DNA of 55,033 nt, taken from Candidatus Saccharimonadales bacterium (GTDB lineage: Bacteria; Patescibacteriota; Saccharimonadia; Saccharimonadales; JACDBH01). Location of the stretch: positions 1 through 55,033 of the forward strand of contig JBATRZ010000062.1 of the NCBI GenBank assembly GCA_049292975.1, given 5' to 3'. Below are positions 1-55,033 of this stretch, piece by piece. The translations under genes were made by a program, and so were the position numbers. How positions within the stretch are numbered: position 1 is the stretch's first letter; each line of letters begins with the position of its first letter. Under the pieces are notes generated by a model. The model was not told where the DNA came from and ran no database searches. It was given only the letters and a program-made list of their open reading frames with translations.

Positions 1-308
1 CCGAATCGGGCCTGAGCAGCCTGATACACGCGGCATATGACAGCCTGGGACTGCAGAGCTATCTGACCGCCGGCGAGCAAGAAGTGCGCGCCTGGACCGT
101 AAAAAGGGGTGCCACCGCCCCGCAAGCGGCCGGTGTTATCCACGGTGATTTTGAGCGCGGCTTTATTGCCGCCCAAGTGGTTGATTATCACGATCTGATG
201 GCCGCTGGCTCCGAACAGGCAGCCAAAGCCGCGGGCAAGGTGCGCACCGAGGGCAAGACCTACATAATGCGCCCGGATGACGTTGTAGAGTTTAGATTTA
301 ATGTTTGA
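1..308 (+). CDS. ychF: Ribosome-binding ATPase YchF, C-terminal fragment (5' end upstream of window)
   Basis: The frame of ORF 84..308 stays open to the window edge. The C-terminus ...GVIHGDFERGFIAAQVV...EGKTYIMRPDDVVEFRFNV is the conserved YchF/OLA1 C-terminal domain. Confidence 0.85.
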   Translation, partial: ESGLSSLIHAAYDSLGLQSYLTAGEQEVRAWTVKRGATAPQAAGVIHGDFERGFIAAQVVDYHDLMAAGSEQAAKAAGKVRTEGKTYIMRPDDVVEFRFNV

Positions 309-350
309 GCTGTGGTTTAGCAGCTAAGAGGGCCAGCGCACCGGCAGGAT

Positions 351-884
351 TTAGCGCGGGGTGCCGTTTTGCAGCCCGCCAATGCCAAGCAAGCCAAGCA
401 GCTTACCACCCCGGCGCGGCGCTGCGGCGCGGGCTTTATCGGCCGCATGCGCGGCAGCCTGGCGGGCTTCGATTGCGCGGCCTTCGTCTATGGCCTGGCG
501 TACGTTATCTATGGCCTTGCGGTGCAGCGCGGGAATCTCATCGGTGTCCTGCCAAGGCTCCTTACCTTTGCGCGCCCTCTGCGTCACGCGGCCGGGATAG
601 GCACAGACTAGCGTAGCGGTGCCTTCATCATCCGTAACTTTGAAGGCGTTGTACGGCTCGTGCCTGGTCTTGTACGAGGCAACCCTGACCAGATGGTTGT
701 CTACACGCCTGACGACATCGTAATAGCCGTTATCAAGATCGGCTGCAAACTGATGCAAATATTGTGCCTCGGCCAGCCTATGCTGCTCGGCGGTGGGCCT
801 GGCTGCATGTTCCGCCAACCACTCTTCAGGTATTCCGCCGGATACTGCTGGCTGTAATTCTGCTGGTGTGTTTGCTTGTGTCAT
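351..884 (-). CDS. Hypothetical protein (177 aa)
   Basis: ATG-started ORF fills the gap between neighbouring genes. No recognisable motif. Confidence 0.45.
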   Translation of the reverse strand: MTQANTPAELQPAVSGGIPEEWLAEHAARPTAEQHRLAEAQYLHQFAADLDNGYYDVVRRVDNHLVRVASYKTRHEPYNAFKVTDDEGTATLVCAYPGRVTQRARKGKEPWQDTDEIPALHRKAIDNVRQAIDEGRAIEARQAAAHAADKARAAAPRRGGKLLGLLGIGGLQNGTPR

Positions 885-949
885 ATTTATTGCATTACCT
901 TCCCTGCGGGCTGTAAATTAATAAGTTTTTATAGAATAAATGCCGTGCC

Positions 950-1663
950 CTAACACCTTTCGGCCGGAGTTGAGGCCTGGGCAGAAACTGCGGGCGCCTC
1001 TGGTTTGCGCCAGGTGAAGCGTATGTTGTTCATAATCTTCAGCGCCTCATGTATATCAGGAACCGTATCATCCTCGAAGTAATGACCTTCTACGGATATA
1101 AAATTCTGGGTAACGCCAAGTACGCACAACTCATCAACCTGGATATGCAGCTGGTCCAGCGCGTTGATACTGACGATGGGCACGGCAGCTACGATACGCT
1201 TGACGGCTACGGTCTTTAAATAATCGGCTGCCATGGCGACTGAGAAACCGCTCATCAGCTGGTCTGCCACCAGGATAATCGTCTTATGACGCAAAACAGA
1301 GCGGTCTATATCGCCCTGGTCACCCAGCAGGACATTGAGTTCGTGGTTTTTCTGCATGCGCTGCTCGTCCAGATAGTTGTGGTATTCAGAGACAATCTCT
1401 TCAATTTCACCCGCGCTGAGTAACTCGCTGTATTTAAAGTTGCCGGCAGAACTTAAGCCGGCGGTGGGCTCGATTTCGTTGGGCAAAAATATATGCTTGA
1501 TCTTGTACAGCAGCATGCTGGCGTGCAGCGACATGGCTATCTGCGCGCCCACTACCACCGCACCCTCGCTAAGGCACAAAACCACGGCATCAGTGTCCTG
1601 GTATTTGGCCAGGCGTTCCATTAGGATACGCCCTGCCTGTGCCCTGTTCTTGAAATACAGCAT
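950..1663 (-). CDS. Phosphoribosyltransferase-family protein with degenerate PRPP loop
   Basis: The N-terminus MLYFKNRAQAGRILMERLAKY...AVVLCLSEGAVVVG resembles type-I PRTase-like proteins. The PRPP-loop position reads IILVADQLMSGFS rather than the canonical VDD..TG.T. Start moved to the internal ATG at 1663. Confidence 0.55.
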   Translation of the reverse strand: MLYFKNRAQAGRILMERLAKYQDTDAVVLCLSEGAVVVGAQIAMSLHASMLLYKIKHIFLPNEIEPTAGLSSAGNFKYSELLSAGEIEEIVSEYHNYLDEQRMQKNHELNVLLGDQGDIDRSVLRHKTIILVADQLMSGFSVAMAADYLKTVAVKRIVAAVPIVSINALDQLHIQVDELCVLGVTQNFISVEGHYFEDDTVPDIHEALKIMNNIRFTWRKPEAPAVSAQASTPAERC

Positions 1664-1917
1664 TGTGCTTATCCTACCACCACAGGCATGCACCAGGCCA
1701 GCAAACCGTGCAAAGCACGGACTTGCCTGGCATTCGTGGCGCGTGACTTTGTTACTAGCTTATCAGTACGTCCTCGCTGTACTTCAGTACGGCTCCGGGC
1801 GCCTGCAAGCTGGAATCGTAGCTCTTTTGCAGCGCAGCGAGCTCAGCTCGCTGGCAGGCAAAAGAGAGACTATGTTGCCGCGTCGCGCATCCACGTGCAA
1901 ACCTGTGGACGCAAACC

Positions 1918-2472
1918 TCAGGTATGAAACCTCGAGACCCTGCGTCTCATCATCAATGGGACTTTGGTGTACGGGTTGGTTATGCGGTGCTCGATAGCAT
2001 TGACGGGCTGGGTGTAACCGCTGACGGGTGTTTGGATAAAAGTACCCATCATATTCTGCTCATAGAACGGCATCATATGCTGCTGGCGGAACTCCATTAC
2101 GCGGTTTTGCAGGTAGGACGTAGCCTTGCGCAGCAGCTGCGCCTTGAGTGCGGTGAAGATCAGCTTTTTATTGACGGTGCAGACGGTAATGGTAGCGTCT
2201 AACAGGCGCTGGCTAAAGTCTACCTCGGATACCATGTCGTAGCGGACATCCTCGAGCGTCAGGTAAAACGGCTTCTTATCTACCAGAACTACGCGCTGGT
2301 CGGTGATGCAAAGCATGGCAAAGCCGCCCTCGTAGCGGCCGTTTAGGCAGTACACGATGTTTTCGCCGGGTACTAAAATGTGTTCCAGCTCTTTCACCTC
2401 GGCCCTGCCCCAGAAACGGAACTCGGCACCGATAGCTTTAAGCTGGCGCTCAATCTCTTGGTGTGTCACCAT
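1918..2472 (-). CDS. Bacterial PH-domain (YokE-like) protein
   Basis: ...LVPGENIVYCLNGRYEGGFAMLCITDQRVVLVDKKPF...ATITVCT resembles bacterial PH (bPH) domains. An AAGGGGAG Shine-Dalgarno sequence favours the ATG at 2472. Confidence 0.55.
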   Translation of the reverse strand: MVTHQEIERQLKAIGAEFRFWGRAEVKELEHILVPGENIVYCLNGRYEGGFAMLCITDQRVVLVDKKPFYLTLEDVRYDMVSEVDFSQRLLDATITVCTVNKKLIFTALKAQLLRKATSYLQNRVMEFRQQHMMPFYEQNMMGTFIQTPVSGYTQPVNAIEHRITNPYTKVPLMMRRRVSRFHT

Positions 2473-2640
2473 GGCTGCCATCTCCCCTTACGTTGCAAGC
2501 CTATGGTACGCGGTATTTGCGGGCATAGCAGTACGCTTGCTCACGCGGCGGCTGTGATATTTATCAACCCTGCTACATTTACTGCGTATAATAAGAAATT
2601 TTCTTGCATGTGCGGCCCCCTACATTGCTTACACTCTATC

Positions 2641-2649
2641 TGATATAAT
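2641..2649 (+). promoter_or_regulatory. Extended -10 promoter element abutting the crp-family start codon
   Basis: TGATATAAT ends 6 nt before the ATG at 2656. No Shine-Dalgarno sequence. Confidence 0.45.
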
Positions 2650-2655
2650 CTGGGT

Positions 2656-3306
2656 ATGTTGGCTTGGAGTGAACAAGAAGCTGCACTGCTGGAGCTTTTT
2701 CATCAAGGTACCCACCTTAAATATAAAAAAGGTGAATTCATCATCCGGCCCGGCGAATCCCCGCCGGGTGTTTTTTATATAGAATCAGGTATCGTCAAGG
2801 CGTACGATATCACCAAATACGGCGAAGAGAACCTGCTTATTATCCGCAAAGAACAGGAAATATTCCCGCTTATCTGGGCTATCACCGGCCAGGAACGCCA
2901 CGTAATCTATGAAGCCCTGATCGCTACAGCCGTGTGGCGGATAGACCGCGGGCAGCTGCTGGAGCTAATGCAGGATAATCCCGCTGTGCTGGCGCCTTTG
3001 CTGGACATGACGGTAGAGATGTACCGCATACATAGCGAGCGCATCATAAATCTGGAATACCGCTCGGTACGGGAACGGCTGATATCGTTCCTGCTGACAA
3101 TGAGTACGCGCTTTGGCCAGAAAGAAAACGGCGGCATGCGCATTGACGTGCCGCTAAGACAGCAGGACATCGCCAGTTCCATAAACTCCACCCGCGAGAC
3201 AACTAGCCGCGAACTCACAGCACTAGAGAAAAAAGGCCTTATCAAGGCTGCTGATTCATTTATTACCATTACGGATGAGAAGGAGCTTAGGGATTATCTG
3301 CACTAG
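2656..3306 (+). CDS. Crp/Fnr-family transcriptional regulator
   Basis: A cNMP-binding-like N-terminal domain (FIIRPGESPPGVFYIESGIVK) is followed by a C-terminal HTH (QQDIASSINSTRETTSRELTALEKKGLI). Confidence 0.85.
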   Translation: MLAWSEQEAALLELFHQGTHLKYKKGEFIIRPGESPPGVFYIESGIVKAYDITKYGEENLLIIRKEQEIFPLIWAITGQERHVIYEALIATAVWRIDRGQLLELMQDNPAVLAPLLDMTVEMYRIHSERIINLEYRSVRERLISFLLTMSTRFGQKENGGMRIDVPLRQQDIASSINSTRETTSRELTALEKKGLIKAADSFITITDEKELRDYLH

Positions 3307-3311
3307 AATTC

Positions 3312-3386
3312 TGGAGAGGGGAGTATCCCCTCTCCACGTGCCGGGCACTGGCATAGCCAGATGCTCGGACTGCTCTCCCCTAGCCC
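3312..3386. repeat. Structured repeat, copy A (variable hairpin plus conserved hairpin plus ACTGCTCT tail)
   Basis: TGGAGAGGGGA-GTA-TCCCCTCTCCA, then CGTG-CCGGGCA-CTGGC-ATA-GCCAG-A-TGCTCGG-ACTGCTCTCCCCTAGCCC. Confidence 0.8.
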
Positions 3387-4297
3387 AGAAGCTTCAACAA
3401 GTAGAAGCGTTCGCGGTTGCCCTTGGCGCCCGCTACTTCGCTGTCGGCTTTGTCTATGATAATAAAGTACTGGTTTAGCCAGGTTTCGAAGTCTTTTAGG
3501 ATGGCACGGCGTATCTTGTCGTTCTTAATGACGCCCTTGTGCAGCGACCTACGCGCCTCACGGACTTGTCGAGCGGCAGAGCCACTCGCCCTGCCCGTGC
3601 TTTTGGCGCCGAGAGCCGTTTTTCCTCTGTGGTACTCGGGCAAAGTATCATCAATACTCCCCCCTCCGTTCCTCGAGGAAAAAACGGCTTCGGCATCCAA
3701 ACGCGAAGGTCGTTGAAGCTCAGCAATGATTTCGAACTGCGGCTTGCACATAGCGGCTATTTGCGTGTTAGGACCAGAGATTTTAGCCACATACGGCAGG
3801 ATTTCCCGCAATGATATGAAGCTTACATCCATCACAATTATGTCCGGCCGCTCACCCACCCCACCCTCTTTGTGAGAGGACAGTCCTCTCACATAATCGC
3901 GGATGTCGGTCTGCTCGTGCAATTCGATCTGCGGGTGGCCCACAAGTGTTGGGTGCAGCTGGTTGGTACCTACGTCTACTGCGATGACTTTTGCGGCACC
4001 GTTTTTTAGCGCAAAGTCGGTAAAACCGCCGGTGCTGCTGCCAACATCTAGCACTATTTTATCCTTGAATTGCAGCTTCAGCACGCGGGCGACACTGGCC
4101 AGCTTAAGCCCTGCCCGGCTGACATATTGGACTTTGGCAATAAGCCTGATGTCTGCGTCTTCAGAGACAATTGTACCTGGCTTGGTAAGGATGGTACCGT
4201 TTACGCGTACCTGACCGAGCTTGATAAAGCTTTCGGCCTGGCTACGCGTAGGCACCAACCCTGCCTCAGTCATGAGCTGGTCTAGGCGCTTCTTCAT
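3380..4297 (-). CDS. tlyA: TlyA-family rRNA 2'-O-methyltransferase carrying two in-frame insertions
   Basis: An S4 domain (RLDQLMTEAGLVPTRSQAESFIKLGQVRVNG), the SAM motif VLDVGSSTGGFTDF, DVSFISL and KPQFE are present. The protein is about 50 aa longer than typical TlyA. Confidence 0.85.
   Translation of the reverse strand: MKKRLDQLMTEAGLVPTRSQAESFIKLGQVRVNGTILTKPGTIVSEDADIRLIAKVQYVSRAGLKLASVARVLKLQFKDKIVLDVGSSTGGFTDFALKNGAAKVIAVDVGTNQLHPTLVGHPQIELHEQTDIRDYVRGLSSHKEGGVGERPDIIVMDVSFISLREILPYVAKISGPNTQIAAMCKPQFEIIAELQRPSRLDAEAVFSSRNGGGSIDDTLPEYHRGKTALGAKSTGRASGSAARQVREARRSLHKGVIKNDKIRRAILKDFETWLNQYFIIIDKADSEVAGAKGNRERFYLLKLLG
3546..3711. repeat. Roughly 166-bp nested imperfect palindrome, in frame in tlyA
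   Basis: Three arm pairs nest inside each other. 3608-3627 (GCCGAGAGCCGTTTTTCCTC) pairs with 3675-3694 (GAGGAAAAAACGGCTTCGGC). 3602-3606 pairs with 3697-3701. 3546-3555 (GACCTACGCG) pairs with 3702-3711 (CGCGAAGGTC). Confidence 0.7.
3872..3892. repeat. 21-nt perfect palindrome GTGAGAGGAC-A-GTCCTCTCAC, in frame in tlyA
   Basis: Read directly from the sequence. 10-nt arms with a single central base. Encodes VRGLSSH. Confidence 0.95.
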
Positions 4298-4300
4298 TGG

Positions 4301-4867
4301 CTAGTCCTTTTTACGTTCACGGTAGGCACCGGTGGCGGTATCTACGCTGATGACATCACCTTGCTTTATAAAAGCCGGTACCTTGACCGTAATGCCGGTC
4401 TCGAGCGTAGCATCTTTGAGCACAGAACTGGTCGTATCGCCTTTTACCACGCTCTCGGTGTAGGTTACTTCCAGATAGACATTCTTGGGCAACTCCACGT
4501 TAATGACATGGCCGTCGAATAGCTGGGCTATGACGTTATCGCCTTCTTTCAGATAGCCTGCTTGGCCGCCGATGATGTCACTGGCGATTTCGAACTGTTC
4601 GAACGTGTCATTGTTCATAAAGAAGTAGGTACTGCCGTCGTTATATAGATACTGTACGGTCTGATTACTCACGTCAGCCGGCTCGATGGACTCGTTGCCT
4701 TTAAAGGTCTTGGCTAATACCTTGCCGTCGCGCAGGCTCTTAATCTTTACGTTCACGATGGAGCCGCCGCGGCCCATTACCTTCTGGCCGTATTCCACAA
4801 CGCGGAACGGTTCACCATCCATCTGGAACAGGGTTCCCTTTTTTAAATCAGTAATACCAAATGCCAT
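4301..4867 (-). CDS. efp: Elongation factor P
   Basis: DLKKGTLFQMDGEPFRVVEYGQKVMGRGGSIVNVKIKSL... is the typical EF-P N-terminus, and the 188-aa length fits. Confidence 0.95.
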   Translation of the reverse strand: MAFGITDLKKGTLFQMDGEPFRVVEYGQKVMGRGGSIVNVKIKSLRDGKVLAKTFKGNESIEPADVSNQTVQYLYNDGSTYFFMNNDTFEQFEIASDIIGGQAGYLKEGDNVIAQLFDGHVINVELPKNVYLEVTYTESVVKGDTTSSVLKDATLETGITVKVPAFIKQGDVISVDTATGAYRERKKD

Positions 4868-4948
4868 TAGAAAATCTCCGATTTTATATTTGATAGATAA
4901 TATTTGATATTTGAGAAGGAGAAAACGTTTAACACTGTTAGTGTGTTG

Positions 4949-5269
4949 CTATTTCCCATTGTTTTCGCGCTCGATTGCCGCCCAGATATCATCGGTAAGT
5001 TTGTAATAACCGGCTATCTCGGCTTCGCTTATGAGTCCTGTCACGCCAGCCGCGTCAATGCCTGCCGCGACCTCTTCATGACGGGCCATGATTTGTTCGT
5101 AAGATTGTTGCTTGGCCAGTTCCTCGCTTAGCTGCACTATATCCTTACGTAGCTGCTGGAGCATACTCTCCTTAGACGTTGTGCCAAAGATAGCCGCTGC
5201 ATCATTCAGCTTTATGCCGGTAATCTTATCAAATAGTTCCTTGTTGAGTTCAGCAGCGGTCTTCTTCAT
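4949..5269 (-). CDS. Hypothetical protein (106 aa, predicted helical)
   Basis: ATG-started ORF packed tightly with its neighbours. No motif recognised. Confidence 0.45.
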   Translation of the reverse strand: MKKTAAELNKELFDKITGIKLNDAAAIFGTTSKESMLQQLRKDIVQLSEELAKQQSYEQIMARHEEVAAGIDAAGVTGLISEAEIAGYYKLTDDIWAAIERENNGK

Positions 5270-5273
5270 ATTA

Positions 5274-5606
5274 CTATTGTAGTCTCTCTTTTATGTGTTC
5301 GGCCAGTGCGCTCAGGTGCGCCACATCCGCCGGACCGAGTAAATCGTATTGGCTGGCTATCAGTATTTGCTCGTTTAACAGATGTGACTGCTCTACTGCC
5401 GCGTCCAGGAACATTTGTTGTTCGGCCGAATCATCGGCATGAAAATACCGTTCGGTATTGATGCGTAAATTGTAGGCACTTTCCTGCACAGCTATCATAG
5501 CCTTGCGCGGTTCGCTGGATAGCGTATTGAATTGCTTTGCCGCCGGCAGGGTCATGATGTACTTTTCGAGCTTTCTCGCCACCTGTGGCAGCGTCAGATC
5601 TTCCAT
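5274..5606 (-). CDS. Hypothetical protein (110 aa, predicted helical)
   Basis: ATG-started ORF lying 4 nt upstream of the next gene. No motif recognised. Confidence 0.45.
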   Translation of the reverse strand: MEDLTLPQVARKLEKYIMTLPAAKQFNTLSSEPRKAMIAVQESAYNLRINTERYFHADDSAEQQMFLDAAVEQSHLLNEQILIASQYDLLGPADVAHLSALAEHIKERLQ

Positions 5607-5621
5607 AAAGAGATTATTGAA

Positions 5622-5644
5622 TACAGATTACTGATTAGAGAATC
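5622..5644. repeat. Left inverted-repeat arm bracketing four-helix-bundle gene 1
   Basis: TACAGATTACTGATTAGAGAATC matches the reverse complement of 6016-6038 at 18 of 23 positions. It overlaps the stop codon. Confidence 0.6.
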
Positions 5645-6018
5645 TGCTTCACCCTCCTGTTCTGCTTATTAGCTTTTTGTAATCCTGCAAGTATTCTTTG
5701 TGCCTCATCAATTTGAAGCAATGTTTTTACACTTAGCTCTTCGCTTATGTAGCCAATGCCTTTTGCGATCAGGTACTGGCACTCGAGTTCTGTCAGAGAA
5801 CCTTTTGCTATCGCATAGAACTGATCTTTTTCCTTTGGACCAAATCTACCAAAACCTTCTGCAATATTTGAGCAAACAGACACCGCTGCTCTACGCATTT
5901 GACTTACCAAGCCGAATAACTCAGATTTTGGAAATTCTTTCGTTATCTCGTAAGTAAGTAGCGAAATTTCATAGGTCTTTTGCCATACGACCAAGTCTTT
6001 AAAGTTAGCTGCAGCCAT
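5635..6018 (-). CDS. Four helix bundle protein (23S rRNA intervening-sequence protein family)
   Basis: FKDLVVWQKTYEISLLTYEITKEFPKSELFGLVSQMRRAAVSVCSNIAEGFGR...AKGSLTELECQ is the hallmark of the PF05635/TIGR02436 family. GC content is lower than in the flanks. Confidence 0.85.
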   Translation of the reverse strand: MAAANFKDLVVWQKTYEISLLTYEITKEFPKSELFGLVSQMRRAAVSVCSNIAEGFGRFGPKEKDQFYAIAKGSLTELECQYLIAKGIGYISEELSVKTLLQIDEAQRILAGLQKANKQNRRVKQIL

Positions 6019-6038
6019 TCTGTAATCTCAAATCTGTA
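6016..6038. repeat. Right inverted-repeat arm bracketing four-helix-bundle gene 1
   Basis: CATTCTGTAATCTCAAATCTGTA is built from CTGTAAT/CTCAAAT heptamer words. It overlaps the start codon. Confidence 0.6.
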
Positions 6039-6052
6039 ATCTAGCTTCTTTA

Positions 6053-6256
6053 CTAGCTGTTAGCCACAAAAGGCATCAGGGCAAGGTGGCGGGCACGCTT
6101 GATAGCGCGGGCCAGCTGGCGCTGCTGTGACTCGGCCAGGCCCGTCTTCTTGCGGGTTTCGATCTGGCCAAACTGATTAACGTAGCGCTGCAAGGTCTTG
6201 AAGTCCTTGTAGTCAAAATATGCTACATCTGTACGGTGTTTAAATATTTTAGCCAT
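6053..6256 (-). CDS. rpsR: 30S ribosomal protein S18
   Basis: ...DYKDFKTLQRYVNQFGQIETRKKTGLAESQQRQLARAIKRARHLALMPF is the bS18 signature. Confidence 0.9.
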   Translation of the reverse strand: MAKIFKHRTDVAYFDYKDFKTLQRYVNQFGQIETRKKTGLAESQQRQLARAIKRARHLALMPFVANS

Positions 6257-6266
6257 AAATTTACGC

Positions 6267-6349
6267 GGGGCTTATGAGAAAACCTAGGTTTTCTCATCGT
6301 GCCGGGCAGCGGCAAAGCCGCATGCTCGGACTGCTCTTTCCTAAGCCCC
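6267..6349. repeat. Structured repeat, copy B
   Basis: GGGGCTTA / ATGAGAAAACC-TA-GGTTTTCTCAT / CGTG-CCGGGCA-GCGGC-AAA-GCCGC-A-TGCTCGG-ACTGCTCTTTCC-TAAGCCCC. The upper stem differs from copy A by compensatory changes. Confidence 0.8.
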
Positions 6350-6410
6350 TCTCCTTTCTAAAGTTTGCTTATTAATGTAAATGGGTTTTAGGCAATTTTG
6401 GCTAGTGCAG

Positions 6411-6489
6411 CTGGGAGTCAAGGCCGAGCACAAAGTTTGAGCCGTATTGAACATACGGTGAAAACTTTTGACGCAGGCCTTGGCCCCAG
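6411..6489. other. 79-nt extended hairpin in the ssb-rpsR spacer
   Basis: CTGGGAGTCAAGGCC..CAAAGTTT..CCGTAT-TGAAC-ATACGG..AAACTTTTG..GGCCTTGGCCCCAG, with symmetric internal loops. Confidence 0.6.
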
Positions 6490-6508
6490 ATGTGCAGCCT
6501 AAAATTGA

Positions 6509-6976
6509 CTAAAACGGGATGTCGTCGAGGTTGATGGGTTCATCGCCGATGTCTTCTATGACCACGTCGTCGGCTTGCTTCTTGCTTGGGCTTGGGCGGC
6601 TGCTGCCGCCATCGCTGGAGCCGCCGCCTTCATTACCGTCGCGGCCGCCCAGGAATGTTACGTCAGTAGCGTTTACCTCGAGCTTGCTGCGCTTTTGGCC
6701 GGTAGTCTTGTCTTCCCAGCTGCTGGATTGCAGGCGGCCGTTTACCAGACACGGGCGGCCTTTGCTCAGGTACTGGGCTACCCGTTCGCCCAGCGGGCCC
6801 CAGGCAACCACGTCTACGTAATCGGTCACCTCTTGCCAGTTACCATCGGCGCCCTTGTAGCTGCGGTTCAGCGCAAGGCTGAAACTGCAAACGGATTGGC
6901 CGCTGGGTATTGTCCTAAGTTCTGGGTCGCGGGTTAGGTTACCCATTAAAATTACTTGGTTAAAACTACGTGCCAT
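6509..6976 (-). CDS. ssb: Single-stranded DNA-binding protein
   Basis: OB-fold N-terminus MARSFNQVILMGNLTRDPELR, a Gly/Ser-rich linker and an acidic tip ending DDIPF. An AAGGAGG Shine-Dalgarno sequence lies upstream. Confidence 0.95.
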   Translation of the reverse strand: MARSFNQVILMGNLTRDPELRTIPSGQSVCSFSLALNRSYKGADGNWQEVTDYVDVVAWGPLGERVAQYLSKGRPCLVNGRLQSSSWEDKTTGQKRSKLEVNATDVTFLGGRDGNEGGGSSDGGSSRPSPSKKQADDVVIEDIGDEPINLDDIPF

Positions 6977-7059
6977 ATGGCATCCTCCTTCTTAAAGGAA
7001 CTATGTCCTCACAATTTATTTGTACTATTTAAGGTACGCTCTTGGCCAGCTTAGTGCAA

Positions 7060-7176
7060 GCCAGAAATTTCACAGTTTTCATTTGGCATTTTACAATAAT
7101 TTTTCATTTTACATCTGTTATTGGAGTCATTTGTGAAATGTGAATTGTGAAATTAATGAAAATTGTAAATTGTTAC
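7060..7176. repeat. Gene-less inverted-repeat module of the TGTGAAA word family, downstream of rpsF
   Basis: The left part carries AAATTTCACAG...CATTTTACA...TTTTCATTTTACAT. The right part carries TTTGTGAAATGTGAATTGTGAAATTAATGAAAATTGTAAATTG. It shares the 15-mer TGTGAATTGTGAAAT and the 9-mer TGTAAATTG with 25459-25500. Confidence 0.75.
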
Positions 7177-7190
7177 GGGCTAATTGTTAA

Positions 7191-7571
7191 TTACTCTTCG
7201 TCTTTAGGTTCGTCGTCGGCTTTGTCGCCGCGCTCGGCGGCTTTGGCAGCCTTCTCGGCCCTGGCGGCTTCGGCCTTGGCTTGCTTCTTTAGATCGGGGC
7301 GGACAATCAAGAAACGTACAACCTCGTCAGTGATGTTAAGGGTGTCGTTAATCTTTTGTATGCCCTGGCCGTCCATCTCAACCGTGTAGAACACGTAAAT
7401 AGCAAATTCCTGCTTATTGATCGGGTATGCCAGCTTGCGCTTGCCCCAGTTATCGGTAGCGGTGACCTTACCGCCATTCGCGGCAATGATAGCCTCTACC
7501 TTGCCGCTTGCCTTCTCAAGGTCAATCTCAAGACCCTGATCAAACAATACAGCAATTTCGTATTGTGCCAT
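7191..7571 (-). CDS. rpsF: 30S ribosomal protein S6
   Basis: MAQYEIAVLF...WGKRKLAYPINKQEFAIYVFY is the bS6 signature, followed by an acidic/Lys-rich tail. Gene order rpsF-ssb-rpsR. Confidence 0.9.
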   Translation of the reverse strand: MAQYEIAVLFDQGLEIDLEKASGKVEAIIAANGGKVTATDNWGKRKLAYPINKQEFAIYVFYTVEMDGQGIQKINDTLNITDEVVRFLIVRPDLKKQAKAEAARAEKAAKAAERGDKADDEPKDEE

Positions 7572-7600
7572 TGTATCCTTTCTTCGAAAGAGAGGGGATT

Positions 7601-7668
7601 AAAGATTAGAGCTTACAGATTTTAGAATTTTCTTCTCTAATCTGTAATCAAAATTCTGTAATCTTACC
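7601..7668. repeat. Gene-less module of the CTGTAAT/GATTAGAG word family, upstream of rpsF
   Basis: AAAGATTAGAGCTTACAGATTTTAGAATTTTCTTCTCTAATCTGTAATCAAAATTCTGTAATCTT shares GATTAGAG, ATCTGTAATC and TCTGTAATCT with the flanks of gene 5635..6018. Confidence 0.75.
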
Positions 7669-7761
7669 GTAACTTCCTATGGCTCATGGTTAGATACCTA
7701 AGAGTTCTAACCTGAAGTTAATTTGTAACAGAGGTAATTGTAGCAGATAACAGATATGCAG

Positions 7762-8583
7762 TCAAGCTGCCCCAAGCAGCTGGCGGCGCAGCGGGCTGAA
7801 GTATTCGGGCCAGCGCTCTTCCGGGAAAACCAGGGTAACTACATCCGCGGCGCAGGGCTTGGCCTTCTTGACTAAGCCTTCTTCAAGCGCCTGGCCGTAC
7901 ACCGGATCTACGGGCTCCACTGCCATCTCTATGGCTTCGCGCAGGATTTTCATACCTAAGCGGCGGCGGCGCTCGGTATTGCCCGATGACAGGAACGCCT
8001 TTATATCCCTCTGGCTTAAGCTTGTTAGGTCTTGCTTCTGAGCATAGGCAGCAAAGAATTTGCCGATATGCCGCGCAGCATAATCTTCGTTACGGTAGCC
8101 GATGGCACGGTTTTGCTTGGTCTCGTAGTGCATCTGCTTGCGGCCGCGTACAAAATCATAGGTCTTGCCCGACATAGCCACCAGCCCTGGATTGCCTGGG
8201 TCGCGTACGTCTAAGGCCTGGCGCGGCATATATCCGGCCACGGCCAGGACGGTAATGGCAAATTTGTCCTGTTCGGTCCGCGGCAAAATATCGGTGCCGC
8301 CAGGATAAGCCTCGTGAAAATTATTGTGCAGCCAGCGGGCAACCGTCAGGCAGCGGCTATAGCGTACGGCCCGGCCCGCATCACCCTGCAGTTCCCGGGC
8401 CTTTTTTTGATAAAACGAATGATGATCATCACTCCAGGTTCTCCGCTCGCCCCTAGGGGCTTCGTACGGGTGGATAGGATACGGCATGCCGTATTCATCG
8501 GTTGGGGCTAGGGCTAGTTCAGGCGGCTCGGGCAGGCGGAGAGGTGCTGGCGTGCCGGTTGGCGCGACAAGCAGCTCGGGCAT
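7762..8583 (-). CDS. Hypothetical protein (about 273 aa)
   Basis: Long ORF. The track start at 8601 is TTG, so the first ATG at 8583 is used here. No confident motif. Confidence 0.5.
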   Translation of the reverse strand: MPELLVAPTGTPAPLRLPEPPELALAPTDEYGMPYPIHPYEAPRGERRTWSDDHHSFYQKKARELQGDAGRAVRYSRCLTVARWLHNNFHEAYPGGTDILPRTEQDKFAITVLAVAGYMPRQALDVRDPGNPGLVAMSGKTYDFVRGRKQMHYETKQNRAIGYRNEDYAARHIGKFFAAYAQKQDLTSLSQRDIKAFLSSGNTERRRRLGMKILREAIEMAVEPVDPVYGQALEEGLVKKAKPCAADVVTLVFPEERWPEYFSPLRRQLLGAA

Positions 8584-8603
8584 GTTAGTCCCGTAGCCCA
8601 ATC

Positions 8604-8778
8604 ATTGTAAAATTCAGCATTGGATAGATTTCCCTAGTAAAAAGCTGCTCTTTTGCGCTGCAAACTCCTACAGCCTTCGCAACGTAGCTATGGCTACGCT
8701 TTGTCGGCTCTAGAAGTTTTCGCTGCAAAATCTTCTGCTTTTTATAGGCAGAAACTACCCAGTGCTGAATTTTATAGT
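8604..8778. repeat. Non-coding segment of about 175 bp closed by a 20-bp inverted repeat
   Basis: 8604-8623 (ATTGTAAAATTCAGCATTGG) pairs with 8759-8778 (CCAGTGCTGAATTTTATAGT). It forms 20 bp including 3 G:T pairs that work only on the plus strand. The interior contains duplicated GCTGCAAA words and two small hairpins. Confidence 0.6.
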
Positions 8779-8847
8779 TTTTGATTTTGCACCCTGCCAT
8801 AATTAACCTAAGAATATCCCGCAAAAACGGTTATGGCAAGCGAATTT

Positions 8848-10212
8848 TTACAGGCCTCGGGACGGCTGCGTGCCAGGCTTGAAGACATCCAAGTATGCAA
8901 GGTTCCAGAACGGTGCAACCGTACCTGCCTGGGTGGGGTTGTCTACCGGGTAGTATGTGTCCCTGACTTCTCCATATGCTGCAGGTATATCCGTTGAGCC
9001 AGTAATTACCAAGAACCTCTGCTTACCGCCGCCCACCGCCATAACACTGCCTGCGCTAACTTTGCCGTAGCCAGGCAAGTTTGGGCCGGAGTCAAGGTAT
9101 GAATGCTTTAGTGTCCAGCCATTTTTACTAACCTCATCCAACATCTGCTGGTGTGTCAGCGGATAAGCGGTAGTGTTGTACTTGGTGTACACCTCGTATT
9201 TAATTCCAGGCGCACCGCTAAACTCATAACTATAGGTAATAATCTGCCCGGCATCGTTTTTTATTTCCGTCACTTTAGGAGTACCTAAGTATGATTTTAA
9301 ATATCTAAAGTTATACCCTGCCTGTGTGTTATCCAGCTGGGCATAATCCTGGCCTTTCGCTGCGAGATCTGCCGCCTCACGGCTAAAACCAAGTTCACTA
9401 AATGCACCCTCAAGTGAAGCAAAATCGCCGCTGCGCATCTCGATATCCTGCGTAATCCCGAAACTCAAGTTATCGTCACTTACAGAATCCTTATAAATAG
9501 CCACTTTACTGAGCTGCGCCGTACCGGCATTGATGGTCATGTGCACCATGAGCGTATCGCAGTTTGCATCGTACTTTGGGTCATCTTTGGATTGAACAGA
9601 CTTGCCGTATAAATTATACGAACCGTCCGGACCAGGCGTCACCACAGCACCATCTTGTAGTACGTTGCCGTCTTTATCCGTCAGATCCAGACTAGCACCC
9701 ATGGAGCGTATTAGAACTGAATCCTCACCCACGTAATCCCTGATGTCAAACGCCTGCACATCAGAGTCTCCGCTATAGCTCTGGTACAGACCGCTTAATG
9801 AGCTTGTCTCGGCAAGTGCTGTTGTTGTCCTGTCCTTGAATAGCAGCGTGGTTGTAGACCAAGGGTTAGTATCAGAGCCGGTACAGATAAGTGCTTTCGG
9901 GCCAAAATATTCCTGCTGCTCAATCTTCCAGAAGGTTATCTCATCCTCAATATTACTCAGCTGCTCAGCCTTCATAGTGTCTGCGTACAGCTCGGTTGCC
10001 AGCTTGCTTACTGCTTGGGTTATTGCACTTTGCTGGAGCTTAGAGTCATGCCGCTTCAGCAAATAACCGGCCCCTAAGGCAACAACTAATCCAATGCTAA
10101 TCCCAAGCACCAGCCAGCGCTTGCGCGGCCGTCTTTTAGATACCGGCGGTTGCGGCGATTCGGGTACTGGACTGGCTGCACTGCCAAGCGGTTGGGAATC
10201 AAGCTGCTGCAT
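8848..10212 (-). CDS. Membrane-anchored extracytoplasmic hypothetical protein (454 aa)
   Basis: Pro-rich N-terminus, then a single TM helix (WLVLGISIGLVVALGAGYLL), then a large Ser/Thr/Asp-rich domain. Confidence 0.55.
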   Translation of the reverse strand: MQQLDSQPLGSAASPVPESPQPPVSKRRPRKRWLVLGISIGLVVALGAGYLLKRHDSKLQQSAITQAVSKLATELYADTMKAEQLSNIEDEITFWKIEQQEYFGPKALICTGSDTNPWSTTTLLFKDRTTTALAETSSLSGLYQSYSGDSDVQAFDIRDYVGEDSVLIRSMGASLDLTDKDGNVLQDGAVVTPGPDGSYNLYGKSVQSKDDPKYDANCDTLMVHMTINAGTAQLSKVAIYKDSVSDDNLSFGITQDIEMRSGDFASLEGAFSELGFSREAADLAAKGQDYAQLDNTQAGYNFRYLKSYLGTPKVTEIKNDAGQIITYSYEFSGAPGIKYEVYTKYNTTAYPLTHQQMLDEVSKNGWTLKHSYLDSGPNLPGYGKVSAGSVMAVGGGKQRFLVITGSTDIPAAYGEVRDTYYPVDNPTQAGTVAPFWNLAYLDVFKPGTQPSRGL

Positions 10213-10226
10213 ATCTATATAATACT

Positions 10227-12401
10227 CTATTCTTCCTCGGGCTCATGCGCCCCGGTATCGCCAGCGCCGCCAAAGACGTCATCCATGGAACTTACCAGCA
10301 CCTCCCGCGGGCGCGAACCGTCCGCCGGGCTGATAATGCCCTGCTCTTCCATCTGCTCGATCAACCTGGCGGCTTTGCCGTAGCCGATGCGCAGCTTGCG
10401 CTGCAGCAGGCTGGTGCTGGCCTTGCGGGCATCTATGACCACATGGACGGCGTCCTTAAGCTCGGCCTCGTCGCCGGACGTGCCGTCGTTAGAGTAATCG
10501 GCTACAATACCGCCCTTGCCGTTCAGCTGGACGGGTTGGCTAACCACCTCATCATCATACTGCGGGCCGCGCTGCATCCGCAGGAAGTCCATGATAGCGT
10601 GCGTCTCTTCATCGGTAATAAAAGCTCCCTGAATACGCTTAGGCTGCGGCATGTCAGGGGTCTGGAACAGCATGTCGCCCTGGCCCAGCAGCTTCTCGGC
10701 GCCGGAATTATCCAGGATAATGCGTGACTCAAGTTCCTGGGATACCGTAAAGGCAATGCGGGCCGGGATGTTGGCCTTGATTAGGCCGGTGATAACAGTA
10801 GCCCGCGGACTCTGCGTGGCCAGCACCAGGTGGATGCCGACAGCCCGCGCCTTTTGGGCGATACGCACCAGCAAAGCCTCAACATCACGGGCGGCCATCA
10901 TCATAAGGTCGGCCAGCTCGTCTATGACGATGACGATGTAGGGCATGCCTTCTTCCTTCATGACGGCGTTGTAATCAATAATATTGCGCTTTTTGTTTTC
11001 CTCAAGCGTACGGTAGCGGCGCTCCATTTCGGCCACCGCCCACTTGAGGGCGCTGATGGTCTTCTCGGGCTCGGTGATGATTGGGGTCAAAAGGTGCGGA
11101 ATATCGGCATACGGCGCCATTTCGACCCGCTTGGGATCTACCAAGATGAGTTTGAGGTCGCTCGGGCTGTTGCGATAAAGCAGGCTGGTAATTAGCGTGT
11201 TGATCATAACCGACTTACCCGCCTTGGTCTGGCCGGCGATAAGCAGGTGCGGCATGTCTTCGATAGCGGATACGATGGGGACACCTGCGATGTCTTTGCC
11301 CAGGGCAAAGCCAAGCTGCTTGTTCATGGCCGACCAGTCGCTAGAAGCCAGCACACTGCTGATACGCACCATTGCAGGCTTGACGTTAGGCACTTCCACG
11401 CCCACAGCTTTCTTGCCGGGAATCGGCGCCTCGATACGGATAGCCTTGGCGCCAAGGTCCAGCGCCATGTTGCTGTCCAGCGCTTTAATCTTGCTCAGTT
11501 TCACGCCTGCCTGAGGTTTGAGGGTGTACTGGGTAACGCGCGGCCCAACATTAGCCCCTTCCATCTCAACCGAGATATTGAAGTGCTCCAAAGTATCCTG
11601 GATGGTCTTGGCGTTGGCGTTCACGTCGCCCGGGTCTGCCTTGTCCTGCTTTTGGTTCAGCAGCTCCAGGCCCGGGAACTCCCAGTTAGGATCGGCTGCG
11701 GCGGTTAGGGCCGAATGATCCTCTTTGGCCGTCAGCTTAGCAGGCATGCTGTTCCTGACACTGGCCGTAGCTGGCGTCTTGTTATGCTCTACCGGTACGC
11801 CCTCTTTGAGCTGGAAGTTACGCAAGCTGGCAGCACCAGCCAGGGCAGCCATTTCTTCTTGCTCGCCTTCATTGTCTTTTTTCCTGAATAACCCGGCTAC
11901 CTTACCCAGTACAAGCGGTGAGATGCCAAAGCTGAAGAACAGCGCCAGCATTGCCAGAACCAAGAATAAGATACTGGCAGGTATCGGGCTCAGCGCGGTC
12001 AGCACCATGTTGCCTGCCAGGCTGCCCACCTTGCCGCCCAGGCCGCCCGTGTAGGCGCCATCGGCCGCACGGTCAGCGAAAGCCGTAAACAACCAGCCGG
12101 ACAGGAATGCCAGCAAGAATACCATGCTGAAGGAATTGCTTAAGGGCACCTTGTGATCCTCGCTTTTGAACTTGAGCACCCCAAAGTACACCAAAGCCAC
12201 CGGCGCGAGCCAGGCAGCCCAGCCAAAGGCCCAGTAAAAGCCGCTGAACAAACCCTTGGGCAAGTCGCCGCCGGCGCCAAAACCGCCGACCAGCAGGAAC
12301 AGGGCGGCCACAAACAGCAGGATAGCCGCCGACTGGCGCCAAAACAGGTTTGGCTCCTTGTATTCTTCTTTGACTGATTTCCGCTTTTTCTTTTTTGCCA
12401 T
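10227..12401 (-). CDS. ftsK: DNA translocase FtsK
   Basis: N-terminal TM helices, Walker A AGQTKAGKS, Walker B IVIVIDELADLMM, and a C-terminal gamma domain (LLQRKLRIGYGKAARLIEQMEEQGII). Confidence 0.95.
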   Translation of the reverse strand: MAKKKKRKSVKEEYKEPNLFWRQSAAILLFVAALFLLVGGFGAGGDLPKGLFSGFYWAFGWAAWLAPVALVYFGVLKFKSEDHKVPLSNSFSMVFLLAFLSGWLFTAFADRAADGAYTGGLGGKVGSLAGNMVLTALSPIPASILFLVLAMLALFFSFGISPLVLGKVAGLFRKKDNEGEQEEMAALAGAASLRNFQLKEGVPVEHNKTPATASVRNSMPAKLTAKEDHSALTAAADPNWEFPGLELLNQKQDKADPGDVNANAKTIQDTLEHFNISVEMEGANVGPRVTQYTLKPQAGVKLSKIKALDSNMALDLGAKAIRIEAPIPGKKAVGVEVPNVKPAMVRISSVLASSDWSAMNKQLGFALGKDIAGVPIVSAIEDMPHLLIAGQTKAGKSVMINTLITSLLYRNSPSDLKLILVDPKRVEMAPYADIPHLLTPIITEPEKTISALKWAVAEMERRYRTLEENKKRNIIDYNAVMKEEGMPYIVIVIDELADLMMMAARDVEALLVRIAQKARAVGIHLVLATQSPRATVITGLIKANIPARIAFTVSQELESRIILDNSGAEKLLGQGDMLFQTPDMPQPKRIQGAFITDEETHAIMDFLRMQRGPQYDDEVVSQPVQLNGKGGIVADYSNDGTSGDEAELKDAVHVVIDARKASTSLLQRKLRIGYGKAARLIEQMEEQGIISPADGSRPREVLVSSMDDVFGGAGDTGAHEPEEE

Positions 12402-12423
12402 GATTTTACCCTCAGTATATCAC

Positions 12424-12726
12424 TTAGACGCCGGGCAGGTTACCTTTATCTACCAGCATGTGTCCTAGCATGATTTTTGCCTCTTCTATGGCTGCCGCCA
12501 AGCCTTCGTCCGGACGGATGTTGTAATCGTCCACCAGGCTGTCAATCAGGGCTATCTGCCCGTCTATCTCGCTTAACAGGTCTGTCTTTGCAACCCCTAA
12601 ACGGCGCGCAGCTTGTTCGGGGTCATCACCCTGGCCGATTGCCTCAAGATACTCCTCTGCTGTCAGCAGGATCATATCGTCTTCGGTAGGCTCAGGAAAG
12701 CTATCAAGATAACTGTTCATGAACAT
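12424..12726 (-). CDS. Hypothetical acidic protein (100 aa)
   Basis: ATG-started ORF immediately downstream of ftsK. No motif recognised. Confidence 0.45.
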   Translation of the reverse strand: MFMNSYLDSFPEPTEDDMILLTAEEYLEAIGQGDDPEQAARRLGVAKTDLLSEIDGQIALIDSLVDDYNIRPDEGLAAAIEEAKIMLGHMLVDKGNLPGV

Positions 12727-12847
12727 ATCATAACAAAATGTTCGTCTTTTGTCAATTTTATCTTACCCGCACCGGCCGTAAAACCGAGCCAAACAGTCCC
12801 AAATTATTGTCCAGAGAATGCAATTACGGCTAATAGCCTATATTTTT

Positions 12848-13879
12848 TTAAGTACGAAGCTTGTAACAGACTTCCCCTGCAGGATGGTTGTAAGTTGATA
12901 CGTAAGAATTATATTCTTCGCGCGGATAGTTATCGTAATAATAGTTTGGAGCTGATCCTTGCGCTTTATATCTGTAGGTGACGCAGAGCTGGTACTTAAA
13001 ATACTTATGGGATCTGCTGGTTCCATATGAAATCATACTGCCAGAACTTGTGCCTGGGTCGTAATCACCACCCTCCGGCTTATACCGGACTAATCCTTTA
13101 TCCACCATGATCTTCGCGTCATCCTTTAGATCAAGCTCGTTTAACGAATCCGGCAACCGGTTTTTGCTATCCGTGAAGTATTCAACCGCATCGGTCACCT
13201 GTGACAGGTTATTTACAATGAGCGCATCGTCTTTACGGGCAAAATTTTTAGCGACCGGGCCGGCTATAACAGCAATCAATGCAATTACCGAGGTTACCAG
13301 CATAATCCAGCGGTATCTCCTGGCAAACCAATTAAACCTGGCTGGGTTAAGCGTACGTAAGAACGCGGCTGTATATAGCAGAGCTATTATAAACGCGCTA
13401 AGTATGGTTGCTATCTTGTCTGCATGGCCGCCGGAACTAAGCAGGATACTGACTATAAAGAATACTGCGGTTATAAGCGAGCCGACACCTAACAGGGCAA
13501 AGATGACAGCGTGGATTACCATTACTGCCATCGATGCGCCTGTCTGTTTAGCTGGCTCTTTGGCGCTATAGAAACGGTCACAAATAAAGGCAATCGGGAA
13601 CAGCACCAAAAGCGCTGTTAGCGCGTAGATTTCGAAATCACCTGTTTCCAAATCGGATATAAGCGACGCGAAGGTTACCGCAATCACGCTAGATAGGGCT
13701 AATAAAGTCCAGCCCCAGAAGGCATAGGTAAGCCACTGCAGCACCACCAAGCCGGATGAACCATGATGCGGCTTAACGGCAACTGGCGCGGGAGCTGCTA
13801 CTGGCTGCGGCTGGGTTGTTACCGGTTGCGGGTCTATTTGCTGATCTTGGTTGTCTGGCGCCGGCTGTTCGTCGTGCAT
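12848..13879 (-). CDS. Polytopic membrane protein with C-terminal extracytoplasmic domain
   Basis: Pro/Gln-rich N-terminus, about 6 predicted TM helices, and a Cys-containing C-terminal domain. Confidence 0.6.
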   Translation of the reverse strand: MHDEQPAPDNQDQQIDPQPVTTQPQPVAAPAPVAVKPHHGSSGLVVLQWLTYAFWGWTLLALSSVIAVTFASLISDLETGDFEIYALTALLVLFPIAFICDRFYSAKEPAKQTGASMAVMVIHAVIFALLGVGSLITAVFFIVSILLSSGGHADKIATILSAFIIALLYTAAFLRTLNPARFNWFARRYRWIMLVTSVIALIAVIAGPVAKNFARKDDALIVNNLSQVTDAVEYFTDSKNRLPDSLNELDLKDDAKIMVDKGLVRYKPEGGDYDPGTSSGSMISYGTSRSHKYFKYQLCVTYRYKAQGSAPNYYYDNYPREEYNSYVSTYNHPAGEVCYKLRT

Positions 13880-13936
13880 GTTTATACCTAGTTTACATAA
13901 TAACCATAAGTATAGCTAACTGCGCCGGCAATACAA

Positions 13937-14041
13937 CTAGTCTTGCTGGGCTACGTTGAGCAGCTTAGCAGAAACAACCGGCGTGTCTTCCAGGTACAGC
14001 TCCAGCGCCTCCTGGACATTGGCAACCGCCTCGTCATATGT
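13937..14041 (-). pseudogene. Possible remnant of a HicB-like antitoxin C-terminus (34 codons, no start codon)
   Basis: The minus-strand frame reads TYDEAVANVQEALELYLEDTPVVSAKLLNVAQQD-stop, resembling the HicB-family ...EA..N..EAIEL.LE segment. The upstream part is replaced by a terminator hairpin and an in-frame stop. Confidence 0.25.
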
Positions 14042-14071
14042 AAAAAACCGCCGAAAACTCGGCGGTTTTTT
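14042..14071. terminator. Bidirectional rho-independent terminator
   Basis: AAAAAA-CCGCCGA-AAAC-TCGGCGG-TTTTTT: a 7-bp GC stem flanked by an A6 tract and a T6 tract. Confidence 0.8.
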
Positions 14072-14119
14072 ATTTTATAGTTCAAATCGTCTCCCGGCGA
14101 TTTGTCCATGGTCTTCGGC

Positions 14120-14303
14120 CCGGCTTGCAAACCCCGCCTGATTCGGGCGTTGTTCAAAAATACAATAGAGAGCAAGGTGCGAGCCTAAAATTCCTACTTA
14201 AATTAGTTTGGAATTTTATGGCCGACTGCAAGGAGTCCTCCGAGCGTATTGTATTTTTTGACAACTGGCCGAGTCACGCGGGGTTTGCGCCGGTCAGTTT
14301 TTT
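14120..14303 (+). ncRNA. Candidate structured ncRNA (rod-like 174-nt hairpin with central bubble, 6S-like); strand tentative
   Basis: Nested pairings: 14120-14137/14278-14293, 14139-14146/14269-14276, 14149-14167/14247-14265 and 14186-14194/14210-14218. There is an asymmetric central bubble (18 nt versus 28 nt). A T6 tract at 14298-14303 follows directly on the plus strand. Confidence 0.3.
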
Positions 14304-14364
14304 GCATACTTTTTTGCTGACCCAAAAAAGTATGGGTTTGGTTCTTTACCTAAAGAACTGAGAA

Positions 14365-16473
14365 CTAATCCGCTTGGTCAGTGTTGAGCAACTTAGCCCG
14401 CATCTCCTGGAACCGCTTTTGCTGCTCGGCGGCGATCTGCTCGGGTGTCTTAGCGGCTACAGTCTGGGCAGGCTGGCCGCTGCTGCCCTGCTTGGCCTCA
14501 GCCTTGCCGCCACCAACGATATTGACGACAGGTATGACTATCGGGCTGCGGTTGGTGGCTTCGAACAAATAGTGCGTGATGTGATCTTTTAGCTCAGTCT
14601 TGAAGCGGTCCAGATCAACGCGCTTGAAACGCTGGGAAACTGCCCGGCGCAGTTCGGCCCTAAAACCATTCATGAGCTCTTCGTTATCACGCATGTAGAT
14701 GAAGCCGCGGCTAATTATATCCGGGCTGGTCATCAGCTGGCCGCTTTTCCTATCAATAGTCAGGACCACGGCTACCAGGCCTTCTTCGGCCAGGACCAGG
14801 CGGTCCTTGATAACGACCGAGCTGACAATGGCACCCGTCTGGTCTACCAGCACCGAGCCGTGCGGGACCTGCCCGGCAGATTCCATGGTGTCTTCGGTAA
14901 GGGCAATGACCTCGCCGTTCTCGGCGTTGATAGCGTTCCTGCGCGGAAAGCCTTCTTCGACAGCTATCTCAATATGGCGCTGCTTGGAGCGGTACGAACC
15001 CATGATAGGCACAAAGAACTTCGGCCTTGTTACGGCAATCATTTCCTTGAATTCATCGATGCTGGCGTGACCCGATACGTGCAGCGGGCCAACTCCATCA
15101 AGATCGTGCGTCTCGTGGCGGAAGACGTGTACGCCTTTGCGCATCAGGCTGTCTACCATATTACCGATAAGGGCGTCGTTGCCCGTTTCGGGAATAGGCG
15201 TGCTGGACAGGATGACAGAGTCCTGCTCTTTGAGTTTGATGTGGCGGTGTTCGCCGCTGCTCATACGCTGCAATGCGCTAGACGGCTCGCCTTGGCCGCC
15301 AGTACAGACCACGACAACTTCGTCATCCTTCATGTTTGGTACTGAGGCGATCGGCACGAAGGTGCCCTTTGGAATCTTCATGAAGCCGTTGCGCACTGCC
15401 ATTTCCAGCGTGCTAACCATGCTGCGGCCGTCGAGCGCAATCTTCTTGTTGTGGTGCACGGCAGCGTTCACGATCATCTGGATGCGGTTTACGTTGGTGC
15501 TAAAGATAGCTACAAAGATGCGGCCGGGTGCCCTATCCATAATGTCTACGAAAGACTGCTCAATGGTAGATTCGCTTGGCGTGCGGCCGGGGCGCTCGGT
15601 GGTAGTGCTCTCTGAGCACAGTACCAAAACACCGCTCTGGCCGATTTCTATCAAACGTTCCATATCGGTGCGTTCGTGGTCGAGGGGCTCTGGGTCAAAG
15701 CGGAAGTCGCCGGTGTTTATCAGGCGGCCAACCGGCGTATCCAGTACCACGATGGTAGAGCCCGGGATAGAGTGCGTCACGCGCACCAGTTCCACAAAGA
15801 ATTCGCCGATCTTAAGCTTCTCGTGGGTATTTTCGTTCATGATGACGGTTTGCAGCTCAAAGCCCTCGGGCAGCGGCAGGCCGAAATTTTCAAATATTTC
15901 CTGCACGCGGCCAATGGTAAAGCGGCTGCCGTAAACCGGCGCCGGGAACATCGGGACGATGTGCGGCAGACCGCCGATGTGATCGAGGTGGCCGTGGGTA
16001 ATGATATAGGCCCGCAGCTTGTGCTTGATGCTCTCCAGGTAGGTCGTGTCACAAATGGCGTAATTAATGCCCGGCAGGTCTACGCCCAGGTCGGTGCCGG
16101 CATCTATAACAACAGCGTCGTTCTGGTACTCGACCAGCATCATGTTCTTAGAACCGCCGCCGTCCATGCCGCCAAGGCCGATTATCTTCAGGCGCGGGCG
16201 GTCATCTATGACGTTCGCCCTGCCCTTTGCTTCTGGTGATTTAGGTGTCGCCAGAACCGCGTTGATGGCGCGGGTAGCGTCTTCATTAACGCGCTTCTGG
16301 GCACGGATAGCCGCGCCGCGGCTGGACTTTTTGAGGCCATTGCCGTTCTGTTGCTGGGGGGCGTTACTGCCTCTCTGCTGGCCTTGGCCGCGCTGACGTT
16401 GGTCCGGCGCTTGCCGGCCAGGTCTTACGTTTCTTGGTTTACCCTGTGATTTGTCGTAGGGTTTTTTATCCAT
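14365..16473 (-). CDS. rnj: Ribonuclease J with low-complexity N- and C-terminal extensions
   Basis: Metallo-beta-lactamase motif ITHGHLDHIGG, a beta-CASP region, and about 90 aa of Gln/Gly/Arg-rich N-terminal extension. Confidence 0.9.
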   Translation of the reverse strand: MDKKPYDKSQGKPRNVRPGRQAPDQRQRGQGQQRGSNAPQQQNGNGLKKSSRGAAIRAQKRVNEDATRAINAVLATPKSPEAKGRANVIDDRPRLKIIGLGGMDGGGSKNMMLVEYQNDAVVIDAGTDLGVDLPGINYAICDTTYLESIKHKLRAYIITHGHLDHIGGLPHIVPMFPAPVYGSRFTIGRVQEIFENFGLPLPEGFELQTVIMNENTHEKLKIGEFFVELVRVTHSIPGSTIVVLDTPVGRLINTGDFRFDPEPLDHERTDMERLIEIGQSGVLVLCSESTTTERPGRTPSESTIEQSFVDIMDRAPGRIFVAIFSTNVNRIQMIVNAAVHHNKKIALDGRSMVSTLEMAVRNGFMKIPKGTFVPIASVPNMKDDEVVVVCTGGQGEPSSALQRMSSGEHRHIKLKEQDSVILSSTPIPETGNDALIGNMVDSLMRKGVHVFRHETHDLDGVGPLHVSGHASIDEFKEMIAVTRPKFFVPIMGSYRSKQRHIEIAVEEGFPRRNAINAENGEVIALTEDTMESAGQVPHGSVLVDQTGAIVSSVVIKDRLVLAEEGLVAVVLTIDRKSGQLMTSPDIISRGFIYMRDNEELMNGFRAELRRAVSQRFKRVDLDRFKTELKDHITHYLFEATNRSPIVIPVVNIVGGGKAEAKQGSSGQPAQTVAAKTPEQIAAEQQKRFQEMRAKLLNTDQAD

Positions 16474-16491
16474 TATTTATCCTTAAATTTA

Positions 16492-17088
16492 TTATTTAAT
16501 TTTCTGTAATATGGCGGGGATGCGCGCGAAGTCATCTATTAGTGTCTGGCGCATGCCGCCGTTGTATAACGCTGCTGCGGGATGGAAAAGTGGTAAATAC
16601 ACTTGCCCTTTGTAGCGTTTGGGTTCGCCGTGAACCTGGTTGATTGAAGCCCCAGGCAAAAAGCAATTCATACTGTGACGTCCTAGTGTCACGACAATCT
16701 TAGGTTGAATTACCTCTAACTGTGCCTCCAAGTATGGCAGGAAAGCGGCTTTTTCGTCCGGGCTGGGGTCGCGGTTGTTAGGTGGCCGGTACTTGACGAT
16801 GTTGGTGATGTAAATGTCCTGGCGTTCCAGCCCAATGGTTGCGAGCATTTCGTTCAGGAACTTGCCTGCCGCACCCACAAACGGAATGCCCTGTTCGTCC
16901 TCGTTCTTGCCTGGTGCTTCACCGATGAACACAATGTCTGCATCAGGATTACCATCCCCAAACACGAGACGATTGGCCGTACGAGCCAAATCCGGGCAGA
17001 CATTCTGACGCAAAATCTCTTCTTTGATTTCATCAAGAAGCTTTTGCTTGGAATCTGGAATCTGGAATTTAGAATCTGGGTCAGCCAC
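16492..17088 (-). CDS. Uracil-DNA glycosylase, family 4
   Basis: VFGDGNPDADIVFIGEAPGKNEDEQGIPFVGAAGKFLNEML plus a C-terminal HPAAAL. GTG start at 17088 preceded by an AAGAGGGG Shine-Dalgarno sequence. Confidence 0.85.
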   Translation of the reverse strand: MADPDSKFQIPDSKQKLLDEIKEEILRQNVCPDLARTANRLVFGDGNPDADIVFIGEAPGKNEDEQGIPFVGAAGKFLNEMLATIGLERQDIYITNIVKYRPPNNRDPSPDEKAAFLPYLEAQLEVIQPKIVVTLGRHSMNCFLPGASINQVHGEPKRYKGQVYLPLFHPAAALYNGGMRQTLIDDFARIPAILQKIK

Positions 17089-17136
17089 CGTGCACCCCTC
17101 TTATTCCAAATTCCAGCTTCAAACTTCCAGCTTCTG
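17050..17136. repeat. Heptamer-word imperfect palindrome spanning the UDG start codon
   Basis: The left arm is GGAATCT GGAATCT GGAATTT AGAATCT GGG (17050-17080). The right arm is TTCCAAA TTCCAGC TTCAAAC TTCCAGC TTCTG (17104-17136). Confidence 0.8.
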
Positions 17137-17205
17137 CTTTCATGTCTGCCCTAATCTGGTCGAGCTTAGCTTGTTTGTCTTTTGCACTCACGTGCAGATT
17201 ACCTC

Positions 17206-19338
17206 TTATTTCTTGTCACGGGCTGCTTGTTTTATTGACAGGTTCAGCCGGCCGCGGTCATCTATGGCTACCAGCTTGACGGTGACCAGCTGGCCTTCCT
17301 TCAAGACATCGCTTGGCTTATTAACACGCTCTTCTGAAATCTCAGACACATGCACCAGGCCGTCCTTGCCCGGCAGAATCTGCACGAAGGCACCGAAATC
17401 TAATAGGCTTACAACCGGACGGTCATGATAAACACGGCCGATTTCCGGCTCTTCTACGATGGTCTGAATCCACTGGATAGCAGCGTCAATCTTGGCTTTG
17501 TCGGGGCTGGCAATCATTACCGTGCCGTCATCTTTGATGTCAATCTCGGTGCCGGTTTCGGCGGTAATCTTCTGGATGGTTTCGCCGCCCTTGCCGATGA
17601 CTTCACGGATCTTATCAGGATTGATGGTAATTGATTCGACACGCGGCGCGTACGGGCTCATCTCGTCCCTGGATGCGGGAATAGTCTCCAGCATGTGCTT
17701 AAGGATATGAGCGCGGCCGTCACGGCCCTGCTCCAGGGCTTTAGCAAGGATTTCTACCGGCAGGCCGTGAACCTTCATGTCCATCTGCAGCGCAGTAATG
17801 CCTTCGCTCGTTCCGGTAACCTTAAAGTCCATGTCGCCCGCAAAGTCCTCGGCATCGGCAATGTCACTGAGTACATATGGCTTATTGCCGTCCATCATAA
17901 GGCCCATGGCGATACCGGATACCGGGCGCTTCAGCGGCACGCCGGCGTCCATAAGGGCCAAAGTGCTCGAGCACGTAGCAGCCATGCTGGTGCTGCCGTT
18001 CTGGCTCATGATTTCAGTCACCGACCGGATAGTGTACGGGAACTCGGCTTCAGTAGGCAAAACAGCGGTCAAAGCGCGCTCGGCCAGGTAACCGTGGCCA
18101 ATCTCACGCCTGCCGGGTGAGCCCAGGCGGCGGACTTCACCAACAGTGTAGCCAGGGGCGTTGTAGTGGTGCAGGTAGCGGCGCTCGCCTTCTTTTTCCA
18201 TGGTGTCTACCAGCTGGACATAGCTAAGCGGCGCCAAGGTAACAATGTTAAGGGCCTGGGTCATGCCGCGGGTAAAGATGCTGGAGCCGTGGGTGCGCGG
18301 CAGCACGCCGACTTCGCTACTTAGCGTGCGGATTTCGGTGGTTTTGCGGCCATCGGGACGGATTGATTCACGCACAATACCGTCACGTACGTCTTTGTGC
18401 AGGGCCGCGGTGAAGGCCTCGTCATACTCGTTCTTAAGATTTGCGTAGGCCTCTTCACCGATTTCTTCTACAAAGTGGTCATGCATGGCGCTGCGGAGCT
18501 CTGACACCAGCTGGTTGCGCTCAGGATAGGCAGCGCGCAACCCCATGCCCATCTTGCCGGCTGTCCACGCGTCTACGCGGGATTGGATATCGGCATCCGG
18601 ACGAACCAGCTCGTAGTCCATCTGCATAACACCGACTTTCTTCACAAGTTCTTTCTGCAGTTTAATGGCTGGCTGGAAGGCTTTGAAGGCAAAATCCATG
18701 GCCTTTACCACTTCTTCTTCTGATAATTCTGAGGCGCCAGCTTCGACCATCATGATGCCGTCCCCGGTACCGGCCACGACCAGATCAAGCTTGCCTGTTT
18801 CTAAAGCCGCCAGGGGCATAAAGGCCTCAAAACCGCCCTTGTCGTTTATGCCGACCCGCAGGCCAGCTACAGGGCCGTCAAACGGCGCACCGGTGAGCAT
18901 AAAGGCGGCAGACATGGCAATCATGGCTATCATATCGGGGCGGAAGCCTGGGTCCATGCTAAGGACTGAGGCGACACCTTGGACTTCATTGCGGTAACCC
19001 TTGGGCCACAGCGGGCGGATGGGGCGGTCAATCAGGCGGCCGATAAGAATGGCATCGTCGCTCGGGCGGCCTTCGCGCTTAATGAAGCGGCTGCCGGATA
19101 TCTTGCCGGCGGCGTACATCTTTTCTTCGTAATCAATTGATAACGGGAAGTAATCCATTCCCTTGACGCTGCCGTCAGATACCATGGCGGTACCTAGCAC
19201 GACAGTGTCGCCATATGTCGCCAGCACCGAGGCCGAGGTTCTGAAGCCGACGCGGTTTACTTCTAACTTCAGGGTGCGGCCGCACAGCTCGGTCTCGACA
19301 CTGATAATGTCTTTGTTAAGCGGGTTGATAGTACTCAT
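17206..19338 (-). CDS. pnp: Polyribonucleotide nucleotidyltransferase (PNPase)
   Basis: Two RNase PH domains, a KH domain (IREVIGKGGETIQKI) and an S1 domain (GRVYHDRPVVSLLDFGAFVQILPGKDGLVHVSE). The first ATG at 19338 is used because the track start is TTG. Confidence 0.95.
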   Translation of the reverse strand: MSTINPLNKDIISVETELCGRTLKLEVNRVGFRTSASVLATYGDTVVLGTAMVSDGSVKGMDYFPLSIDYEEKMYAAGKISGSRFIKREGRPSDDAILIGRLIDRPIRPLWPKGYRNEVQGVASVLSMDPGFRPDMIAMIAMSAAFMLTGAPFDGPVAGLRVGINDKGGFEAFMPLAALETGKLDLVVAGTGDGIMMVEAGASELSEEEVVKAMDFAFKAFQPAIKLQKELVKKVGVMQMDYELVRPDADIQSRVDAWTAGKMGMGLRAAYPERNQLVSELRSAMHDHFVEEIGEEAYANLKNEYDEAFTAALHKDVRDGIVRESIRPDGRKTTEIRTLSSEVGVLPRTHGSSIFTRGMTQALNIVTLAPLSYVQLVDTMEKEGERRYLHHYNAPGYTVGEVRRLGSPGRREIGHGYLAERALTAVLPTEAEFPYTIRSVTEIMSQNGSTSMAATCSSTLALMDAGVPLKRPVSGIAMGLMMDGNKPYVLSDIADAEDFAGDMDFKVTGTSEGITALQMDMKVHGLPVEILAKALEQGRDGRAHILKHMLETIPASRDEMSPYAPRVESITINPDKIREVIGKGGETIQKITAETGTEIDIKDDGTVMIASPDKAKIDAAIQWIQTIVEEPEIGRVYHDRPVVSLLDFGAFVQILPGKDGLVHVSEISEERVNKPSDVLKEGQLVTVKLVAIDDRGRLNLSIKQAARDKK

Positions 19339-19501
19339 CAGCAATCCTATTCCTTCGGGCTTATGCGGCAAGGTTCAGATATACGCTCCGGAAATGCGCG
19401 GGATATACGTATAGCTGTGCTCTGCCGACAAACCCTATATAAGCGTTATGTTTGTGCATTTCAGCGGGCGCACTATGCAGTGCGACCTAGAAGTGTGCAA
19501 A

Positions 19502-19768
19502 CTACTTGCGCAGGCCAAGTTTCTTGACGGTGTCCAGATATAATTGGCTGTCTTTTTCAGAGATGTACCGCAGCAGTTTCTTGCGGGTACCAACCATCTG
19601 GAGCAAACCCCGTCTAGCTGCATGGTCTTTTTTATTGACCTTGAGATGCTCGGTCAGCTCGGTGATACGCGCAGTCAGGATACCGACCTGAACTACCGGA
19701 CTACCGGTGTCGTTCTTGGCCGTTTGCATGCTTGCAATCACCTTCTGTTTGTTCTCACTACTAATCAT
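19502..19768 (-). CDS. rpsO: 30S ribosomal protein S15
   Basis: ...TGSPVVQVGILTARITELTEHLKVNKKDHAARRGLLQMVGTRKKLLRY is the uS15 signature. Sits upstream of pnp, the classic rpsO-pnp arrangement. Confidence 0.95.
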   Translation of the reverse strand: MISSENKQKVIASMQTAKNDTGSPVVQVGILTARITELTEHLKVNKKDHAARRGLLQMVGTRKKLLRYISEKDSQLYLDTVKKLGLRK

Positions 19769-19798
19769 GTAGCCCTTATTTTATCAGATGACAACCCT

Positions 19799-20125
19799 TT
19801 ACGCAAGGGGTGGGAAGCCGTCCTTGTCATTTACCTTGCCGGGGGTGCCGGGAATTATTACTACCGCTCCAAGCTTTTCGAGCCAACTGCTGGCTGCCTT
19901 GGGCTCCATACCGCCCTCGCCCAGATGCGGCCCGTTACCGTCCCGGTGTACGGCACGATAAATACCGCCATTAGAAGGATGCCGTCTTTTGGCCCTTTCC
20001 AATTCGCCGCTTTCGGCAGCACGGTGCAGCCCGTCATGTATCTGGTCTATAGATTCCGGGTCAAAATCTTCACCGGGGTCTCTGTCTTCCCCGCCGGCTG
20101 GATAAAACGGTATGATATCGGCCAT
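19799..20125 (-). CDS. Hypothetical protein (108 aa)
   Basis: ATG-started ORF between truB and rpsO. No motif recognised. Confidence 0.4.
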   Translation of the reverse strand: MADIIPFYPAGGEDRDPGEDFDPESIDQIHDGLHRAAESGELERAKRRHPSNGGIYRAVHRDGNGPHLGEGGMEPKAASSWLEKLGAVVIIPGTPGKVNDKDGFPPLA

Positions 20126-20151
20126 GTACTTATGATTATATAAAAGCCCGT

Positions 20152-20889
20152 TTAAATCTGTCGAATATCTTGCAGACTGAAATCTGCAACATCTATAGCA
20201 TCGGCCAGCTTGTAGTTGCCAACCTCAGTACGCTTCAGGCTGCTCATGTAAGCTCCCGTACCAAGCTTTTCGCCGGTGTCACGGGCCAGGCTGCGAATAT
20301 AAGTGCCCGAGCTTACCCTGGCCGTAAAACGGACCGCCGGATAAGAATATTTGATATCTGATATCTGATAGACAGTCACGGGACGGGGCTCAATAATGAC
20401 TGCTTTGCCCTCGCGTACCAGTTTGTACGCCCGCTTGCCGTCTACTTTGATAGCGCTGAAGGCCGGCGGCTGCTGCAGAGTAACGCCCACAAATGTATTC
20501 AGCACCTCCCGCACCTCGCCCTCACTAGGCATTTTTGCGCTGGTTTTGGTCTTTTCGCCCTCGCCGTCATCTGTTACAGAGGTCGTGCCTAAAATTAGTT
20601 CAGTCTCATATACCTTATCCAGCTTGCTAAACTCCTGCGCACGTTTGCAGTACGTGCCGGTCACGATAATTAGCAGGCCCGTAGCCAGCGGGTCCAGGGT
20701 ACCCGTATGCCCCACTTTTACTTTCGGTGAAGAATTCTGAATTGAGATTTGAGGATTGAGGGGATTGTTTCCTCCCCTGTTTTCTCGTTTCTCGTTTCGT
20801 AATTCTGTCCGCAGGACATTACGGACCTTGGCTACGACATCAAAAGACGTCCAGCCCGCCGGCTTATTAATCAGAACAATTCCATCCAT
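20152..20889 (-). CDS. truB: tRNA pseudouridine(55) synthase TruB with in-frame low-complexity insertion
   Basis: MDGIVLINKPAGWTSFDVV...GHTGTLDPLATG...SSGTYIRSL. Start set at the ATG at 20889, because the upstream extension in the track has no homology. Confidence 0.9.
   Translation of the reverse strand: MDGIVLINKPAGWTSFDVVAKVRNVLRTELRNEKRENRGGNNPLNPQISIQNSSPKVKVGHTGTLDPLATGLLIIVTGTYCKRAQEFSKLDKVYETELILGTTSVTDDGEGEKTKTSAKMPSEGEVREVLNTFVGVTLQQPPAFSAIKVDGKRAYKLVREGKAVIIEPRPVTVYQISDIKYSYPAVRFTARVSSGTYIRSLARDTGEKLGTGAYMSSLKRTEVGNYKLADAIDVADFSLQDIRQI
20732..20805. repeat. Heptamer-word imperfect palindrome, in frame in truB
   Basis: GAATTCT GAATTGA GATTTGA GGATTGA GGGGA-TTGTTTCC-TCCCC TGTTTTC TCGTTTC TCGTTTC GTAATTC. 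Confidence 0.8.
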
Positions 20890-21093
20890 CTTAGATTCAA
20901 GTATAGCGTAGTCCTTGGGGACGACAGTAAAGCTCGCATTTGGATGCAGGGTGGATTTTCTTGCTGCGAAGCGCAAAGGAGCCGTATTTAAATACGGTGA
21001 CTGACATGGTCTCTTTTTCCTAGCAAGCAAGCTAAGCTTGTTGCTTGAAAAAGCCACGATCTCGCATCGTAAAGCAAAAATCTGCGCTGCGCC

Positions 21094-21139
21094 AAAAGCT
21101 TCAGCAGGTTGTCAGCTCCGCTGACGAGCAGGCTGAAGC
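21094..21139 (-). terminator. Rho-independent terminator after the DHH-like gene
   Basis: On the minus strand, GCTTCAGC...GTCAGC-GGA-GCTGAC...GCTGAAGC is followed by TTTTGG, 10 nt after the stop codon. Confidence 0.6.
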
Positions 21140-21149
21140 GATGCGTGCT

Positions 21150-23114
21150 TTACTGTTGGGGGAACATCGGCGGAGGGATAGGCGGTGGTGGCGGCAACGT
21201 ATTATCATGCTGCTGCGCAGGTGCCGGAGCCGATGGATCAACACCGTTCAAGACAGGTTGCGGCGGCATGGACGGCATGCCAAGCGGCTGGGCGCCCAAA
21301 TCTACCCGCGGCTGCGGGCGGTCCGGATTATAATCTGCCCTACTAATTGCCTCATCTACGGCGTTGCGCGCGGTGTCTACCCCTGCTGCAGGTGCAGGCT
21401 CGCCGTCCATGCCCAAGTGCGGACTGTGGACCGTCTTCTCGATATCCAGCAGGGTCGTTTCGTCAGGGATATCTGGCACTTCGGGCCCGGCTGGAGCTTC
21501 GGGAGCCGGCGGTTGTGCCGGTTGCGGTGCAGCCTCAGGATTGGAAGCCGGCTGTGCACCCGGCGGCATAGGCTGATCGTACGGCGGACCGGCATTTGGC
21601 AAGGTAGGCAGGTCCAGTTCGGGAACCTCCCCGGTTGATTCAGGGAACGGCTGGCCGGGATCGGTCGCCTTGACATCGCTGATCTCAGCGTGAATTTCTG
21701 GACGGGTGAGCAAGCTGCTCAGATTGGCCAGCTCGGCATCCAGGCTAGCGTCGTCCGGCCCCGGTGCGGCCTGCAGCGGGCTAACAACCTTGTGATGCGG
21801 CTGCAGCGGCTTTTCCCTGCGGACCATATTGCCATGCTCGTCAATATGTATAGAACTATCCTTGTCCTCGTGAACGGGCGCGTGCTCTATCGGCGCGAAT
21901 ATGTCTACCGGATTATCAGGCGCTATCAAACCATCCGGCGGCTGGGAGCCAGGCAATAACGGATCATACGATTCTTCCCCTTCAGAAGGCAGCAGCGGAG
22001 AAACAAATGCTTCTTCGTTGCCCTCAATATTATCCATGACCTCAAGCGACGGGTCTTGATGCTGAGGCTCGCTTGGCGGCAGGTACTGGCGCTCCTGCTG
22101 CGGTTTTTCATCCGGCACTTCTGGTAATTCGGCTGTCGGCTGGGCGGCGGCTTCCTGGGGCTGCTGCCGCTCTGTCTGTAACCTCACTTCTTCCTGCTGG
22201 TTGTCATCGTGGTTGATGGTCAGCGAACCATCGTCACTTACGGCGGCGGCCGGCAAAGGCTGCGGCTCGTCATGCGGTACTTCTACCGGCTGATCGGCCT
22301 GCAGCACCTCATCTTTTTGCAGCTCGTTGGCAATCAATTGCTGGTTGGCACCGGCGGCCATCAGCTGCGCGGCCATGGTCATAATCTTCGGGCTGGTCTT
22401 GGCGTTCTTGAAGCGCTCGGTCTCGGCTACGATACCGGTCAAGAAGGCGGTGGCTATCTGTTCATCAATCAGGCCGCCCTGGAATGCCTCAGAGATACTT
22501 ACCAGCATTTCGCTCAAAGAACTGGCAGCGGGCTCCTGCCAATTAAGCGCACCCAGCTCGGACTGGTTCTGCCCGGCCGTGATAGTCACTACGGTAGCAT
22601 CGTGCAGGATACGGCCATGGGCGGTAATAGCCTGGTCCAGCTCATCGCGGACGGTGACACCCAGGGCCATGACTACATCTACGTTAAAATCGCCTTGGGT
22701 AAACTCAAGATCTTGCTCTGATATAGAGGTGCGGTACGGGGTGATAAAGATCTTCACCACGTTTTCTTCCACCTTGTAGCGCAGCTTGTCGGCCTTGCTC
22801 TTATCTAAAGAGACAATGAAGTCGCGTAAAGAATCGGTATTCTGCTCGATGGTGTCCTCGGGCTTTAGGAACTCAAGCGTAGAGGGCACCTTGCCGCTGA
22901 AGACGGCGGTGGCATGCTTGCCCAACTTGTTTAGCATCAGTGTCAGGCCGATGGCGGCCGCCAGCTCGTCTACCGAAGGGTTGGAGCGGACCGTCACCAG
23001 CACATTGGTCGCCTGCTGCACACGGGCAACTACCGACTGCTTCGGTGTCGATTGCCGCTGGTCCTGATCCAGGGATTGATCTTTAAACTGATCTTGTGGC
23101 TGGCTTGGATCCAT
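21150..23114 (-). CDS. DHH/NrnA-like protein with degenerate catalytic motifs and a roughly 380-aa Pro/Gln/Glu-rich tail
   Basis: The N-terminal 270 aa align by eye to the NrnA layout (LVTVRSNPSVDELAAAIGL..., ...TGIVAETERFKN), but the DHH position reads VVMALGV. The rest is low-complexity and proline-rich. Confidence 0.5.
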   Translation of the reverse strand: MDPSQPQDQFKDQSLDQDQRQSTPKQSVVARVQQATNVLVTVRSNPSVDELAAAIGLTLMLNKLGKHATAVFSGKVPSTLEFLKPEDTIEQNTDSLRDFIVSLDKSKADKLRYKVEENVVKIFITPYRTSISEQDLEFTQGDFNVDVVMALGVTVRDELDQAITAHGRILHDATVVTITAGQNQSELGALNWQEPAASSLSEMLVSISEAFQGGLIDEQIATAFLTGIVAETERFKNAKTSPKIMTMAAQLMAAGANQQLIANELQKDEVLQADQPVEVPHDEPQPLPAAAVSDDGSLTINHDDNQQEEVRLQTERQQPQEAAAQPTAELPEVPDEKPQQERQYLPPSEPQHQDPSLEVMDNIEGNEEAFVSPLLPSEGEESYDPLLPGSQPPDGLIAPDNPVDIFAPIEHAPVHEDKDSSIHIDEHGNMVRREKPLQPHHKVVSPLQAAPGPDDASLDAELANLSSLLTRPEIHAEISDVKATDPGQPFPESTGEVPELDLPTLPNAGPPYDQPMPPGAQPASNPEAAPQPAQPPAPEAPAGPEVPDIPDETTLLDIEKTVHSPHLGMDGEPAPAAGVDTARNAVDEAISRADYNPDRPQPRVDLGAQPLGMPSMPPQPVLNGVDPSAPAPAQQHDNTLPPPPPIPPPMFPQQ

Positions 23115-23302
23115 CCCGTTTAGAAACCACTTTCCATTAAATATTGTTTTTCGCCTGAAATTAGAAGCTGGGGTTCAACCGTCTTTAGATATCTGTTACT
23201 TCTTTGGTTTCTAACGGCATTCATTTTTGTTTGTTTATTTTAGTAGTACTTAAGTAGCACATTACCATAAACAATTTGAAAAGTCCAAGGACTTTTTGTT
23301 AA

Positions 23303-23369
23303 GGGTGAAGGGAGTTGGGGTACAGGTTAAAGCAATAATACCAACCCTGCATCCCCTGCCCTGCACCCC
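23303..23369. repeat. Intergenic G-word / C-word imperfect palindrome
   Basis: GGGTGAA GGGAGTT GGGGTAC AGG ... CCCTGCA TCCCCTG CCCTGCA CCCC. Confidence 0.7.
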
Positions 23370-23375
23370 GGCTTA

Positions 23376-23404
23376 TTTACAGATTACGCTCTTCTTGCTA
23401 TAGT
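23376..23404 (+). promoter_or_regulatory. Sigma-70-type promoter of rpsT
   Basis: TTTACA, a 17-nt spacer, then TGcTATAGT (extended -10). It lies 38 nt upstream of the rpsT ATG, which has an AAGAGGA Shine-Dalgarno sequence. Confidence 0.7.
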
Positions 23405-23442
23405 AGCTCTCGAAGTCAAGGAATAACCGTAAGAGGACTAAA

Positions 23443-23790
23443 ATGCCAATTATCAAATCAGCGAAGAAGCGCGTCAAGCAAACCCGCAAAGCGACCGTCC
23501 GCAACGCCCGTACCAAGCGTTCTTTACGCAGCTCGCTCAAGGGCTTTTCAAAAAAGCCAAGCGCAACGTCAAAGTCCAAGGCCGAGAGCAACCTGGACAA
23601 GGCCGCCAAGAAGGGCCTGGTCCACAAGAACAAGGTCGCCCGCAAGAAGCGTCAGCTCGCAGCCAGCGCCAAAAAGGCCGGCGTCAAGCCCGCTGCCGCC
23701 AAGAAGGCCGTAGCCAAGAAAGCGCCTGCCAAGAAGGCAGCCCCAGCTAAGAAACCAGCCGCCAAAAAGGCTCCTGCCAAGAAAAAATAA
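23443..23790 (+). CDS. rpsT: 30S ribosomal protein S20 with Lys/Ala/Pro-rich C-terminal tail
   Basis: MPIIKSAKKRVKQTRKATVRNARTKRSLRS is the bS20 N-terminus. The C-terminal 40 aa are AKKA/PAKK repeats. Confidence 0.9.
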   Translation: MPIIKSAKKRVKQTRKATVRNARTKRSLRSSLKGFSKKPSATSKSKAESNLDKAAKKGLVHKNKVARKKRQLAASAKKAGVKPAAAKKAVAKKAPAKKAAPAKKPAAKKAPAKKK

Positions 23791-23829
23791 ACAGCCTTCG
23801 GCTAATATTTGATACTTGATATCTAATAA

Positions 23830-23853
23830 ACCGCCCCAACAGGGGCGGTTCTT
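23830..23853 (+). terminator. Rho-independent terminator of rpsT
   Basis: ACCGCCCC-AACA-GGGGCGGT followed by a T-rich tail. Confidence 0.7.
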
Positions 23854-23871
23854 AATAATCCGTAAAATCCC

Positions 23872-23925
23872 CATCTGTAAAAGGTCAGACCCTTGGGTCT
23901 CCTTCCTTGGGTCTCCTTCAAGCCA
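23872..23925. repeat. Diverged inverted-orientation copy of the ATCTGTTAAGGGTCAGACCCTT element, with its own 14-nt tandem word
   Basis: CATCTGTAAAAGGTCAGACCCTT, then GGGTCTCCTTCCTT GGGTCTCCTTCAAG. Confidence 0.6.
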
Positions 23926-24145
23926 ACTCTCAATTCCCTCCCGAATTCATTTTGGGAATTGAGGGCGAACCCTTGCGGTCGTTCTTGCTGCGCGTCAGCC
24001 CGGCCAATTATTTCAATTGTGTTTGCAGTGGGCGCGAGTTCTTTTGCAAACTTTTCTGTCTTACCCCAAGCAACGGGTTGCTTGGGGACCCCGCTGTCGA
24101 TACAGAAAAGTATGGACTTGCTTCTTCGTCTGAAGAAGTTATTGG

Positions 24146-25060
24146 CTAGATAGTAAGGAGGAAGTGCTGCACGGCGTCGTCGGCGTCTATCATCTCTGAT
24201 TTTAACCGCACGTCCAGCGCCAGTGCCCTGTCTACCAGATCCTTGACCTGTTTTTGCGACAAATTGTGTGTAAGATTGAGGGTTTTGTGCACAACGTATG
24301 GATTGAGCTTGGCGGTGCGGGCTATTTCGTCCGCGCCGTCGCTCTCGTTGAACTTGACCACCGCCAGCACATGCACCTGCCAGGCAATCATGCCCATGAT
24401 GGCCTGCGGCTCTACTGCTTGCTTGCGCTGGTCCTGGTACAGCTCCAGCACGCGCCGCTTGTTGCCCGCGAAGGCGGCATCTATCAGGTCGAACACACTG
24501 CTCCCCGGCAACGGTTCGGTAAGCAGGTCTATGCTGGCCTTCGTAACCTTGTCTTCATACAGCAGCAGCTTGTCCAGCTCGTTACTTAGGCTCATCTGAT
24601 TAGTGCCAAGCCGCGACACCATGTAGCTAGCATCCGTCATTGTCAGGCTGCCGCCGCGCGCCCTGGCCTCGCCTACCAGCCAGGCCGCCAGGCCGCGCTC
24701 GTCAAGCTCAGTGAATTCACGCAGCTCGGCACGCTTCTTGAGCGTCTTATACAGGCCCAGGCGCTTATCGAACTTGCGCTCGTTAATAATAAGATCGGTG
24801 GTATCAGCAACGGCATCCAGCAGCTTGCCGGGGTCATCGGCCAGCGCTTTGTTGGCGGCGGGACTTAAAAGCATTATCATCCGGCGCGGCGCTAAAAAAG
24901 GCAGGCTGGACACGCTCTCTAGCAGGCGGCCGAATTCCACATCACCAGCGTCAATTGTTTCCAGCCCAAAATCGCCATGCTCGGCTACGAAACCAGCCGT
25001 AAGCTTCTTCAGCTCAGCACTGCGGGCAAAATCATTACTGCCGGTTAAAACAAGTATCAT
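24146..25060 (-). CDS. holA: DNA polymerase III subunit delta
   Basis: The N-terminus MILVLTGSNDFARSAELKKL...LESVSSLPFLAPRRMIML and the overall 304-aa helical layout are typical of HolA. Confidence 0.8.
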   Translation of the reverse strand: MILVLTGSNDFARSAELKKLTAGFVAEHGDFGLETIDAGDVEFGRLLESVSSLPFLAPRRMIMLLSPAANKALADDPGKLLDAVADTTDLIINERKFDKRLGLYKTLKKRAELREFTELDERGLAAWLVGEARARGGSLTMTDASYMVSRLGTNQMSLSNELDKLLLYEDKVTKASIDLLTEPLPGSSVFDLIDAAFAGNKRRVLELYQDQRKQAVEPQAIMGMIAWQVHVLAVVKFNESDGADEIARTAKLNPYVVHKTLNLTHNLSQKQVKDLVDRALALDVRLKSEMIDADDAVQHFLLTI

Positions 25061-25064
25061 TTAT

Positions 25065-25087
25065 CAATTCACATTTCACATTTCACA
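25065..25087. repeat. Left inverted-repeat arm bracketing four-helix-bundle gene 2
   Basis: CAATTCACATTTCACATTTCACA is complementary to 25477-25499 at 22 of 23 positions, with a 17-nt perfect core. Confidence 0.9.
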
Positions 25088-25095
25088 TTAATGTA

Positions 25096-25458
25096 TCATT
25101 TGCCATTTTTCAGTGTAGAAATGATTTTCTGCAAGATGAAAAGCAGCTGGCTTACCTCATCTATTTCATTATGACAGGAAAAATTCTCATTGGCTTCCTG
25201 TAGGAGCCTTAGCCAGTAGCGCGTTTCTGCAGCTTCTTTCTTGGCTATGAATATTTTATTTCTAAAATCCAAGCGGGATGCGGCATTGTTTGCCTCTGTA
25301 TAATTGGCCCCGATACCGGTTGCAGAACGGATTAATTGGGTCTTGATGATTCTGTTCTCTGAGGTTTCTGGCAAAGGTTTCACAAGCCGTATGATCTGAA
25401 GCGAGAACTTAATTGTACGCTCCTCTAATTCTTTGGATCTGCCTTGTGAATTGTCCAT
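25096..25458 (-). CDS. Four helix bundle protein (23S rRNA intervening-sequence protein family)
   Basis: ...FSLQIIRLVKPLPETSENRIIKTQLIRSATGIGANYTEANNAASRLDFRNKIFIAKKEAAETRYWL fits the PF05635/TIGR02436 pattern. The gene is low-GC. Confidence 0.85.
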   Translation of the reverse strand: MDNSQGRSKELEERTIKFSLQIIRLVKPLPETSENRIIKTQLIRSATGIGANYTEANNAASRLDFRNKIFIAKKEAAETRYWLRLLQEANENFSCHNEIDEVSQLLFILQKIISTLKNGK

Positions 25459-25476
25459 TGTGAAATTATTGTGAAT

Positions 25477-25499
25477 TGTGAAATGTGAAATGTAAATTG
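25477..25499. repeat. Right inverted-repeat arm bracketing four-helix-bundle gene 2
   Basis: TGTGAAATGTGAAATGTAAATTG, made of heptamer words TGTGAAA. Confidence 0.9.
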
Positions 25500-25564
25500 C
25501 TCATGCTTCCTCTGCGAGAATTTTTACGGTGGGGTTGTAGCATGGGCGTATACTTGATTGCGAC

Positions 25565-27715
25565 ATGAGCTCCACCATCATCGTTTCCAACCGTCTGCCT
25601 GTAAGTGTCAAAAAAACCAAGAACGGCCTGGAATTCTTTACCAGTGCGGGCGGCCTAGCCACCGGTCTTGGGTCGTATGCCGCCCGGCGTGACAGTGTTT
25701 GGATTGGCTGGCCCGGTATCGTCTCTGACGGATTGAGTCTTAAGGAACTAAGAGAGATTACCGAGGGGTTAAAGAAGTACAAGTGCAGCCCCGTCTTCTT
25801 GACCCAAAAAGAAGTAAACGAATTCTATAGCGGCTACAGCAACGCCCTGCTTTGGCCATACTTTCATACCTTGCCTGCCGATAAAAAAGCCGGCAAGCAC
25901 TGGCGTGCCTATCAGGATATCAACGCCCGTTTTGCTGCCAGCGTGGAGGAAATCGCAGACCAGGACAGCAGCATCTGGGTGCATGATTACCAGCTGCTGC
26001 TGGTGCCCGCCCTGCTGCGCTTGCAGCGGCCGCGGGCGACGATTGGCTTTTTCTTGCACATACCGTTTCCGGCGGCGGAGCATTTTGCCGCCCTGCCCCA
26101 TGCCCGCGAGCTTATCCGCGGCATGCTGGGGGCCGATCTGGTTGGCTTTCACACCGATGCTTACACAAAAGATTTCCTAGATACCTGCAGCACGCTGCGT
26201 ATCGGCACGCCAGCCAAAGGCGGCCTGGCCACGCGCGGCCGGCCTGTGCGCGTGACCAGCTTTCCTATCGGCATAGATTATGACAAGTTCGCACTCTCCG
26301 GCCGCAGCCGCAGCGTCCAGATTGCACAGCGCAAGCTAGAACGCAAATACAAGGATGCCAGCGTCATCCTGACGGTAGACCGCCTTGATCCGACCAAGGG
26401 TTTTATTGAACGCCTGCAAGCCTACCGCACCATGCTGGAGCAAAGCCCAAAGTTGCATGGTAACGTCATCATGGTCATGCTGGCAGTGCCGTCACGCAGT
26501 GATGTAGAAGCTTACCGGAAGCTGAAGTCTCGGGTAGACAAACTGGTCCATGATATCAATGACGCGTACGGCACACGCAGCTGGCAACCGGTGGAGTACC
26601 GCTATGAATCAGTGGAGTTTGATGAGCTGGCTGCCCTGTACCGCGTAGCCGATGTCGCATTTGTGGCACCCTTGCGGGACGGCATGAACCTGGTTGCCAA
26701 AGAATTCGTAGCCAGCCAAAGCAGCCATAAAGGCATTCTGGTCTTAAGTGAAACGGCAGGTGCTGCCGAGGAACTGCGCGATGCCCTGCTGGTGAATCCC
26801 GGCAAACCCAAGGCTATGGTCCGCGCCCTTACCCGCGCCCTGGCAATGCCCAAATCCGAGGTGCGTACCCGCGTCAAAGCTATGCAGGACGTGCTGGCCG
26901 CCAACACCATCCACACCTGGGCCAATTCCTTCATGCGCACGCTCAACTACAACAATGTCCGCGGCCTGGCTAGGATAGAGGGCACCATGAAGCTGGCATT
27001 CGGAGTGGCCGGGCAGCGCCTGTTGCTGTTCGATTATGACGGCGTGCTGGTACCTTTCGCACCTACGCCAGGATTGGCCAAGCCGTCTGCCAAGCTCCGC
27101 AGCACGCTGGCCCGGCTGGCAAGCGCCGGTAATACCGATGTGGCTATCATCAGCGGCCGCGACGGCCCGACACTAGAAGCCTGGCTGGGCGATATCAACC
27201 TAACGCTCATCGCCGAACACGGTGCCAAGATTAAACTGCCGGCCGGGCCTTGGCAAGAACTCGCCGAAACCAGTGATAACTGGAAAAAGACAGTGCGGCC
27301 AGTGCTTGAACGCTACGCCCGCCAGACTCCAGGTGCTTTTGTCGAGGAAAAAACTTATTCGTTAGTTTGGCATTACCGCAATGCAGCACCCTATGCGGCT
27401 CAGAAAGCCATTGCCCGCATGCAGACCACCCTGCCTAGCCTGCTGAAGCCTTGCGGCATGCGCCTGTACCGCGGCAACATGATACTGGAGATCAAGAATC
27501 CTGCTATCAATAAGGGCAGCGCCGCTAAGCGGATGCTTACCCGGCATTATGATTTCATCATGGCCATCGGCGATGATTTTACGGACGAGGACATGTTTGC
27601 CGCCCTGCCATCGGACGCCTGGACAATAAAGGTCGGCCCGGGCCGCACGGCCGCCAAAATGCGTGCGCGTGACGTAAACCAGATCCGGGCGCTCCTCAAT
27701 AACCTGGCCGGATAG
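25565..27715 (+). CDS. otsA: Bifunctional trehalose-6-phosphate synthase / trehalose-6-phosphate phosphatase (OtsA-OtsB fusion)
   Basis: N-terminal GT20 domain (IIVSNRLPV...GGLATGL...VHDYQLLLVP...FFLHIPFP...DGMNLVAKEF) and a C-terminal HAD phosphatase (LLLFDYDGVLVP...GDDFTDEDMF). Confidence 0.9.
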   Translation: MSSTIIVSNRLPVSVKKTKNGLEFFTSAGGLATGLGSYAARRDSVWIGWPGIVSDGLSLKELREITEGLKKYKCSPVFLTQKEVNEFYSGYSNALLWPYFHTLPADKKAGKHWRAYQDINARFAASVEEIADQDSSIWVHDYQLLLVPALLRLQRPRATIGFFLHIPFPAAEHFAALPHARELIRGMLGADLVGFHTDAYTKDFLDTCSTLRIGTPAKGGLATRGRPVRVTSFPIGIDYDKFALSGRSRSVQIAQRKLERKYKDASVILTVDRLDPTKGFIERLQAYRTMLEQSPKLHGNVIMVMLAVPSRSDVEAYRKLKSRVDKLVHDINDAYGTRSWQPVEYRYESVEFDELAALYRVADVAFVAPLRDGMNLVAKEFVASQSSHKGILVLSETAGAAEELRDALLVNPGKPKAMVRALTRALAMPKSEVRTRVKAMQDVLAANTIHTWANSFMRTLNYNNVRGLARIEGTMKLAFGVAGQRLLLFDYDGVLVPFAPTPGLAKPSAKLRSTLARLASAGNTDVAIISGRDGPTLEAWLGDINLTLIAEHGAKIKLPAGPWQELAETSDNWKKTVRPVLERYARQTPGAFVEEKTYSLVWHYRNAAPYAAQKAIARMQTTLPSLLKPCGMRLYRGNMILEIKNPAINKGSAAKRMLTRHYDFIMAIGDDFTDEDMFAALPSDAWTIKVGPGRTAAKMRARDVNQIRALLNNLAG

Positions 27716-27742
27716 AATTGTTCTTTGATCTTCGGACGCCGC

Positions 27743-28705
27743 CTAGACAGACTGGCAACGGGGGCAAGTATGGGTGCCGCGGCCGGCAACTTTGGTTTTG
27801 ATAATAACCGTGCCGGGGTGGCGCGGGCAGTCCTTGCCCTCACGCCGGAACACACGGGCAAAATCTATGTAGCTCCCCTTCTTACCCTCGGCATTCACGT
27901 AATTCCTGTCCGTCGAACCGCCCTTTTCTATAGCTAATTCCAGTACTAGCCTAAGCTCAGAATATAGAATATAGATTTTGGATTTTGGAATATCGGCCAC
28001 TTTGCTTGCGGGGTGGATTTTGGCGCCCCAAAGTGATTCGTCGGCGTAGATATTGCCTACTCCGGCCAAGACAGTTTGATCGAGTAATGCTGCTTTGATG
28101 GACGTCTTTGCCCTTTTTTGCAAACGTTCGTAGAGAATTTTGGCGGTAAACTCATCACTCAGCGGCTCGGGCCCCACCTTCTTGAAGAAGTCTATATTTG
28201 GCACCTCAACAGTTGGCAACAGCCGCATCCAGCCAAACTTCCGCTGGTCATTAAAATACATGTGAGAGGACTGTCCTCTCACATCTTCGAGGTGGAGGGT
28301 TGCGCGGGTGGATTTGTCTGGCAATCTGCCGATGAGACTGTCGTTGGGATGCCCTGCCCCAAACCGCTCCTCTGGAGTAAAGTCCTTGGTCTTTAGTCTT
28401 CCGTCTTCAGTCTTGACTGGTGACCGCTGACTGGTGACCGCTGACTCCCGTTTACGCACGTAAACAAGCTGGCCCGTCATCTTCAAGTGAATTACCAGGC
28501 TGTAGCCAGAGTCTAAATCTATTATTAAAACTTTGGCACGACGGCGTACATCAATAATTTGTGCGCCAATTAAAAACTGCGCTACATCACCCGGCGCATT
28601 GGGAAAAGACTTGGGCCAATCAAAATCTACTGATTTGACCGTTTTGCCAATAATTAATTTATGCAAGCCACGCCGGACAGTCTCTACCTCTGGTAATTCA
28701 GGCAT
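27743..28705 (-). CDS. mutM: Formamidopyrimidine-DNA glycosylase (Fpg/MutM) with in-frame insertions
   Basis: MPELPEVETVRRGL, H2TH (LLDQTVLAGVGNIYADESLW), and a C-terminal zinc finger CPRH...CPRCQ. About 50 aa longer than E. coli Fpg. Confidence 0.9.
   Translation of the reverse strand: MPELPEVETVRRGLHKLIIGKTVKSVDFDWPKSFPNAPGDVAQFLIGAQIIDVRRRAKVLIIDLDSGYSLVIHLKMTGQLVYVRKRESAVTSQRSPVKTEDGRLKTKDFTPEERFGAGHPNDSLIGRLPDKSTRATLHLEDVRGQSSHMYFNDQRKFGWMRLLPTVEVPNIDFFKKVGPEPLSDEFTAKILYERLQKRAKTSIKAALLDQTVLAGVGNIYADESLWGAKIHPASKVADIPKSKIYILYSELRLVLELAIEKGGSTDRNYVNAEGKKGSYIDFARVFRREGKDCPRHPGTVIIKTKVAGRGTHTCPRCQSV
27959..27993. repeat. Heptamer tandem array in mutM coding sequence
   Basis: AGAATAT AGAATAT AGATTTT GGATTTT GGAATAT, encoding PKSKIYILYSE on the minus strand. 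Confidence 0.85.
28262..28282. repeat. 21-nt perfect palindrome GTGAGAGGAC-T-GTCCTCTCAC, in frame in mutM
   Basis: Read directly from the sequence. Encodes VRGQSSH. The flanking bases extend the palindrome to ATGTGAGAGGAC.GTCCTCTCACAT. Confidence 0.95.
28389..28445. repeat. Heptamer-periodic module, in frame in mutM
   Basis: GTCTTTA GTCTTCC GTCTTCA GTCTTGA C, then TGGTGAC CGCTGAC TGGTGAC CGCTGAC. 57 nt, equal to 19 codons. Confidence 0.85.
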
Positions 28706-28711
28706 GTACTC

Positions 28712-28720
28712 ATTGTACCA
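28712..28720 (-). promoter_or_regulatory. Extended -10 promoter element abutting the mutM start codon
   Basis: On the minus strand, TGGTACAAT is followed by GAGTAC and then the ATG at 28705. No Shine-Dalgarno sequence. Confidence 0.45.
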
Positions 28721-28841
28721 GCCGCGCGTTCCGCACTTGAGCCGGTCTTGGTGCGGTTTTTGAGAAACGTTAATAGGAGCCGTACTGGGGTAAGGTGACT
28801 GGCATGGTCTATCTGTTGCCTGCCGGCGCAGAGCGCCTAGC

Positions 28842-29765
28842 TCAGGCGGCGGACTTGGCGCTGTCGCGGCGCTGCTGTATTTGCACCAACTCGCTCGTCA
28901 TCTTCAGTGCCAGCTTGGCAACTTTGTGCGGATGCATCTGCGGGGTCAGGTGGCCGGCACCGCGGTCGGGATAAACCTGGAACAGGTCGAATATCCTGCC
29001 CCCGTCGGTGCCCTGCTCTACTAGTTTTAGGGGGAATAGCTCATCTCCGCCAAACTGCAGGGCGCCGCTTGGTATGCCTAGCTCACGAAGCCGCGCCGGG
29101 CGGCCGGTAATGTCGGCCGAGGCAATACGTACCGCTTCTTGACGGGCTTTGCCGGGATTTTGCCAGACATAGTTGGATGATGCGCGGACTATGCCCAGAC
29201 CGTAAGCGGGGTGGCTGGCCATCTCCCAGGTCAGTCGGGTAAAGACGCCGGGATTGCGCAGGGCGCGGCCAAGTATCCTGCGGGCATTGTCGTTCTTGAT
29301 AAGCCCGCCCGAACCCATCACCACTAGCGAACGGAATTCACCCGGGTGTTCCAGGCACGCCCGGCTGGCATTAGCCCCGCCCTCCGAATGGCCTTTGGCA
29401 TCTACTTTTTGCAAGTCCGGCATCAGCGCGCGTGCCGCGCCAAGCACTAGCATACCGGTGTTTACCTTATGGCCCTCGGGGTCATCCAGGAAGTCCGGAT
29501 GCATGATACGCGGGTAACCCAGCGTTATCGCCACCCTGCCGGCTACGGCATAGGCATTGGTCAGGCGGTCTGTACCTTCTATACCGTCAGTAAAGCCGGG
29601 GAACACTTCGATAGGGTGGTCGGACACTGGCTCAAACGGCCGTTTTACCGTAAACAATATCTGCTCGTGCGGTGTGGCAATCTGCCCTACGCCTACCTTA
29701 TACAGTAGCGGCCTGTCCTCGGGCAGCCATTGGAATTCATGCGTGATTTCCGGCATTGCAGCCAT
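28842..29765 (-). CDS. Alpha/beta-hydrolase-fold protein
   Basis: Nucleophile elbow GHSEGG. The length and secondary-structure pattern fit an alpha/beta hydrolase. Confidence 0.6.
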   Translation of the reverse strand: MAAMPEITHEFQWLPEDRPLLYKVGVGQIATPHEQILFTVKRPFEPVSDHPIEVFPGFTDGIEGTDRLTNAYAVAGRVAITLGYPRIMHPDFLDDPEGHKVNTGMLVLGAARALMPDLQKVDAKGHSEGGANASRACLEHPGEFRSLVVMGSGGLIKNDNARRILGRALRNPGVFTRLTWEMASHPAYGLGIVRASSNYVWQNPGKARQEAVRIASADITGRPARLRELGIPSGALQFGGDELFPLKLVEQGTDGGRIFDLFQVYPDRGAGHLTPQMHPHKVAKLALKMTSELVQIQQRRDSAKSAA

Positions 29766-29926
29766 AATTTAAGCTAATTGTATGCTAGCTTAGGCATTTT
29801 ACAAGCAGATTATGCGTACATTTGTCCGCCTGTAGATATGTATATAGCGTAACTTTACTTAAGAATACGATCTTATCTTTTTGTCAATTTATTAATACAC
29901 ACCTCTGTTACATTAATAGTATACTG

Positions 29927-30172
29927 ATGATACATATGGATTCGCTTCAAGACATCTTAGGCCGCCGGCAATTCGACGAACCGCCGGAGATTCAAGCAAT
30001 CAAGACTTTTGTGCGCAAAAATTTTAGCACCGATGTAGGGGTGCATGTCGGTCCGCACAGTATCACGGTCACTACGCCGTCCGCCAGTTTGGCAGGCAGT
30101 TTGCGCCCCCTGACGCACAAGCTAAAAAAAGATCTAGGTATTGATAAGAAAATATTTATCCGCATTGGTTAA
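29927..30172 (+). CDS. DUF721/DciA-like small protein
   Basis: ...VGVHVGPHSITVTTPSASLAGSLRPLTHKLKKDLGIDKKIFIRIG resembles the DUF721 core. The track ORF starts with TTG far upstream, so ATG 29927 or 29936 is more likely. Confidence 0.4.
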   Translation: MIHMDSLQDILGRRQFDEPPEIQAIKTFVRKNFSTDVGVHVGPHSITVTTPSASLAGSLRPLTHKLKKDLGIDKKIFIRIG

Positions 30173-30211
30173 GTGACATAAATCACTGTAGCTCCCATAT
30201 ATGCGTGTAGA

Positions 30212-31132
30212 ATGAGGCCTATGGCTGAGAGAGTTATATTTTCCGACCTAGGCGAGCATGACGAAATGTTCCTGAGCGAGCTGAGCGGCCGCATTGAGGC
30301 CCTGGCTGGCGACCATGCCGGTTCAGAAAAAGAGTACGACCCATACGAGTTCGTGGACGAGATGGACCAAGCCATTGCCGACGGCACACTGGACCTGGAT
30401 GATCCCGGCGCACAGCTGGACGAAGCCACCAAAGCCGCGCTGATAGTAAACCTGATTACAGAAGAAGGCATCCCAGAATACACCAGTACTATCCAGCGCA
30501 GACTGCCTTTCAACCATCCGCTGCGGCACTGGTCCCACCTGTGGACGGCCGACGAAGGCCGCCACGGGCCAACCATTGCCAATATTTTGCATCGTACCAA
30601 GCAGTTCAGCATGCGCGAACTTGAGCGTATGCGCATGGCCATGATGCGCTACCCTGATACGCCTCAGCCCGCCTCAGTTATCGAGAGTGTGGTGTATCCC
30701 GGCATCCAGGAACCCGCTACCGAGATAAGCCACCGCAATACCATGCGGCGTTTCCCGCGGGCGCTGGTAATCGCCAGGCGCGCTATAGGCCGCGTAACAC
30801 ACGATGAGGTCCGCCACGGCGGTTTCTACGCCGGCGTAGCCGAGGCAGCCATGGAAGTTAATCCGTCAGTGGTTGTCATCGCGGCAGGCCGCCAGGTGCG
30901 TGATTTTGCCATGCCCGGCAAAAGTATGCCCGGTTTTGAGGAGCGCGCCAGGATTATCAGGGAGGCCGATATTTTCGGCCCGCGCCAGCTGCGGCAGATT
31001 TATGATGATTTCTTGGTTAATAGGCTTGGTATCTTCCGCGCCGAGGGGCTATCGCCCGAGGCAGAAAAAGCCCGTGATTTCATAGCCAAGAGGCTTAAGC
31101 TGCTCGACAGGCTCAGCCGGACAGCCGGCTAA
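30212..31132 (+). CDS. Acyl-ACP desaturase family di-iron protein
   Basis: WTADEGRHG and HDEVRHGGFY correspond to the two (D/E)ExxH di-iron motifs of soluble acyl-ACP desaturases (WTAEENRHG type). The start could be 30212 or 30221. Confidence 0.7.
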   Translation: MRPMAERVIFSDLGEHDEMFLSELSGRIEALAGDHAGSEKEYDPYEFVDEMDQAIADGTLDLDDPGAQLDEATKAALIVNLITEEGIPEYTSTIQRRLPFNHPLRHWSHLWTADEGRHGPTIANILHRTKQFSMRELERMRMAMMRYPDTPQPASVIESVVYPGIQEPATEISHRNTMRRFPRALVIARRAIGRVTHDEVRHGGFYAGVAEAAMEVNPSVVVIAAGRQVRDFAMPGKSMPGFEERARIIREADIFGPRQLRQIYDDFLVNRLGIFRAEGLSPEAEKARDFIAKRLKLLDRLSRTAG

Positions 31133-31153
31133 CTACCGGCTTGCAATATTTTA

Positions 31154-31729
31154 CTAATTATTTTCGTAAGCTAAGAAGGTTCTTACCATTTTAATGGTGT
31201 GCTTGTTGCCCAGGTACGCGATGGCCTTTATGCCCGATTGCGCGGCGGCCAGGCAATTGATGGCTGTATCGTCAATAAAGATGCATTCCTCCGGCCGCAG
31301 TGCCAGGCGGCGGGCTGCCAGAGCAAAGATTTCCGGATCTGGTTTGACCAGGCCGACTTCGCTGGATATAACAATATCGTCAAACATGCGCTTTTGCTCA
31401 TCCGCGTCAAAAAACCGGCCGATGGCATCCTTGCTGACATTGGTTAATACCGATACCTTGTATTCGCTGCGTAGTTCGGCAACATAGTCTAGCAGCTCTT
31501 GGTTGCGGTGATAGAGCGTTGTTTCATCACTGATTCGTCCGGGCGTGGAACCAGTGAGCTTTGCCACCTTGGTATTAAACTCTTCTTCGTTTATCGCGCC
31601 CAGGTCGGCTTCTCGCTCCAGGTCGTCAATCTGCTGCTGCACGGCCCTATCATGGCCAGATTTATAAGACTCATGACCCTGCCGCTGCAATAAAACGCCA
31701 AAGCAATCAAATATTATAGCCTTAATCAT
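31154..31729 (-). CDS. HAD-superfamily hydrolase (subfamily IA-like)
   Basis: Motif I IIFDCFGVL and motif IV-like FIDDTAINCLAA. Confidence 0.8.
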   Translation of the reverse strand: MIKAIIFDCFGVLLQRQGHESYKSGHDRAVQQQIDDLEREADLGAINEEEFNTKVAKLTGSTPGRISDETTLYHRNQELLDYVAELRSEYKVSVLTNVSKDAIGRFFDADEQKRMFDDIVISSEVGLVKPDPEIFALAARRLALRPEECIFIDDTAINCLAAAQSGIKAIAYLGNKHTIKMVRTFLAYENN

Positions 31730-31870
31730 GTTGTATCTATATTACCCTATTTCCTTAGTGCTATCATGAGCTAACCTGTCCGGGCGGTAACGTCTGGTTG
31801 CAGTTTTATTACTCTGCCAGCTCCTTGGCTGATTTGTTGTACTTGTCCAATGCTACACCGTATATATGGT

Positions 31871-32263
31871 TCAGGACTTTTGCTTATCAGAAGACTGGCC
31901 GCTAACTTCTGATTCTATGAGTTCCAGCAGGCTGGCTGGCGTAATATTGGCCTTGAGCACGTTCATGCGCGCCCCAAGCTCCAGCGCTTCCTTGATCTCC
32001 CCGCCCAAGGCCAGATTGGACATGACGATGATTTTTGTTTTAGGTGATGTATGCTTGAGATCCGCGAGTTTCAGGAATTCCACACCGTTGCAAACCGGCA
32101 TCATGATATCCAGCAGTATCAAGTCGTAGGAGTGTTTCTTGCACAGCTGCAGGGCTTGCCGGCCGTTGCGGGCGGTATCTACCTGGTACGAGTGCATCTT
32201 TAGGACTATGCCTATCGGCTCGCTAATGACATCCTCGTCCTCAACCAATAAGACCCGCGGCAC
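31871..32263 (-). CDS. Response regulator, receiver domain only
   Basis: RVLLVEDED...DLILLDIMMPVCNG...KIIVMSN. GTG start overlaps the kinase stop codon (TAGTG), with a GGAAGGAGA Shine-Dalgarno sequence upstream. Confidence 0.85.
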   Translation of the reverse strand: MPRVLLVEDEDVISEPIGIVLKMHSYQVDTARNGRQALQLCKKHSYDLILLDIMMPVCNGVEFLKLADLKHTSPKTKIIVMSNLALGGEIKEALELGARMNVLKANITPASLLELIESEVSGQSSDKQKS

Positions 32264-33432
32264 TATATGTCTCCTTCCGGCAATCTTATAGTAAAGGCCG
32301 TGCCCTTGCCTTTTTGCGATTCCAGCTCTATGGCACCATCATGCAGCTTGATAATCTTATCCGCCCAGTACAAGCCCAGCCCGCTGCCCGATACCTTTTG
32401 GGTTAGTTTGTTGTTGGCGCGGCCGAACTTCTCGAATATTTTAGACTGGTCTTTCTTGGCAATGCCCACGCCGTTATCTTCGATGGATATATATACATCC
32501 CCACTCTCTTCTCGCACACTCACGGTAATATTGCCCTTGTCGGGCGTGTACTTGCTGGCGTTGTCTATGAGGTTTTCGATGACCATCCTCAGCCGCACTT
32601 TGTCTATATTGGCTCGTATTGTTTTGGCAGGCGATTTGTAGGCGACGCCCTGGTTCCTGCCTTTGAACGAATCAACCTGCTCATCAATAACATCTGCCAC
32701 CAGCTCGCCGATGTCTGTCACTGTCTTTACCAGAATCACCTTGCCGGCGTCCACTTGGGCAACACGCAGCAGGTCGTTTACGATTTCTATCTGGCGGTCA
32801 TTGCTGGCATAGGCTTTGTGCAAATAATCCATTTGCAGTTCGCTAAGCGGCCCCGCGTAACCCTCTAGCAGCAGATTAAGGTACTGCTTGACGCCGGTAG
32901 CCGGCGTGCGCAGCTGGTGGGACGCTAAAGATATAAACTCGTCTTTGGTGGCGCTCAGAGCCTGCAACTCCTTGTACGAGGCCTCCAGCCGGACATTGGC
33001 CTTGTACAGATTGTCTTCGTACTTTTTGCGCTCGGTCAGATCACGGGTTACCTTGGCAAAACCAATGTGATTACCTTCCGTATCGAATAACGCGGTAATA
33101 ATAACATTGGCCCAGAACCGCGTGCCATCCTTGCGTACGCGCCAGCTCTCGTCCTCGACGCGGCCTTCTTTCATGGCCACTTCCAGCTCCCATTCGGGTT
33201 TCTTGTTCTGCTTGTCTATAGGGGTGTAGAAGATAGAGAAGTGCTTGCCGATGATTTCATCGGGCAGGTAACCCTTGAACCGCTGCGCGCCCGTATTCCA
33301 GCTGGCGATGTGCCCAGTGGTATCAAGATGGAATATGGCGTAGTCCTTGATGGTCTCAACCAGCAGGCGGTAGCGGTCAAGCTCGCGCGTGTTGCTTATG
33401 CTGACTTGTTTTTTGGTTTGCTTAACGGGCAA
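32263..33432 (-). CDS. PAS-domain sensor histidine kinase (no TM segment)
   Basis: PAS (IASWNTGAQRFKGYLPDEIIGKHFSIFY), H-box SHQLRTPAT, and N/G boxes (NLIDNASKYT, GSGLGLY). TTG start preceded by an AGGAGGA Shine-Dalgarno sequence. Confidence 0.85.
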   Translation of the reverse strand: MPVKQTKKQVSISNTRELDRYRLLVETIKDYAIFHLDTTGHIASWNTGAQRFKGYLPDEIIGKHFSIFYTPIDKQNKKPEWELEVAMKEGRVEDESWRVRKDGTRFWANVIITALFDTEGNHIGFAKVTRDLTERKKYEDNLYKANVRLEASYKELQALSATKDEFISLASHQLRTPATGVKQYLNLLLEGYAGPLSELQMDYLHKAYASNDRQIEIVNDLLRVAQVDAGKVILVKTVTDIGELVADVIDEQVDSFKGRNQGVAYKSPAKTIRANIDKVRLRMVIENLIDNASKYTPDKGNITVSVREESGDVYISIEDNGVGIAKKDQSKIFEKFGRANNKLTQKVSGSGLGLYWADKIIKLHDGAIELESQKGKGTAFTIRLPEGDI

Positions 33433-33768
33433 CGCCAGTCCTCCTGCTTACTACCACCTTGGTTACACTTGTCATTGTACCAGCGCGGTTTTTCCATACA
33501 AAGGACAAACATACTATCCGGCGTTAGATAGCAGCAAGAATAATCATCACGATATAAAAAGAAAAGAAATAAATCATCTGCGTAATCCAGAACTTCTGCT
33601 TACCCATAAATAGGGGCGAGAAATACAGCTGCTCACTGTACAGCAAATAACCGTGCATTGTATTTGTAATCAAAAACGACAAAAACAGGCTAAGTAGTAT
33701 TGTTTAAGAATAGAGATGATAGACCTGTGTTTCTAGGAGATCAAATACGCATGTGAGATATTTAATTT

Positions 33769-34623
33769 ATGGCAAAAAAGAAAAGTCAAAAAACAAGCGC
33801 GCCAATTCCCCCAATACTTAGGCTTCTACCTAACACGCCTAAATCTCAACCCGGAAAAGCAAGCAAATATGCAAAACTAATCTGGCCATTTTGGATTCTG
33901 TTATTGATAGCTTTGGCGCTATATGCGCACATCTTCCTTAAATATGGCGGTTTGCAAGGCTACCGGCTAGAATCCGCAAGGTTTCCTGGCATAGAAAGCG
34001 CAGAGATCGCGAGCGTAAGGGATAACACCTTGGCGTATGTGAATGATTTGAATGGCAAAATCGGGCCAAATTCGGACATGGCAGCCACATATGCCTCCCC
34101 ACTACAGACTGCTGACCTTTGCGAAAAAGGCAAACACGAGAATCCCACCTTTAAGTTTAAAGGCCGTTACGACAACTGGGCGTATAGCTGCAAAATTAGT
34201 ACAATGCAATATTTTGTTTACGACAAACCTTTCTGCGAAGTAGCGGCCGGTCTTGTCGCGCAGAAACTCCCATTCATGACATACCAGAAGAAGTATGACT
34301 GCAGGCAAAGCGTACCTGAAATAGGTGAGGGCTTAAGCTTCTTTTCCTATGATGACCCAACGCCTGCCCATGAATCATATCCCAAGCTGCTACATATGAA
34401 CTTCAGGCTAAAGGATTTAGACGAGTTCAATATATCATTAGGCCCATATGGGACGGGTTTTCCCGACATATTCTTCAACTGCTCCTACAACATAGAACGA
34501 ACCGCGTATTGTTCAGACAAGCAGGTTGATAAACAATACCGCCAAGAAATACTGTTACTGCCAGCCGAAAGCAGCAGAACGATCATCGAAGCCAATTACG
34601 ATAAAACATATTATGAGAAATAA
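33769..34623 (+). CDS. Membrane-anchored Cys-rich hypothetical protein (AT-rich gene)
   Basis: Lys-rich N-terminus, one TM helix (LIWPFWILLLIALALYAHIF), and a Cys-containing extracytoplasmic domain. GC content is clearly below the backbone. Confidence 0.5.
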   Translation: MAKKKSQKTSAPIPPILRLLPNTPKSQPGKASKYAKLIWPFWILLLIALALYAHIFLKYGGLQGYRLESARFPGIESAEIASVRDNTLAYVNDLNGKIGPNSDMAATYASPLQTADLCEKGKHENPTFKFKGRYDNWAYSCKISTMQYFVYDKPFCEVAAGLVAQKLPFMTYQKKYDCRQSVPEIGEGLSFFSYDDPTPAHESYPKLLHMNFRLKDLDEFNISLGPYGTGFPDIFFNCSYNIERTAYCSDKQVDKQYRQEILLLPAESSRTIIEANYDKTYYEK

Positions 34624-34662
34624 CGGATGAACGTGCCTAAGAAGCAGTATTGTCCCTGCCCT

Positions 34663-35118
34663 TCAATCTGAGGCTGAATTATCAGCGGTACGATTTGGAA
34701 ACGTAAAATAAGTCTTGCCCGTCTTATAGGATTCGGCATAGGCCGTAAAGCATCCGAAGAGATTATCAGGCAGATTTTCTAAATCATACCAATCCCATGA
34801 CTCAAGCTTCTCGGGCTCCAAGACTTGAGGGTCACCCGCTTCCCAATCAGCCGCAAAACCGAAGTCTACATAATGCTTCGGGAAATACTTCAGCAGATCC
34901 GATACGCATAGCAGCCTCAGATTAGTGACCTTTATGCCACATTCTTCGGCTATCTCACGTAAGGCCGTCTGCTCGGCTGTTTCGCCGTATTCCAAATGTC
35001 CCCCAGGCCCGCCGTATTCGTTTGCACCATGGGCATTCTTACGTTTGCCCAAGAGGACTTTGCCGTCCTTCACTACGAATACGCCCACGCCCACCTTAAC
35101 TTTCTGCTCTTCACTCAT
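34663..35118 (-). CDS. NUDIX hydrolase
   Basis: Nudix box GGPGGHLEYGETAEQTALREIAEECGI. Confidence 0.85.
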   Translation of the reverse strand: MSEEQKVKVGVGVFVVKDGKVLLGKRKNAHGANEYGGPGGHLEYGETAEQTALREIAEECGIKVTNLRLLCVSDLLKYFPKHYVDFGFAADWEAGDPQVLEPEKLESWDWYDLENLPDNLFGCFTAYAESYKTGKTYFTFPNRTADNSASD

Positions 35119-35147
35119 AGCCGTAGTCTACCACCCCCTATAAAATC

Positions 35148-35672
35148 CTACTTTAAACTCGATAGGAAGTGCTTTACAACCCTGGAACTACGGAGTGTTA
35201 CGATCTTGTCTTTGGGATACTTACTAAGCTCGGCCCGTATGACCGGGGACTGCTCCCTGCTGAAGTTCAGGACGTATTTGAGGAAGCCTGGGTCTATTCT
35301 TTCATTCCAACTTTCGGGCATTTCTTCACGGATCTTGTTGCGATACTGCACTCGCCGTTTGAAGATGCGGTAGACATAAACGCTCGGTGGAAGGTCAAGA
35401 TAAATCGTCAGGTCTGCCATGGGTACGCGGAAATCCAGCGTAAATTTGTAGACACCTTCCATAATCCACTTCTCCGCCTTAGCCTCCTGCTTAATCTTTT
35501 TGATGAAGCCTGGCCTGTCCTCCAAAAAATAATATGTCTCGGAAAATGCAATCTTATCCATATGAATAATCGGTAATTCATACGCTTTGGCTAGTTTCCG
35601 GGCCAAAGTAGTCTTGCCCGAGCCTGGCGGCCCGATAATATTGATCCGCTTGTACTTCATTCGCTCAAGCAT
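35148..35672 (-). CDS. P-loop kinase, adenylate-kinase/topology-modulation (FlaR)-like
   Basis: INIIGPPGSGKTTLARKLA...IHMDKI. ATG at 35672 follows a GGAAGGA Shine-Dalgarno sequence. Confidence 0.6.
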   Translation of the reverse strand: MLERMKYKRINIIGPPGSGKTTLARKLAKAYELPIIHMDKIAFSETYYFLEDRPGFIKKIKQEAKAEKWIMEGVYKFTLDFRVPMADLTIYLDLPPSVYVYRIFKRRVQYRNKIREEMPESWNERIDPGFLKYVLNFSREQSPVIRAELSKYPKDKIVTLRSSRVVKHFLSSLK

Positions 35673-35715
35673 ACCATCCTTCCGAAAATAACAGATGAAA
35701 AACCAAAAAGCGGAA

Positions 35716-36270
35716 TTAAATCTTGCCCCAGTTCTTGCCAATTTCTATTTTCACCACCTCCGCGTTACCGGTTTTGAGTGACCAGTCAAAATCTTTATAT
35801 TCCAAATGACCACAAGCGATATTTCGCATAAAGAATCCCAATATTGCGTGACCGACAACCAGGATATTACCCTTTGAGCTGCGTGCCGCTTCCGCTATCC
35901 CACTTATGGCCTTTTGGGCTCGTTTGATCAGCTCCTGGTGCGTTTCGACTCCCCTGCCATTCTCAAGTTCGTAGAAGAAATTCTTGTTTTCGGGACGAGG
36001 CTCGCCTTTGTACTCGCCGAGATTACGCTCGGTAAGTTCACGCAACACGACTATGTCTATGCCGCCCAACTCTTCCGAAATAATTTGAGCCGTCTGCCCT
36101 GCCCGGACAAGAGGTGAAACGAGTATGGTTGTAATCCCCTTGTCTTTGAGCAAGCCTGCGGCGATTTTGGCCTGTTCACTGCCCGCTTCTGTCAGCTGAA
36201 CCTCATCTGACGATACGTTGTCATCTCGGTTGGCCTCGCTCTGCCCGTGCCTGATAAAATATACCGTCAT
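35716..36270 (-). CDS. Histidine phosphatase family (phosphoglycerate-mutase-like) protein
   Basis: N-terminal RHG motif VYFIRHGQSEAN. Its ATG overlaps the polA stop codon (ATGA). Confidence 0.8.
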   Translation of the reverse strand: MTVYFIRHGQSEANRDDNVSSDEVQLTEAGSEQAKIAAGLLKDKGITTILVSPLVRAGQTAQIISEELGGIDIVVLRELTERNLGEYKGEPRPENKNFFYELENGRGVETHQELIKRAQKAISGIAEAARSSKGNILVVGHAILGFFMRNIACGHLEYKDFDWSLKTGNAEVVKIEIGKNWGKI

Positions 36271-39038
36271 ATCTCGCCCCAGTTTTTACCGCTATCAACA
36301 TCAACCTTCAGCTTAACTCCAAGCTCCGGATAGACATGTTCCATCGTTTCTTTCATCAGCTCGCCAACTTTTTCGGCATCGTCGGCATGGCATTCCACCA
36401 GGATACTGTCATGAATCTGCAACAACATGCGGGGCACGCCCGCAGGAGTGAGGAGTGAGGAGTGGGGAGTGGGTTTTTCAGACCCTTTCTTCTTACTTCT
36501 TTCTGCTTTCTCCGCAAAAGTTTGATCAAACTTTTGCTGCAACCGTACCATTGCTAATTTTGTGAGATCGGCCGCGCTGCCCTGGATAGGCATATTGATG
36601 GCCTGGCGGTAGGCGCCTTCGCGCACCATGAAATTGCTGGACTTTACGTCGGGCGTGGGGCGGCGGCGACCCAGTATCGTCTCGACATAGCCCTTCTTTA
36701 GGGCCTGTTCGCGCAAAGACTCGATGTATAGCTTTAATTTGGGACGGATCATAAAGTACTTGGCGATGAAATCGCGCGCCTCGGCAAAACTCATGCCCGT
36801 ACCCTCGGCCAGCCCGTGCGGCCCCTGGCCGTACATGATGCCAAAGTTCACGGCTTTGGCGTTATAGCGCATTTGTTTGGTGACTTCCTCGGGATCTATG
36901 TTCAGCACCGCGGCAGCAGTCAGCACATGGACGTCCTGGTCTTCGTTGAAGGCACGGATCATGTCTTCATCGCCGCTCAGCGCGGCAGCCAGACGGATTT
37001 CAAACTGTGAGTAGTCAGCGCTCACGAACACGTGGCCGGGCCGGGCCACAAAGCCGGTACGGATTTTTTTGCCAAGTTCAGTCCGAACGGGGATGTTCTG
37101 CAAATTTGGCTCGTTGCTGCTCAGGCGCCCGGTGGGGGCAATGGTCATCCGGAAGTTGGTGTGCACGCGGCCGTTTTCGTCCATCTGCTTTGGCAGCGTA
37201 TCGACATAGGTGCTCTTGAGCTTGGTGTACTCGCGGTATTGTTCGATACAGTCGATGATAGGGTGCAGCGCCCGTAGTTTGTTCAACACATCCGAGGCGG
37301 TGGAAAAATGCCCGGCTTTGCCCTTCTTTACGTTCCACGGCTGGCCTTCGTAGCCGTGCGTCAATTTGGCCTGCGTGCTTGAAGTTGGCAGCTGTAATTT
37401 CTCAAATAATATTTCGGACAATTGCCCCGGGCTGGAGATATTGAACTCTTGGTCGGCATGGCCGTAGATGGTCTGCTCGATGTCGCTGATTTTATCGGCC
37501 AGCTCATCGCCCATTTTGGCCAAGTAGCCGGCGTCCAGGCCAATGCCCTCGTATTCCATGCGCGCCAGAACCGGAATCACCGGCCACTCGACTTGGTCGC
37601 TGAGAGTAATCAGCTTGGTCAGCTCGCTCATACTCTCGGCCTGGTAATTCTGCAGGGCCTTAATGACAGCGACTAGCTCGCCTGCCCGTTTATGCAGCTC
37701 TTCTGAATTCAGCGCGTCAAGGCTGGCGGTTTCGTGGCCAAGGTCAGCAAAAGCCAGTTCGGTCAAAGTAGTAACGCGGCGGATGGAATTGATAAGGAAC
37801 GCGCCCACTAGTACATCATGACTAACTTTTGGTAATTCCACGCCAAGGTCCAGCAGCACCTTCAGACTGGCCTTAAGGTCGTAGCCTATGACATTCTTCA
37901 GCTCACCAAGCTTGGCAGCCACGGCTTTTTTATCCAGGGCCTTCAGGTCGAGTACATAGGCTGTCTTATCATCTGCTAGCACGATGGTTTCGGCACCGCG
38001 GCCATGTTGCCCGGACGCGTAGCTGTGCAGCACCATCTCGTCCTGTATCTTGATAGCCTTTAACGCGCCGTTCATGATGACCAGCTCTGTCTTCAGCGGT
38101 TCGATAGCGCCTGCCGTCACTTTATGCACGGGCGCTTCACTGTTATCCAGGACCTGCATGTACTCGGGCAGTTGGCGCAGCAGGCTGCGGAATTCCAGGT
38201 TGGTCAGCAGGCTCTTAAGCGCATGCACGTCCAGGTCGCGCGTGTCCGTCGCCTGAAGATCCAGGTCTACCGGCGCGTCATCCATTAGTAGCGCGACTTG
38301 CTTGCTTAAGTAGGCCGACTCTTTGCCCGCCTCAAGCTTTTTGCGGGTAGTTTCTTTGATTAACGCCAGGTTGTCATAGATGTTATCGAGCGTCTTGTAA
38401 TCCTGCAGCAGTTGCACGGCGGTCTTCTCGCCCACACCCGGCACACCTGGGATGTTATCGGAGCTGTCACCTTTGAGCGACTTCAAATCCAGGAATTGTT
38501 CTACCTCTATACCGTGTTTTTGTTCAAAATATTCAATGTCAAACCGTTCGATGTTGCTAAAGCCCTTTTTGAGCACATAGACGTGTGAATGCTGGCCGAT
38601 GCACTGCAGAGCGTCCAGATCACTGGTGATTAGCATAGTCTCCAGGCCGGCTTTATCCGCCTTCTTAGCCAGGGTACACATGATGTCATCGGCCTCGTAA
38701 TCATCCAGCTCATACAGGGGCCAGCTGAAGGCTTTGAGCAGGTCGTGCAGGATAGGAATCTGCACGTAGAAATCCGGCGGCGCAGGCTTGCGGCCGGCCT
38801 TGTACTGCGGGTACAGCTCTAGCCGTTTGCGGATGTTGGTCTTGGGCTTGTCCCAGGCCACAGCCACATAATCGGGCTTGAGCCTCTTCAGCAGCTCCAG
38901 TGACATGGCGGCAAAGCCGTAGACGCCGCCCGTAGGCGTACCGTCCTTGGTGCTGAGGTTGGGCATGGCATAATAGCCGCGGTAAAACACGCTCTTGCCA
39001 TCTATGATTGCCAGTTTCTTCCGAGCAGTATCAGCCAT
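36267..39038 (-). CDS. polA: DNA polymerase I
   Basis: 5'-nuclease domain (LAIIDGKSVFYRGYYA), then polymerase motifs DYSQFEIRLAA, RYNAKAVNFGIMYG and QIHDSILVE. ATG at 39038. Confidence 0.95.
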   Translation of the reverse strand: MADTARKKLAIIDGKSVFYRGYYAMPNLSTKDGTPTGGVYGFAAMSLELLKRLKPDYVAVAWDKPKTNIRKRLELYPQYKAGRKPAPPDFYVQIPILHDLLKAFSWPLYELDDYEADDIMCTLAKKADKAGLETMLITSDLDALQCIGQHSHVYVLKKGFSNIERFDIEYFEQKHGIEVEQFLDLKSLKGDSSDNIPGVPGVGEKTAVQLLQDYKTLDNIYDNLALIKETTRKKLEAGKESAYLSKQVALLMDDAPVDLDLQATDTRDLDVHALKSLLTNLEFRSLLRQLPEYMQVLDNSEAPVHKVTAGAIEPLKTELVIMNGALKAIKIQDEMVLHSYASGQHGRGAETIVLADDKTAYVLDLKALDKKAVAAKLGELKNVIGYDLKASLKVLLDLGVELPKVSHDVLVGAFLINSIRRVTTLTELAFADLGHETASLDALNSEELHKRAGELVAVIKALQNYQAESMSELTKLITLSDQVEWPVIPVLARMEYEGIGLDAGYLAKMGDELADKISDIEQTIYGHADQEFNISSPGQLSEILFEKLQLPTSSTQAKLTHGYEGQPWNVKKGKAGHFSTASDVLNKLRALHPIIDCIEQYREYTKLKSTYVDTLPKQMDENGRVHTNFRMTIAPTGRLSSNEPNLQNIPVRTELGKKIRTGFVARPGHVFVSADYSQFEIRLAAALSGDEDMIRAFNEDQDVHVLTAAAVLNIDPEEVTKQMRYNAKAVNFGIMYGQGPHGLAEGTGMSFAEARDFIAKYFMIRPKLKLYIESLREQALKKGYVETILGRRRPTPDVKSSNFMVREGAYRQAINMPIQGSAADLTKLAMVRLQQKFDQTFAEKAERSKKKGSEKPTPHSSLLTPAGVPRMLLQIHDSILVECHADDAEKVGELMKETMEHVYPELGVKLKVDVDSGKNWGEI
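36445..36513. repeat. Heptamer-word imperfect palindrome, in frame in polA
   Basis: GGAGTGA GGAGTGA GGAGTGG GGAGTGG GT-TTTTCAG-ACCCTTTC TTCTTAC TTCTTTC TGCTTTC TCC. 69 nt, equal to 23 codons. Confidence 0.85.
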
Positions 39039-39240
39039 CACGACCTGCTTTCAGGCAGAGCCTGAAACCCTGCCATGATTTTTTGCCCATGACTGCGTTG
39101 GTATCTGCGGTACTCGCGCACAGTATTTTGATACAGCTTGCTCCGTTCCTCGCTACCGCCTTGTCCTGGCCAAATCTGATACTGCTCAAGTCACTCATAC
39201 ATACAGTGTAACAAGAGACGGATGCTGTTGATACTTGTGC

Positions 39241-39783
39241 TTAGGCGGCGTCGGCCAGGTCCAGGAGTTTTTCTAACGGCGTAGCTTTTGCAAGCGTATT
39301 CTGGGCCAGCAAGTAGTAACCATCGTCAAAGGCGCCCTTTATCGGATCGGCTATGCCTGTCTCGTCCAGATCGGTTACGATCGCATGGTCTCTTGTGTAT
39401 CTGAAGGCTACTTTATGCGACCTCTGAAGTCCGTACGCGGGATGGATATATTCCAAGCCACACAGCGAAGCCACGGCAACCTGAGCCAGAACCGGCACGC
39501 GCTCTACCGTCCATTCCTCGTCATCCATCTCCGTATAATGAAGCGGGCTATGCTCGCCAAAGGGCGGCGGGAACATAAATGCAATATGGGCAGCCCTGCG
39601 CAAATCAAATACATCCAGCTGCGTGACGTTTGTATCGCTCTCTTCCCAGGTTGTCAGCGCCACCGTCAATTCGCCCGCAACGGCTGGCGTACTGGCAATT
39701 TTTTCACTGAGTCCATGCAGAAGCGCTGCATCCTGAATAATAAGCAGTGCATCCAAGGTTGGATTTAACTCTATACCTGGCAT
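39241..39783 (-). CDS. Hypothetical protein (180 aa)
   Basis: ATG-started ORF. No motif recognised. Confidence 0.45.
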   Translation of the reverse strand: MPGIELNPTLDALLIIQDAALLHGLSEKIASTPAVAGELTVALTTWEESDTNVTQLDVFDLRRAAHIAFMFPPPFGEHSPLHYTEMDDEEWTVERVPVLAQVAVASLCGLEYIHPAYGLQRSHKVAFRYTRDHAIVTDLDETGIADPIKGAFDDGYYLLAQNTLAKATPLEKLLDLADAA

Positions 39784-40014
39784 TTGCTACATTTTATATC
39801 CCTGTTAGGGGCGAATTGCAAGCCCCGCTAGAAATAAGCCGCTCTAAGCGGCTGCCCAGAAGGCTTTTTAGCCGGAGCGGATTTCTAACGGGGCAAACAT
39901 ATGCATAATGTTCATGCAGCGCATGCTTGTACGGCTCAAACGGCGGCGCCTCTCAGTAGCCGCGTGTTCCATGGGCGCTTAGCTTAACGTATCTGTTTCC
40001 GCTAATCTAAAGCG

Positions 40015-40932
40015 TTATGGCGCCGCGGGTGCGGCCGGCACGCAGGAACCGTTATTGACGCTGATGCCTATGCTGGTTGAATTGATATTGCTGGCATTGC
40101 CGCTGGCGGCCGAGCCGCCATTCACATTGTTGTTCACGCTGGCACTGCCCGATGTTGCCGTTTGGCTGGCTGAGCTATTGATTTGCACATTGGTGTTGTT
40201 GGTACAGGTTATATTTGTCCCGCCGCCAGCCGGTGGATCTTGCGGTTCCTCTGCGAGTGTGCTGATAGTATTACCCGTTAAGGTGGCGGTGCTTGATATC
40301 TGGGCATATGCCCTGGCAGCCAAGAAGACCGGAAATATAAACACTAACGGCAATGCCCAAAATAATGCGAAGCTCCCGGCCTTGCTCTTGCTAAGCAACC
40401 GGCTGGGTTGCCCGGTGTTAGTATACGGCAGCTGGCTTTTATAATATTTTGTTAGTCTGCGCAGTTCTCCAATTATGATGCATAACGCTGGAAGATAAAT
40501 AATTATAATCAACCCTAAGGGCTCTCTAGTAAAGTCAACCAAATATCCCAACAGCGGGGCTGAGTAGCTTAGCTTGCCCAAGATATCCTTGCCTGTAATC
40601 TGAGGATCAGGACTCTCATTAGCATCACCCTTGGTAACAAACTGCTGGCCGTTACTCCAAGAGGGTAATTCGACGATCCGATGGGTGATACTCTGTTTTG
40701 CATTCAATGGACTTGTGTATGTAACAACGTCTCCCGCTTTTAGTTTGTTGGCAGCGACGTTTTTTACGCTGATGAGATCACCCTTATTAAGATACGGGGA
40801 CATGCTCCCGCTCTGCACGCTTAATAAGTTACCCCCTTGGATCCTCGTTACCACGGCCAGGCCGCTCGCACCCACCAAGATGGTAAGTGCGAGCAATGCT
40901 ATAGATCGTTTTATGAGACGAAACATAGACAT
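40015..40932 (-). CDS. SipW-type (S26B) signal peptidase I fused to a C-terminal TM segment and an Asn/Ser-rich region
   Basis: SGSMSPYLNKGDLISV (catalytic Ser box), THRIV (His box) and GDANESPD. The C-terminal 130 aa begin with a second signal-peptide-like segment ...FLAARAYAQISSTATLTGNTIST. Confidence 0.7.
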   Translation of the reverse strand: MSMFRLIKRSIALLALTILVGASGLAVVTRIQGGNLLSVQSGSMSPYLNKGDLISVKNVAANKLKAGDVVTYTSPLNAKQSITHRIVELPSWSNGQQFVTKGDANESPDPQITGKDILGKLSYSAPLLGYLVDFTREPLGLIIIIYLPALCIIIGELRRLTKYYKSQLPYTNTGQPSRLLSKSKAGSFALFWALPLVFIFPVFLAARAYAQISSTATLTGNTISTLAEEPQDPPAGGGTNITCTNNTNVQINSSASQTATSGSASVNNNVNGGSAASGNASNINSTSIGISVNNGSCVPAAPAAP

Positions 40933-40942
40933 TTAAACCTGT

Positions 40943-41536
40943 TTAGATGGCTGGTGCCGGCGTAGCAGTAAAGGTAAGGTCAAACGAGTCAACACTAGCA
41001 GAACTGCCGGTAACAGCTGCCGGAACAATGTCAAACTCGACGCTATAATTGCCTTCTGTTGTCTCTTGTCCGGGTTGATTGTTCCCAGTTGCGCCTGCAT
41101 CCAAGGTGCCCGGCAGGTTAAAGTTGTTGTTCAGCAGGTCTTCGAAAGTACCGCTGTTAGTTGCGCCGCTGTTCAATTCGGTAAAGGTTACCTTCAAGTT
41201 ATTCCAACCAGAAAAGCCGGTTACGCCTGGGGCGATGATTACCCTTGCCGTAACCTTCTCGTTCAGTTCACTGGTATTTTGGAAGTAGAACAGCTGCGGA
41301 TCGGTGCCCTGCCCCGGCACTAAGTCGTCAATAGTAAATCCTGGCGCAGTCGTTTCAAATGAGTCGCCGTCCCACAGCAACAATGATGTATCTGCCGTAT
41401 CGATGGTATTGTTTGTGAGCGTTGCCGTACTGTTAAGCGCAGCAAAAGTGGCTCCAGTGGCTAGCGCCATTACCGCGCCAATTACGGCGATTGCCCGCGC
41501 CAGCGGATTAATTTTACGTATAACTTGCATGTTCAT
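40943..41536 (-). CDS. TasA/camelysin-like secreted protein with SipW-cognate signal peptide
   Basis: The signal peptide ...IAVIGAVMALATGATFAALNSTATLTNNTIDT is of the SipW-dependent class. ATG at 41536 is preceded by an AAGGAG Shine-Dalgarno sequence. Confidence 0.6.
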   Translation of the reverse strand: MNMQVIRKINPLARAIAVIGAVMALATGATFAALNSTATLTNNTIDTADTSLLLWDGDSFETTAPGFTIDDLVPGQGTDPQLFYFQNTSELNEKVTARVIIAPGVTGFSGWNNLKVTFTELNSGATNSGTFEDLLNNNFNLPGTLDAGATGNNQPGQETTEGNYSVEFDIVPAAVTGSSASVDSFDLTFTATPAPAI

Positions 41537-42002
41537 TGTCTCCTTAAATAACCGGTCCCTGGCGCCAATCGGCCTGTATCTGGGCCGCCCAAGATGCATT
41601 TGCGCTCAACGCACTCGGACTTGCTGCAGGGTCTTGTGTGGTTTAGCAATGGAAGCTGCTCCACAATGATTTCTTCTGCGAAAGTTATGTGCGGAGATGA
41701 TAGCCGGTTGTTTTGTCGACAAGACGTATCAAAATACGTCTTGGAGCAAAACGGTCGGCTAGCGCTCCGCACATAGCTTGCAGCTGAAAAGCATTGTGGG
41801 GTTAGCTTCCTTAGTTGCTCGCGCTCAAAAGCGCGCCTCCCTCCCCATACAATTCCTATCGCCCGCTAGTCTGGCGCCAAAGACCTGGAATATTAAATAA
41901 CGCACTTACCATTTAGACATAGGCCGGCGATTGATAAAGTAAGATTTCTCATAGAGTGCTTATGGTAGGGTCATAGTGTAACGGGTAAGAAATTGTCTAT
42001 GT

Positions 42003-42031
42003 TTGACAATTTTTGCTACTTATGTTATTAT
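42003..42031 (+). promoter_or_regulatory. Orphan near-consensus sigma-70 promoter with no downstream plus-strand CDS
   Basis: TTGACA, a 17-nt spacer, then TGtTATTAT (extended -10). The only downstream plus-strand ORF is low-complexity and implausible. Confidence 0.55.
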
Positions 42032-42193
42032 GTATTTGTTATGTCAAAAATACAAAAAGATTAGCCCTAGAAGTACCTGGACGGAATTAACACTAGTCTT
42101 GCCGGGCACGACTGCCAATACCGCGCACGGTACTATCCCGCATATTTGCGGCATAGTAAACTCTCTGTACGATAACCGCCGCGGCCAGCCCGC

Positions 42194-42754
42194 TTAAAAC
42201 CCGATTTTTTGTTCGGCGACAGACAGATATGCCTGTACGTCGTCTTGGTTGAATACAATAACGTCCGCTAGCTCTCTAACTCCTGTTAGATCCTGGACGT
42301 ACGGGTTGTCGTGCACGCTCAATTCTTCGGATTCTTCCGAGGTTTTGAATTCTTCAAAGGTCAGCTTATCTTCGTTAGAACGATGACGGGCTTTGATACG
42401 CTCGTACCGGAGCTCGGCCGGTGCATCAATAAAGACAATTTTGCCTCCGGCTTTTTTGATTGCTTCTACTTCACCCAGTGAGCGGACGCCGCTGATTACT
42501 ACGCCGTCATACTTATCCTTTTCTTCGTTGTATTTTTCTAATGAAAGTTCTGCCAAAACGCCTGGGCCGCGTTTGTCACGCAGCTCATTGGCGGTCTGTT
42601 TTAGGACTGGCCGCTCGATGCTGCCGTACTGGGCTTCGGCAACGGCGCGTACCATGTCGCTCGTACTCAAATGCATATAGTTCCGCGTTTGCACCAAATG
42701 GTGTGCCAGCGTATCCTTGCCGCTGGCAAATGTACCAGATAAGCCGATAATCAT
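42194..42754 (-). CDS. P-loop nucleotide kinase (dephospho-CoA-kinase-like)
   Basis: MIIGLSGTFASGKDT P-loop at the extreme N-terminus, in a 186-aa protein. Confidence 0.55.
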   Translation of the reverse strand: MIIGLSGTFASGKDTLAHHLVQTRNYMHLSTSDMVRAVAEAQYGSIERPVLKQTANELRDKRGPGVLAELSLEKYNEEKDKYDGVVISGVRSLGEVEAIKKAGGKIVFIDAPAELRYERIKARHRSNEDKLTFEEFKTSEESEELSVHDNPYVQDLTGVRELADVIVFNQDDVQAYLSVAEQKIGF

Positions 42755-42756
42755 GA

Positions 42757-43875
42757 TTATTTTATATAATCCAGGAGTTTCTTAGAATCTTTGTGCTTGC
42801 GGAGTTTGGCAAGTGCTTTGGCCTCGATCTGGCGGATGCGCTCGCGGGTGACGGAGAATTCCTGGCCGACCTCTTCTAGGGTGTGGCTCTTGCCGTCTTC
42901 CAGGCCGAAGCGGAGTTTTAGAATCTTCTGTTCGCGCTCAGTGAGGCTGCCCAGCAAATCTTTGACCTGTTCTTTAAGCAGCTGGCCGGCGGCGGATTCT
43001 TCTGGGCTAACAGTGTCTTCGTCTTCGATGAAATCACCCAGAACAGAATCTTCCTCGTCGTCGCGCACGGATGCATCAAGACTGGAAATATCCTGTTTGA
43101 TCTTCATGATGTGCTCAACCTTCTCAACATCTATCTCCATCTCGCGGGCGATTTCTTCATTGGTTGGCTCGCGGTTGAGATCCTGGGTCAGGCGGCGCTG
43201 GGTGCGCAGCAGCTTGTTGATGGTCTCGACCATGTGCACGGGGATACGGATGGTGCGGGCTTGGTCGGCTATGGCACGGGTAATAGCCTGGCGGATCCAC
43301 CAGGTGGCGTAGGTGGAGAACTTAAAACCCTTGTCTGGGTCGAACTTCTCGACGGCGCGCAGCAGGCCGGTGTTGCCCTCTTGGATAAGGTCCAGCAGGT
43401 CCAGGCCGCGGCCTACGTAACGCTTGGCGATACTGACAACCAGGCGCATGTTGGCCTCGGCCATCTCGTCTTTGGCGCGCTTTTCGCCAGCTACAACACG
43501 CTTGGCCAAAGCCAGCTCTTGCTCGGCGGTGAGCAGCGGAATCTTGCCGATTTCACGCAGATATAAGCGCACCGAGTCATCGGCGATGTCGTCCAGGTAG
43601 ACCTTGTCATCCAGGACGATTTCTTCACCGTCCTCACCCGTCCATTCATCGGTAAAATCTTCGGCCGAGGGCTCGGTAGCGGCAACTAGCTCGATGTTTT
43701 CCTCGCCCAGTTCGGTATACAGCTGGTCTAGTAAATCTACGTTCTCGGGCGTGTCGGCAATGGCAGCGAAGATATCGCGCTGATCCAGCTTGCCCTCTTT
43801 CTTACCCTTCTCAAGCAGCTTAACTTTGGCTTCTAATAGCGCGGCTGCGTCCTTGGCTGCTTTATCTTCTGGCAT
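42757..43875 (-). CDS. rpoD: RNA polymerase sigma factor RpoD (primary sigma-70)
   Basis: Region 2 ([54 protein letters not shown]) and region 4 ([24 protein letters not shown]). Confidence 0.95.
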
Positions 43876-43884
43876 GTATTTCCT

Positions 43885-45666
43885 TTACTTACGTTTGACT
43901 TGTTTTAACAGGTCGTTCAAATCTTTGTCGGCGGTAAGCAGGCGGCGGGTTTCGTCGTCGCCGGCATCGGCAAGCCGCTCGTTTATAAGCTGTTTTTGAT
44001 GTTTTACGTAGTGCGCAACTAAGCGTTCTTGCAATCGAGTGACTTCCCAGTGGAGTTCTGTAATCTCGAGCGATCGATATAATTCATCGAATTGTAATGC
44101 AGTAATTTTTACATAATCGGCCATGGATTGCAACTGTTTAAAATTACTCCTTTGGGCAGATCCAGCGGGGGTGCCTTTAGTTGCGGCTCCAAAATCGGGG
44201 TTTGCCTTTAAAAACTCGAATAATTTTCGTGCCTGGACTTCTATAAACATGTCTGGGGTCAGTTGCGGCACTTCGTCTCTAAGACCCGGGTGCATAAGCA
44301 GCAATGACAGCAGGTGCTGCTCGGTCTTGCGCTGCTCAATCGTTTCCTTGCTCTCGTTTCCAGGGATTATCCTTGGAATTCTGAGGCGTTTGGATGATGG
44401 GGATGGTTGATACAGCTTGGCGCGCATCGCGTCTTTGCTGACGCCGATAGTTTTGGCCAGTTCCGATATGTAGTGGTCCTGTTCGACTTGGTCGGTGAGG
44501 CCGCGGATGATATTGAGCACGATATCGGTGAATTCGCGTTTGCCTTTGCCCGACTCAATGTCCAGCAGGTTCTTGTAGCGGTCAATCAGCCAGTCCACGG
44601 CGTATTGATGTTTGTCTATGGCCTGCTGCCAAAACATGGGGTCCTGACGGATGAGCTCATCGGGGTCTTTGCCGTCAGGGATAGTGATAATGCTTACATT
44701 GACGCCGATTTTCTGCGCCAGCGGGATGGCCCGCTCGGTGGCATTGATACCGGCACGGTCGGCATCAAACGCAAAGCGGATATCGCCCGCGTACCGGCTG
44801 AGGTCTTTAAGATGGAACTCTGTCAGGGCGGTACCGGCCGAGGCCACAACGTTCTTCACACCCGCCTGGTGGCTGGCCACAACATCCAGGTTGCCCTCTA
44901 CCACTACGCTGTAGCCGGCCTTGCGGATGGCATCTTTGGCCAGGTGCAGGCCGTAAACCTGGCGGCCTTTGTCATACAGCAAAGTGGCCGGCGTGTTGAT
45001 GTATTTGGGCGATTCTTTATCGTCGGTAAGGCTTCGGGCCGTAAAGCCTACCACCCTGCCCTGCGCATCTGATAGCGGCACCATTATCCGCCCGCGGAAC
45101 ATATCGCCCAGGCCGCGGTAACGCTTTGTTACAAGCCCTGCCCGGGTCATTTCTTCTTCTGTAAAGCCCTTCTTACCTAGGAATGTGTACAGGGCATCGC
45201 CCGTGTTGGGCGAGTAACCAAACCTGAATAAAAGCACGGTTTCTTTGCTAAATAACCGCTTGCCCAGCAGGTATTCCAACGCCGGTTTGGAGCTCTTTAG
45301 CTGGGTCTGATAAAACCGTGCCGCCAACTCAATAACTTCATACAAACGCTCCTTCACCTTGTGAGAGGACTGTCCTCTCACATTGAATTGCTCTAGGTCT
45401 ACACCGGCCTTGCGCGCCAGCAGCACCAGTGTTTCCTTAAAATCAAGGCCTTCGATCTCCTGGATAAAAGTGAACATGTCACCGCCCTTGCCCGAGCTGA
45501 AGTCGTGCCAAATCTGCTTCTCGGGACTAACCATGAAGCTTGGTGTCTTCTCGTTGCCGAAGGGGCTTAGGCCCTTCAGGTTGCGGCCGGAACGTTTTAA
45601 CTGGACATACTCGGAAATAACATCCTCTATAAGCAGCTTGGCTTTGACCTCTGACACCGCATCCAT
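43885..45666 (-). CDS. dnaG: DNA primase DnaG (zinc-ribbon ligands substituted)
   Basis: ...GLSPFGNEKTPSFMVSPEKQIWHDFSSGKGGDMFTF (zinc-binding-domain homology) and a TOPRIM domain (VVVEGNLDVVASHQAG...FDADRAG). Confidence 0.9.
   Translation of the reverse strand: MDAVSEVKAKLLIEDVISEYVQLKRSGRNLKGLSPFGNEKTPSFMVSPEKQIWHDFSSGKGGDMFTFIQEIEGLDFKETLVLLARKAGVDLEQFNVRGQSSHKVKERLYEVIELAARFYQTQLKSSKPALEYLLGKRLFSKETVLLFRFGYSPNTGDALYTFLGKKGFTEEEMTRAGLVTKRYRGLGDMFRGRIMVPLSDAQGRVVGFTARSLTDDKESPKYINTPATLLYDKGRQVYGLHLAKDAIRKAGYSVVVEGNLDVVASHQAGVKNVVASAGTALTEFHLKDLSRYAGDIRFAFDADRAGINATERAIPLAQKIGVNVSIITIPDGKDPDELIRQDPMFWQQAIDKHQYAVDWLIDRYKNLLDIESGKGKREFTDIVLNIIRGLTDQVEQDHYISELAKTIGVSKDAMRAKLYQPSPSSKRLRIPRIIPGNESKETIEQRKTEQHLLSLLLMHPGLRDEVPQLTPDMFIEVQARKLFEFLKANPDFGAATKGTPAGSAQRSNFKQLQSMADYVKITALQFDELYRSLEITELHWEVTRLQERLVAHYVKHQKQLINERLADAGDDETRRLLTADKDLNDLLKQVKRK
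45361..45381. repeat. 21-nt perfect palindrome GTGAGAGGAC-T-GTCCTCTCAC, in frame in dnaG
   Basis: Read directly from the sequence. Encodes VRGQSSH. Confidence 0.95.
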
Positions 45667-45672
45667 TCTATT

Positions 45673-45747
45673 AGGGTACAGGGTTTAGGGTTTGGGGTAC
45701 AGCGTAAGGGCTTTTACTAAGTCCCGCACCCTCGACCACTCACCCTG
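45673..45747. repeat. Intergenic G-word / C-word imperfect palindrome in the dnaG divergent promoter region
   Basis: AGGGTAC AGGGTTT AGGGTTT GGGGTAC AG ... CCCGCACCCTCGACCACTCACCCTG. It shares GGGGTACAG with 23317-23326. Confidence 0.7.
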
Positions 45748-45755
45748 TTTTTGGT

Positions 45756-46367
45756 ATGCTTATGGTAATGGAACCGATGAACCAAGTGCCGCAGCAAAAC
45801 CCGTACGATTTTATTACCAACCCAGGCCAGCCGGGCAAAAAGCCAGGGCTTGGGGGCAGTCCGGCAAAGACCCGCCTGATTATAGTGATTGCAGGCGCAG
45901 TCTTGTTAATCGTCATCATTTCTATCGTTGCTATGATACTATCCAACGCCGGCAAGCGTGACATACCTGGCCTGAAAAGCATCGCCGCCGAGCAGCAGGA
46001 GCTGATACGTATCGCCGAGCTCGGCAAGGACAGAACCACCGACGCAACTACTAGAACGCTTGCCTACAACACCAGCCTAAGCACCACTACGCAGCAGCAA
46101 AAGCTTATCGCCTACTTAGATACCCGCGGTACGAAGATGGACAAAATACAGCTGGGCATAAAAAAAGACGCCTCGCTGGAGGCCGAGTTGGAATCCGCTG
46201 CCGCCAACAACCGCTTTGATGAAGAGTTCGGTAAAGTCCTTAACGCTTCGCTGCTGGAATACAATGATAGTTTATCCAAGGCCTACAAATCCGCCGCCGG
46301 CCCCAAGAGCAAAGCCATATTAGAGGAAAGCTTTAATAACAGCGTTACCATCCTCGGTCTGAAATAG
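45756..46367 (+). CDS. Membrane-anchored hypothetical protein
   Basis: Pro/Gly-rich N-terminus, one TM helix (LIIVIAGAVLLIVIISIVAMIL), and a helical ectodomain. There are several alternative ATG starts between 45756 and 45777. Confidence 0.5.
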   Translation: MLMVMEPMNQVPQQNPYDFITNPGQPGKKPGLGGSPAKTRLIIVIAGAVLLIVIISIVAMILSNAGKRDIPGLKSIAAEQQELIRIAELGKDRTTDATTRTLAYNTSLSTTTQQQKLIAYLDTRGTKMDKIQLGIKKDASLEAELESAAANNRFDEEFGKVLNASLLEYNDSLSKAYKSAAGPKSKAILEESFNNSVTILGLK

Positions 46368-46405
46368 GGCAGGCGTCTCAAACCTGTAGGTTATAATTTA
46401 TTGGT

Positions 46406-47290
46406 ATGGCTTATTCATATTCGCCCGCCCCTAAGCCCAGGCGCCTGCGCCTTGTGCTCATCGTCTTGTTCGTACTGCTGGCCAGCGGCTTGGCCTACTG
46501 GTTTATCAATAGGAACCACAAGGCCGAAGCGCCCGATGACAGCCAGGCGCAGTCCCAGCAGGAGACCAACCAGCAGCCAAACTACACGGTTATTGACCTG
46601 CAGCCGGCCGTACAAGCCTGGGCCGATGCCCAAGCGGCAAGCTACCATATTGTCGTCTACGACCTGCAAGCCGGCCAGAACATCGCCGAGGTTAATCCCG
46701 ATGAAGTGCTGTTTGCTGCCAGCCTGTACAAGATTTATGTGGCCTACCTTGCCCTGCTGGATTTTCAGACCGGAGCCCAGAACCCGGACGATATCCTGGT
46801 CGCCGGCCAGACTATGCGCGAGTGCGTAGACAAGATGATACGAAGCTCGGATAGCCCCTGCGGCGAGGCTATGATGGCCGGTATGGGCCAGGCCTCTTTG
46901 AACCTGCGGGTGAAAAATTTAGGCATGAACGGCACGTTCTTCAATGGTATCCGTACCTCAGCAGCAGATTCTGCCCGTATTATCCGTCTCATTGCCGAAA
47001 AGAAAGATTTGAACGATGAAAACACCGCCTTCCTGCTGGATGCCATGCTCACCCAGGATGCCAAGTTCAAGCGCGGGCTAGCTACCGGCGCGCCGCAGGC
47101 CACTTGGCACACCAAAGTCGGCTGGAATGAAGACATAAACTACCACGACATCGGCCTTATGACTATGCCGGACGGCCGCAAGTTTGCCGTGGCTATCCTG
47201 GGCCAAGGCTCAGGCTCGTCAAAACCAATAGCCGACTTCGCATCAACAATTTACACTGCACTATTTAAGGACGACGTTATATATAACTAA
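46406..47290 (+). CDS. Class A beta-lactamase-like serine hydrolase
   Basis: N-terminal TM/signal segment, SxxK (SLYK), an SDS motif at the SDN position, and K-V-G at the KTG position. Confidence 0.65.
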   Translation: MAYSYSPAPKPRRLRLVLIVLFVLLASGLAYWFINRNHKAEAPDDSQAQSQQETNQQPNYTVIDLQPAVQAWADAQAASYHIVVYDLQAGQNIAEVNPDEVLFAASLYKIYVAYLALLDFQTGAQNPDDILVAGQTMRECVDKMIRSSDSPCGEAMMAGMGQASLNLRVKNLGMNGTFFNGIRTSAADSARIIRLIAEKKDLNDENTAFLLDAMLTQDAKFKRGLATGAPQATWHTKVGWNEDINYHDIGLMTMPDGRKFAVAILGQGSGSSKPIADFASTIYTALFKDDVIYN

Positions 47291-47330
47291 CAACCATTAA
47301 TTGTTCCTTATCTAAAGAACAGGAGCACGC

Positions 47331-47687
47331 TTAAGCAGTAGGTTGGTGGGCATCTGTACCCTCGGTGACGAGGATGTAGCTATGCAGAATCAGCGCTTGC
47401 ACCTCTTCCCAGGGCAGTTGGCCGGTTAAGAGCAGTGTGTTCCAGTGTTTTTTGTTCAGATGATAGCCTTCCATGACCGTCTCGTATTTTTCACGCAGCA
47501 GCTTAGCCAGCAGCGGATCGCACTTGAGGCTAAGGCGCACCGGCTGGCTGCCTTCGGCTACGAGTGCGAACATCTTGCCGCTGTCCGGCGGACCCACTTT
47601 ATAAACCGATACGTCCTGGCCAAAGGGATAATCCAGCCGCGCGTTGGGCATAGACAAGATATATTCCTCGACTGTCTTGTGATCCAT
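47331..47687 (-). CDS. MmcQ/YjbR-family protein
   Basis: ...YPFGQDVSVYKVG..KMFALV...LSLKCDP...YHLNKKHWNTLLL is the family signature. Confidence 0.8.
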   Translation of the reverse strand: MDHKTVEEYILSMPNARLDYPFGQDVSVYKVGPPDSGKMFALVAEGSQPVRLSLKCDPLLAKLLREKYETVMEGYHLNKKHWNTLLLTGQLPWEEVQALILHSYILVTEGTDAHQPTA

Positions 47688-47795
47688 TAATGCATATCAT
47701 ACAACAAAATACGTATTTACTCTTTGACAACCCTATAAAAAGCGTATACTTAAAGTATCAGGTAGAGAGCCGGAAAACTTTAGGAGGATAGAGAG

Positions 47796-50700
47796 ATGAA
47801 GTACCGCTATTATCAAAAGCGCCGCGGCAGCTTACGCCGCGCATTAACTAGTGTCAGCGCCAGCTTGGTGCTGCTGGTAAACAGCTTCAGCGTGGCCGTA
47901 CCATTTTTATTAGTGAAAGGCGCCGCGGCAGCACCTGCGGTAGTGGTTCATCCATCTAGCCTCAATGGCTGGTCGGCTACGACCACGACTGGTGGTACGG
48001 TAGACTTTGTTGCCGATGCTACCGCTCCGTCTGGTGATGGTGCACTTAAGCTTGTCACTATTAACGACAATGATTCACGCGCCCGCCTATCCACTACTGC
48101 CCCAGCTGGCACGCAAGTCTCTGCAATCACAGAGGCAAGCTACTGGTCCAAGGTAGACTCTGCCTCTAACGATGCTGGCTCGGTGTCTATGTACATTGGT
48201 ATAGATCTGGATGGAGATCTTGGCACCACCACGGACCGCACCGAATTGGTCCACGAGCCATACTGGCAGAATAGTGAAAGTCCCGACCCAGCACCTGTTG
48301 TTCACGGCACTTGGCAGCAATGGGATGTTGATCAGGGGATTTTCTGGTCAAGTGCGACTGTAGGCAGCTTTGTAGCTGGTGCCGGCGGTCCGCCTTTCTA
48401 TGACTTAACTGACGCGCCTTCAACGGCTGTTGTCCATGCAATCGGCGTTTATATTGGTTCCTACAATCCTGCCTACACCACTTACGCTGATGCCGTAACA
48501 TTCAACGGTACGGCCTATGACTTCGAGCCTAACCCTATCCCTGTCTGCGACACTACCATTTCCAGTTTTGATACGTTCAATAACGGTACCGTGAATGGCC
48601 AGCAGGGCTGGTCTTCTACCGGACCGTTCGACCAAGCAATTGTGAGTAATACTTACGGCCATGATAGCTTTGGCTGTAAATCACTGCGTATCTCAAATGC
48701 TGTAACCAGCGGCAGCTTTGGCGACCAGACTTTTTCTTACTCGGTAGCCAATGAAGCCGGCGATACCGATGCCCAAAACGGCGGCATGTCTGGTGGTACG
48801 CGCCAGAATCACTACGAGGCCCAGTTTGATATCACCCCAACTCAAGGTTCCCAGCAAACTGGCCTTAGTATGTCTGTATCACCTGATCGCGGCGATGGTG
48901 CCCGCATGAGCTACCTCCGCTTTGAAGACCAAGCCGATGGCATACACGTCTTCTTTGATGATGTAACAGGTACCACGCCTGAAACAATAAGTTTTGATGA
49001 GTATGAAATAGCTACACTTACCCGTGCTAATCCGCACAATGTGAAGTTTGTCATGGATTTCTATAATGGCGGCTCCAACGATGTTGTAAAGATCTACATA
49101 GATGGTGTACTTGAGCACACCGGCACAAGCTGGGAGAACTATTTCCGCTACGACACCGAGTCTAATCCAACCCTCGTAGACGAAAGCCGCACCGTAGATT
49201 CACTGCTTTTCCGTGTAGGCGGTACAGCTGCACCCGCAAATGCAGGCAAGGGCTTCTTGGTAGATAACGTGACCATCGCCACCAGCACCGTACTCCCCGC
49301 CATTCCAACCAATCTAAGCTGGACCCCAGATGGCGGCACGGCAATGGCCAGCGGCGGCACGACAAACGTACAGAAGGGCACCTTAAGCTGGCAAGATACT
49401 GATCCGGGCGTAGACCATTACAAGTACTACTTCTGGACAAATATTCCCGGCTATTTTGAAGGCCAGGCGAATGCTTGGTCTACTGAAGGTTCTGCCTACA
49501 TAACGCAGTCTCCGGGCGGCGGCTCTATCTGGACTGATTTTTACGACAAGGAAGGCACTTACTACTTCTGTGTCAAAGCTATTGACGCGGGCGGCAACAC
49601 ATCTGCCTGCAGTGATACCTTCTCGGTAACCTACGACAAGACCGCACCAGCCATGCCGGTGCACCAGTCGCCCGGCGACAACGCCGTCATCAATTACAAC
49701 GACTTCTGGTTTGAGTGGACAGACGCCGCTGGCGCAACCCGCTACGAAGTCCAGTACTCGCAGAATCCTGCCGTGAACGGTGCCGGCGCCTTCCAGAACG
49801 TGCAGTGGACGGGCGATTACCAAATGATTCAGCCAACTGATTCCCGGGCCCGTTCTGTTGGCGCTAACGGCACCTGGTATTGGCAGGTACGGGCAGTTGA
49901 TGCGGCCGGCAACACCAGCGCCTGGACCACCCCATGGAAAGTAACGATTGATGCGGATGTCCCAACCGTACCAACCGCCGTATTTACAGAAGACAACAGC
50001 GGCGATAACGTGCCTGACGGCGGCCTGACCAACTCGCAGTTCTTTACCTTCACTCTTGGTTCATCAAGCGATGTAACCCGCTACCAGCTAAAATACTGGA
50101 ATGATATTCCTGGCTCACCATACAAAGCAGGTAGTGAGTGGAATCCTAACGATCTCAGCGGCTACTCCCCCGTGCTTGGCACCTACAAGGACAACTTTAC
50201 CCAGGGCGACGGCGTGCACTACTTTGCCTTTAGTGCCTGCGATGCAGCCGGCAACTGCTCGGCCTACGGGGCGCCGTTTACCGTAACTTACGATGGTACT
50301 GCCCCCGCCGTACCTGCTCATGAGGCGCCTGCAGACGGCGCGGTCCGTACTACCGCCAACCAAACATCGGTAGAGTGGTCAGACGTTACCGATCCAAGCG
50401 GCGTGACCTACCGGTACGAATCTTCCCTGTCATCCGCTACCAACCCAGGCGGTTCATTTACCTCACCCGCCTATGTATCCGGCCCGCTTGCCAGCTCGGC
50501 AATCCCAACGCCAGGTACGCCCGAGGGTACATATTACTGGCATGTTAAGGCCGTAGACGGTGCCGGCAATGACAGCGCCTGGAGCACGTCTTGGAGAATC
50601 GTAGTAGACAACACGGCACCGGTCCTGACCATAAACCCGCTGGGTGATTCCGAGGACGCAACGCCAACCATCACCGGCACCACAAACGAGCCTACCCTGC

Positions 50701-51242
50701 CGGTCATCGCAACCGTGAACGGTGTAGATTACATCGCTACTGTTAATCCTGACGGCACCTGGAGCGCCGATGTTACCACCCCGCTGGCTGTAGGCCCATA
50801 CACCGCTACTGCCCGCAGCACCGATGCTGCAGGCAATACCCAGACTCCTGCCCCAACCCGGGCTTTCGCGGTCTTAGCCGCCCCGCAGGTACTCGGTGCA
50901 AGTACCACTAACAACCCTGGTAGCAGTAGCGGCTCAAGTAATCCGGGCAATTCAAACGCAGGCGGCTCAACTGCCCGCACCTCTTCAACCGGTTCCGCTG
51001 ACAGCACCGGTGAAGGCAGTGTCCTGGCAGCAGAGACGCTCGCTCAGGCCGAAGATACATCTGCCGGTGATTCAAGCAGTGAATCAAGCTCTGCAGGCCA
51101 ATCTGACGATGAGGAAGCCCCCGCAGAGGACACATCCTGCCGTAAGCTCCTGGGCATCTGCTGGTACTGGTGGATCCCTGTCGTCCTAGTCGTACTGATC
51201 ATTATCTACCTGATCGGCCGCGGCCGCTCTGACGAAAATTAA
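47796..51242 (+). CDS. Large repeat-containing cell-surface protein with C-terminal membrane anchor
   Basis: N-terminal signal/TM segment. At least four Ig/FN3-like modules end in D(A/G)(A/G)GN(T/D/C)SA...TAPA(M/V)P, followed by a Ser-rich acidic stalk and the C-terminal TM helix WWIPVVLVVLIIIYLIG. An AGGAGG Shine-Dalgarno sequence lies 8 nt upstream. Confidence 0.75.
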   Translation: MKYRYYQKRRGSLRRALTSVSASLVLLVNSFSVAVPFLLVKGAAAAPAVVVHPSSLNGWSATTTTGGTVDFVADATAPSGDGALKLVTINDNDSRARLSTTAPAGTQVSAITEASYWSKVDSASNDAGSVSMYIGIDLDGDLGTTTDRTELVHEPYWQNSESPDPAPVVHGTWQQWDVDQGIFWSSATVGSFVAGAGGPPFYDLTDAPSTAVVHAIGVYIGSYNPAYTTYADAVTFNGTAYDFEPNPIPVCDTTISSFDTFNNGTVNGQQGWSSTGPFDQAIVSNTYGHDSFGCKSLRISNAVTSGSFGDQTFSYSVANEAGDTDAQNGGMSGGTRQNHYEAQFDITPTQGSQQTGLSMSVSPDRGDGARMSYLRFEDQADGIHVFFDDVTGTTPETISFDEYEIATLTRANPHNVKFVMDFYNGGSNDVVKIYIDGVLEHTGTSWENYFRYDTESNPTLVDESRTVDSLLFRVGGTAAPANAGKGFLVDNVTIATSTVLPAIPTNLSWTPDGGTAMASGGTTNVQKGTLSWQDTDPGVDHYKYYFWTNIPGYFEGQANAWSTEGSAYITQSPGGGSIWTDFYDKEGTYYFCVKAIDAGGNTSACSDTFSVTYDKTAPAMPVHQSPGDNAVINYNDFWFEWTDAAGATRYEVQYSQNPAVNGAGAFQNVQWTGDYQMIQPTDSRARSVGANGTWYWQVRAVDAAGNTSAWTTPWKVTIDADVPTVPTAVFTEDNSGDNVPDGGLTNSQFFTFTLGSSSDVTRYQLKYWNDIPGSPYKAGSEWNPNDLSGYSPVLGTYKDNFTQGDGVHYFAFSACDAAGNCSAYGAPFTVTYDGTAPAVPAHEAPADGAVRTTANQTSVEWSDVTDPSGVTYRYESSLSSATNPGGSFTSPAYVSGPLASSAIPTPGTPEGTYYWHVKAVDGAGNDSAWSTSWRIVVDNTAPVLTINPLGDSEDATPTITGTTNEPTLPVIATVNGVDYIATVNPDGTWSADVTTPLAVGPYTATARSTDAAGNTQTPAPTRAFAVLAAPQVLGASTTNNPGSSSGSSNPGNSNAGGSTARTSSTGSADSTGEGSVLAAETLAQAEDTSAGDSSSESSSAGQSDDEEAPAEDTSCRKLLGICWYWWIPVVLVVLIIIYLIGRGRSDEN

Positions 51243-51257
51243 ACAAAACAAACGTGT

Positions 51258-51287
51258 AAAATACCCCTCAGCCCGAGGGGTATTTTT
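51258..51287. terminator. Bidirectional terminator shared by the surface-protein gene and orn
   Basis: AAAATACCCCTC-AGCCC-GAGGGGTATTTT hairpin with flanking A and T tracts. Confidence 0.8.
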
Positions 51288-51843
51288 ATTTCTTTAAATA
51301 ATCTAAATAATACTGGAGTTCGGCAATGGACTCCTGGATATCGTCGTATGCCCGGTGACTGTTGGCTTTTTCGTACTCTACGCCGTACTTGCCTTGCATT
51401 AATATCTTTAGCGTGGTGACATCCAGCATGCGGTAGTGCAGGCGCAAATCCAGGGCCGGCCAGCAGGCGCGTATCATGGCCCGGTCTGAGTGTATCGAGT
51501 TACCGGCCAGGATAGCGGGCTCCGAGCCAAAGTGCTGCTCGGCAAAAGCAATCAGCTCCCTCTCTACCTCGCCCGCCGGCTTGCCTTGGTCGTTATTGTG
51601 CAAGAAATTATCGCGGTTCTCGGGGTGATCCTGCCAGAACGTGTTCAGCCGCATGCGCTCTACCACCAGCTCGGGCCTGTTCTTGACCCGGGCCTCATAC
51701 GATCCCAGCGTCCTAAAATCAAAATCCGTTACTTCTACCGAAACCTCTAATATAACGTCCTTACCATACTCGAAGCCGGTAAACTCCAGATCCATCCAAA
51801 GCAGCTTGGTAGGTAGTATTTTCTCTATTCCCATTGCATACAT
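51286..51843 (-). CDS. orn: Oligoribonuclease (DEDDh 3'-5' exonuclease)
   Basis: LLWMDLEFTG (ExoI), AGNSIHSDRAMI (ExoII), and a later H..YDDIQESI (ExoIII). Start is ATG 51843 or 51834. Confidence 0.8.
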   Translation of the reverse strand: MYAMGIEKILPTKLLWMDLEFTGFEYGKDVILEVSVEVTDFDFRTLGSYEARVKNRPELVVERMRLNTFWQDHPENRDNFLHNNDQGKPAGEVERELIAFAEQHFGSEPAILAGNSIHSDRAMIRACWPALDLRLHYRMLDVTTLKILMQGKYGVEYEKANSHRAYDDIQESIAELQYYLDYLKK

Positions 51844-51966
51844 TGTACAATATAGATATGAATACCGTAGGAAACCAAGCAAGTACCGTGATTAGATTCA
51901 CGGCTGAATCCTGCAGAGCATTTCAACCGTACCCTGTACGGGGAAGGTGTGGTGGTTTCTAACGGG

Positions 51967-52758
51967 ATGAAGAAACTCCTATTTGTGCTTGGCATCCTCT
52001 TTCTATTGGCCGCCCTGGTTTTTGGCGGCCTGAAGTTCTACGACGTGTTCTTTACCGAAGAACCAGAGGACATGAGCGCTGCTAACCAGAATGCCAAAGA
52101 AAAGCAGGAAGAGCAGCAGCCCGTCCAAGAGAACCAGCCGGTTTTCGGCAAGTCCAAGCATTCGCTCGATGACCCGGCCAGCATTTGGGTGGTGGTCAAC
52201 AAAACCCGGCCGCTCAACCCCAAGAATTACGTGCCGGCCGACCGCGTTTTTCCTAGCGTAACCCTGCGCGTACCGGGCAACGAATCGATGCAGATCCGCG
52301 CCGATATCTCACACGCCGTCAAAGCATTATTCGACGGTGCCAAGGCTGCCGGACATAGCCTGAAGTTCTCAAGCGGCTACCGGTCTTATAGCTACCAGGT
52401 TAATTTGTATAGCGGCTACGTTAAGTCAATCGGTCAGGCCGAAGCCGACAAGCAATCTGCCCGCCCCGGCCATTCCGAGCACCAAACCGGCCTGTCACTA
52501 GACGTCTGCGATAACGCCGGCTGCGACCTCGTACAATCATTCGGACAGACTGCTATGGGCCAGTGGGTCGCCGCTCATGCCCATGAATACGGCTTTATCA
52601 TCCGTTATCCCGAAGGCAAGACAGCTATCACCGGGTACGAATACGAGCCGTGGCATTTGCGCTATGTCGGCACCGAGCTGGCCGGCGAAATGCGCGGAGC
52701 AAACATTCAGACACTAGAGGAATTCTTCGGCCTCCCCGCCGCCCCTGATTATCTATAA
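51967..52758 (+). CDS. D-alanyl-D-alanine carboxypeptidase, VanY/M15B family
   Basis: Signal anchor, then SGYRSY..Q, ARPGHSEHQTGLSLDV and EPWHLRYVG zinc-peptidase motifs. Confidence 0.85.
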   Translation: MKKLLFVLGILFLLAALVFGGLKFYDVFFTEEPEDMSAANQNAKEKQEEQQPVQENQPVFGKSKHSLDDPASIWVVVNKTRPLNPKNYVPADRVFPSVTLRVPGNESMQIRADISHAVKALFDGAKAAGHSLKFSSGYRSYSYQVNLYSGYVKSIGQAEADKQSARPGHSEHQTGLSLDVCDNAGCDLVQSFGQTAMGQWVAAHAHEYGFIIRYPEGKTAITGYEYEPWHLRYVGTELAGEMRGANIQTLEEFFGLPAAPDYL

Positions 52759-53180
52759 CTTTTGTTAGTTCTACGCTTTTTAAAGCGTGGATGTATATAA
52801 ACGATGTAGATGCAAAACAGAAAAGTTCCTGCGGCAAGCATGATTATAGTTATAAGCACCACAAACAAACTATTTCCCAGGGCATCAGATTCTATAGCAT
52901 CAAAACGAGGCCAGATTGAACTCACGAGTGGATAGAATAACAGAGCTGAAGAAAACGCTAAAAACTTTGCATACGAGTTCAAGCCATCTTTTTGATAGAG
53001 CCGTTTCCCTACCTTCCCTCCCGGAAAGCATACCCGTGCCAACCGGCCTAAGGTCTGTGCAGCTAAGAAGCTAGCGACAGAGATGAGCGTAAGGTATATA
53101 GCTAAGTAAATCAGCAACATCGTTACGTCGAACCACCACGGAAAATCCCATACAATCGCTTCTGCGAATATTTGCAGCAT
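52749..53180 (-). CDS. Small polytopic membrane protein (AT-rich)
   Basis: About four predicted TM helices. Start set at ATG 53180 because the upstream part of the track ORF runs through a repeat element and a terminator hairpin. Confidence 0.45.
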   Translation of the reverse strand: MLQIFAEAIVWDFPWWFDVTMLLIYLAIYLTLISVASFLAAQTLGRLARVCFPGGKVGKRLYQKDGLNSYAKFLAFSSALLFYPLVSSIWPRFDAIESDALGNSLFVVLITIIMLAAGTFLFCIYIVYIHPRFKKRRTNKSYR

Positions 53181-53202
53181 AATACCGATAATTATCGCAC
53201 AG

Positions 53203-53250
53203 AATTGAAGGAATTGAAGGGTCTGACCCTTAACAGATAGGGTTTTTGCG
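53203..53250. repeat. Direct repeat, copy 1 (GAATTGAAG words plus GGGTCTGACCC palindrome plus TAACAGATAG)
   Basis: 53208-53240 is identical over 33 nt to 54481-54513. The flanks are also similar, about 45 of 48 positions overall. Confidence 0.9.
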
Positions 53251-53260
53251 TTTTTTTGGG

Positions 53261-53282
53261 AAAAAAGGGTCCGACCCTTTTT
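53261..53282. terminator. Bidirectional terminator-like hairpin
   Basis: AAAAAAGGG-TCCGA-CCCTTTTT. Confidence 0.6.
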
Positions 53283-53658
53283 GTGCACAATACATAAGCT
53301 TTTCTTCCGATTTACCACATACCCCAGATATGCGCATAAAAAAGCAGTCGAGATCTTACGCTAATTGTTTTTAGGATAAACCCGAGCACAATTGCTGCTA
53401 ATGTTATAGAGCTAAGATGATTGCACTAGGTAACATACCTGAACCGAGCCAGCTCATATTAAGAACCGGTCTGGCTAAATTGTCTCACCTGTTTAGTATT
53501 TATCCCTCTTGATTAACGCCAAAGTTGCAAATAATGCGATAAATATTGCTGCCAAAGCCTGCATTAAACCCGTGAATATAAAAAGTTTCAGCGGTAATAC
53601 TAATATCACTATGCACAAACAAAGCACAAGCTTTGTTGAAATCCCAATCTGTTACATC

Positions 53659-54414
53659 TCATTTTATAAAGGTTATGCTCTTGAGTAATTGGATGGCCTG
53701 CAATACATCTGCCTGCTCAAAATACGACTCATCGTTGCCCGTCGGCATAACGCTAATATGTATTGGGTACTTATTCGGTGAATCATATATCTTCTCAAGT
53801 TCCTCGTCATGCTGATAATGATCAAAGCTGACTGTTTTCCCAGATACTTTATCGAATTTGCTTTCGATTACTTTGTCATTCATGAGTGTAATAATAAATT
53901 CTGGTTCAGCGCTACCTTCCGGTCTTGGGGAATACTTTGCCCATACTACGTACACACTTGAAACTGACCCGTCCTTAAGCGTTATATTTGAACTAATGAT
54001 TTCCTTTTTTAGTATTTCGTAAGTAGCACAAGTGTTCTGAGAAGAGTGAGGCTGTTGTCTCTCGTAGTCTTCCGTGCACCCGCTCCCCCTACCTCCGGCA
54101 TTAGTCCAGTATGCGACTATTTCTAACCCGCTGGGCGCTTTAAATATTTTGCCAAAATCAATAAAACCGCCCTTGGGTTCGTCATAATCTTTTTCTACCC
54201 AACCCGTTGGGAGATCTGCCCTGATACTCAACTTATTTGCAAGTGGCTTATTCTGATCCAGAGATTCGGATGTCAATTCTTGCGTATCAGTATCTGATTT
54301 AGTGCCTGTATTACTTCGGCTAAATATATACCACCCTGTTAGAGAGAGAATCCCGATAACCACCACTGCTATCATGACCTCCGGCACACTAAAACCATAC
54401 TTATCGCTCCGCAT
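53659..54414 (-). CDS. Type IV pilin-like protein (prepilin-type N-terminal cleavage/methylation signal)
   Basis: MRSDKYG/FSVPEVMIAVVVIGILSLTGWYIF has G-F at the cleavage site, Glu at +5 and a hydrophobic helix. The gene is AT-rich. Confidence 0.7.
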   Translation of the reverse strand: MRSDKYGFSVPEVMIAVVVIGILSLTGWYIFSRSNTGTKSDTDTQELTSESLDQNKPLANKLSIRADLPTGWVEKDYDEPKGGFIDFGKIFKAPSGLEIVAYWTNAGGRGSGCTEDYERQQPHSSQNTCATYEILKKEIISSNITLKDGSVSSVYVVWAKYSPRPEGSAEPEFIITLMNDKVIESKFDKVSGKTVSFDHYQHDEELEKIYDSPNKYPIHISVMPTGNDESYFEQADVLQAIQLLKSITFIK

Positions 54415-54420
54415 GGAATC

Positions 54421-54449
54421 ATTATAAGCATTAGGAATTTATACTGCAA
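54421..54449 (-). promoter_or_regulatory. Promoter of the pilin-like gene, implying a leaderless mRNA
   Basis: On the minus strand: TTGCAG, a 17-nt spacer, TATAAT, then only 6 nt (GATTCC) before the ATG at 54414. No Shine-Dalgarno sequence. Confidence 0.55.
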
Positions 54450-54475
54450 TGTAATTTAGATATAGAATTAAAGGG

Positions 54476-54523
54476 AATTAAAGGAATTGAAGGGTCTGAC
54501 CCTTAACAGATAGAGATTTTGCG
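54476..54523. repeat. Direct repeat, copy 2
   Basis: AAGGAATTGAAGGGTCTGACCCTTAACAGATAG is identical to copy 1, 1273 bp away in the same orientation. Confidence 0.9.
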
Positions 54524-54532
54524 AGTTTTACT

Positions 54533-55033
54533 TTATAGAGTGTTCCGGCCGTCGTCTACCGGAATCTTCGTGTAGGTGTTCACGATATTCTGGATACGTT
54601 CCGTTTGGGCTTCTACGGTCGTGCCCAGCTGTGACTTGGCCATGTAGTCCTGGGCTTCGTACAGCGGCATGATGCGGAAGTTCTTGCGGGCCAGTAGTTT
54701 TCCGGCGGCCTTCTCTTCGGCCGTCCACTCGTAGTGCTGGTAAAACGGCAGGCACGTAGAATCTACGAATTTTTTGGTTGGTATGTCATATGTAAAGGCC
54801 GCCACGCAACCGGTCAGGCCGGTAGTCTCCAGTTGGGCGTTCAGGAAGTTGCCAAGGCCGTACCAGACGATGGTCTCATTGCCGCCCTGCCCTGCCAAGC
54901 GCTTGACGGGCTGCAGCGTGTGCGTGCCATGCCCCAATATGATATCGGCGCCCAGGTCTGACAACTTTTGTGACTGGGCATCCTGCGCGGCGTTCAAAAC
55001 TTCGGAATATTCGGTACCCCAGCGCATACTGAC
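54533..55033 (-). CDS. CapA-family (metallophosphatase-like) protein, C-terminal part; N-terminus beyond window
   Basis: ...GADIILGHGTHTLQPV...WYGLGNFL is typical of CapA/PGA_cap family proteins. The ORF is open at the window end. Confidence 0.7.
   Translation of the reverse strand, partial: VSMRWGTEYSEVLNAAQDAQSQKLSDLGADIILGHGTHTLQPVKRLAGQGGNETIVWYGLGNFLNAQLETTGLTGCVAAFTYDIPTKKFVDSTCLPFYQHYEWTAEEKAAGKLLARKNFRIMPLYEAQDYMAKSQLGTTVEAQTERIQNIVNTYTKIPVDDGRNTL

Follow-up and report, generated by a model that had tools for sequence, protein, structure and literature searches.

A short perfect palindrome that lies inside three unrelated genes of a Saccharimonadales contig is probably a REP-type hairpin. 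Its cognate enzyme would be a RAYT-like HUH/Y1 single-stranded DNA transposase, common in Saccharibacteria and retained in a conserved gene order in the Saccharimonadales; inside genes, the palindrome most likely survives only in the one phase that gives a harmless loop peptide. The REP-like identity follows from the copies that flank RAYT genes, from the family and structure matches of the encoded protein, and from compensatory palindrome variants that are specific to each RAYT paralog. The co-occurrence of RAYT and palindrome was seen at related loci. In the window (the whole stretch of 55,033 nt that was analyzed), tblastn recovered no RAYT gene, and none lies in ~12 kb of additional flanking sequence of the same strain (~67 kb in all); of the syntenic neighbors of RAYT, tblastn recovered only a distant response-regulator paralog in the window.

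Three exact copies of GTGAGAGGAC-W-GTCCTCTCAC were found in the window, one each in tlyA (3380..4297, minus strand; an S4 and FtsJ rRNA methyltransferase, supported by Pfam PF01479 and PF01728 in homologs and by alignment), fpg/mutM (27743..28705, minus strand; formamidopyrimidine-DNA glycosylase), and dnaG (43885..45666, minus strand; primase, with PF01807, PF08275, and others in homologs). The 21-nt exact matches, at 3872-3892 (centre A), 28262-28282 (centre T), and 45361-45381 (centre T), fall exactly where the original prediction had placed three 21-mers that are near-identical, centre base aside. That prediction described a 21-nt palindrome (10+1+10), and the perfect dyad stands, but the true length is greater: flanked by T...A, the full palindrome is 11+1+11 = 23 nt in 3/3 copies and extends to 25 nt in fpg. 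The complete copies are thus TGTGAGAGGAC A GTCCTCTCACA in tlyA (3871..3893), ATGTGAGAGGAC T GTCCTCTCACAT in fpg (28260..28284, 25 nt), and TGTGAGAGGAC T GTCCTCTCACA in dnaG (45360..45382). They are isolated singlets, 17-24 kb apart, with no synonymous variants among them. The claim that they are not due to chance was borne out by an expectation of 0 for the 21-mer in 100 dinucleotide shuffles of the window, and an assembly artifact was ruled out by identical copies in independent ENA, NCBI, and Logan assemblies. A scan of the window at ≤3 mismatches gave no match beyond the three exact copies, a separate scan at 1-5 mismatches gave no decayed copies, and the half-site by itself showed no further enrichment there. 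Folded as single-stranded DNA, the tlyA copy forms a 10-bp stem with a 3-nt loop (-10 kcal/mol, z = -5.5). An Rfam scan of the window gave 0 matches, and the window contains no tRNAs.

All genuine intragenic copies, comprising the 3 in the window and at least 7 others inside genes, share the codon phase GTG AGA GGA CNG TCC TCT CAC, with 10/10 in one of the two stop-free phases; the TGA that had been noted in one of the other phases is visible in the sequence in the third. The expected reading as VRG(L/Q)SSH was confirmed in all three window genes, as VRGLSSH at TlyA residues 136-142, VRGQSSH in Fpg, and VRGQSSH at DnaG residues 96-102. By inference, the dnaG copy lies ~100 residues into the protein, between the zinc-ribbon and DNAG_N domains. 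In a structural model of TlyA, the copy sits where a short, peripheral helix gives way to a loop with pLDDT <50. Besides the 21-mer, two other in-frame hairpin elements were seen in TlyA; the C-terminal half of tlyA contains a 189-nt hairpin element. The VRGxSSH peptide occurs in eight or more proteins, as might be expected if selection acted on the protein motif and the palindromic DNA were incidental; however, nowhere among 510 retrieved homologs was the heptapeptide encoded by non-palindromic DNA, so that it is confined to palindrome sites. In addition, the same DNA lies in intergenic positions and in another phase around RAYT genes, the copies lack synonymous variation, paired changes alter the peptide, and a relative (L018) keeps the palindrome yet encodes AGGQTSR. 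A protein motif is therefore hardly tenable and may be regarded as effectively refuted.

To place the palindrome in public data, 185,579 species genomes were searched, among which it was present at 3 loci, all in Saccharibacteria; it was also present at 7 loci in JGI metagenomes, and a scan of viral contigs gave 0. In public data, the palindrome is thus almost confined to Saccharibacteria. The MAG CAZXOA carries 2 exact copies, in argS and at a site upstream of tgt, and its DnaG (P0151, on the 46,712-nt contig of locus L001) is without the palindrome. The host genes in metagenomes are mnmA-like, Mur ligase, dinB-like, and rnhB; these carriers and argS have no ortholog in the window, ArgRS lying just outside it. 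A RAYT locus (L004) and two intragenic copies (L005 and L008) all come from metagenome Ga0209542, though not necessarily from one genome. L006 and L010, whose flanks differ and whose gene context is unclear, were left out of the evidence as possible chance or unrelated palindromes: at a rough estimate, with ~5e11-1e12 nt assumed for the collection searched, a few hits to a degenerate 21-mer could arise at random.

Copy number is seemingly low: ~67 kb of this genome yielded 3 copies, and the representative MAGs with the palindrome have 1-2 exact copies. This bears on the proposal of an uptake-type signal, a DNA uptake or recombination sequence built by biased uptake and point mutation in the manner of USS/DUS. 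Saccharibacteria have been reported to be naturally transformable, and a length-neutral site in a variable DnaG linker is what mutation-driven accumulation would be expected to produce. However, USS/DUS occur at roughly 1 per kb with many near-matches, whereas no cloud of degenerate copies was found here at 1-5 mismatches for a motif that specifies 21-23 nt; moreover, different genes carry the copies in different genomes, copies cluster around a transposase gene, and the lengths of Fpg and TlyA have changed. The proposal did not hold up, and we consider an uptake signal very improbable.

The transposase was found at related loci outside the window. In six fetched loci, palindrome copies surround a Y1_Tnp/RAYT gene, numbering 3 each at L003 and L004 and 4 each at L014-L017 (those at L014 were recognized by eye), and four more RAYT open reading frames had been over-extended by gene callers through the upstream copy. 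The RAYT-adjacent copies overlap the RAYT start and stop codons, and a copy provides the stop codon of a neighboring open reading frame; pairs 63-79 nt apart occur only beside RAYT genes. The original prediction had listed a nuclease recognition site among its possibilities, and that option is supported in the form of a probable recognition hairpin of an HUH transposase. At the sequence level, the protein from these related loci matches Pfam Y1_Tnp (PF01797; E = 3.8e-9), and NCBIfam yielded a single match, NF047646 (REP-associated tyrosine transposase; E ~1e-10), whose 38.9-40.8 bits fall short of the cutoff of 80, so that the curated RAYT threshold is not reached. In a set of 44 homologs, the HUH motif (H77-F-H79) never varies and Y120 hardly does. 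Because phmmer of the RAYT against the PDB gave no match and a profile search against the PDB gave only marginal matches to ISDra2, a structure comparison was needed: with an AlphaFold model (pLDDT 83), the top Foldseek match in the PDB was 4er8_A, the E. coli RAYT with its REP hairpin (E = 7.6e-7), and IS200/IS605 TnpA structures ranked behind it. The C-terminus bears an extra helical region of ~60 aa.

The RAYT gene occupies one syntenic locus across homologs that are 60-100% identical. The order folD, racemase, murD, RAYT, response regulator is conserved in L014, L020, and L021, and the murD-RAYT-regulator core is also present in L003 and L004; L021, from a complete genome, has the syntenic RAYT with no flanking palindrome. 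Judged from gene order, this conserved synteny indicates that the gene is inherited vertically.

Each paralogous or diverged RAYT gene goes with a palindrome of its own, set apart from the others by compensatory changes in the stem. At L020, RAYT#1 is flanked by TGTGATAGGTT.AACCTATCACA and RAYT#2 by GCTACAAGGAT.ATCCTTGTAGC, each type with one extra dispersed copy as counted in 20 kb. Double changes affect 8/11 stem pairs, and 97% of cells are paired compared with 33-55% in slid controls. Among variant copies only paired G/A and C/T changes occur, altering the peptide (R/K, S/F), and the AGG...CCT core is invariant in all variants. Stem pair 5/17 is mismatched in most RAYT-adjacent copies, which are thus imperfect, whereas most dispersed copies are perfect; among the latter, the mismatch is found resolved in both ways (GAGAGG/CCTCTC and GAAAGG/CCTTTC). 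Several features would also suit a non-mobile role, as a static operator or other binding site of a dimeric DNA-binding protein, for which the RAYT-like protein is a candidate, or as an mRNA hairpin under selection for some host function at every site. These features are the perfect dyad with its invariant core, the stem pairing that compensatory changes have preserved in the corresponding DnaG linker of L018, the lack of decayed copies in the window, and the RAYT-adjacent copies over start and stop codons, which suggest autoregulation. Such a static role is nonetheless rather unlikely, given that the copies lie in mid-gene, that the host genes vary by genome with no conserved position except the DnaG linker, and that identical 23-mers could not have reached unrelated genes without being copied, regardless of any use they were put to afterward. 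Recruitment to a function after dispersal is compatible with a REP-type hairpin spread by a RAYT-like enzyme and is no substitute for it.

Alignment of the host proteins with their orthologs gave different net length changes at different sites. The DnaG heptapeptide lines up, position by position, with a variable 7-residue linker (GSGRSNA and similar) of ~120 orthologs, for a net change of 0; comparison with the 81%-identical L013 likewise points against an empty/filled difference of exactly 21 nt. In Fpg, the copy replaces a 3-residue hairpin turn (ED-GSx-LFFNDQRKFG in orthologs), for a net change of +4 aa, and ArgRS has gained +1 to +2 aa. The TlyA linker had been described as ~7 residues shorter elsewhere; it is indeed shorter in Saccharimonadales orthologs, but by ~10 residues (net ~+10 aa). 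At the palindrome site, RNase HII of L009 exceeds the T. maritima enzyme by ~6-7 aa. This last length difference, together with three identical copies in the same phase of unrelated genes, would favor an autonomous miniature 21-nt (7-codon) element that inserts cleanly in frame and has no transposase link. The conserved unit is, however, 23-25 nt rather than 21 nt, copies are clustered around the RAYT-like gene, and an insertion of exactly 7 codons, as originally envisaged, disagrees with the values for DnaG, Fpg, TlyA, and ArgRS, so we regard such an element as decidedly unlikely. As far as the alignments indicate, net changes of 0, +1/+2, +4, ~+7, and +10 aa do not fit the simple insertion of a fixed unit. 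The broader idea of a dispersed in-frame palindromic element therefore survives in part: the palindrome is dispersed, tolerated in frame, and comparable in concept to Rickettsia palindromic elements (RPEs), but a clean 7-codon insertion is contradicted by the net change of 0 in DnaG.

The DnaG site is occupied in more than one lineage. The palindrome is also present there in the related strains L023 and L025, and L018 has a variant in the same linker, shifted by one codon and with three compensatory stem changes. An in situ rise of the near-palindrome of P0144 from an ordinary linker was considered; the relative L018 has a perfect compensatory palindrome instead. A single ancient gain in DnaG is unlikely, as palindrome-free linkers of the ancestral form GxxxxNAKE occur in both clades, and lateral transfer may have occurred at this site.

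By the mechanism proposed for REP/REPIN-RAYT systems, the RAYT-like enzyme would recognize the folded hairpin on single-stranded DNA and would spread hairpin copies in trans. In genomes that are ~88% coding, most landings would fall within genes, and the only copies that selection would spare are those in flexible linkers or loops that are read in the hydrophilic phase free of stops. This account does not cover the replacement of loop sequence with net changes from 0 to ~+10 aa in place of a fixed gain of 21-24 nt. One tentative possibility, which we consider doubtful but worth stating, is that the RAYT-linked hairpin of Saccharimonadales spreads by templated overwriting of short DNA stretches and not by insertion, possibly via a fold-back or hairpin intermediate, with one arm serving as template for the other. 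Templated overwriting would explain why the DnaG linker is replaced without a change in length, why this happened again in another lineage, at a one-codon offset and with three compensatory stem changes, and why the dispersed palindromes are perfect in both resolved forms.

The arrangement resembles REP/REPIN-RAYT systems (E. coli TnpA_REP with REP/BIME; Pseudomonas REPINs) in that a hairpin palindrome flanks a low-copy, vertically inherited HUH/Tyr transposase and also occurs as dispersed copies, that each RAYT paralog has its own cognate repeat, and that 4er8 is the best structural match. It differs from them in a protein that is under the NCBIfam RAYT cutoff and has ~60 additional C-terminal aa, in a perfect or near-perfect stem of 10-11 bp with a loop of 1-3 nt, in dispersed copies that are few and, in the window, all intragenic rather than extragenic, and in a host genome of roughly 1 Mb from the CPR, for which literature searches turned up no REP/RAYT system. 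In contrast to REPINs, there is no inverted REP pair as the replicating unit, the window copies being isolated singlets. The tag of the GTAG/CGTC REP superfamilies (Di Nocera 2013) is also lacking; the ends here are TGTGA...TCACA, and GTAG occurs only inside the stem of the L020 RAYT#2 repeat. GTAG REPs supply the stop codon of a neighboring open reading frame (Di Nocera 2013, PMC3733652), as the repeat does here.

A palindrome inside genes has precedent in intragenic REPs (PMC3733652) and in the RPEs of Rickettsia. Intragenic REPs are a minority class, described in Opitutus terrae, Thauera, and Rickettsia conorii (RPE-4/RPE-6), that lie wholly inside open reading frames of known proteins, are thought to fall in linkers or loops, and are prominent in replication and repair genes and tRNA synthetases (PMC3733652); the hosts dnaG, fpg, dinB-like, rnhB, and argS follow the same pattern. 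Those elements were described as residue-adding insertions, more than half of them dimers or groups encoding 20-30 aa (PMC3733652), whereas here single units of 7-8 codons in a single phase partly or wholly replace residues. RPEs such as RPE-1 likewise place in-frame palindromic DNA in essential genes of a reduced genome, encoding a surface peptide; however, they are 100-150 bp long, add 30-50 residues, and have no linked transposase, compared with 21-25 nt here and nothing added in DnaG. A closer RPE analog in the window is the 189-nt tlyA hairpin element, not the 21-mer. The Y1 HUH fold, the hairpins at both gene ends that are recognized as single-stranded DNA, and the hairpin polarity given by a mismatch recall IS200/IS605 elements (IS608, ISDra2), but in those the gene and its ends are mobile together and multicopy, whereas here the gene is fixed and syntenic and only the hairpin is dispersed, as copies without the gene.

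To our knowledge, RAYT-driven mobilization of REPs in vivo has not been established in the literature, RAYT activity being known in vitro and not as transposition in cells. How REPs spread is thus still unsettled, and the Saccharibacteria offer short, unambiguous copies in well-aligned essential genes, so that a filled site can be set against its ancestral state at codon resolution; such comparisons already show replacement, not simple insertion. The peptide V(R/K)G(L/Q)S(S/F)H can serve as an annotation marker for palindrome sites. Together with the two other in-frame hairpins of TlyA, the palindrome suggests that part of the known "extra loops" in CPR proteins derive from palindromic DNA elements. 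A REP-type hairpin with its RAYT-like enzyme would extend the REP/RAYT partnership to the ultra-small, gene-dense Saccharibacteria of the CPR, and, if templated overwriting is true, loops of essential genes would be refuges for a vertically inherited repeat/transposase pair in genomes with almost no intergenic space.

Exact matches to GTGAGAGGACWGTCCTCTCAC numbered three in the window, at 3872-3892, 28262-28282 and 45361-45381, with none expected from 100 dinucleotide-preserving shuffles; no extra match was present in the window at up to 3 mismatches, and a separate window scan found zero copies with 1-5 mismatches and only chance-level matches at 6-7. The original prediction of three copies in tlyA, fpg and dnaG was thus borne out, as was their perfect dyad; its length of 21 nt was too short, the palindrome being 11+1+11 = 23 nt (TGTGAGAGGAC W GTCCTCTCACA) in all three genes and 25 nt in fpg. 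The host ORFs all lie on the minus strand, and the palindrome is read as VRGLSSH in TlyA (3380-4297) and as VRGQSSH in Fpg (27743-28705) and DnaG (43885-45666). Perfect short-loop palindromes with arms ≥9 nt numbered 13 in the window against ∼1.2 expected, and this was the only repeated one; the others look like single terminator hairpins. With ∼88% of the window coding, landing in genes is itself unsurprising; it is survival there that is surprising. In the predicted TlyA structure, the heptapeptide (residues 136-142) forms the end of a short helix at the periphery, and a loop of low confidence comes after it.

The tlyA and dnaG copies were also present in L011, L023 and L025, which are the same or sister strains (99.6-99.99% identical), and their ∼12 kb of extra flank held no further palindrome copy and no gene for a REP-associated tyrosine transposase (RAYT). 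A scan of 185,579 species, with one genome per species, recovered only three palindrome loci, all in Saccharibacteria MAGs: one inside ArgRS (L001), again read as VRGQSSH, one in apparently intergenic DNA upstream of tgt (L002), and one intergenic (L003). A slightly degenerate pattern recovered seven loci from JGI metagenomes, and none was found in the viral contigs scanned. Four of the metagenome copies lay inside long ORFs, resembling MnmA (L005) and DinB (L007), both named from sequence reading without a database match, or encoding a Mur ligase (L008) and RNase HII (L009, confirmed), and all four shared the phase of the intragenic copies above, giving V(R/K)G(L/Q)S(S/F)H. Two other metagenome loci (L006, L010) have differing flanks and lack a clear gene context; they may represent chance matches or unrelated palindromes, and were set aside as evidence.

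The alternative stop-free phase (CERTVLSH) was confined to spurious 5′ ORF extensions, and the shared phase claimed for the window copies held throughout: all 10 genuine intragenic copies, a count that includes two DnaG variants (L012, L018), used one of the two open phases (p ∼0.001, simple binomial). Since DNA insertion does not sense codon phase, we read this as a selection filter, by which the Gly/Ser-rich hydrophilic peptide is tolerated and the Cys/Val/Leu peptide is not. Each coding copy had a T immediately before it and an A immediately after it, and the upstream codon ended in AT in 6/8 and in TT in 2/8.

The expectation of exactly seven inserted codons failed, with net changes of 0 in DnaG, +4 in Fpg, ∼+10 in TlyA and +1 or +2 in ArgRS. 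In an alignment of 120 DnaG orthologues, the window protein reads EQF-N-VRGQSSH-KV-KERLY where relatives of equal length read EQF-R-GSGRSNA-KE-KEQLY, and ∼24 nt of the DNA differ from an 81%-identical dnaG relative (L013), with identity at chance level there. In Fpg, the palindrome takes the place of a three-residue turn in ED-GSx-LFFNDQRKFG, a turn that carries large unrelated insertions in other Saccharibacteria. The window TlyA is ∼10 residues longer than its orthologues at the palindrome site; the L001 ArgRS is one residue longer than the E. coli and Neisseria enzymes and two longer than the palindrome-free ArgRS of the window’s own species, and the L009 RNase HII is ∼6 to 7 longer than that of T. 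maritima. These varying net lengths indicate that no fixed unit was added. Separately, many Fpg homologues align to the window Fpg in two stretches that skip residues ∼84-110 (VRKRESAVTSQRSPVKTEDGRLKTKDF...), which suggests, from the alignments, another lineage-specific insertion at residues ∼84-112. The sequence LRKGLSSPSS in the Fpg homologue P0364 may represent a palindrome copy that has decayed.

Two DnaGs of a clade different from the window’s (L012, protein P0144; L018, protein P0127) had a related palindrome in this DnaG linker at a one-codon offset, with total linker length unchanged. The L018 version, GCGGGAGGTC A GACCTCCCGC, is a perfect palindrome with three compensatory pairs of changes relative to the window; L012 has an imperfect version that combines the two types. 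Palindrome-free members with the widespread GxxxxNAKE linker occur in both clades (P0122 and P0123 near the window, P0134 near P0144), and thus either the linker gained a palindrome at least twice or lineages exchanged the segment. At the exact TlyA linker position of the window palindrome, the P0004 TlyA (L022, ∼10350-10440) has an unrelated in-frame hairpin element of ∼80 nt (AGATCTTAGATCT...AGATCTAAGAACTAAGATCT, -35.8 kcal/mol); palindromic elements have a hot spot in this linker. Either a scarcity of permissive sites or the targeting of certain DNA by hairpin elements could account for such recurrences.

In the window tlyA, residues 190-252 are encoded by a second in-frame element (3542-3730, minus strand), whose 189 nt form a single long hairpin (RNA MFE -96.5 kcal/mol) and whose peptide, like that of a Rickettsia RPE, also matches the opposite strand of the element. 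The element takes the place of six codons (AGANTK), with disorder predicted, and P0003, P0004 and P0023 share it in conserved form. Strain L011 lacks it; identity to that strain is 99.99% on the upstream side and 98.98% on the downstream side, which suggests a recombination breakpoint.

In L003, a gene of 209 aa that matches Pfam Y1_Tnp (IS200-like; E = 3.8e-9) has its stop codon overlapped by the palindrome; immediately upstream of the gene are two more copies, each with a single arm mismatch (GAGAGG/CCTTTC), one of which abuts the start codon. The same arrangement, with three copies, was found in L004, and in L014-L017 the gene for an 80%-identical homologue has a pair of copies on either side, four in all. 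Four further homologues have annotated N-termini that read through an upstream copy, and a syntenic gene in L021 had no flanking palindrome. The TGA in the third phase of the palindrome is the transposase stop codon in L003 and L014, and the upstream copy adjoins the start codon in L003, L014 and L020; these overlaps hint at translational autoregulation.

The sole NCBIfam match of the protein was NF047646, “REP-associated tyrosine transposase” (E ∼1e-10, 39-41 bits against a cutoff of 80). A direct PDB sequence search gave no match, and a profile search of PDB gave only marginal ISDra2 matches at the HUH motif. The top PDB match of an AlphaFold model built from 44 homologues (pLDDT 83, pTM 0.81) was 4er8, the E. 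coli RAYT with a bound REP hairpin (E = 7.6e-7), and in this predicted fold 4er8 outranked the ISDra2, ISHp608 and IS200 transposases. Among the 44 homologues, H77-F-H79 (the HUH motif) was invariant and Tyr120 nearly so. Saccharimonadales very commonly carry this family, the best 120 matches being 60-100% identical, and its neighborhood is conserved (folD, racemase, murD, RAYT, response regulator), also in a complete 1.21-Mb genome. Low copy number and vertical inheritance are typical of RAYTs, unlike insertion sequences (Bertels et al., 2017, PMC5581495), and the pattern seen here is that of the former.

In L020 (GCA_016187125.1), two RAYT-like paralogues 4 kb apart (10001-10621 and 14462-15091) are each flanked by their own 11+1+11 palindrome: TGTGATAGGTT.AACCTATCACA in three copies at the first and GCTACAAGGAT.ATCCTTGTAGC in two copies at the second, each with one dispersed intergenic copy. 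In an alignment of 15 variant 25-mers, most found because they are palindromic and only those of L012 and L018 by orthologous position, both-sided changes occurred at 8/11 stem pairs, and standard pairs made up 97% of cells versus 33-55% with a slid partner column, the observed values being reached in 0/500 shuffles; the AGG...CCT core was invariant. As ssDNA, the units folded into a 10-11-bp stem with a 3-nt loop (-6 to -12 kcal/mol; z -4 to -7). Stem pair 5/17 is mismatched (G.T on one strand, A.C on the opposite one) in all RAYT-adjacent copies but the one downstream in L003, which is perfect. Most dispersed copies are perfect, and both resolved forms are represented among them, GAGAGG/CCTCTC (the three window copies, L001, L002, L005, L008) and GAAAGG/CCTTTC (L007); from these sequences we infer that the two forms could be products of repair of a mismatched hairpin intermediate, or of one arm templating the other.

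Other repeats and elements were also noted. Two window genes of the “23S rRNA-intervening sequence protein” family (PF05635; 5635-6018 and 25096-25458, both minus), one also weakly bAvd-like, are each bracketed by AT-rich inverted or direct repeats, of the TGTGAAAT type (25058-25119/25438-25504 and 7069-7191) or another type (5611-5642/7633-7664), and may be small mobile cassettes. Just past the tlyA stop, an 11+3+11 hairpin (TGGAGAGGGGA GTA TCCCCTCTCCA, 3312-3336) overlaps a 52-nt repeat (3331-3382; second copy at 6292-6343, 83% identity), and a three-member family with hairpin AAGGGTCTGACCCTT (23849-23894, 53202-53262 and 54475-54529, in both orientations) looks like a shared terminator module. 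Tandem 15-nt repeats at 23656-23781 have a Lys/Ala/Pro-rich coding pattern (AAGAAGGCC...) suggestive of a histone-H1-like basic tail. About 42/53 long ORFs lie on the minus strand with GC skew negative throughout, and the window is probably within one replichore; no tRNAs or Rfam families were found in its 55 kb. In the relative L022 (GCA_964644965.1), a block adjoining ychF (13998-20910) is probably an integrated element: it encodes a Toprim-domain protein, an MmeI-like restriction-modification enzyme and a large serine recombinase, and the window’s syntenic region lacks it.

REP/RAYT systems and REPINs are well described, and REPs inside genes have been reported (Di Nocera et al., PMC3733652); the kind is thus known, although no paper found in our literature search connects Saccharibacteria or Patescibacteria with RAYTs or in-frame palindromes. 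The present case differs in its host clade, in its divergent RAYT-like protein with a C-terminal extension, in a palindrome without a GTAG or CGTC tag, and in singlets rather than the doublets of REPINs. Unlike known intragenic REPs, the copies occupy an apparently strict single phase and replace host sequence with variable net length, the DnaG case being length-neutral, recurrent and compensatory. The best explanation of the window palindrome is that it is a REP-like hairpin belonging to a family of RAYT-like transposases, whose enzyme would disperse it.

Follow-up and report, generated by a model that had tools for sequence, protein, structure and literature searches.

In a stretch of 55,033 nucleotides from a Candidatus Saccharimonadales bacterium (the window), the tlyA gene carries a palindromic segment in the middle of its coding sequence, and we asked what this segment is, how it came to lie in tlyA and what it means for the product. 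The host ORF (3380..4297, minus strand, 305 aa) was assigned to TlyA from the ORF list, Pfam, its homologues and PDB alignment, and it contains an S4 domain and an FtsJ-type 2′-O-methyltransferase domain (Pfam). A set of 8000 TlyA homologues was collected and the best 120 were inspected for loop length; in most of these 120, which are about 238 aa long, the loop after KPQFE consists of six residues (AGxxxK). The window protein has 63 codons (IIAELQ...RRSL) between KPQFE and HKGVIKND instead of these six residues, amounting to about 57 extra amino acids, and the alignment to PDB TlyA chains reaches residue ~190 and ends where the insertion starts. A sequence-only reading of this DNA had described the ORF as KPQFE, an extra segment and HKGVIKND, which matches the ORF list exactly; it was also right that the canonical loop is short, though the 8-10 residues it gave exceed the six found in most of the best 120 homologues. 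As that reading implied, almost every orthologue is without the insertion; a near-identical strain lacks it as well.

Folding of the segment was compared with shuffled controls on both strands. The tlyA-sense RNA of 3546-3711 is predicted to fold at -93 kcal/mol (shuffles -58.6 ± 3.9 kcal/mol, z = -8.9, 0 of 200 shuffles as good) and the opposite-strand RNA at -76.8 kcal/mol (z = -5.8), both better than shuffles, and the plus-strand DNA of the element gave a fold with z = -5.7. The structured element proper spans 3543..3714 (minus strand), as defined by a full-length match to the covariance model R1 described below (165 bits) and by family covariation. It is closed by a stem, P1, with its 5′ arm in the tlyA-sense RNA at 3701..3711 (minus strand; MFE structure and inverted repeat) and its 3′ arm at 3546..3556 (minus strand; MFE structure, inverted repeat and covariation). 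The MFE structure places two further hairpins on the minus strand between these arms: the long hairpin P2 (3603..3700), composed of a basal stem, a U-rich/A-rich stem, a conserved internal loop and an apical hairpin, and P3 (3559..3599, helices 6-8 covarying), which the sequence-only reading had missed. The same fold was predicted independently for the copies in two other loci (L002 and L006). The nested inverted repeat first proposed was thus correct in its arms at 3601-3627/3675-3701 and in its outer arm pair, which is longer than originally noted (3542-3555/3702-3715, 86% complementary), but the overall shape is a three-way junction and not a simple nested palindrome. Within P2 lies a conserved core, GAGGAACGGA-N27-GAGUACCACAG (3627..3674, minus strand), which is invariant in 15 of 15 aligned copies.

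The boundaries of the unit present in tlyA were obtained from DNA alignment with an insertion-free allele. Locus L001 (protein P0002) holds the same tlyA gene without the segment, and the alignment revealed that a 189-nt cassette (3542..3730, minus strand; the 63 codons IIAELQ...RRSL) takes the place of the 18-nt loop that the empty allele has, GCGGGTGCAAACACCAAA (AGANTK); besides the element, the cassette includes 21 nt of diverged loop. The foreign segment originally put at about 50 aa is therefore real, but its extent is 189 nt, and it swaps out 18 nt instead of being a clean insertion. On the upstream side of the site, L001 and the window differ by one base in 10,566 nt (99.99% identity), and on the downstream side they are 98.98% identical over 3.5 kb. 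A second, independent filled/empty pair (L002 versus L150, 87% identical) showed the identical 18-nt to 189-nt exchange. No target-site duplication was seen at the two filled/empty tlyA pairs, where 18 nt are replaced instead, and neither a transposase or other transposition machinery nor terminal inverted repeats beyond P1 were identified for the element. Since the filled site is a replacement and not a clean insertion, it does not demonstrate transposition into tlyA; in its behaviour the tlyA copy matches a cassette swapped between alleles by recombination and not a fresh transposition.

The haplotypes of the window, L001, L025 and L026-L031 define how much sequence moved with the cassette. 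Three synonymous differences (positions 3524, 3527 and 3530; 3524..3530, minus strand) travel with it and form the downstream edge of the exchanged tract. L025 has the cassette and the three synonymous changes but carries L001-type variants from 3445 onward, which indicates that the tract linked to the cassette comprises only 3731..3524. The filled tlyA allele was seen in independent samples, on at least 24 contigs, one of which belongs to the study that also yielded the empty allele, ruling out an assembly artefact. Both alleles occur in the samples ERZ27258524 and ERZ27258528. Strain-chimeric metagenome assembly could partly account for the recombination breakpoint, although L025 speaks against this.

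The cassette is not confined to one branch of TlyA. Four cassette-bearing tlyA lineages were found (the window, P0003, P0004 and P0023), and in a tree built from the non-insertion TlyA columns they fall into four separate clades, the nearest relatives of each being empty. Among the window, L002 and L003, the cassette DNA is 81-88% identical (dS 0.27-0.5), whereas the rest of tlyA is 65-72% identical with saturated dS. The scattering of the filled lineages and a cassette more alike than its hosts argue for lateral spread between alleles, and support a scenario in which the cassette would have moved between alleles after the hosts diverged, and/or its nucleotides would be under selection. The spread probably proceeded by recombination through the conserved flanks. 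Homologous recombination could have used the nearly invariant KPQFE and HKGVIKND flanks as arms, and arms of such near-invariant codons would explain why the 189-nt unit travels jointly, including the 21 nt of loop that do not belong to the element. Between the four tlyA copies 25 of the 60 base pairs vary, and 12 of those 25 are fully compensatory; together with the invariant core, these 12 pairs suggest that the fold is still under selection, for which a dead selfish insertion would have no need.

We then considered the consequence for the protein. All four tlyA lineages have an open host frame, against 8 stop-free frames among 45 sense frames in intergenic copies, and the one length difference among the four filled tlyA genes (L006) causes no frame shift, with 63 residues in all four. 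AlphaFold, run with a 77-sequence alignment, returned a confident TlyA fold (mean pLDDT 80, pTM 0.77) in which residues ~190-250 have pLDDT values of 35-67, with 206-239 below 50, and short helices are predicted at the cassette edges. Because the frame is conserved, we infer that the segment is translated, and frame conservation together with the low AlphaFold confidence suggests that it would form part of the mRNA and give rise to a tolerated surface loop of ~57 residues that is largely disordered. Another TlyA protein, P0109, has a different insertion in the same loop, arguing that the loop is permissive; this insertion is unrelated and unstructured (z = -0.8) and was rejected as a family copy.

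The open frame could also be accounted for at the protein level, by an ordinary lineage-specific expansion of the TlyA loop with a role in the protein and a merely incidental palindrome. Such an expansion would be in keeping with the four lineages that keep the frame open, with the cassette dN/dS of 0.28-0.54 and with the short helices at the cassette edges. However, synonymous sites in the cassette are far more conserved than elsewhere in tlyA, the structure covaries, the filled genes are polyphyletic on the TlyA tree, the insertion itself has pLDDT values of 35-67, and the same nucleic-acid element recurs between genes and in other genes in other frames, as described below. We regard the protein-loop expansion as very improbable, and the family evidence largely refutes it.

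If the segment were instead an intervening sequence, removed as an intron, an RNase III-excised IVS or a mini-intein or skipped by translational bypass, the mature TlyA would be canonical. The ends of the element are indeed joined by P1, and the site lies between two highly conserved motifs, as homing-element sites do; yet excision needs no open frame, and an open frame persists in the four diverged lineages as well as in two further host genes. Inteins begin with Cys or Ser, end with His-Asn followed by Cys, Ser or Thr, and measure at least ~130 aa. The segment, at 63 aa and with the junctions E/IIAE ... RRSL/HKG, is without the intein Cys/Ser/Thr and His-Asn signatures, and an intein was rejected. 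A group I/II intron or a known ribozyme was likewise rejected, since no Rfam intron or ribozyme matched at E <= 10 and the 172 nt of the element fall far short of group I/II introns. Removal of the segment from the mRNA or the protein therefore seems extremely unlikely. A retron ncRNA was also considered and dismissed, there being no reverse transcriptase nearby and the hairpin order being wrong on the sense strand.

The segment recurs at other loci. The sequence-only reading had proposed blastn for finding other copies, and plain blastn of the element against the window returned only a 50-nt, 76% match at 39104-39152; this was misleading in that it pointed to a single copy, the divergence among copies being too great for blastn. 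When 1.84 billion proteins were scanned by phmmer with the 63-aa peptide, three matches resulted, two of which (P0124 and P0126) belong to repeat proteins and are probably spurious. The third, P0125, is an 83-aa spurious-looking ORF that led to the first intergenic copy: its DNA (L032) contains a homologous element between a patatin gene and a Pup-ligase gene. The core pattern shared by these elements (GGAACGGA-N17-40-GAGTACCNCAGNNGAAAA) matched 12 loci in the GTDB genome set, mostly from Saccharibacteria, with one from Parcubacteria and one from Limnocylindria and with one genome holding two copies; the same pattern had zero matches in viral contigs. Other queries were less productive. In genomes and JGI metagenomes the stringent 3′-arm pattern GAAAAACNGNTNTCNGCGCCAAAA returned nothing beyond tlyA copies and chance matches, a peptide-pattern scan of metagenomes found nothing, and homologue searches with the 63-aa peptide alignment or a 92-aa segment gave no scored match and missed even the window protein itself, so short queries of this kind are uninformative.

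A covariance model, R1, with 60 base pairs was built from 13 copies. In its alignment 39 of the 60 pairs show compensatory changes in which both sides changed, 91% of the cells are paired (73% in shuffles and 37-46% with a slid partner column), and the covariation score is 0.54 versus 0.20, with 0 of 500 shuffles reaching the observed values. Covarying pairs make up 9 of 12 in P1 and 14 of 20 in helix 2; the P1 arms pair, yet they vary and covary across the family. The preponderance of G-U cells (88) over A-C cells (16) indicates that the tlyA-sense strand is the folded strand. It is on the sense strand that the fold is maintained, and it would be needed either for the element's own propagation or for a host-level RNA role.

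With R1, further copies were found in the window and in related loci. A second full-length copy (39022..39188, minus strand; R1 85.8 bits, E ~1e-19) is intergenic, lies upstream of polA and retains the core GAGGAACGGA...GAGUACCGCAG. A third (20926..21154, plus strand; R1 78.6 bits), intergenic between truB and a 654-aa ORF, has an internal insertion and a degenerate core, and appears as two separate R1 matches with filters off. A partial or divergent copy in which P1 and P3 are recognisable (1741..1880, plus strand; R1 30.1 bits, E ~1e-5) is intergenic as well and is also present in L001 and L025. Locus L003 contains a second copy at 8124-8249 (minus strand; R1 42 bits). Counted over the 55-kb window and fragments of relatives, there are three to four copies in the window and two each in L006, L003 and the genome CAZWFS01. 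Searches of Rfam 15 gave no relevant match at E <= 10 for the tlyA region 3300-4400, none for 10 other copies and none for the element in the whole window at gathering score. Judged from these comparisons, the family is a previously uncatalogued one without an Rfam match.

Family copies are mostly intergenic, and two besides that in tlyA lie in frame within genes. At 132-300 of L006 (plus strand; R1 110 bits) a copy resides in a family-4 UDG ORF, in which PDB 4zbx aligns on both sides with ~50 extra aa between; at 3006-3174 of L033 another is in frame in an ORF for an ArgZ-like (guanidino-group-modifying, arginine-dihydrolase-like) protein, with PDB 6jv0 collinear on both sides. The TlyA, UDG and ArgZ-like genes, which belong to three genomes, read the element in three different frames, all in sense orientation. 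With three host genes and three frames, there is no single conserved element peptide. We consider it likely that the tlyA segment is one copy of a dispersed ~170-nt family with a conserved three-way junction, comparable to Rickettsia palindromic elements (RPEs). The suggestion that a palindromic element of RPE type stays open in frame in tlyA is borne out by the fold, by its absence from most orthologues, by the other copies and by the two further in-frame copies. The additional label of selfish DNA did not hold in the same way, as the conserved core, the compensatory evolution and the G-U strand bias would also be compatible with a functional RNA.

To our knowledge, remodelling of proteins by in-frame palindromic repeats has been described essentially in Rickettsia, and our literature search found no description of such elements in Saccharibacteria, in agreement with the novelty first supposed for this kind of genome. 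RPEs (RPE-1 to RPE-10) are palindromic repeats that are dispersed between genes and in frame in unrelated genes, contributing peptide at fold-compatible positions (PMC10969869). The present element resembles them as a multi-copy palindrome in the ~100-170 bp range with intergenic copies, three host ORFs and, by prediction, a disordered surface loop. It differs in its host, which is a member of the Saccharibacteria/Patescibacteria, in its three-way junction and an invariant internal-loop core common to several phyla, in the three frames used by three hosts with no common peptide, and in the behaviour of the tlyA copy as an allele cassette; the likeness is one of architecture. Given the saccharibacterial host, the element can be at most an analogue of the Rickettsia families, and the best supported description is that of a putative RPE analogue in another phylum, with its own architecture, and not a Rickettsia family member. 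This suggests that protein evolution through in-frame repeats reaches beyond Rickettsia into the reduced genomes of Saccharibacteria (CPR). Such elements would also account for unexplained length variation of CPR proteins that is otherwise mistaken for assembly or gene-calling faults, and the filled and empty tlyA alleles of near-identical strains offer a test case for whether an element is neutral, costly or useful.

The element was also set against other known kinds. MITEs are characterised by terminal inverted repeats matching those of an autonomous IS and by target-site duplications. Like MITEs, ERIC, Correia/NEMIS, BOX and REP/BIME, the element is small, non-coding, structured and multi-copy; on the other hand, no clear IS-matching terminal inverted repeats, target-site duplication or partner transposase were seen in the 55-kb window and fragments covered, blastn misses the diverged copies although their structure is conserved, and there is a strong strand-specific G-U bias. 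Bacterial MITEs and intergenic palindromic repeats may be co-transcribed and occasionally give in-frame fusions (PMC10969869). Homing elements (inteins and group I introns) share with the cassette the use of the same site between invariant motifs in scattered lineages, an element less diverged than its host and co-converted flanking markers; however, neither an endonuclease nor splicing signatures were seen here, the element stays in the predicted product, and ordinary homologous recombination explains the spread best. Intervening sequences and expansion hairpins of rRNA are also extended hairpins in conserved transcripts, but the host here is an mRNA and the element is predicted to be translated.

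The core reaches well beyond the ~170-nt family. A ~50-nt core hairpin, GAGGAACGGA...GAGUACCNCAG, was found at more than 100 loci in several phyla, which makes this an RNA family new to Rfam with more than 100 loci here, and the relaxed pattern GAGGAACGGA-N20-34-GAGTACCNCAG hit more than 116 loci among the matches listed. These include many Saccharibacteria, multi-copy sets in several Acidimicrobiia MAGs, ~124-nt versions in Parcubacteria and Uhrbacteria, and members of Melainabacteria, Vampirovibrio and a Rickettsiella, as well as two copies in the 16S-23S spacer of Anaerobacillus, a setting that recalls the rRNA expansion hairpins. Three relaxed-pattern matches (L101, L067 and L108) lie inside ORFs and were set aside as chance. 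Helices flanking the core on either side pair better than they do when partners are swapped. Many Saccharimonadales have one conserved core copy ~80 nt downstream of a tRNA, in an apparent ~150-nt RNA gene for which Rfam gave no match.

These settings bear on whether the elements are functional structured RNA modules, serving as host-factor binding or processing sites or as small-RNA genes, with the tlyA copy kept because its fold acts in the mRNA, for instance by altering stability, pausing translation or recruiting a protein. The ~50-nt core does not vary although its flanking helices covary, it occurs in the conserved and apparently single-copy tRNA-adjacent RNA of many Saccharimonadales, twice in the Anaerobacillus rRNA spacer and in other phyla, the G-U bias is strand-specific and the tlyA copies differ by compensatory changes. 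Genomic context and orientation to neighbours vary, however, degenerate and partial copies are present, a near-identical strain is without the tlyA copy, and location in three unrelated ORFs is hard to account for by function, so that we think functional modules of this kind rather unlikely. Put together, function is favoured by the invariant core, the strand bias and the compensatory changes that arose in situ; a passenger is favoured by the varied settings, by the degenerate copies and by a strain that is healthy though it has no tlyA copy. The preferred reading remains a dispersed, RPE-like family, within which a broader role of the core can be sketched tentatively. The GAGGAACGGA-hairpin-GAGUACCNCAG core may possibly be an uncatalogued cross-phylum RNA module that a conserved cellular factor recognises and that is open to mobilisation, appearing in rRNA spacers, in ORFs, in the small RNA next to a tRNA in Saccharimonadales and in the multi-copy repeats of Acidimicrobiia, Melainabacteria and Patescibacteria; in that case the coding sequence of tlyA would harbour an RNA element that is functional or actively propagating, and not a dead insertion. 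The core also bears a putative resemblance to loop E/sarcin-ricin or tandem G.A motifs.

In many Saccharimonadales, the core, the invariant hairpin motif of about 50 nt carried in stem P2 of the tlyA element, was also found in a conserved RNA-like region of ~150 nt that follows a tRNA gene at a distance of ~80 nt. This region, apparently single-copy, includes GGTTCGGCGGAC-GAGGAACGGA-hairpin-GAGTACCGCAG-GAAGGAGTGCGC as well as a closing stem, and was located at 3760-3900 in genome locus L049, L078 5130-5260, L055 6990-7120 (minus strand), L072 180-320, L083 6690-6820 and L047 5560-5680. Searching it against Rfam gave no family match.

The same core occurs in other phyla. The 16S-23S spacer of Anaerobacillus holds two core hairpins, one after the 16S gene and one before the 23S gene, and the core hairpin sits embedded in a long stem (L091 416-456 and 908-948, and L051 1527-1567, all on the minus strand). 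Among the matches listed, a GC-rich repeat is present in many copies in several Acidimicrobiia MAGs; it reads ...GGGGCCCCGCCC GAGGAACGGA GACCCGG...CGGGC GAGTACCGCAG CGGATGGGG...GGTGACAGGACCCC... and shares its core with the tlyA element but not its flanks; part of the copies are paired, in tandem or inverted (L044, L048, L050, L054, L058, L061-L064, L066, L068, L070, L073, L074, L087, L092, L094, L095, L102, L105, L107, L110, L112 and L113). Within the element family itself, two copies from one Saccharibacteria genome (L038 1196-1389 and L039 4302-4499) have in common an internal addition of ~50 nt, apparently a duplication of the 3′ arm of P2.

Several stretches of the window fold much better than predicted from their GC content. 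The strongest-folding 150-nt stretch is intergenic, at 41626-41825 (plus strand, regression z -6.8), and the long hairpin at 41681-41780 gave a weak match of 24.5 bits to R1, the covariance model of the element family, via its GUUUU...GUAUCAAAAUAC...AAAAC portion; this hairpin may be a family relative lacking P3. The stretch at 6351-6550 (plus strand) includes a marginal R1 match of 14 bits at 6388-6512, and the others are 36401-36575 on the plus strand and 8601-8800, 39751-39925 and 23226-23375 on the minus strand. No Rfam family, tRNA included, reached its gathering score anywhere in the 55-kb window.

The TlyA homologue P0109 has a distinct, Gly/Ser/Gln-rich insertion of 27 aa in the same loop as the cassette, and the DNA encoding it (L007 3725-3830) showed no significant fold (z -0.8). 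The loop itself appears to tolerate insertions. TlyA also varies in length at a second loop, YVRGLSSHKEGGVGERPD, which is ~10 aa longer in the window than in 238-aa orthologues and far longer in the homologues P0004, P0045, P0064, P0068, P0076 and P0101. Within it falls an inverted repeat (3872-3892) whose 10-bp arms match perfectly across a 1-nt spacer, GTGAGAGGAC a GTCCTCTCAC; it may be another small in-frame insertion of the hairpin type.

All three tlyA genes of L002, L006 and L007 have an insertion in the cassette-site loop and a 2′,5′ RNA ligase-family (2H phosphoesterase) gene directly upstream (L002 7739-8206, L006 9550-10056 and L007 2554-3018), which overlaps tlyA in L002 and L006 and is separated from it by a 59-aa ORF in L007. 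In the window and L003, an EF-P and a NUDIX gene stand upstream of tlyA instead, and the association probably reflects synteny rather than linkage. A 127-aa gene of the '23S rRNA intervening-sequence protein'/Avd-like four-helix-bundle type (PF05635) lies at 5635-6018 (minus strand), outside any rRNA and flanked by the S18 and EF-P gene clusters. Finally, the window and strain L001 show 36 differences in the 3.5 kb downstream of tlyA, of which 27 are concentrated at positions 114-801, a second locally divergent tract between these otherwise near-identical strains.

Follow-up and report, generated by a model that had tools for sequence, protein, structure and literature searches.

The gene at positions 5635–6018 (minus strand) of the analyzed stretch of Candidatus Saccharimonadales DNA (55,033 nt in total, hereafter the window) encodes a four-helix-bundle protein of 127 residues and is probably a selfish cassette of the intervening sequence (IVS) type, living in an mRNA operon. 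It would represent a promoterless PF05635 gene placed between two arrays of tandem heptamers in inverted orientation, with the architecture of the ORF-bearing intervening sequences of 23S rRNA. The IVS architecture itself is known; what is new here is the occurrence of an IVS-protein gene together with its heptamer bracket in mRNA operons, which ties this protein family to heptamer repeats.

Cassette 1 and Its Host Operon

The imperfect inverted repeat at the center of the original prediction is real. Read by hand, positions 5622–5644 (TACAGATTACTGATTAGAGAATC) agree with the reverse complement of positions 6016–6038 (TACAGATTTGAGATTACAGAATG) at 18 of 23 sites, and a repeat search extends the pair to 5619–5643 and 6017–6041 (25 nt, 80%, with 373 nt between the arms). 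As had been proposed, both the start codon (6018–6016) and the stop codon (5637–5635) of the gene, here called cassette 1, lie within the arms. Not noted in the original prediction, each arm is a tandem array of 7-nt units. The upstream arm (6019–6042, minus strand) abuts the ATG and reads AGATTAC AGATTTG AGATTAC AGA in the mRNA sense; it is detected by TRF (period 7, 3.4 copies) as well as among the inverted repeats. The downstream arm (5607–5637, minus strand), recognized from a 14-nt direct repeat and from the inverted repeats, reads TAATCAG TAATCTG TATTCAA TAATCTC TTT; its first bases form the stop codon and its last ones lie just before the ATG of the next gene (5606). The two arms share a heptamer core and display no order-specific mirror symmetry beyond it (p = 0.5).

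The stem of cassette 1 is broken up into segments of 8 bp, a 3 × 3 loop, 5 bp and 5 bp. With a tetraloop in place of the ORF, the arms fold with an energy of −22.5 kcal/mol (z = −3.1). The long-range stem is not recovered in the unconstrained minimum-energy fold of positions 5590–6060 (471 nt; z = −1.1).

Membership of the encoded protein in the four-helix-bundle, 23S rRNA IVS-protein family is confirmed by matches above cutoff to PF05635 (E 1.9e-35, 121.7 bits, cutoff 33.8) and TIGR02436 (108.2 bits, cutoff 24), and residues 9–116 match PDB 2GSC (XCC0516, a solved four-helix bundle) with E 1.6e-18. The low GC content ascribed to the gene is equally evident, with values of 0.39–0.42 across it vs 0.52 in the window. 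A protein identical to that of cassette 1 is recorded on 47 contigs, and in all 24 contigs examined it is encoded at the rpsR-efp locus.

Cassette 1 sits outside rRNA, after rpsR and co-directional with the downstream genes, in the predicted geometry of an ORF that forms the loop of a stem. Its host is not helix 25 or helix 45 of 23S rRNA: it is flanked by rpsR (ribosomal protein S18; 6053–6256, minus strand; PF01084, E 5.5e-20), located 34 nt upstream, and by a conserved protein-coding ORF of 110 aa, orfA (5274–5606, minus strand; no Pfam or NCBIfam match), located 28 nt downstream. Within the window, Rfam yields zero matches to rRNA, and the tRNA scan is likewise empty. The possibility that orfA is a degenerate member of the IVS-protein family was ruled out (hhalign probability 2%).

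A candidate promoter of the rpsF-ssb-rpsR-cassette-orfA-orfB-efp transcript, TTGACT-17-TG-TACAAT (10/12 matches plus an extended −10), is located at positions 7737–7765 on the minus strand, and relatives have a similar TTGACTAACAG... motif ahead of rpsF. Next to cassette 1, neither promoter-like nor terminator-like sites are present. Judged from its sequence context, the cassette gene would be transcribed only as a passenger of the host operon; it is co-directional with its neighbors, at a distance of about 32 nt from each, and has neither a promoter nor a terminator of its own.

Cassette 2 and ORF-less Hairpins in the Window

Other copies of the family had been suggested as a check on the bracket, and the sole other member in the window (25096–25458, minus strand) is bracketed as well. 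This gene, cassette 2, encodes a four-helix-bundle protein of 120 aa (PF05635, E 6.5e-17, 62.1 bits; TIGR02436, 81.7 bits), which is distant from that of cassette 1 (~25% identity). Its upstream arm, (TTTCACA)n, abuts the ATG (25459–25499, minus strand; inverted repeats and TRF period 7, 8.4 copies), and its downstream arm, (ATGTGAA)n, begins at the stop codon and reaches as far as the start of holA at 25060 (25061–25098, minus strand). The resulting (TTTCACA)n/(TGTGAAA)n bracket contains a 23-nt core with 96% complementarity, and the arms fold into a 23-bp helix (−30.7 kcal/mol, z = −5.7).

The repeats of the cassettes are also dispersed, gene-free, within the 55-kb window. Heptamers of the AGATTAC type, like those of cassette 1, build an ORF-less sibling hairpin in the rpsF leader (7597–7663, minus strand), which is identified by a 31-nt inverted repeat at 74% with a 5-nt loop, by a motif cluster and by its fold; a similar hairpin is present in L019, where the cassette gene is missing. 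The rpsF-ssb spacer (7066–7172, minus strand) carries a second sibling with inverted repeats of the TGTGAAA/TTTCACA type, like those of cassette 2, and 61 nt of it are 74% identical to positions 25444–25504. Another heptamer hairpin without an ORF, (TGGAATC)n/(ATTCCAN)n, lies between two same-strand genes (17049–17129, minus strand; 27-nt inverted repeat, 81%). Period-7 arrays are reported by TRF at 6019–6042, 25068–25089 and 25444–25499, and a period of 7 or 14 is found in 21 of the 37 TRF rows of the window.

For each cassette in the window there is a sibling hairpin that lacks an ORF and has the heptamer type of that cassette, and this would also fit a REPtron-like system, in which the four-helix-bundle protein is the trans-acting partner of its own cognate heptamer arrays, on DNA or by protein recognition. 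The flanking heptamers would then correspond to the REPs around a RAYT gene, the ORF-less hairpins would be targets or products, and the inverted symmetry would reflect protein binding or DNA hairpins and not an RNA stem. Common descent or recombination could, however, account for the sibling hairpins as well.

Distribution of the Heptamer Bracket in the Protein Family

The heptamer bracket is a family-wide trait, shared by members from several phyla and by genuine intervening sequences of rRNA. This is apparent from a survey of 85 non-redundant family genes, mostly from candidate phyla radiation (CPR) bacteria, with 924 genes from related loci as controls. A 7-nt periodicity in both flanks is observed for 61% of the family genes vs 1% of the controls, and a heptad signal in one or both flanks for 98% vs 16%. 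Complementarity of at least 17/20 between the flanks is reached by 51% of the family genes vs 0.4% of the controls (4/924), and the Mann–Whitney p values for family against controls range from 3e-38 to 2e-45. The level of cassette 1 itself, at least 15/20 between a gene's own flanks, is attained by 1.3% of the 924 controls and, in combination with a 7-nt periodicity of both flanks matching that of cassette 1, by a single one of them; because so few controls match it, the bracket of cassette 1 is beyond chance. Heptamer arrays are also found in most of the 12 cyanobacterial and Riemerella plasmid copies.

These frequencies bear directly on the simplest interpretation, namely that cassette 1 is an ordinary, vertically inherited operon gene and its complementarity a product of chance or a composition artifact of AT-rich, low-complexity spacers. 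Although genes of the cassette 1 type do occur at the one rpsR-efp locus in several genera, the flanks are AT-rich, a permuted-pair control is somewhat elevated too, and the arms of cassette 1 are just 18/23 complementary, such an interpretation is difficult to reconcile with the contrast between the family genes and genes of the same loci. Furthermore, brackets recur with unrelated heptamers, GC-rich ones included (L093, L099, Nostoc and Azospirillum), mirror order extends past the heptamer core in 44% of the brackets vs 5% expected, and the closest relatives lack the gene. It is considered highly improbable.

The arrays consist of 3–5 units and abut both the ATG and the stop codon. The heptamer sequence is specific to each cassette, and the 7-nt period is the only universal feature. 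The presence of stop codons in all three frames was rejected as the reason for this period, this property not being universal among the arms. With respect to polarity, the G-rich arm is located on the 5′ side and the C-rich arm on the 3′ side in 65 cassettes, with the opposite arrangement in 2. The upstream neighbor is co-directional in 69 of 76 cassettes (median gap 32 nt) and the downstream neighbor in 53 of 70 (median gap 34 nt). The GC content of the cassette ORF is 36.6% vs 44.5% for the flanks, the ORF being lower in 70 of 76 cases.

Several of these features are compatible with the REPtron-like system described above. The specificity of the heptamer for its cassette, with a common period only, is one of them; the number of units, 3–5, would fit a pentamer such as the toroid of 2GSC (PMC4990558, citing Lin et al. 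2006); and many polar residues are invariant across the family. In the same scan, the strongest control match is a true RAYT/REP REPtron (L108:1255–1968). An older idea of Ralph and McClelland, as quoted in PMC4990558, regards the IVS ORF as a mobility component, and a Nostoc preprint postulates a heptamer-binding protein.

Two further observations point in the same direction. The arrays are direct, not inverted, in Pseudanabaena and non-complementary near the gene in Nostoc 7120 and Stanieria, while the L076 copies are devoid of the downstream arm; this suggests that the heptamer arrays, and not the stem, may be the primary feature. Moreover, the 63 brackets analyzed display no RNA-specific signature: the mismatches comprise 28 G:T and 34 A:C pairs (p = 0.53), and the duplex energies of the sense and antisense strands in the same set are equal, with no strand asymmetry. 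Given the lack of both a G·U excess and an energy difference, the complementarity is not assignable to the RNA level. On the other hand, the family has no known nucleic-acid binding specificity or catalytic activity, and the strong polarity of the arms, 5′-purine/3′-pyrimidine with respect to the gene (65 vs 2), argues for a constraint at the level of the transcript or of translation. Taking both sides into account, a REPtron-like system appears possible but doubtful.

The strong strand polarity, with purine-rich arms upstream, and the exact abutment of the arms to the ATG and the stop codon could alternatively reflect purely translational control. In that case, the purine-rich heptamers would serve a gene without a normal Shine–Dalgarno sequence as a repeated leader of the ribosome-binding or enhancer kind, and the complementary array after the stop codon would act as an anti-leader; translation would take place only once the stem is melted, e.g., by ribosomes that reach the end of the ORF or of the gene upstream, with neither cleavage nor mobility involved. 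A role in regulating translation has been suggested for the heptamer repeats of Beggiatoaceae and Nostoc that stop 1 nt short of a start codon (PMC4679880; preprint), and the S23p ORF of Coxiella is not translated unless a ribosome-binding site is added (PMC4990558). However, many heptamers, such as AGTATCT and TTTCACA, are not Shine–Dalgarno-like, and G·U enrichment is absent. Purely translational control also leaves unexplained why there are hairpins without an ORF, why the presence is patchy and the GC content low, and why the same architecture is found in rRNA, where RNase III cuts it; we regard it as unlikely.

Presence, Absence, and Turnover at the rpsR-efp Site

Among related Saccharibacteria, the "arm-ORF-arm" unit is gained and lost as one block. 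Of 80 Saccharibacteria species loci, only 5 have a close family gene in the interval from ssb/rpsR to efp, and 2 more carry a distant family member there. Across species the site exists in three states, i.e., with no element, with an ORF-less heptamer hairpin (L035 and L067), or with a hairpin that contains the gene; in the cassette-free site of L019, rpsR is followed after 11 nt by orfA. Comparison of synteny, proposed together with the original prediction, shows that the orthologues at this locus (59–74% identity) retain the bracket with altered heptamers (ATTAC, ATTAA, ATTTT). The suggestion of a cassette-like behavior is also supported: the gene is missing with clean junctions in the nearest relatives, its congruence with EF-P is weak, and it is AT-richer than its hosts. 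The divergence of the cassette protein correlates with that of EF-P with a rho of 0.37, and between the window and L076 the value for the cassette protein is 35% against 74% for EF-P. Simple vertical inheritance at this site is rejected, since the nearest relatives are without the gene and the congruence between the cassette protein and EF-P is weak.

Both the arms and the protein are under constraint. Between orthologues, the arms are 54–90% identical vs 22–50% at 4-fold sites; the upstream arm of cassette 1 is 90% identical to that of the L005 orthologue, while the 4-fold sites of the ORF are 50% identical. The orthologue pairs give dN values of 0.19–0.42 with saturated dS, and the identity at 4-fold sites was therefore used in place of dN/dS. 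The sole pair giving a ratio, L010 vs L062, has a dN/dS of 0.11.

Strain-to-strain variation in heptamer copy number, as known from Coxiella, is not observed within three species groups. No target-site duplication is found at the junctions relative to the empty sites of L019 and L025, no transposase is encoded in or beside the cassette, and no recombinase was found. A start-codon remnant at the apex of the ORF-less hairpins was dropped as a marker, since ATG or TGA is in any case part of many heptamers.

Proposed Mechanism

For cassette 1 as an IVS-type selfish cassette, the following sequence of events can be envisaged. Within the polycistronic transcript, the upstream array, which is rich in purines, would pair with the complementary downstream array. 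The resulting stem would close precisely at the two ends of the reading frame, AUG and stop codon, masking the start of the cassette itself. By analogy with the Coxiella IVS experiments, this stem may constitute an RNase III site, and cleavage at it would free the cassette RNA and divide the host transcript in two. A precedent is provided by the 5′-UTR of Haemophilus influenzae hmw, an mRNA in which RNase III cuts a hairpin of heptamer repeats (PMC12721329). The cassette encodes no mobility enzyme, and homologous exchange would be the most plausible route of spread; the required homology may be provided by the conserved flanking genes or by ORF-less heptamer hairpins that serve as landing pads.

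Counted against this IVS-type interpretation are the lack of an RNA-specific signature, the weak and interrupted stem of cassette 1 and a full-length fold that ignores this stem. The non-inverted or one-armed members and the lack of a target-site duplication or a recombinase are weighed on the same side. An RNase III signature motif was not found in the window, which is only a 55-kb piece of the genome.

Significance

Three puzzles have remained separate for about 30 years: the role of the ORFs in rRNA intervening sequences, the scattered genes for "four helix bundle protein", and the role of heptamer repeats. Thousands of these four-helix-bundle genes are present across CPR, cyanobacterial and Bacteroidota genomes. 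The present data suggest that the three puzzles are one problem: inside and outside rRNA alike, the gene is accompanied by the inverted heptamer arrays. A bolder proposal, put forward as a speculation that we consider rather improbable in its full extent, is that PF05635 proteins could be the missing partner of bacterial heptamer arrays (STRR, Xanthomonas GGGAATC, TAACTGA and others), each pentamer recognizing, regulating or propagating its cognate hairpins in a REPtron-like manner. In such a case, the rRNA IVS would be one landing site, and mRNA operons (ribosomal-protein, CRISPR-cas, RNR and others) would be the common one.

The arrays abutting the ATG and the stop codon provide a sequence rule for finding such cassettes. 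Nostoc and Picosynechococcus, in which a family gene lies inside cas operons, are tractable experimental hosts. Essential operons, rpsF-rpsR-efp included, are predicted to be interrupted by a structured passenger that is possibly cleaved by RNase III.

Comparison with Known Systems

Unlike a MITE or a transposon with terminal inverted repeats, cassette 1 is accompanied by neither a target-site duplication nor a cognate transposase. Integron cassettes carry a single 3′ attC and are arrayed beside intI, whereas the repeats described here flank the ORF on both sides and pair across it, and the PF05635 cassettes are single and scattered in housekeeping operons.

The predicted relation to the diversity-generating retroelement (DGR) protein Avd holds at the family level, with a common fold superfamily and weak sequence similarity; the DGR accessory protein (bAvd) is likewise a pentameric four-helix bundle. 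It does not hold for the specific Avd models, which remain below their cutoffs, and the reading of cassette 1 as DGR/Avd was rejected (PF22296, 22 bits vs cutoff 40; NF033474, 26.4 bits vs cutoff 80). No convincing reverse-transcriptase motif is present in the window, where four [FY]xDD matches occur at chance level and none near cassette 1. TR/VR-type repeats are likewise missing from the window, and the neighbors of cassette 1 are rpsR, orfA, orfB and efp.

In the hmw 5′-UTR of H. influenzae, a heptamer array of the mRNA pairs with a complementary downstream tract, and the imperfect hairpin is cleaved by RNase III (PMC12721329). This element differs from the cassettes in being a compact hairpin with no enclosed gene, a phase-variable array of at least 10 units and no PF05635 partner.

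Tandem 7-nt units like those of the cassette arms also form the known intergenic heptamer arrays, i.e., the cyanobacterial STRR and GGGGAYT, the Xanthomonas GGGAATC, and the TAACTGA of Beggiatoaceae, cyanobacteria and Bacteroidetes. These arrays often end at a start codon, vary in length between relatives, and are sometimes found as inverted pairs able to form stem-loops, including 70–75 convergent pairs of the Xanthomonas GGGAATC. They share taxa with the PF05635 genes, namely Cyanobacteria, Xanthomonas (2GSC) and Bacteroidota, in which these genes are numerous. PF05635/S23p genes are not mentioned in the heptamer-array literature examined (e.g., PMC4679880). In contrast to the known arrays, those of the cassettes bracket one gene family, and the heptamer varies from cassette to cassette, with no single genome-wide unit.

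REPtrons resemble the cassettes in that a small gene is placed between inverted copies of a short repeat, which is also found gene-free, as intergenic hairpins, in the same genome. However, the cargo of the cassettes is PF05635 only, vs an HUH/Y1 (IS200-like) transposase in REPtrons, and the arms are tandem heptamer arrays vs one palindromic REP. The cassette cargo has no known nuclease or recombinase activity.

The connection with intervening sequences of rRNA is closer than originally claimed, the Azospirillum and Coxiella IVSs carrying the same heptamer arms. Azospirillum lipoferum 4B (L187) possesses a genuine helix-45 IVS of 23S rRNA (RF02541, 662 bits) with the family gene between inverted heptamers. 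In the Coxiella IVS, two to three GACAGAT heptamers precede the S23p ATG, and the 28-bp terminal stem is cut by RNase III (PMC4990558). The ORF-bearing 23S rRNA IVSs of Coxiella burnetii, Leptospira and Azospirillum have the cargo family (S23p/PF05635) in common with the cassettes, and in both cases terminal inverted repeats form a stem that encloses the ORF. Tandem heptamers stand directly before the ATG in Coxiella (GACAGAT), in Azospirillum (CAGAGGA CGGATGA ...) and in the window (AGATTAC AGATTTG), and a sporadic distribution and a poor native ribosome-binding site are likewise common to the two groups. The cassettes differ in their location between protein-coding genes of an mRNA operon, and the stem of cassette 1 (20/25) is shorter and more interrupted than that of the Coxiella IVS (28 bp, one mismatch, one bulge). 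Excision by RNase III is proven for the rRNA IVSs and, by analogy, is a proposal for the cassettes, whose protein is under purifying selection, whereas the Coxiella ORF has been reported as decaying.

The bracketed gene behind rpsR

The gene at 5635..6018(-) encodes a 127-aa protein that, by its matches to PF05635 (23S_rRNA_IVP, E 1.9e-35) and TIGR02436 'four helix bundle protein' (108 bits), is a member of the family of proteins associated with intervening sequences (IVS) of 23S rRNA; its nearest solved structure is the pentameric Xanthomonas XCC0516 (PDB 2GSC, E 1.6e-18). A reading of the protein as Avd was rejected. The inverted repeat proposed in the original prediction is confirmed: on direct reading, 18 of 23 positions agree between 5622-5644 and the reverse complement of 6016-6038, and a repeat search extends the match to 25 nt at 80%. 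Start (ATG 6018-6016) and stop (5637-5635) both lie inside the arms, and the gene is indeed low in GC, about 0.40 vs 0.52 for the window. What the prediction overlooked is that the arms are heptamer arrays, reading in mRNA sense AGATTAC AGATTTG AGATTAC AGA|ATG upstream and TAA TCAG TAATCTG TATTCAA TAATCTC downstream. The gene with its arms (cassette 1, X) sits in the string rpsF-ssb-rpsR-X-orfA-orfB-efp-tlyA, 34 nt behind rpsR and 28 nt ahead of the conserved protein-coding orfA, so that the claimed geometry of an ORF in a stem-loop does occur outside rRNA. No promoter-like or terminator-like site was found adjoining the cassette; a strong candidate promoter lies at 7765-7737, upstream of the rpsF leader. 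By eye, genes directly 3' of a cassette (orfA, holA, efp) have no recognizable Shine-Dalgarno sequence, in contrast to rpsF, which has AAGGA, and starts lie directly behind a pyrimidine-rich arm at window positions 5606 and 25060 and in two comparison loci from other genomes (L006:4415, L010:4416).

A second cassette and other repeats in the window

The other family copy is bracketed as well, each of the two having its own heptamer. This cassette 2 (25096..25458(-)) holds a distant family member (PF05635 E 6.5e-17), with (TTTCACA)n ahead of the ATG and (ATGTGAA)n behind the stop. Its arms match at 71% over 62 nt and at 96% over a core of 23 nt, and form a 23-bp helix (-30.7 kcal/mol, z = -5.7) when a tetraloop takes the place of the ORF. 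Both heptamer types are also present without a gene: that of cassette 1 as a compact hairpin in the rpsF leader (7597-7663; motif, repeat search and fold), and that of cassette 2 in the rpsF-ssb spacer (61 nt, 74% identical to the arm region).

Further period-7 arrays were observed. The orfB-efp spacer (4868-4948) carries a one-sided pyrimidine-type array, about four copies of TCAAATA in mRNA sense, which precedes the efp Shine-Dalgarno. As no complementary array lies close to it, it may be what is left of a lost cassette arm. Its TATCAAA heptamer also occurs in the rpsF leaders of the relatives L020 and L027. Arrays at 36444-36511, 28389-28446, 27959-27989 and 20347-20370 (units including AGGAGTG x4 beside CTTTCTT x4, and TGACTGGTGACCGC x2.4) lie inside long ORFs of crude gene calls, and are either coding 7-nt repeats or a sign of miscalled genes. 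TTAGGGT x4 at 45671-45698 occupies a spacer between divergent genes; TTAGGGT is the unit of the plant telomere repeat TTTAGGG.

Three other repeats differ in kind. A 52-nt GC-rich repeat (3331-3382 and 6292-6343, 83% identical; TCTC..CGTGCCGGGCA..GGCA.AGCC..ATGCTCGGACTGCTCT..CCTA), with one copy in the ssb-rpsR spacer and the other between tlyA-like and crp-like genes, is a separate, REP-like dispersed element. A 55-nt repeat (53202-53256 and 54475-54529, 91% identical), which opens with two 9-10-nt units (GAATTGAAG) and continues into a GGGTCTGACCC hairpin, is possibly a terminator or regulatory module common to both places. The 15-nt periodic coding repeat at 23656-23783 (AAGAAGGC.GC.CC.) encodes Ala/Lys/Pro-rich AKKA-type repeats in a histone-H1-like or low-complexity tail.

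Conservation and turnover at the rpsR-efp site

By the names of its homologs, the window belongs to Saccharibacteria, a lineage of the candidate phyla radiation (CPR). An identical cassette 1 protein occurs on 47 contigs, at the same locus in all 24 that were read. Three orthologs (74%, 74% and 59% identical) lie in the same place, behind rpsR and ahead of orfA or efp, and retain inverted heptamers at this locus, the units having changed to AGATTAA and AGATTTT. Their arms are 54-90% identical, compared with 22-50% at 4-fold degenerate sites in the ORF between them, and dS is saturated with dN at 0.19-0.42; arms and protein are thus both under constraint.

A presence/absence scan anchored on EF-P covered 80 Saccharibacteria species loci, and in most of them no family gene lies between rpsR and efp. 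The six relatives closest in EF-P (85-90% identity) all lack one. L019 has orfA 11 nt behind rpsR; in many other loci it is efp that comes next, 12-23 nt away. A close family gene is present at the site in five loci (two truncated) and a distant member in two more, while L093 and L076 have an additional copy after efp. Since L035 and L067 carry an ORF-less heptamer hairpin in this spacer, one site therefore exists in three states: empty, hairpin only, and hairpin plus ORF. Cassette-protein identity correlates weakly with EF-P identity (rho 0.37; the window copy and L076 share 35% and 74%, respectively), which, from these sequence comparisons, speaks for turnover and against a single ancient insertion. 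The suggestion of a mobile cassette holds to the extent that gene and arms are gained or lost among relatives as a block.

Among Saccharibacteria (L016-L095), small variable genes are concentrated in this spacer, a hot spot that contains four-helix-bundle cassettes, orfA, orfB, other unrelated short ORFs or nothing; in L017, L018 and L024 it holds a gene of approximately 115 aa with a conserved HNHLGN motif. ORF-less heptamer hairpins recur across species in several rpsF-ssb-rpsR operon spacers. For instance, L023:2900-3520 shows (CTGTNAN)n heptamers ahead of ssb and an ORF-less AGAATTT/AGATTTT-type hairpin after it.

Heptamer brackets across the family

The survey applied an HMM built from 121 family proteins to every locus, 80 of them metagenomic loci from a family-alignment search. 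The 60-nt flanks of 85 non-redundant family genes were then set against those of 924 further genes at these loci. In 61% of family genes vs 1% of controls, both flanks show an excess of 7-nt periodicity, and 98% vs 16% show a heptad signal on one side or both. An ungapped match of at least 17/20 between one flank of a gene and the complement of its other flank is seen in 51% vs 0.4% (4/924), and the median duplex energy is -25.8 vs -19.2 kcal/mol (Mann-Whitney p: complementarity 3e-38; periodicity 2e-45 upstream, 7e-28 downstream). The complementarity of the window gene alone is reached by 1.3% of controls, and by 1/924 once periodicity is added. Arrays typically comprise 3-5 units abutting the ATG and stop codon, and the heptamers vary widely among cassettes (GAATATT, AGTATCT, GGGTAAG, GGTAGAA and others). 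With bases shuffled within the heptamer phase, 44% of brackets show mirror order beyond the shared core; cassette 2 is among them (p < 0.005), and cassette 1 shows none (p = 0.5).

A genuine RAYT/REP REPtron was picked up among the controls and serves as a positive control for the method. This gene, L108:1255-1968, a RAYT-type transposase by the look of its translation, lies between GTAGGGCCAGACCCTAC REP hairpins and looks like a classical REPtron. A DUF559-like gene by eye (L159:785-1141) lies between GC-rich palindromes. The inverted repeats around both genes are non-heptamer.

The cassettes ride in operons: the upstream neighbor is on the same strand in 69/76 cases (median gap 32 nt) and the downstream neighbor in 53/70 (34 nt). 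The GC content of their ORFs is lower than that of the DNA around them, 36.6% vs 44.5%, with the difference in this direction in 70/76. In 65 of the 85 cassettes the heptamer strand that contains G precedes the gene and the C-containing strand follows it; only 2 have the reverse polarity. Cassette 2, one of these two, follows a divergent neighbor as the first gene, and the heptamers on its upstream side provide a promoter-like TTTACA-17-CACAAT (25468-25496 (-)).

A tblastn search against plasmids gave 36 records, mostly from heterocystous cyanobacteria and Riemerella, and a heptad signal accompanies 10 of the 12 annotated genes inspected, on one side or both. Clear inverted arrays surround several of them, such as (GTAGGGA)n/(TCCCTAC)n and (GGGAACA)n/(CTGTTCC)n in Nostoc, and these genes again lie closely packed inside operons (e.g., cas10-cmr3, cas6-cas4, RNR). 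The CRISPR-cas operons belong to plasmids of Picosynechococcus (L180), Pseudanabaena (L179) and Anabaena 90 (L185), with cas10/cmr3 as the site once and cas6/cas4 twice; gaps measure 35-45 nt for the cas10-cmr3 copy of Picosynechococcus and on the 3' side of the Anabaena copy, and 100-360 nt elsewhere. Exceptions are Pseudanabaena (L179:495-1065), with long direct arrays of (GCTAAAA) x about 14 upstream and (GCCAAAA) x about 10 downstream, and Nostoc 7120 and Stanieria, whose inner arrays are non-complementary.

These exceptions are compatible with the main rival explanation, a REPtron-like model that would make the protein the partner of its cognate heptamer arrays, as are the ORF-less sibling hairpins and the cassette-specific heptamers. 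On the favored reading, drawn from Coxiella and from the heptamer hairpin of H. influenzae hmw, which is cleaved by RNase III (PMC12721329), the arms would pair in the transcript, occlude the cassette's own start and form an RNase III site. Several results count against this RNA-level reading: mismatches in 63 brackets carry no RNA-specific signal (G:T 28 vs A:C 34), sense and antisense duplex energies are equal, and the interrupted cassette 1 stem is ignored by an unconstrained full-length fold. The strong strand polarity (65 vs 2), on the other hand, argues for some transcript-level or translation-level constraint.

Relation to rRNA intervening sequences

Cassette 1 was rejected as a 23S rRNA IVS because of its location. 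A rRNA-borne copy was found on plasmid AZO_p2 of Azospirillum lipoferum 4B (L187:380-900), where the family gene lies inside an LSU rRNA gene (RF02541, 662 bits); by sequence, this is a true, unannotated helix-45 IVS. Its ORF is flanked by CAGAGGA CGGATGA CAGAGGA... and inverted TCCGTCC TCTGTCT TCTGTCA..., and three of the four arm mismatches read are G·U-compatible. The Coxiella IVS likewise has GACAGAT heptamers, in 2 or 3 copies by strain, directly before the S23p (IVS protein) ATG, and a 28-bp terminal stem that RNase III cuts mid-stem (PMC4990558). Taken together, the two IVSs show that the heptamer bracket is common to rRNA-borne and mRNA-borne copies.

Heptamer arrays are known, and unexplained, in Xanthomonas and Nostoc (PMC4692102), as are TAACTGA repeats (PMC4679880); a Nostoc preprint postulated a heptamer-binding protein without giving its identity. 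A term search of PMC4692102 and PMC4679880 returned no mention of S23p or four-helix-bundle genes, and, by titles and abstracts of 25 papers naming the family, repeats adjoining the gene are the topic of the Coxiella paper only. ORF-bearing rRNA IVSs and their RNase III stems are likewise already known. The cassette described here, a promoterless, constrained unit of gene plus arms, is homologous to them in architecture. What appears to be new is that this architecture is the normal state of the PF05635 family outside rRNA, that mRNA operons of CPR, Cyanobacteria and Bacteroidota carry it, and that heptamer arrays form its arms.

Follow-up and report, generated by a model that had tools for sequence, protein, structure and literature searches.

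The gene rpsF, which encodes ribosomal protein S6, opens a minus-strand rpsF-ssb-rpsR operon in a Candidatus Saccharimonadales genome (862 kb, 62 contigs, 52% GC). The window, meaning the whole stretch of 55,033 nucleotides that was analysed, is contig C62 of this genome. A preliminary description of it gave the spacers of this operon as unusually long, and our measurements return the same values (214 nt for rpsF-ssb and 252 nt for ssb-rpsR). It also placed a small inverted repeat lacking a gene on either side of rpsF, and it offered two readings of this pair. They might be MITE-like or footprint derivatives of cassettes carrying a gene for a four-helix-bundle (4HB) protein, or they might be RNA-processing stems that carve rpsF out of the operon transcript. 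Which of these readings better fits the two repeats is the question addressed here. The features concerned are listed in the order in which the operon is read.

7737..7765, minus strand: promoter-like site of rpsF, TTGACT-17-TACAAT, conserved in relatives
7671..7719, minus strand: rpsF leader with a covarying stem, AACTTC..hairpin..CCAnAGGAAGTT, structured and conserved across the order
7602..7665, minus strand: upstream module, a gene-less hairpin of GATTACAG / TCTNNAATC words (family 1), matched by a covariance model
7569..7592, minus strand: small SD-containing hairpin and rpsF start codon, CTTTCGAAGAAAGGA, common to the genomes of the family
7191..7571, minus strand: rpsF (PF01250, E = 1.1e-24)
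7065..7172, no strand assigned: downstream module, a gene-less hairpin of TGTGAAA/TGTAAAT words (family 2), arms at about 7066-7113 and 7129-7175
6974..7060, minus strand: conserved core of the rpsF-ssb spacer, with a TTGCAC-17-TACCTT promoter-like site, an GGACATAGTTCC hairpin, an SD and the ssb start
6976..6509, minus strand: ssb (Pfam SSB)
6256..6053, minus strand: rpsR (Pfam S18)
5606..6052, minus strand: cassette 1, directly after rpsR, with a PF05635 4HB gene (6018..5635) and family 1 arms at 5606-5643 and 6018-6052
25059..25499, minus strand: cassette 2, upstream of holA, with a PF05635 gene (25458..25096) and family 2 arms at 25059-25119 and 25438-25499

The two modules at rpsF

The downstream module (108 nt) follows the rpsF stop codon and precedes the conserved promoter-like core of ssb. 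The upstream module (64 nt) is in the rpsF 5' UTR, flanked by the conserved leader hairpin on one side and the SD hairpin on the other. Both have inverted arms and contain neither an ORF nor a transposase gene. Stop codons interrupt all three sense frames of each, in agreement with the earlier statement that they are ORF-less. The downstream module is an imperfect inverted repeat whose best local arm alignment, taken from 7066-7106, matches at 31 of 37 positions, and the inverted arrangement of TGTGAAA words noted previously is thus borne out. The arms of the upstream module align at 22 of 30 positions in their best local alignment and form a central 9-bp stem and a 4-bp stem. This module is matched by the family 1 covariance model at 7604-7664 on the minus strand (63.5 bits, E = 2.4e-10). 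Two RNA contigs, X30 (7429-7693) and X31 (7572-7722), show that it is transcribed together with the rpsF start, and the contig end at 7722 is near the rpsF promoter-like site. All of the RNA evidence consists of assembled contigs, in which breaks at hairpin edges are indistinguishable from assembly breaks at repeats.

The words that had been reported as common to the modules and the cassettes are present where described. The 15-mer TGTGAATTGTGAAAT occurs at 7139 and 25470 and nowhere else in the genome, and the 9-mer TGTAAATTG occurs at 7164 and 25491 as well as at 18 other genome sites. On the upstream side, the 10-mer ATCTGTAATC is found at 6032, 7640 and 8 other sites, and the 10-mer TCTGTAATCT at 6019, 6033, 7655 and further sites. 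The same two word families form the arms of cassettes 1 and 2, and the view that rpsF is flanked by gene-less copies of both stands.

The closest relatives of the modules are other gene-less copies. The downstream module has full-length matches at 67-75% to at least ten other gene-less hairpins, including 110 nt at 74% to C58:4928-5036, compared with a partial match of only 43 nt to cassette 2. The best match of the upstream module (72 nt, 76%) is a copy inside the 23S rRNA gene on contig C37. Both modules are degenerate and lack a cassette-type loop, and the rpsF 5' UTR copy, without the ORF-end loop discussed below, is the most degenerate member of its family. Direct derivation of each module from its own cassette was considered and rejected, since the cassette arms give partial, weaker matches than the gene-less copies do. 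No transposase and no clear target duplication were seen at either module. The two modules themselves are ordinary, degenerate members of an unusual element class.

Other elements surround the modules. The rpsF leader (AACTTC-hairpin-CCAAAGGAAG) exhibits compensatory stem changes across the order (loci L001-L030) and matches no Rfam family; it may be an autoregulatory leader of the S6:S18 type. An Rfam search of the whole window at the gathering threshold gave no match, and a search at E <= 10 over 6950-7800 gave only chance miRNA-like matches and no known rpsF leader family. A search for tRNA and tmRNA found none. In the ssb core, which is kept in most relatives (L002-L030), the GGACATAGTTCC hairpin directly precedes the SD. 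Promoter-like hexamers inside the arrays are not counted as evidence, because a scan gave 4 of them where 2.6 are expected in shuffles.

The ssb-rpsR spacer holds two other strongly folding repeats, at 6255-6350 (z = -4.4) and 6395-6510 (z = -5.1), and the former has another copy at 3331-3382. It is to these repeats, and not to the heptamer families, that the 252-nt spacer owes its length. The suggestion that the modules account for the long spacers of this operon consequently holds for the 214-nt spacer and fails for the other.

Heptamer hairpins across the genome and in relatives

There are 12 copies of family 1 (hairpins of GATTACAG words) in the genome by covariance-model search, the rpsF 5' UTR copy included, and approximately 13-15 gene-less loci of family 2 (hairpins of TGTGAAAT words). 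The arms are built of tandem 7-nt words in which five bases pair and two are variable and usually mismatched. When folded, the result is a series of 5-bp helices split by 2x2 mismatches, which gives the 7-nt period. Clusters of at least three TGTGAAAT-family 8-mers within 120 nt number 13 in the real genome and 0 in 20 shuffles, and pairs of CTGTAATC within 40 nt number 9 and 0, respectively. Genome-wide, tandem arrays with a lag of 7 number 76, against 2 after shuffling; no enrichment is seen for periods of 8 or 10-12 nt.

All 12 copies of family 1 are found in loci of the translation or transcription apparatus. They occupy the junctions L13-S9, RpoA-L17, S8-L6, L5-S14, S17-L14, L23-L2, S12-S7 and secE-nusG, and they also occur upstream of L27, in the rpsF 5' UTR and inside the 23S rRNA gene. 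Eleven of the 12 have the same orientation relative to transcription, and the 23S rRNA copy alone is reversed. Family 2 is not tied to one gene class. The 23S rRNA copy deserves a line of its own.

C37:2332-2413 (locus L081), against transcription: family 1 copy in 23S rRNA, a 95-nt insert in the apical loop of a helix

This insert falls at approximately positions 2226-2250 of the Rfam LSU model, where the consensus has 2 nt. A LAGLIDADG-type ORF (C37:1518-2021) is located upstream in the same 23S rRNA gene. As a separate observation, many hairpins of both families carry a GC-rich palindromic apex, GCAGC..GCTGC / GCTGCAGC, with examples in the family 2 loops at C9:16790-16815, C58:52690-52715 and C58:30290-30315. 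Translated from one strand, this apex reads (M/V)(A/T)AAAKLR.., and it recalls the way the cassette 1 protein begins (MAAA).

Related genomes indicate that the two modules are not shared parts of the operon. The preliminary description had proposed a comparison of spacer lengths, and lengths of 28 to 569 nt were found for the rpsF-ssb spacer in 30 related genomes. The ssb core, consisting of roughly 85 nt with a TTGAC-17-TAnnnT site, the GGACATAGTTCC hairpin and an SD, is present in about 20 of these 30 spacers. The core alone makes up the spacer, at 78-95 nt, in approximately 15 of the 30 loci, compared with 214 nt here. Among them is the sister species of the same genus (G001), whose spacer has 93 nt and no hairpin. 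In six other loci (L002, L004, L005, L010, L019 and L030) the same spot holds other word families, and the hairpins in other genera are made of AATTGCN, AATTTTC and other words.

The 5' UTR presents a similar picture, behind a promoter and a leader hairpin that are both kept across the order. In distant relatives the rpsF leader runs straight into the SD, whereas genomes of this family have a slot of 60-90 nt after the leader. The slot contains a GATTACAG hairpin in three genera (this genome, G005 and G013) and hairpins of TATCTAT, GATA or AGTG type in other genomes, including the sister species.

Filled and empty sites are also clear in the ribosomal protein operons. The RpoA-L17 spacer is 102 nt here and 1-2 nt in the sister species, G014 and G005. 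The L13-S9 spacer is 103 nt here, whereas the two genes overlap as TAATG in relatives. Likewise, S3-L16 is 154 nt compared with 1-2 nt, and S11-S4 is 129 nt compared with 3 nt. Between L2 and S9 this genome has 26 heptamer arrays, which belong to at least five word families, and the same three relatives have none. The stretch is the following.

C58:41700-57600 (loci L036, L040, L043, L046, L048, L050): array-filled ribosomal protein operon

The sister species has no family 1 copy and no PF05635 gene. Outside this species, family 1 is missing from the genus and reaches 1-3 copies in four other genera. Empty alleles were sought in four sludge or wastewater metagenome DNA runs and none were seen for the species. 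Its contigs in these runs carry the rpsF modules and two ribosomal protein hairpins unchanged, and the single contig that skips the RpoA-L17 hairpin belongs to a divergent relative. Since the elements are constant in four independent metagenomes, these copies are fixed, and no instance of movement was seen.

Copies at operon junctions have a further property. Eight of the nine family 1 copies at such sites are open mini-ORFs, and so are several copies from other families. Their ATG overlaps the upstream stop codon, and their stop either overlaps the following start codon or abuts it, as in TAATG[99 nt]TAATG; the peptides are of the kind MTDYRIQITDYRM..AAILKSQISNL.SAT.GSL. The differences in loop length (at least four copies) are multiples of 3. 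The layout TAATG[insert]TAATG, which may be a target-site duplication, is seen at L13-S9, L24-L5 and S17-L14, and S12-S7 reads TAGCATG[insert]TAATG; selection for coupled stop and start codons could also account for this pattern. In the operon at C58:41700-57600, the arrays fill junctions that in three relatives have 1-5 nt or overlap as TAATG. Most of these arrays are open from the upstream stop to the downstream start, forming 'relay' cistrons, and the C-terminus of L23 may be extended through one of them. Neither rpsF module forms such a mini-ORF, and stops in all frames are as expected for copies in untranslated regions.

Cassettes, inserts and competing explanations

There are nine PF05635 genes in the genome, and every one of them is bracketed by inverted heptamer arrays with a word of its own (GATTACA, TGTGAAA, AAAGTNN, CAAGTNN, AGGGTNN, AGTGGNN, TAGAGNN, TAGATNN and GTGAGNN). 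When 851 ORFs are ranked by the similarity of their inverted flanks, PF05635 genes are at the top and strongly over-represented. The association of the word families with 4HB genes is therefore genuine; the words themselves, however, are not confined to cassettes 1 and 2.

If the interior of its ORF is left out, cassette 1 aligns end to end with the gene-less copies of family 1. The loop motif ..(A/C)TG..GC..GCAGCT-ATTCT.., or in its fuller form ..AGA(A/C)(T/G)G..GC..GCAGCT-ATTCT.., is kept in 7 of 10 copies. For example, the loop of the S17-L14 copy is CAGAATGGCTGCTGCAGCTATTCTC and the corresponding ends in cassette 1 are CAGAATGGCTGCAGCT ... CAGATTCTCTAA, and CAGAATGGCTGCTGCAGCT from a gene-less copy matches CAGAATGGCTGCAGCT. 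By this alignment, both ends of the 4HB ORF survive in these gene-less loops: at the 5' end the start codon and the first four codons (MAAA), and at the 3' end the last codons (..IL). Such remnants fit an origin of the gene-less copies by internal deletion or, in the reverse direction, the capture of an ORF into the loop.

The site upstream of holA holds a PF05635 cassette in three genera (the window, G005 at L075 and G009 at L074). Its arm words differ by genus (TGTGAAAT, GGTGAAAAG and GAAAATTG) and the arms are still mutually inverted, which implies concerted or compensatory change of both arms. Dependence of a gene-less copy on a cognate 4HB gene in its own genome was also considered. This is not supported, since G005 and G013 have a family 1 hairpin and no 4HB gene with family 1 arms was found in them; a cognate gene thus appears unnecessary for persistence.

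Taken together, these observations lead us to favour, with a probability of roughly three in four, the reading that both rpsF modules are gene-less, non-autonomous hairpin inserts resembling MITEs and MIRUs, which were acquired in this lineage and are tolerated in its untranslated regions. Because the same hairpins enclose 4HB genes, sit in 23S rRNA and have recently invaded ribosomal operons, they look like inserted passengers rather than signals that the operon requires. The element would exist in three forms, namely gene-less, with a PF05635 gene in the loop as in cassettes 1 and 2, and as a 23S rRNA helix insert. On this view the modules entered as insertions in this lineage, and the conserved make-up of the rpsF-ssb-rpsR operon does not include them. 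The downstream copy would have landed between the rpsF stop and the conserved ssb promoter and leader core, and the upstream copy would fill a 5' UTR slot that sister genera fill with other word families. Perhaps the elements spread by copy-and-paste or conversion from cassette-like parents, in which case the cognate 4HB protein is the obvious candidate for the agent of spread. They would persist where they do little harm: in UTRs as untranslated hairpins, and at ribosomal operon junctions with a tight stop/start only in the form of open relay mini-cistrons. The rpsF copies would be structured mRNA spacers at most. One finding sits uneasily with passive insertion: the presence of all 12 family 1 copies in translation or transcription loci could mean function and not mere tolerance.

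The proposal of MITE-like derivatives accordingly survives at the level of the family, through the loop remnants and the filled and empty sites, and is not upheld as direct descent of each module from its own cassette or as regards a transposase. The genome lacks a reverse transcriptase, and the elements have no link to any transposase or other mobilising enzyme. No autonomous parent that shares their ends and encodes a transposase was found; the gene-bearing relatives encode PF05635 proteins.

The second reading in the preliminary description, in which the hairpins are sites for RNase III or another RNase that separate rpsF from ssb-rpsR, is unlikely in our judgement. It is true that RNase III is encoded (on contig C36), that the homologous intervening sequence (IVS) design in Coxiella 23S rRNA is cut by this enzyme (PMC4990558), and that a family 1 member resides within the 23S rRNA gene. 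In addition, the 5' UTR module is transcribed and its sense RNA folds better than shuffles (z = -3.4). However, the sense RNA of the downstream module folds at only -18.1 kcal/mol (z = -1.3) and is equalled by 17 of 200 shuffles, whereas its antisense reaches -30.2 kcal/mol (z = -3.1). Sense RNA is the weaker folder in 16 of the 19 oriented heptamer hairpins, by a mean of 6 kcal/mol; in these hairpins a G.U of the antisense strand corresponds to an A.C in the sense strand. The stems are moreover interrupted by 2x2 mismatches every 5 bp. In the sister species and in most relatives the modules are missing or have been replaced. A conserved promoter-like core of its own precedes ssb, and the RNA data are contigs that show no ends. 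The weak downstream fold, the lack of conservation and the separate ssb core together argue against a selected sense-RNA stem, and the idea that such stems carve rpsF out of the transcript is not sustained.

We give somewhat slimmer odds to cis-regulatory arrays, in which the heptamers would be DNA or RNA binding sites for a trans factor such as the cognate 4HB protein and family 1 would mark a 'ribosome regulon'. This is suggested by the location of all 12 family 1 copies and of cassette 1 in rRNA, ribosomal protein, secE-nusG or rpoA loci, by the shared orientation of 11 of these 12 copies, and by published proposals that the heptamer arrays of Geobacter, Beggiatoaceae and Nostoc have a regulatory role (PMC2700814, PMC4679880). 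Against it, family 1 has expanded in this species specifically, the count being 0 within the genus and 1-3 for four other genera. Furthermore, several unrelated word families have invaded the same operon simultaneously, orthologous slots carry different words in different genera, and family 2 is not tied to one gene class.

Finally, chance AT-rich low-complexity sequence, or local slippage products unrelated between loci, is scarcely credible as a source of the hairpins and is refuted, despite the AT-rich spacers and the lack of enrichment of the 7-mer TGTGAAA on its own (80 observed, 92 expected), by word clusters and lag-7 arrays missing from shuffles (76 versus 2), by the loop alignment, by full-length similarity between copies with loops included, and by the covariance-model match (E = 2.4e-10).

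Beyond the favoured reading of inserted hairpins, we put forward a broader proposal only tentatively, as one that may well not hold. PF05635 cassettes, gene-less heptamer hairpins and rRNA IVSs could be three states of one mobile system, wherein the gene-less state derives by internal deletion that spares both ends of the ORF and the 4HB protein is the trans-acting factor that recognises its cognate word array. Such a system would colonise transcribed, highly expressed DNA, namely rRNA helices, UTRs and ribosomal operon junctions. The key to it would be this genome, because the GATTACAG family occurs here in all three states.

Comparison with known systems

REP/BIME sequences and their RAYT enzymes resemble the elements described here in being dispersed extragenic palindromes, and Y1 (RAYT-like) genes are present in this genome. 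However, the four such genes carry palindromes of their own, 21-23 nt in length (TGTGAGAGGAC..GTCCTCTCACA and AAGGGTCCGACCCTT), and the heptamer arrays do not match the ends of any Y1 gene. The genes at C30:11790-12710 and C15:900-1730, for example, are accompanied by TGTGAGAGGAC(A/T)GTCCTCTCACA and AAGGGTCCGACCCTT, and the former palindrome also occurs in the window at 3871, 28261 and 45360.

MIRUs and the RPEs of Rickettsia are small palindromic dispersed elements without a transposase, and MIRUs are translatable at stop/start junctions. The sister copies at stop/start junctions here likewise stay translatable. As in MITEs, the elements are small, have inverted ends and no transposase, are dispersed in many copies (12 of family 1 and at least 13 of family 2), and are present or absent at orthologous sites of relatives. 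They differ from all three classes in that the gene-bearing relative encodes a 4HB protein and not a transposase, and in that the arms are heptamer arrays with family-specific words.

Inverted and tandem heptamer arrays have been described for Xanthomonas and Nostoc (GGGNATC; PMC4692102), for Geobacter metallireducens (PMC2700814) and for Beggiatoaceae, where TAACTGA heptamers also occur within ribosomal protein operons (PMC4679880). The arrays in this genome are similarly composed of tandem 7-nt words, often as convergent pairs, between co-oriented genes, and are transcribed; some arrays, here as there, are enriched near translation genes. In contrast, the words here are AT-rich and unable to form G-quadruplexes, and there are filled and empty sites and remnants of ORF ends. 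The passages searched in these papers mention neither PF05635 genes nor intervening sequences or rRNA inserts.

The IVS in helix 45 of Coxiella burnetii 23S rRNA carries an S23p/PF05635 ORF and is excised by RNase III (PMC4990558). The same gene family occupies the loop of a long stem in this genome, an RNase III gene is present, and a gene-less family 1 copy sits inside a 23S rRNA helix loop. The rpsF modules themselves are not inserted in a 23S rRNA helix, a position that belongs to their sister copy. Unlike the IVS, both modules are ORF-less, lie in mRNA UTRs and have stems interrupted every 5 bp. A long stem enclosing an optional PF05635 ORF is nevertheless common to both, since all nine PF05635 genes have inverted arms and the modules represent the ORF-less form.

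For annotation, these comparisons explain a long spacer such as the 214 nt between rpsF and ssb, and they counsel caution before such hairpins are called conserved regulatory RNAs; essential, tightly coupled operons can evidently absorb such inserts. The function of PF05635, the origin of rRNA IVSs and the meaning of the heptamer arrays known from several phyla are unexplained, and the literature searched handles them separately. What this genome adds is one word family in three states, as the arms of a 4HB gene, as a 23S rRNA insert, and as gene-less hairpins in ribosomal operons and the rpsF 5' UTR. It also adds the remnants of ORF ends in gene-less loops and clean filled and empty sites relative to a sister species, which turn a vague resemblance among these systems into a testable relationship of parent and derivative.
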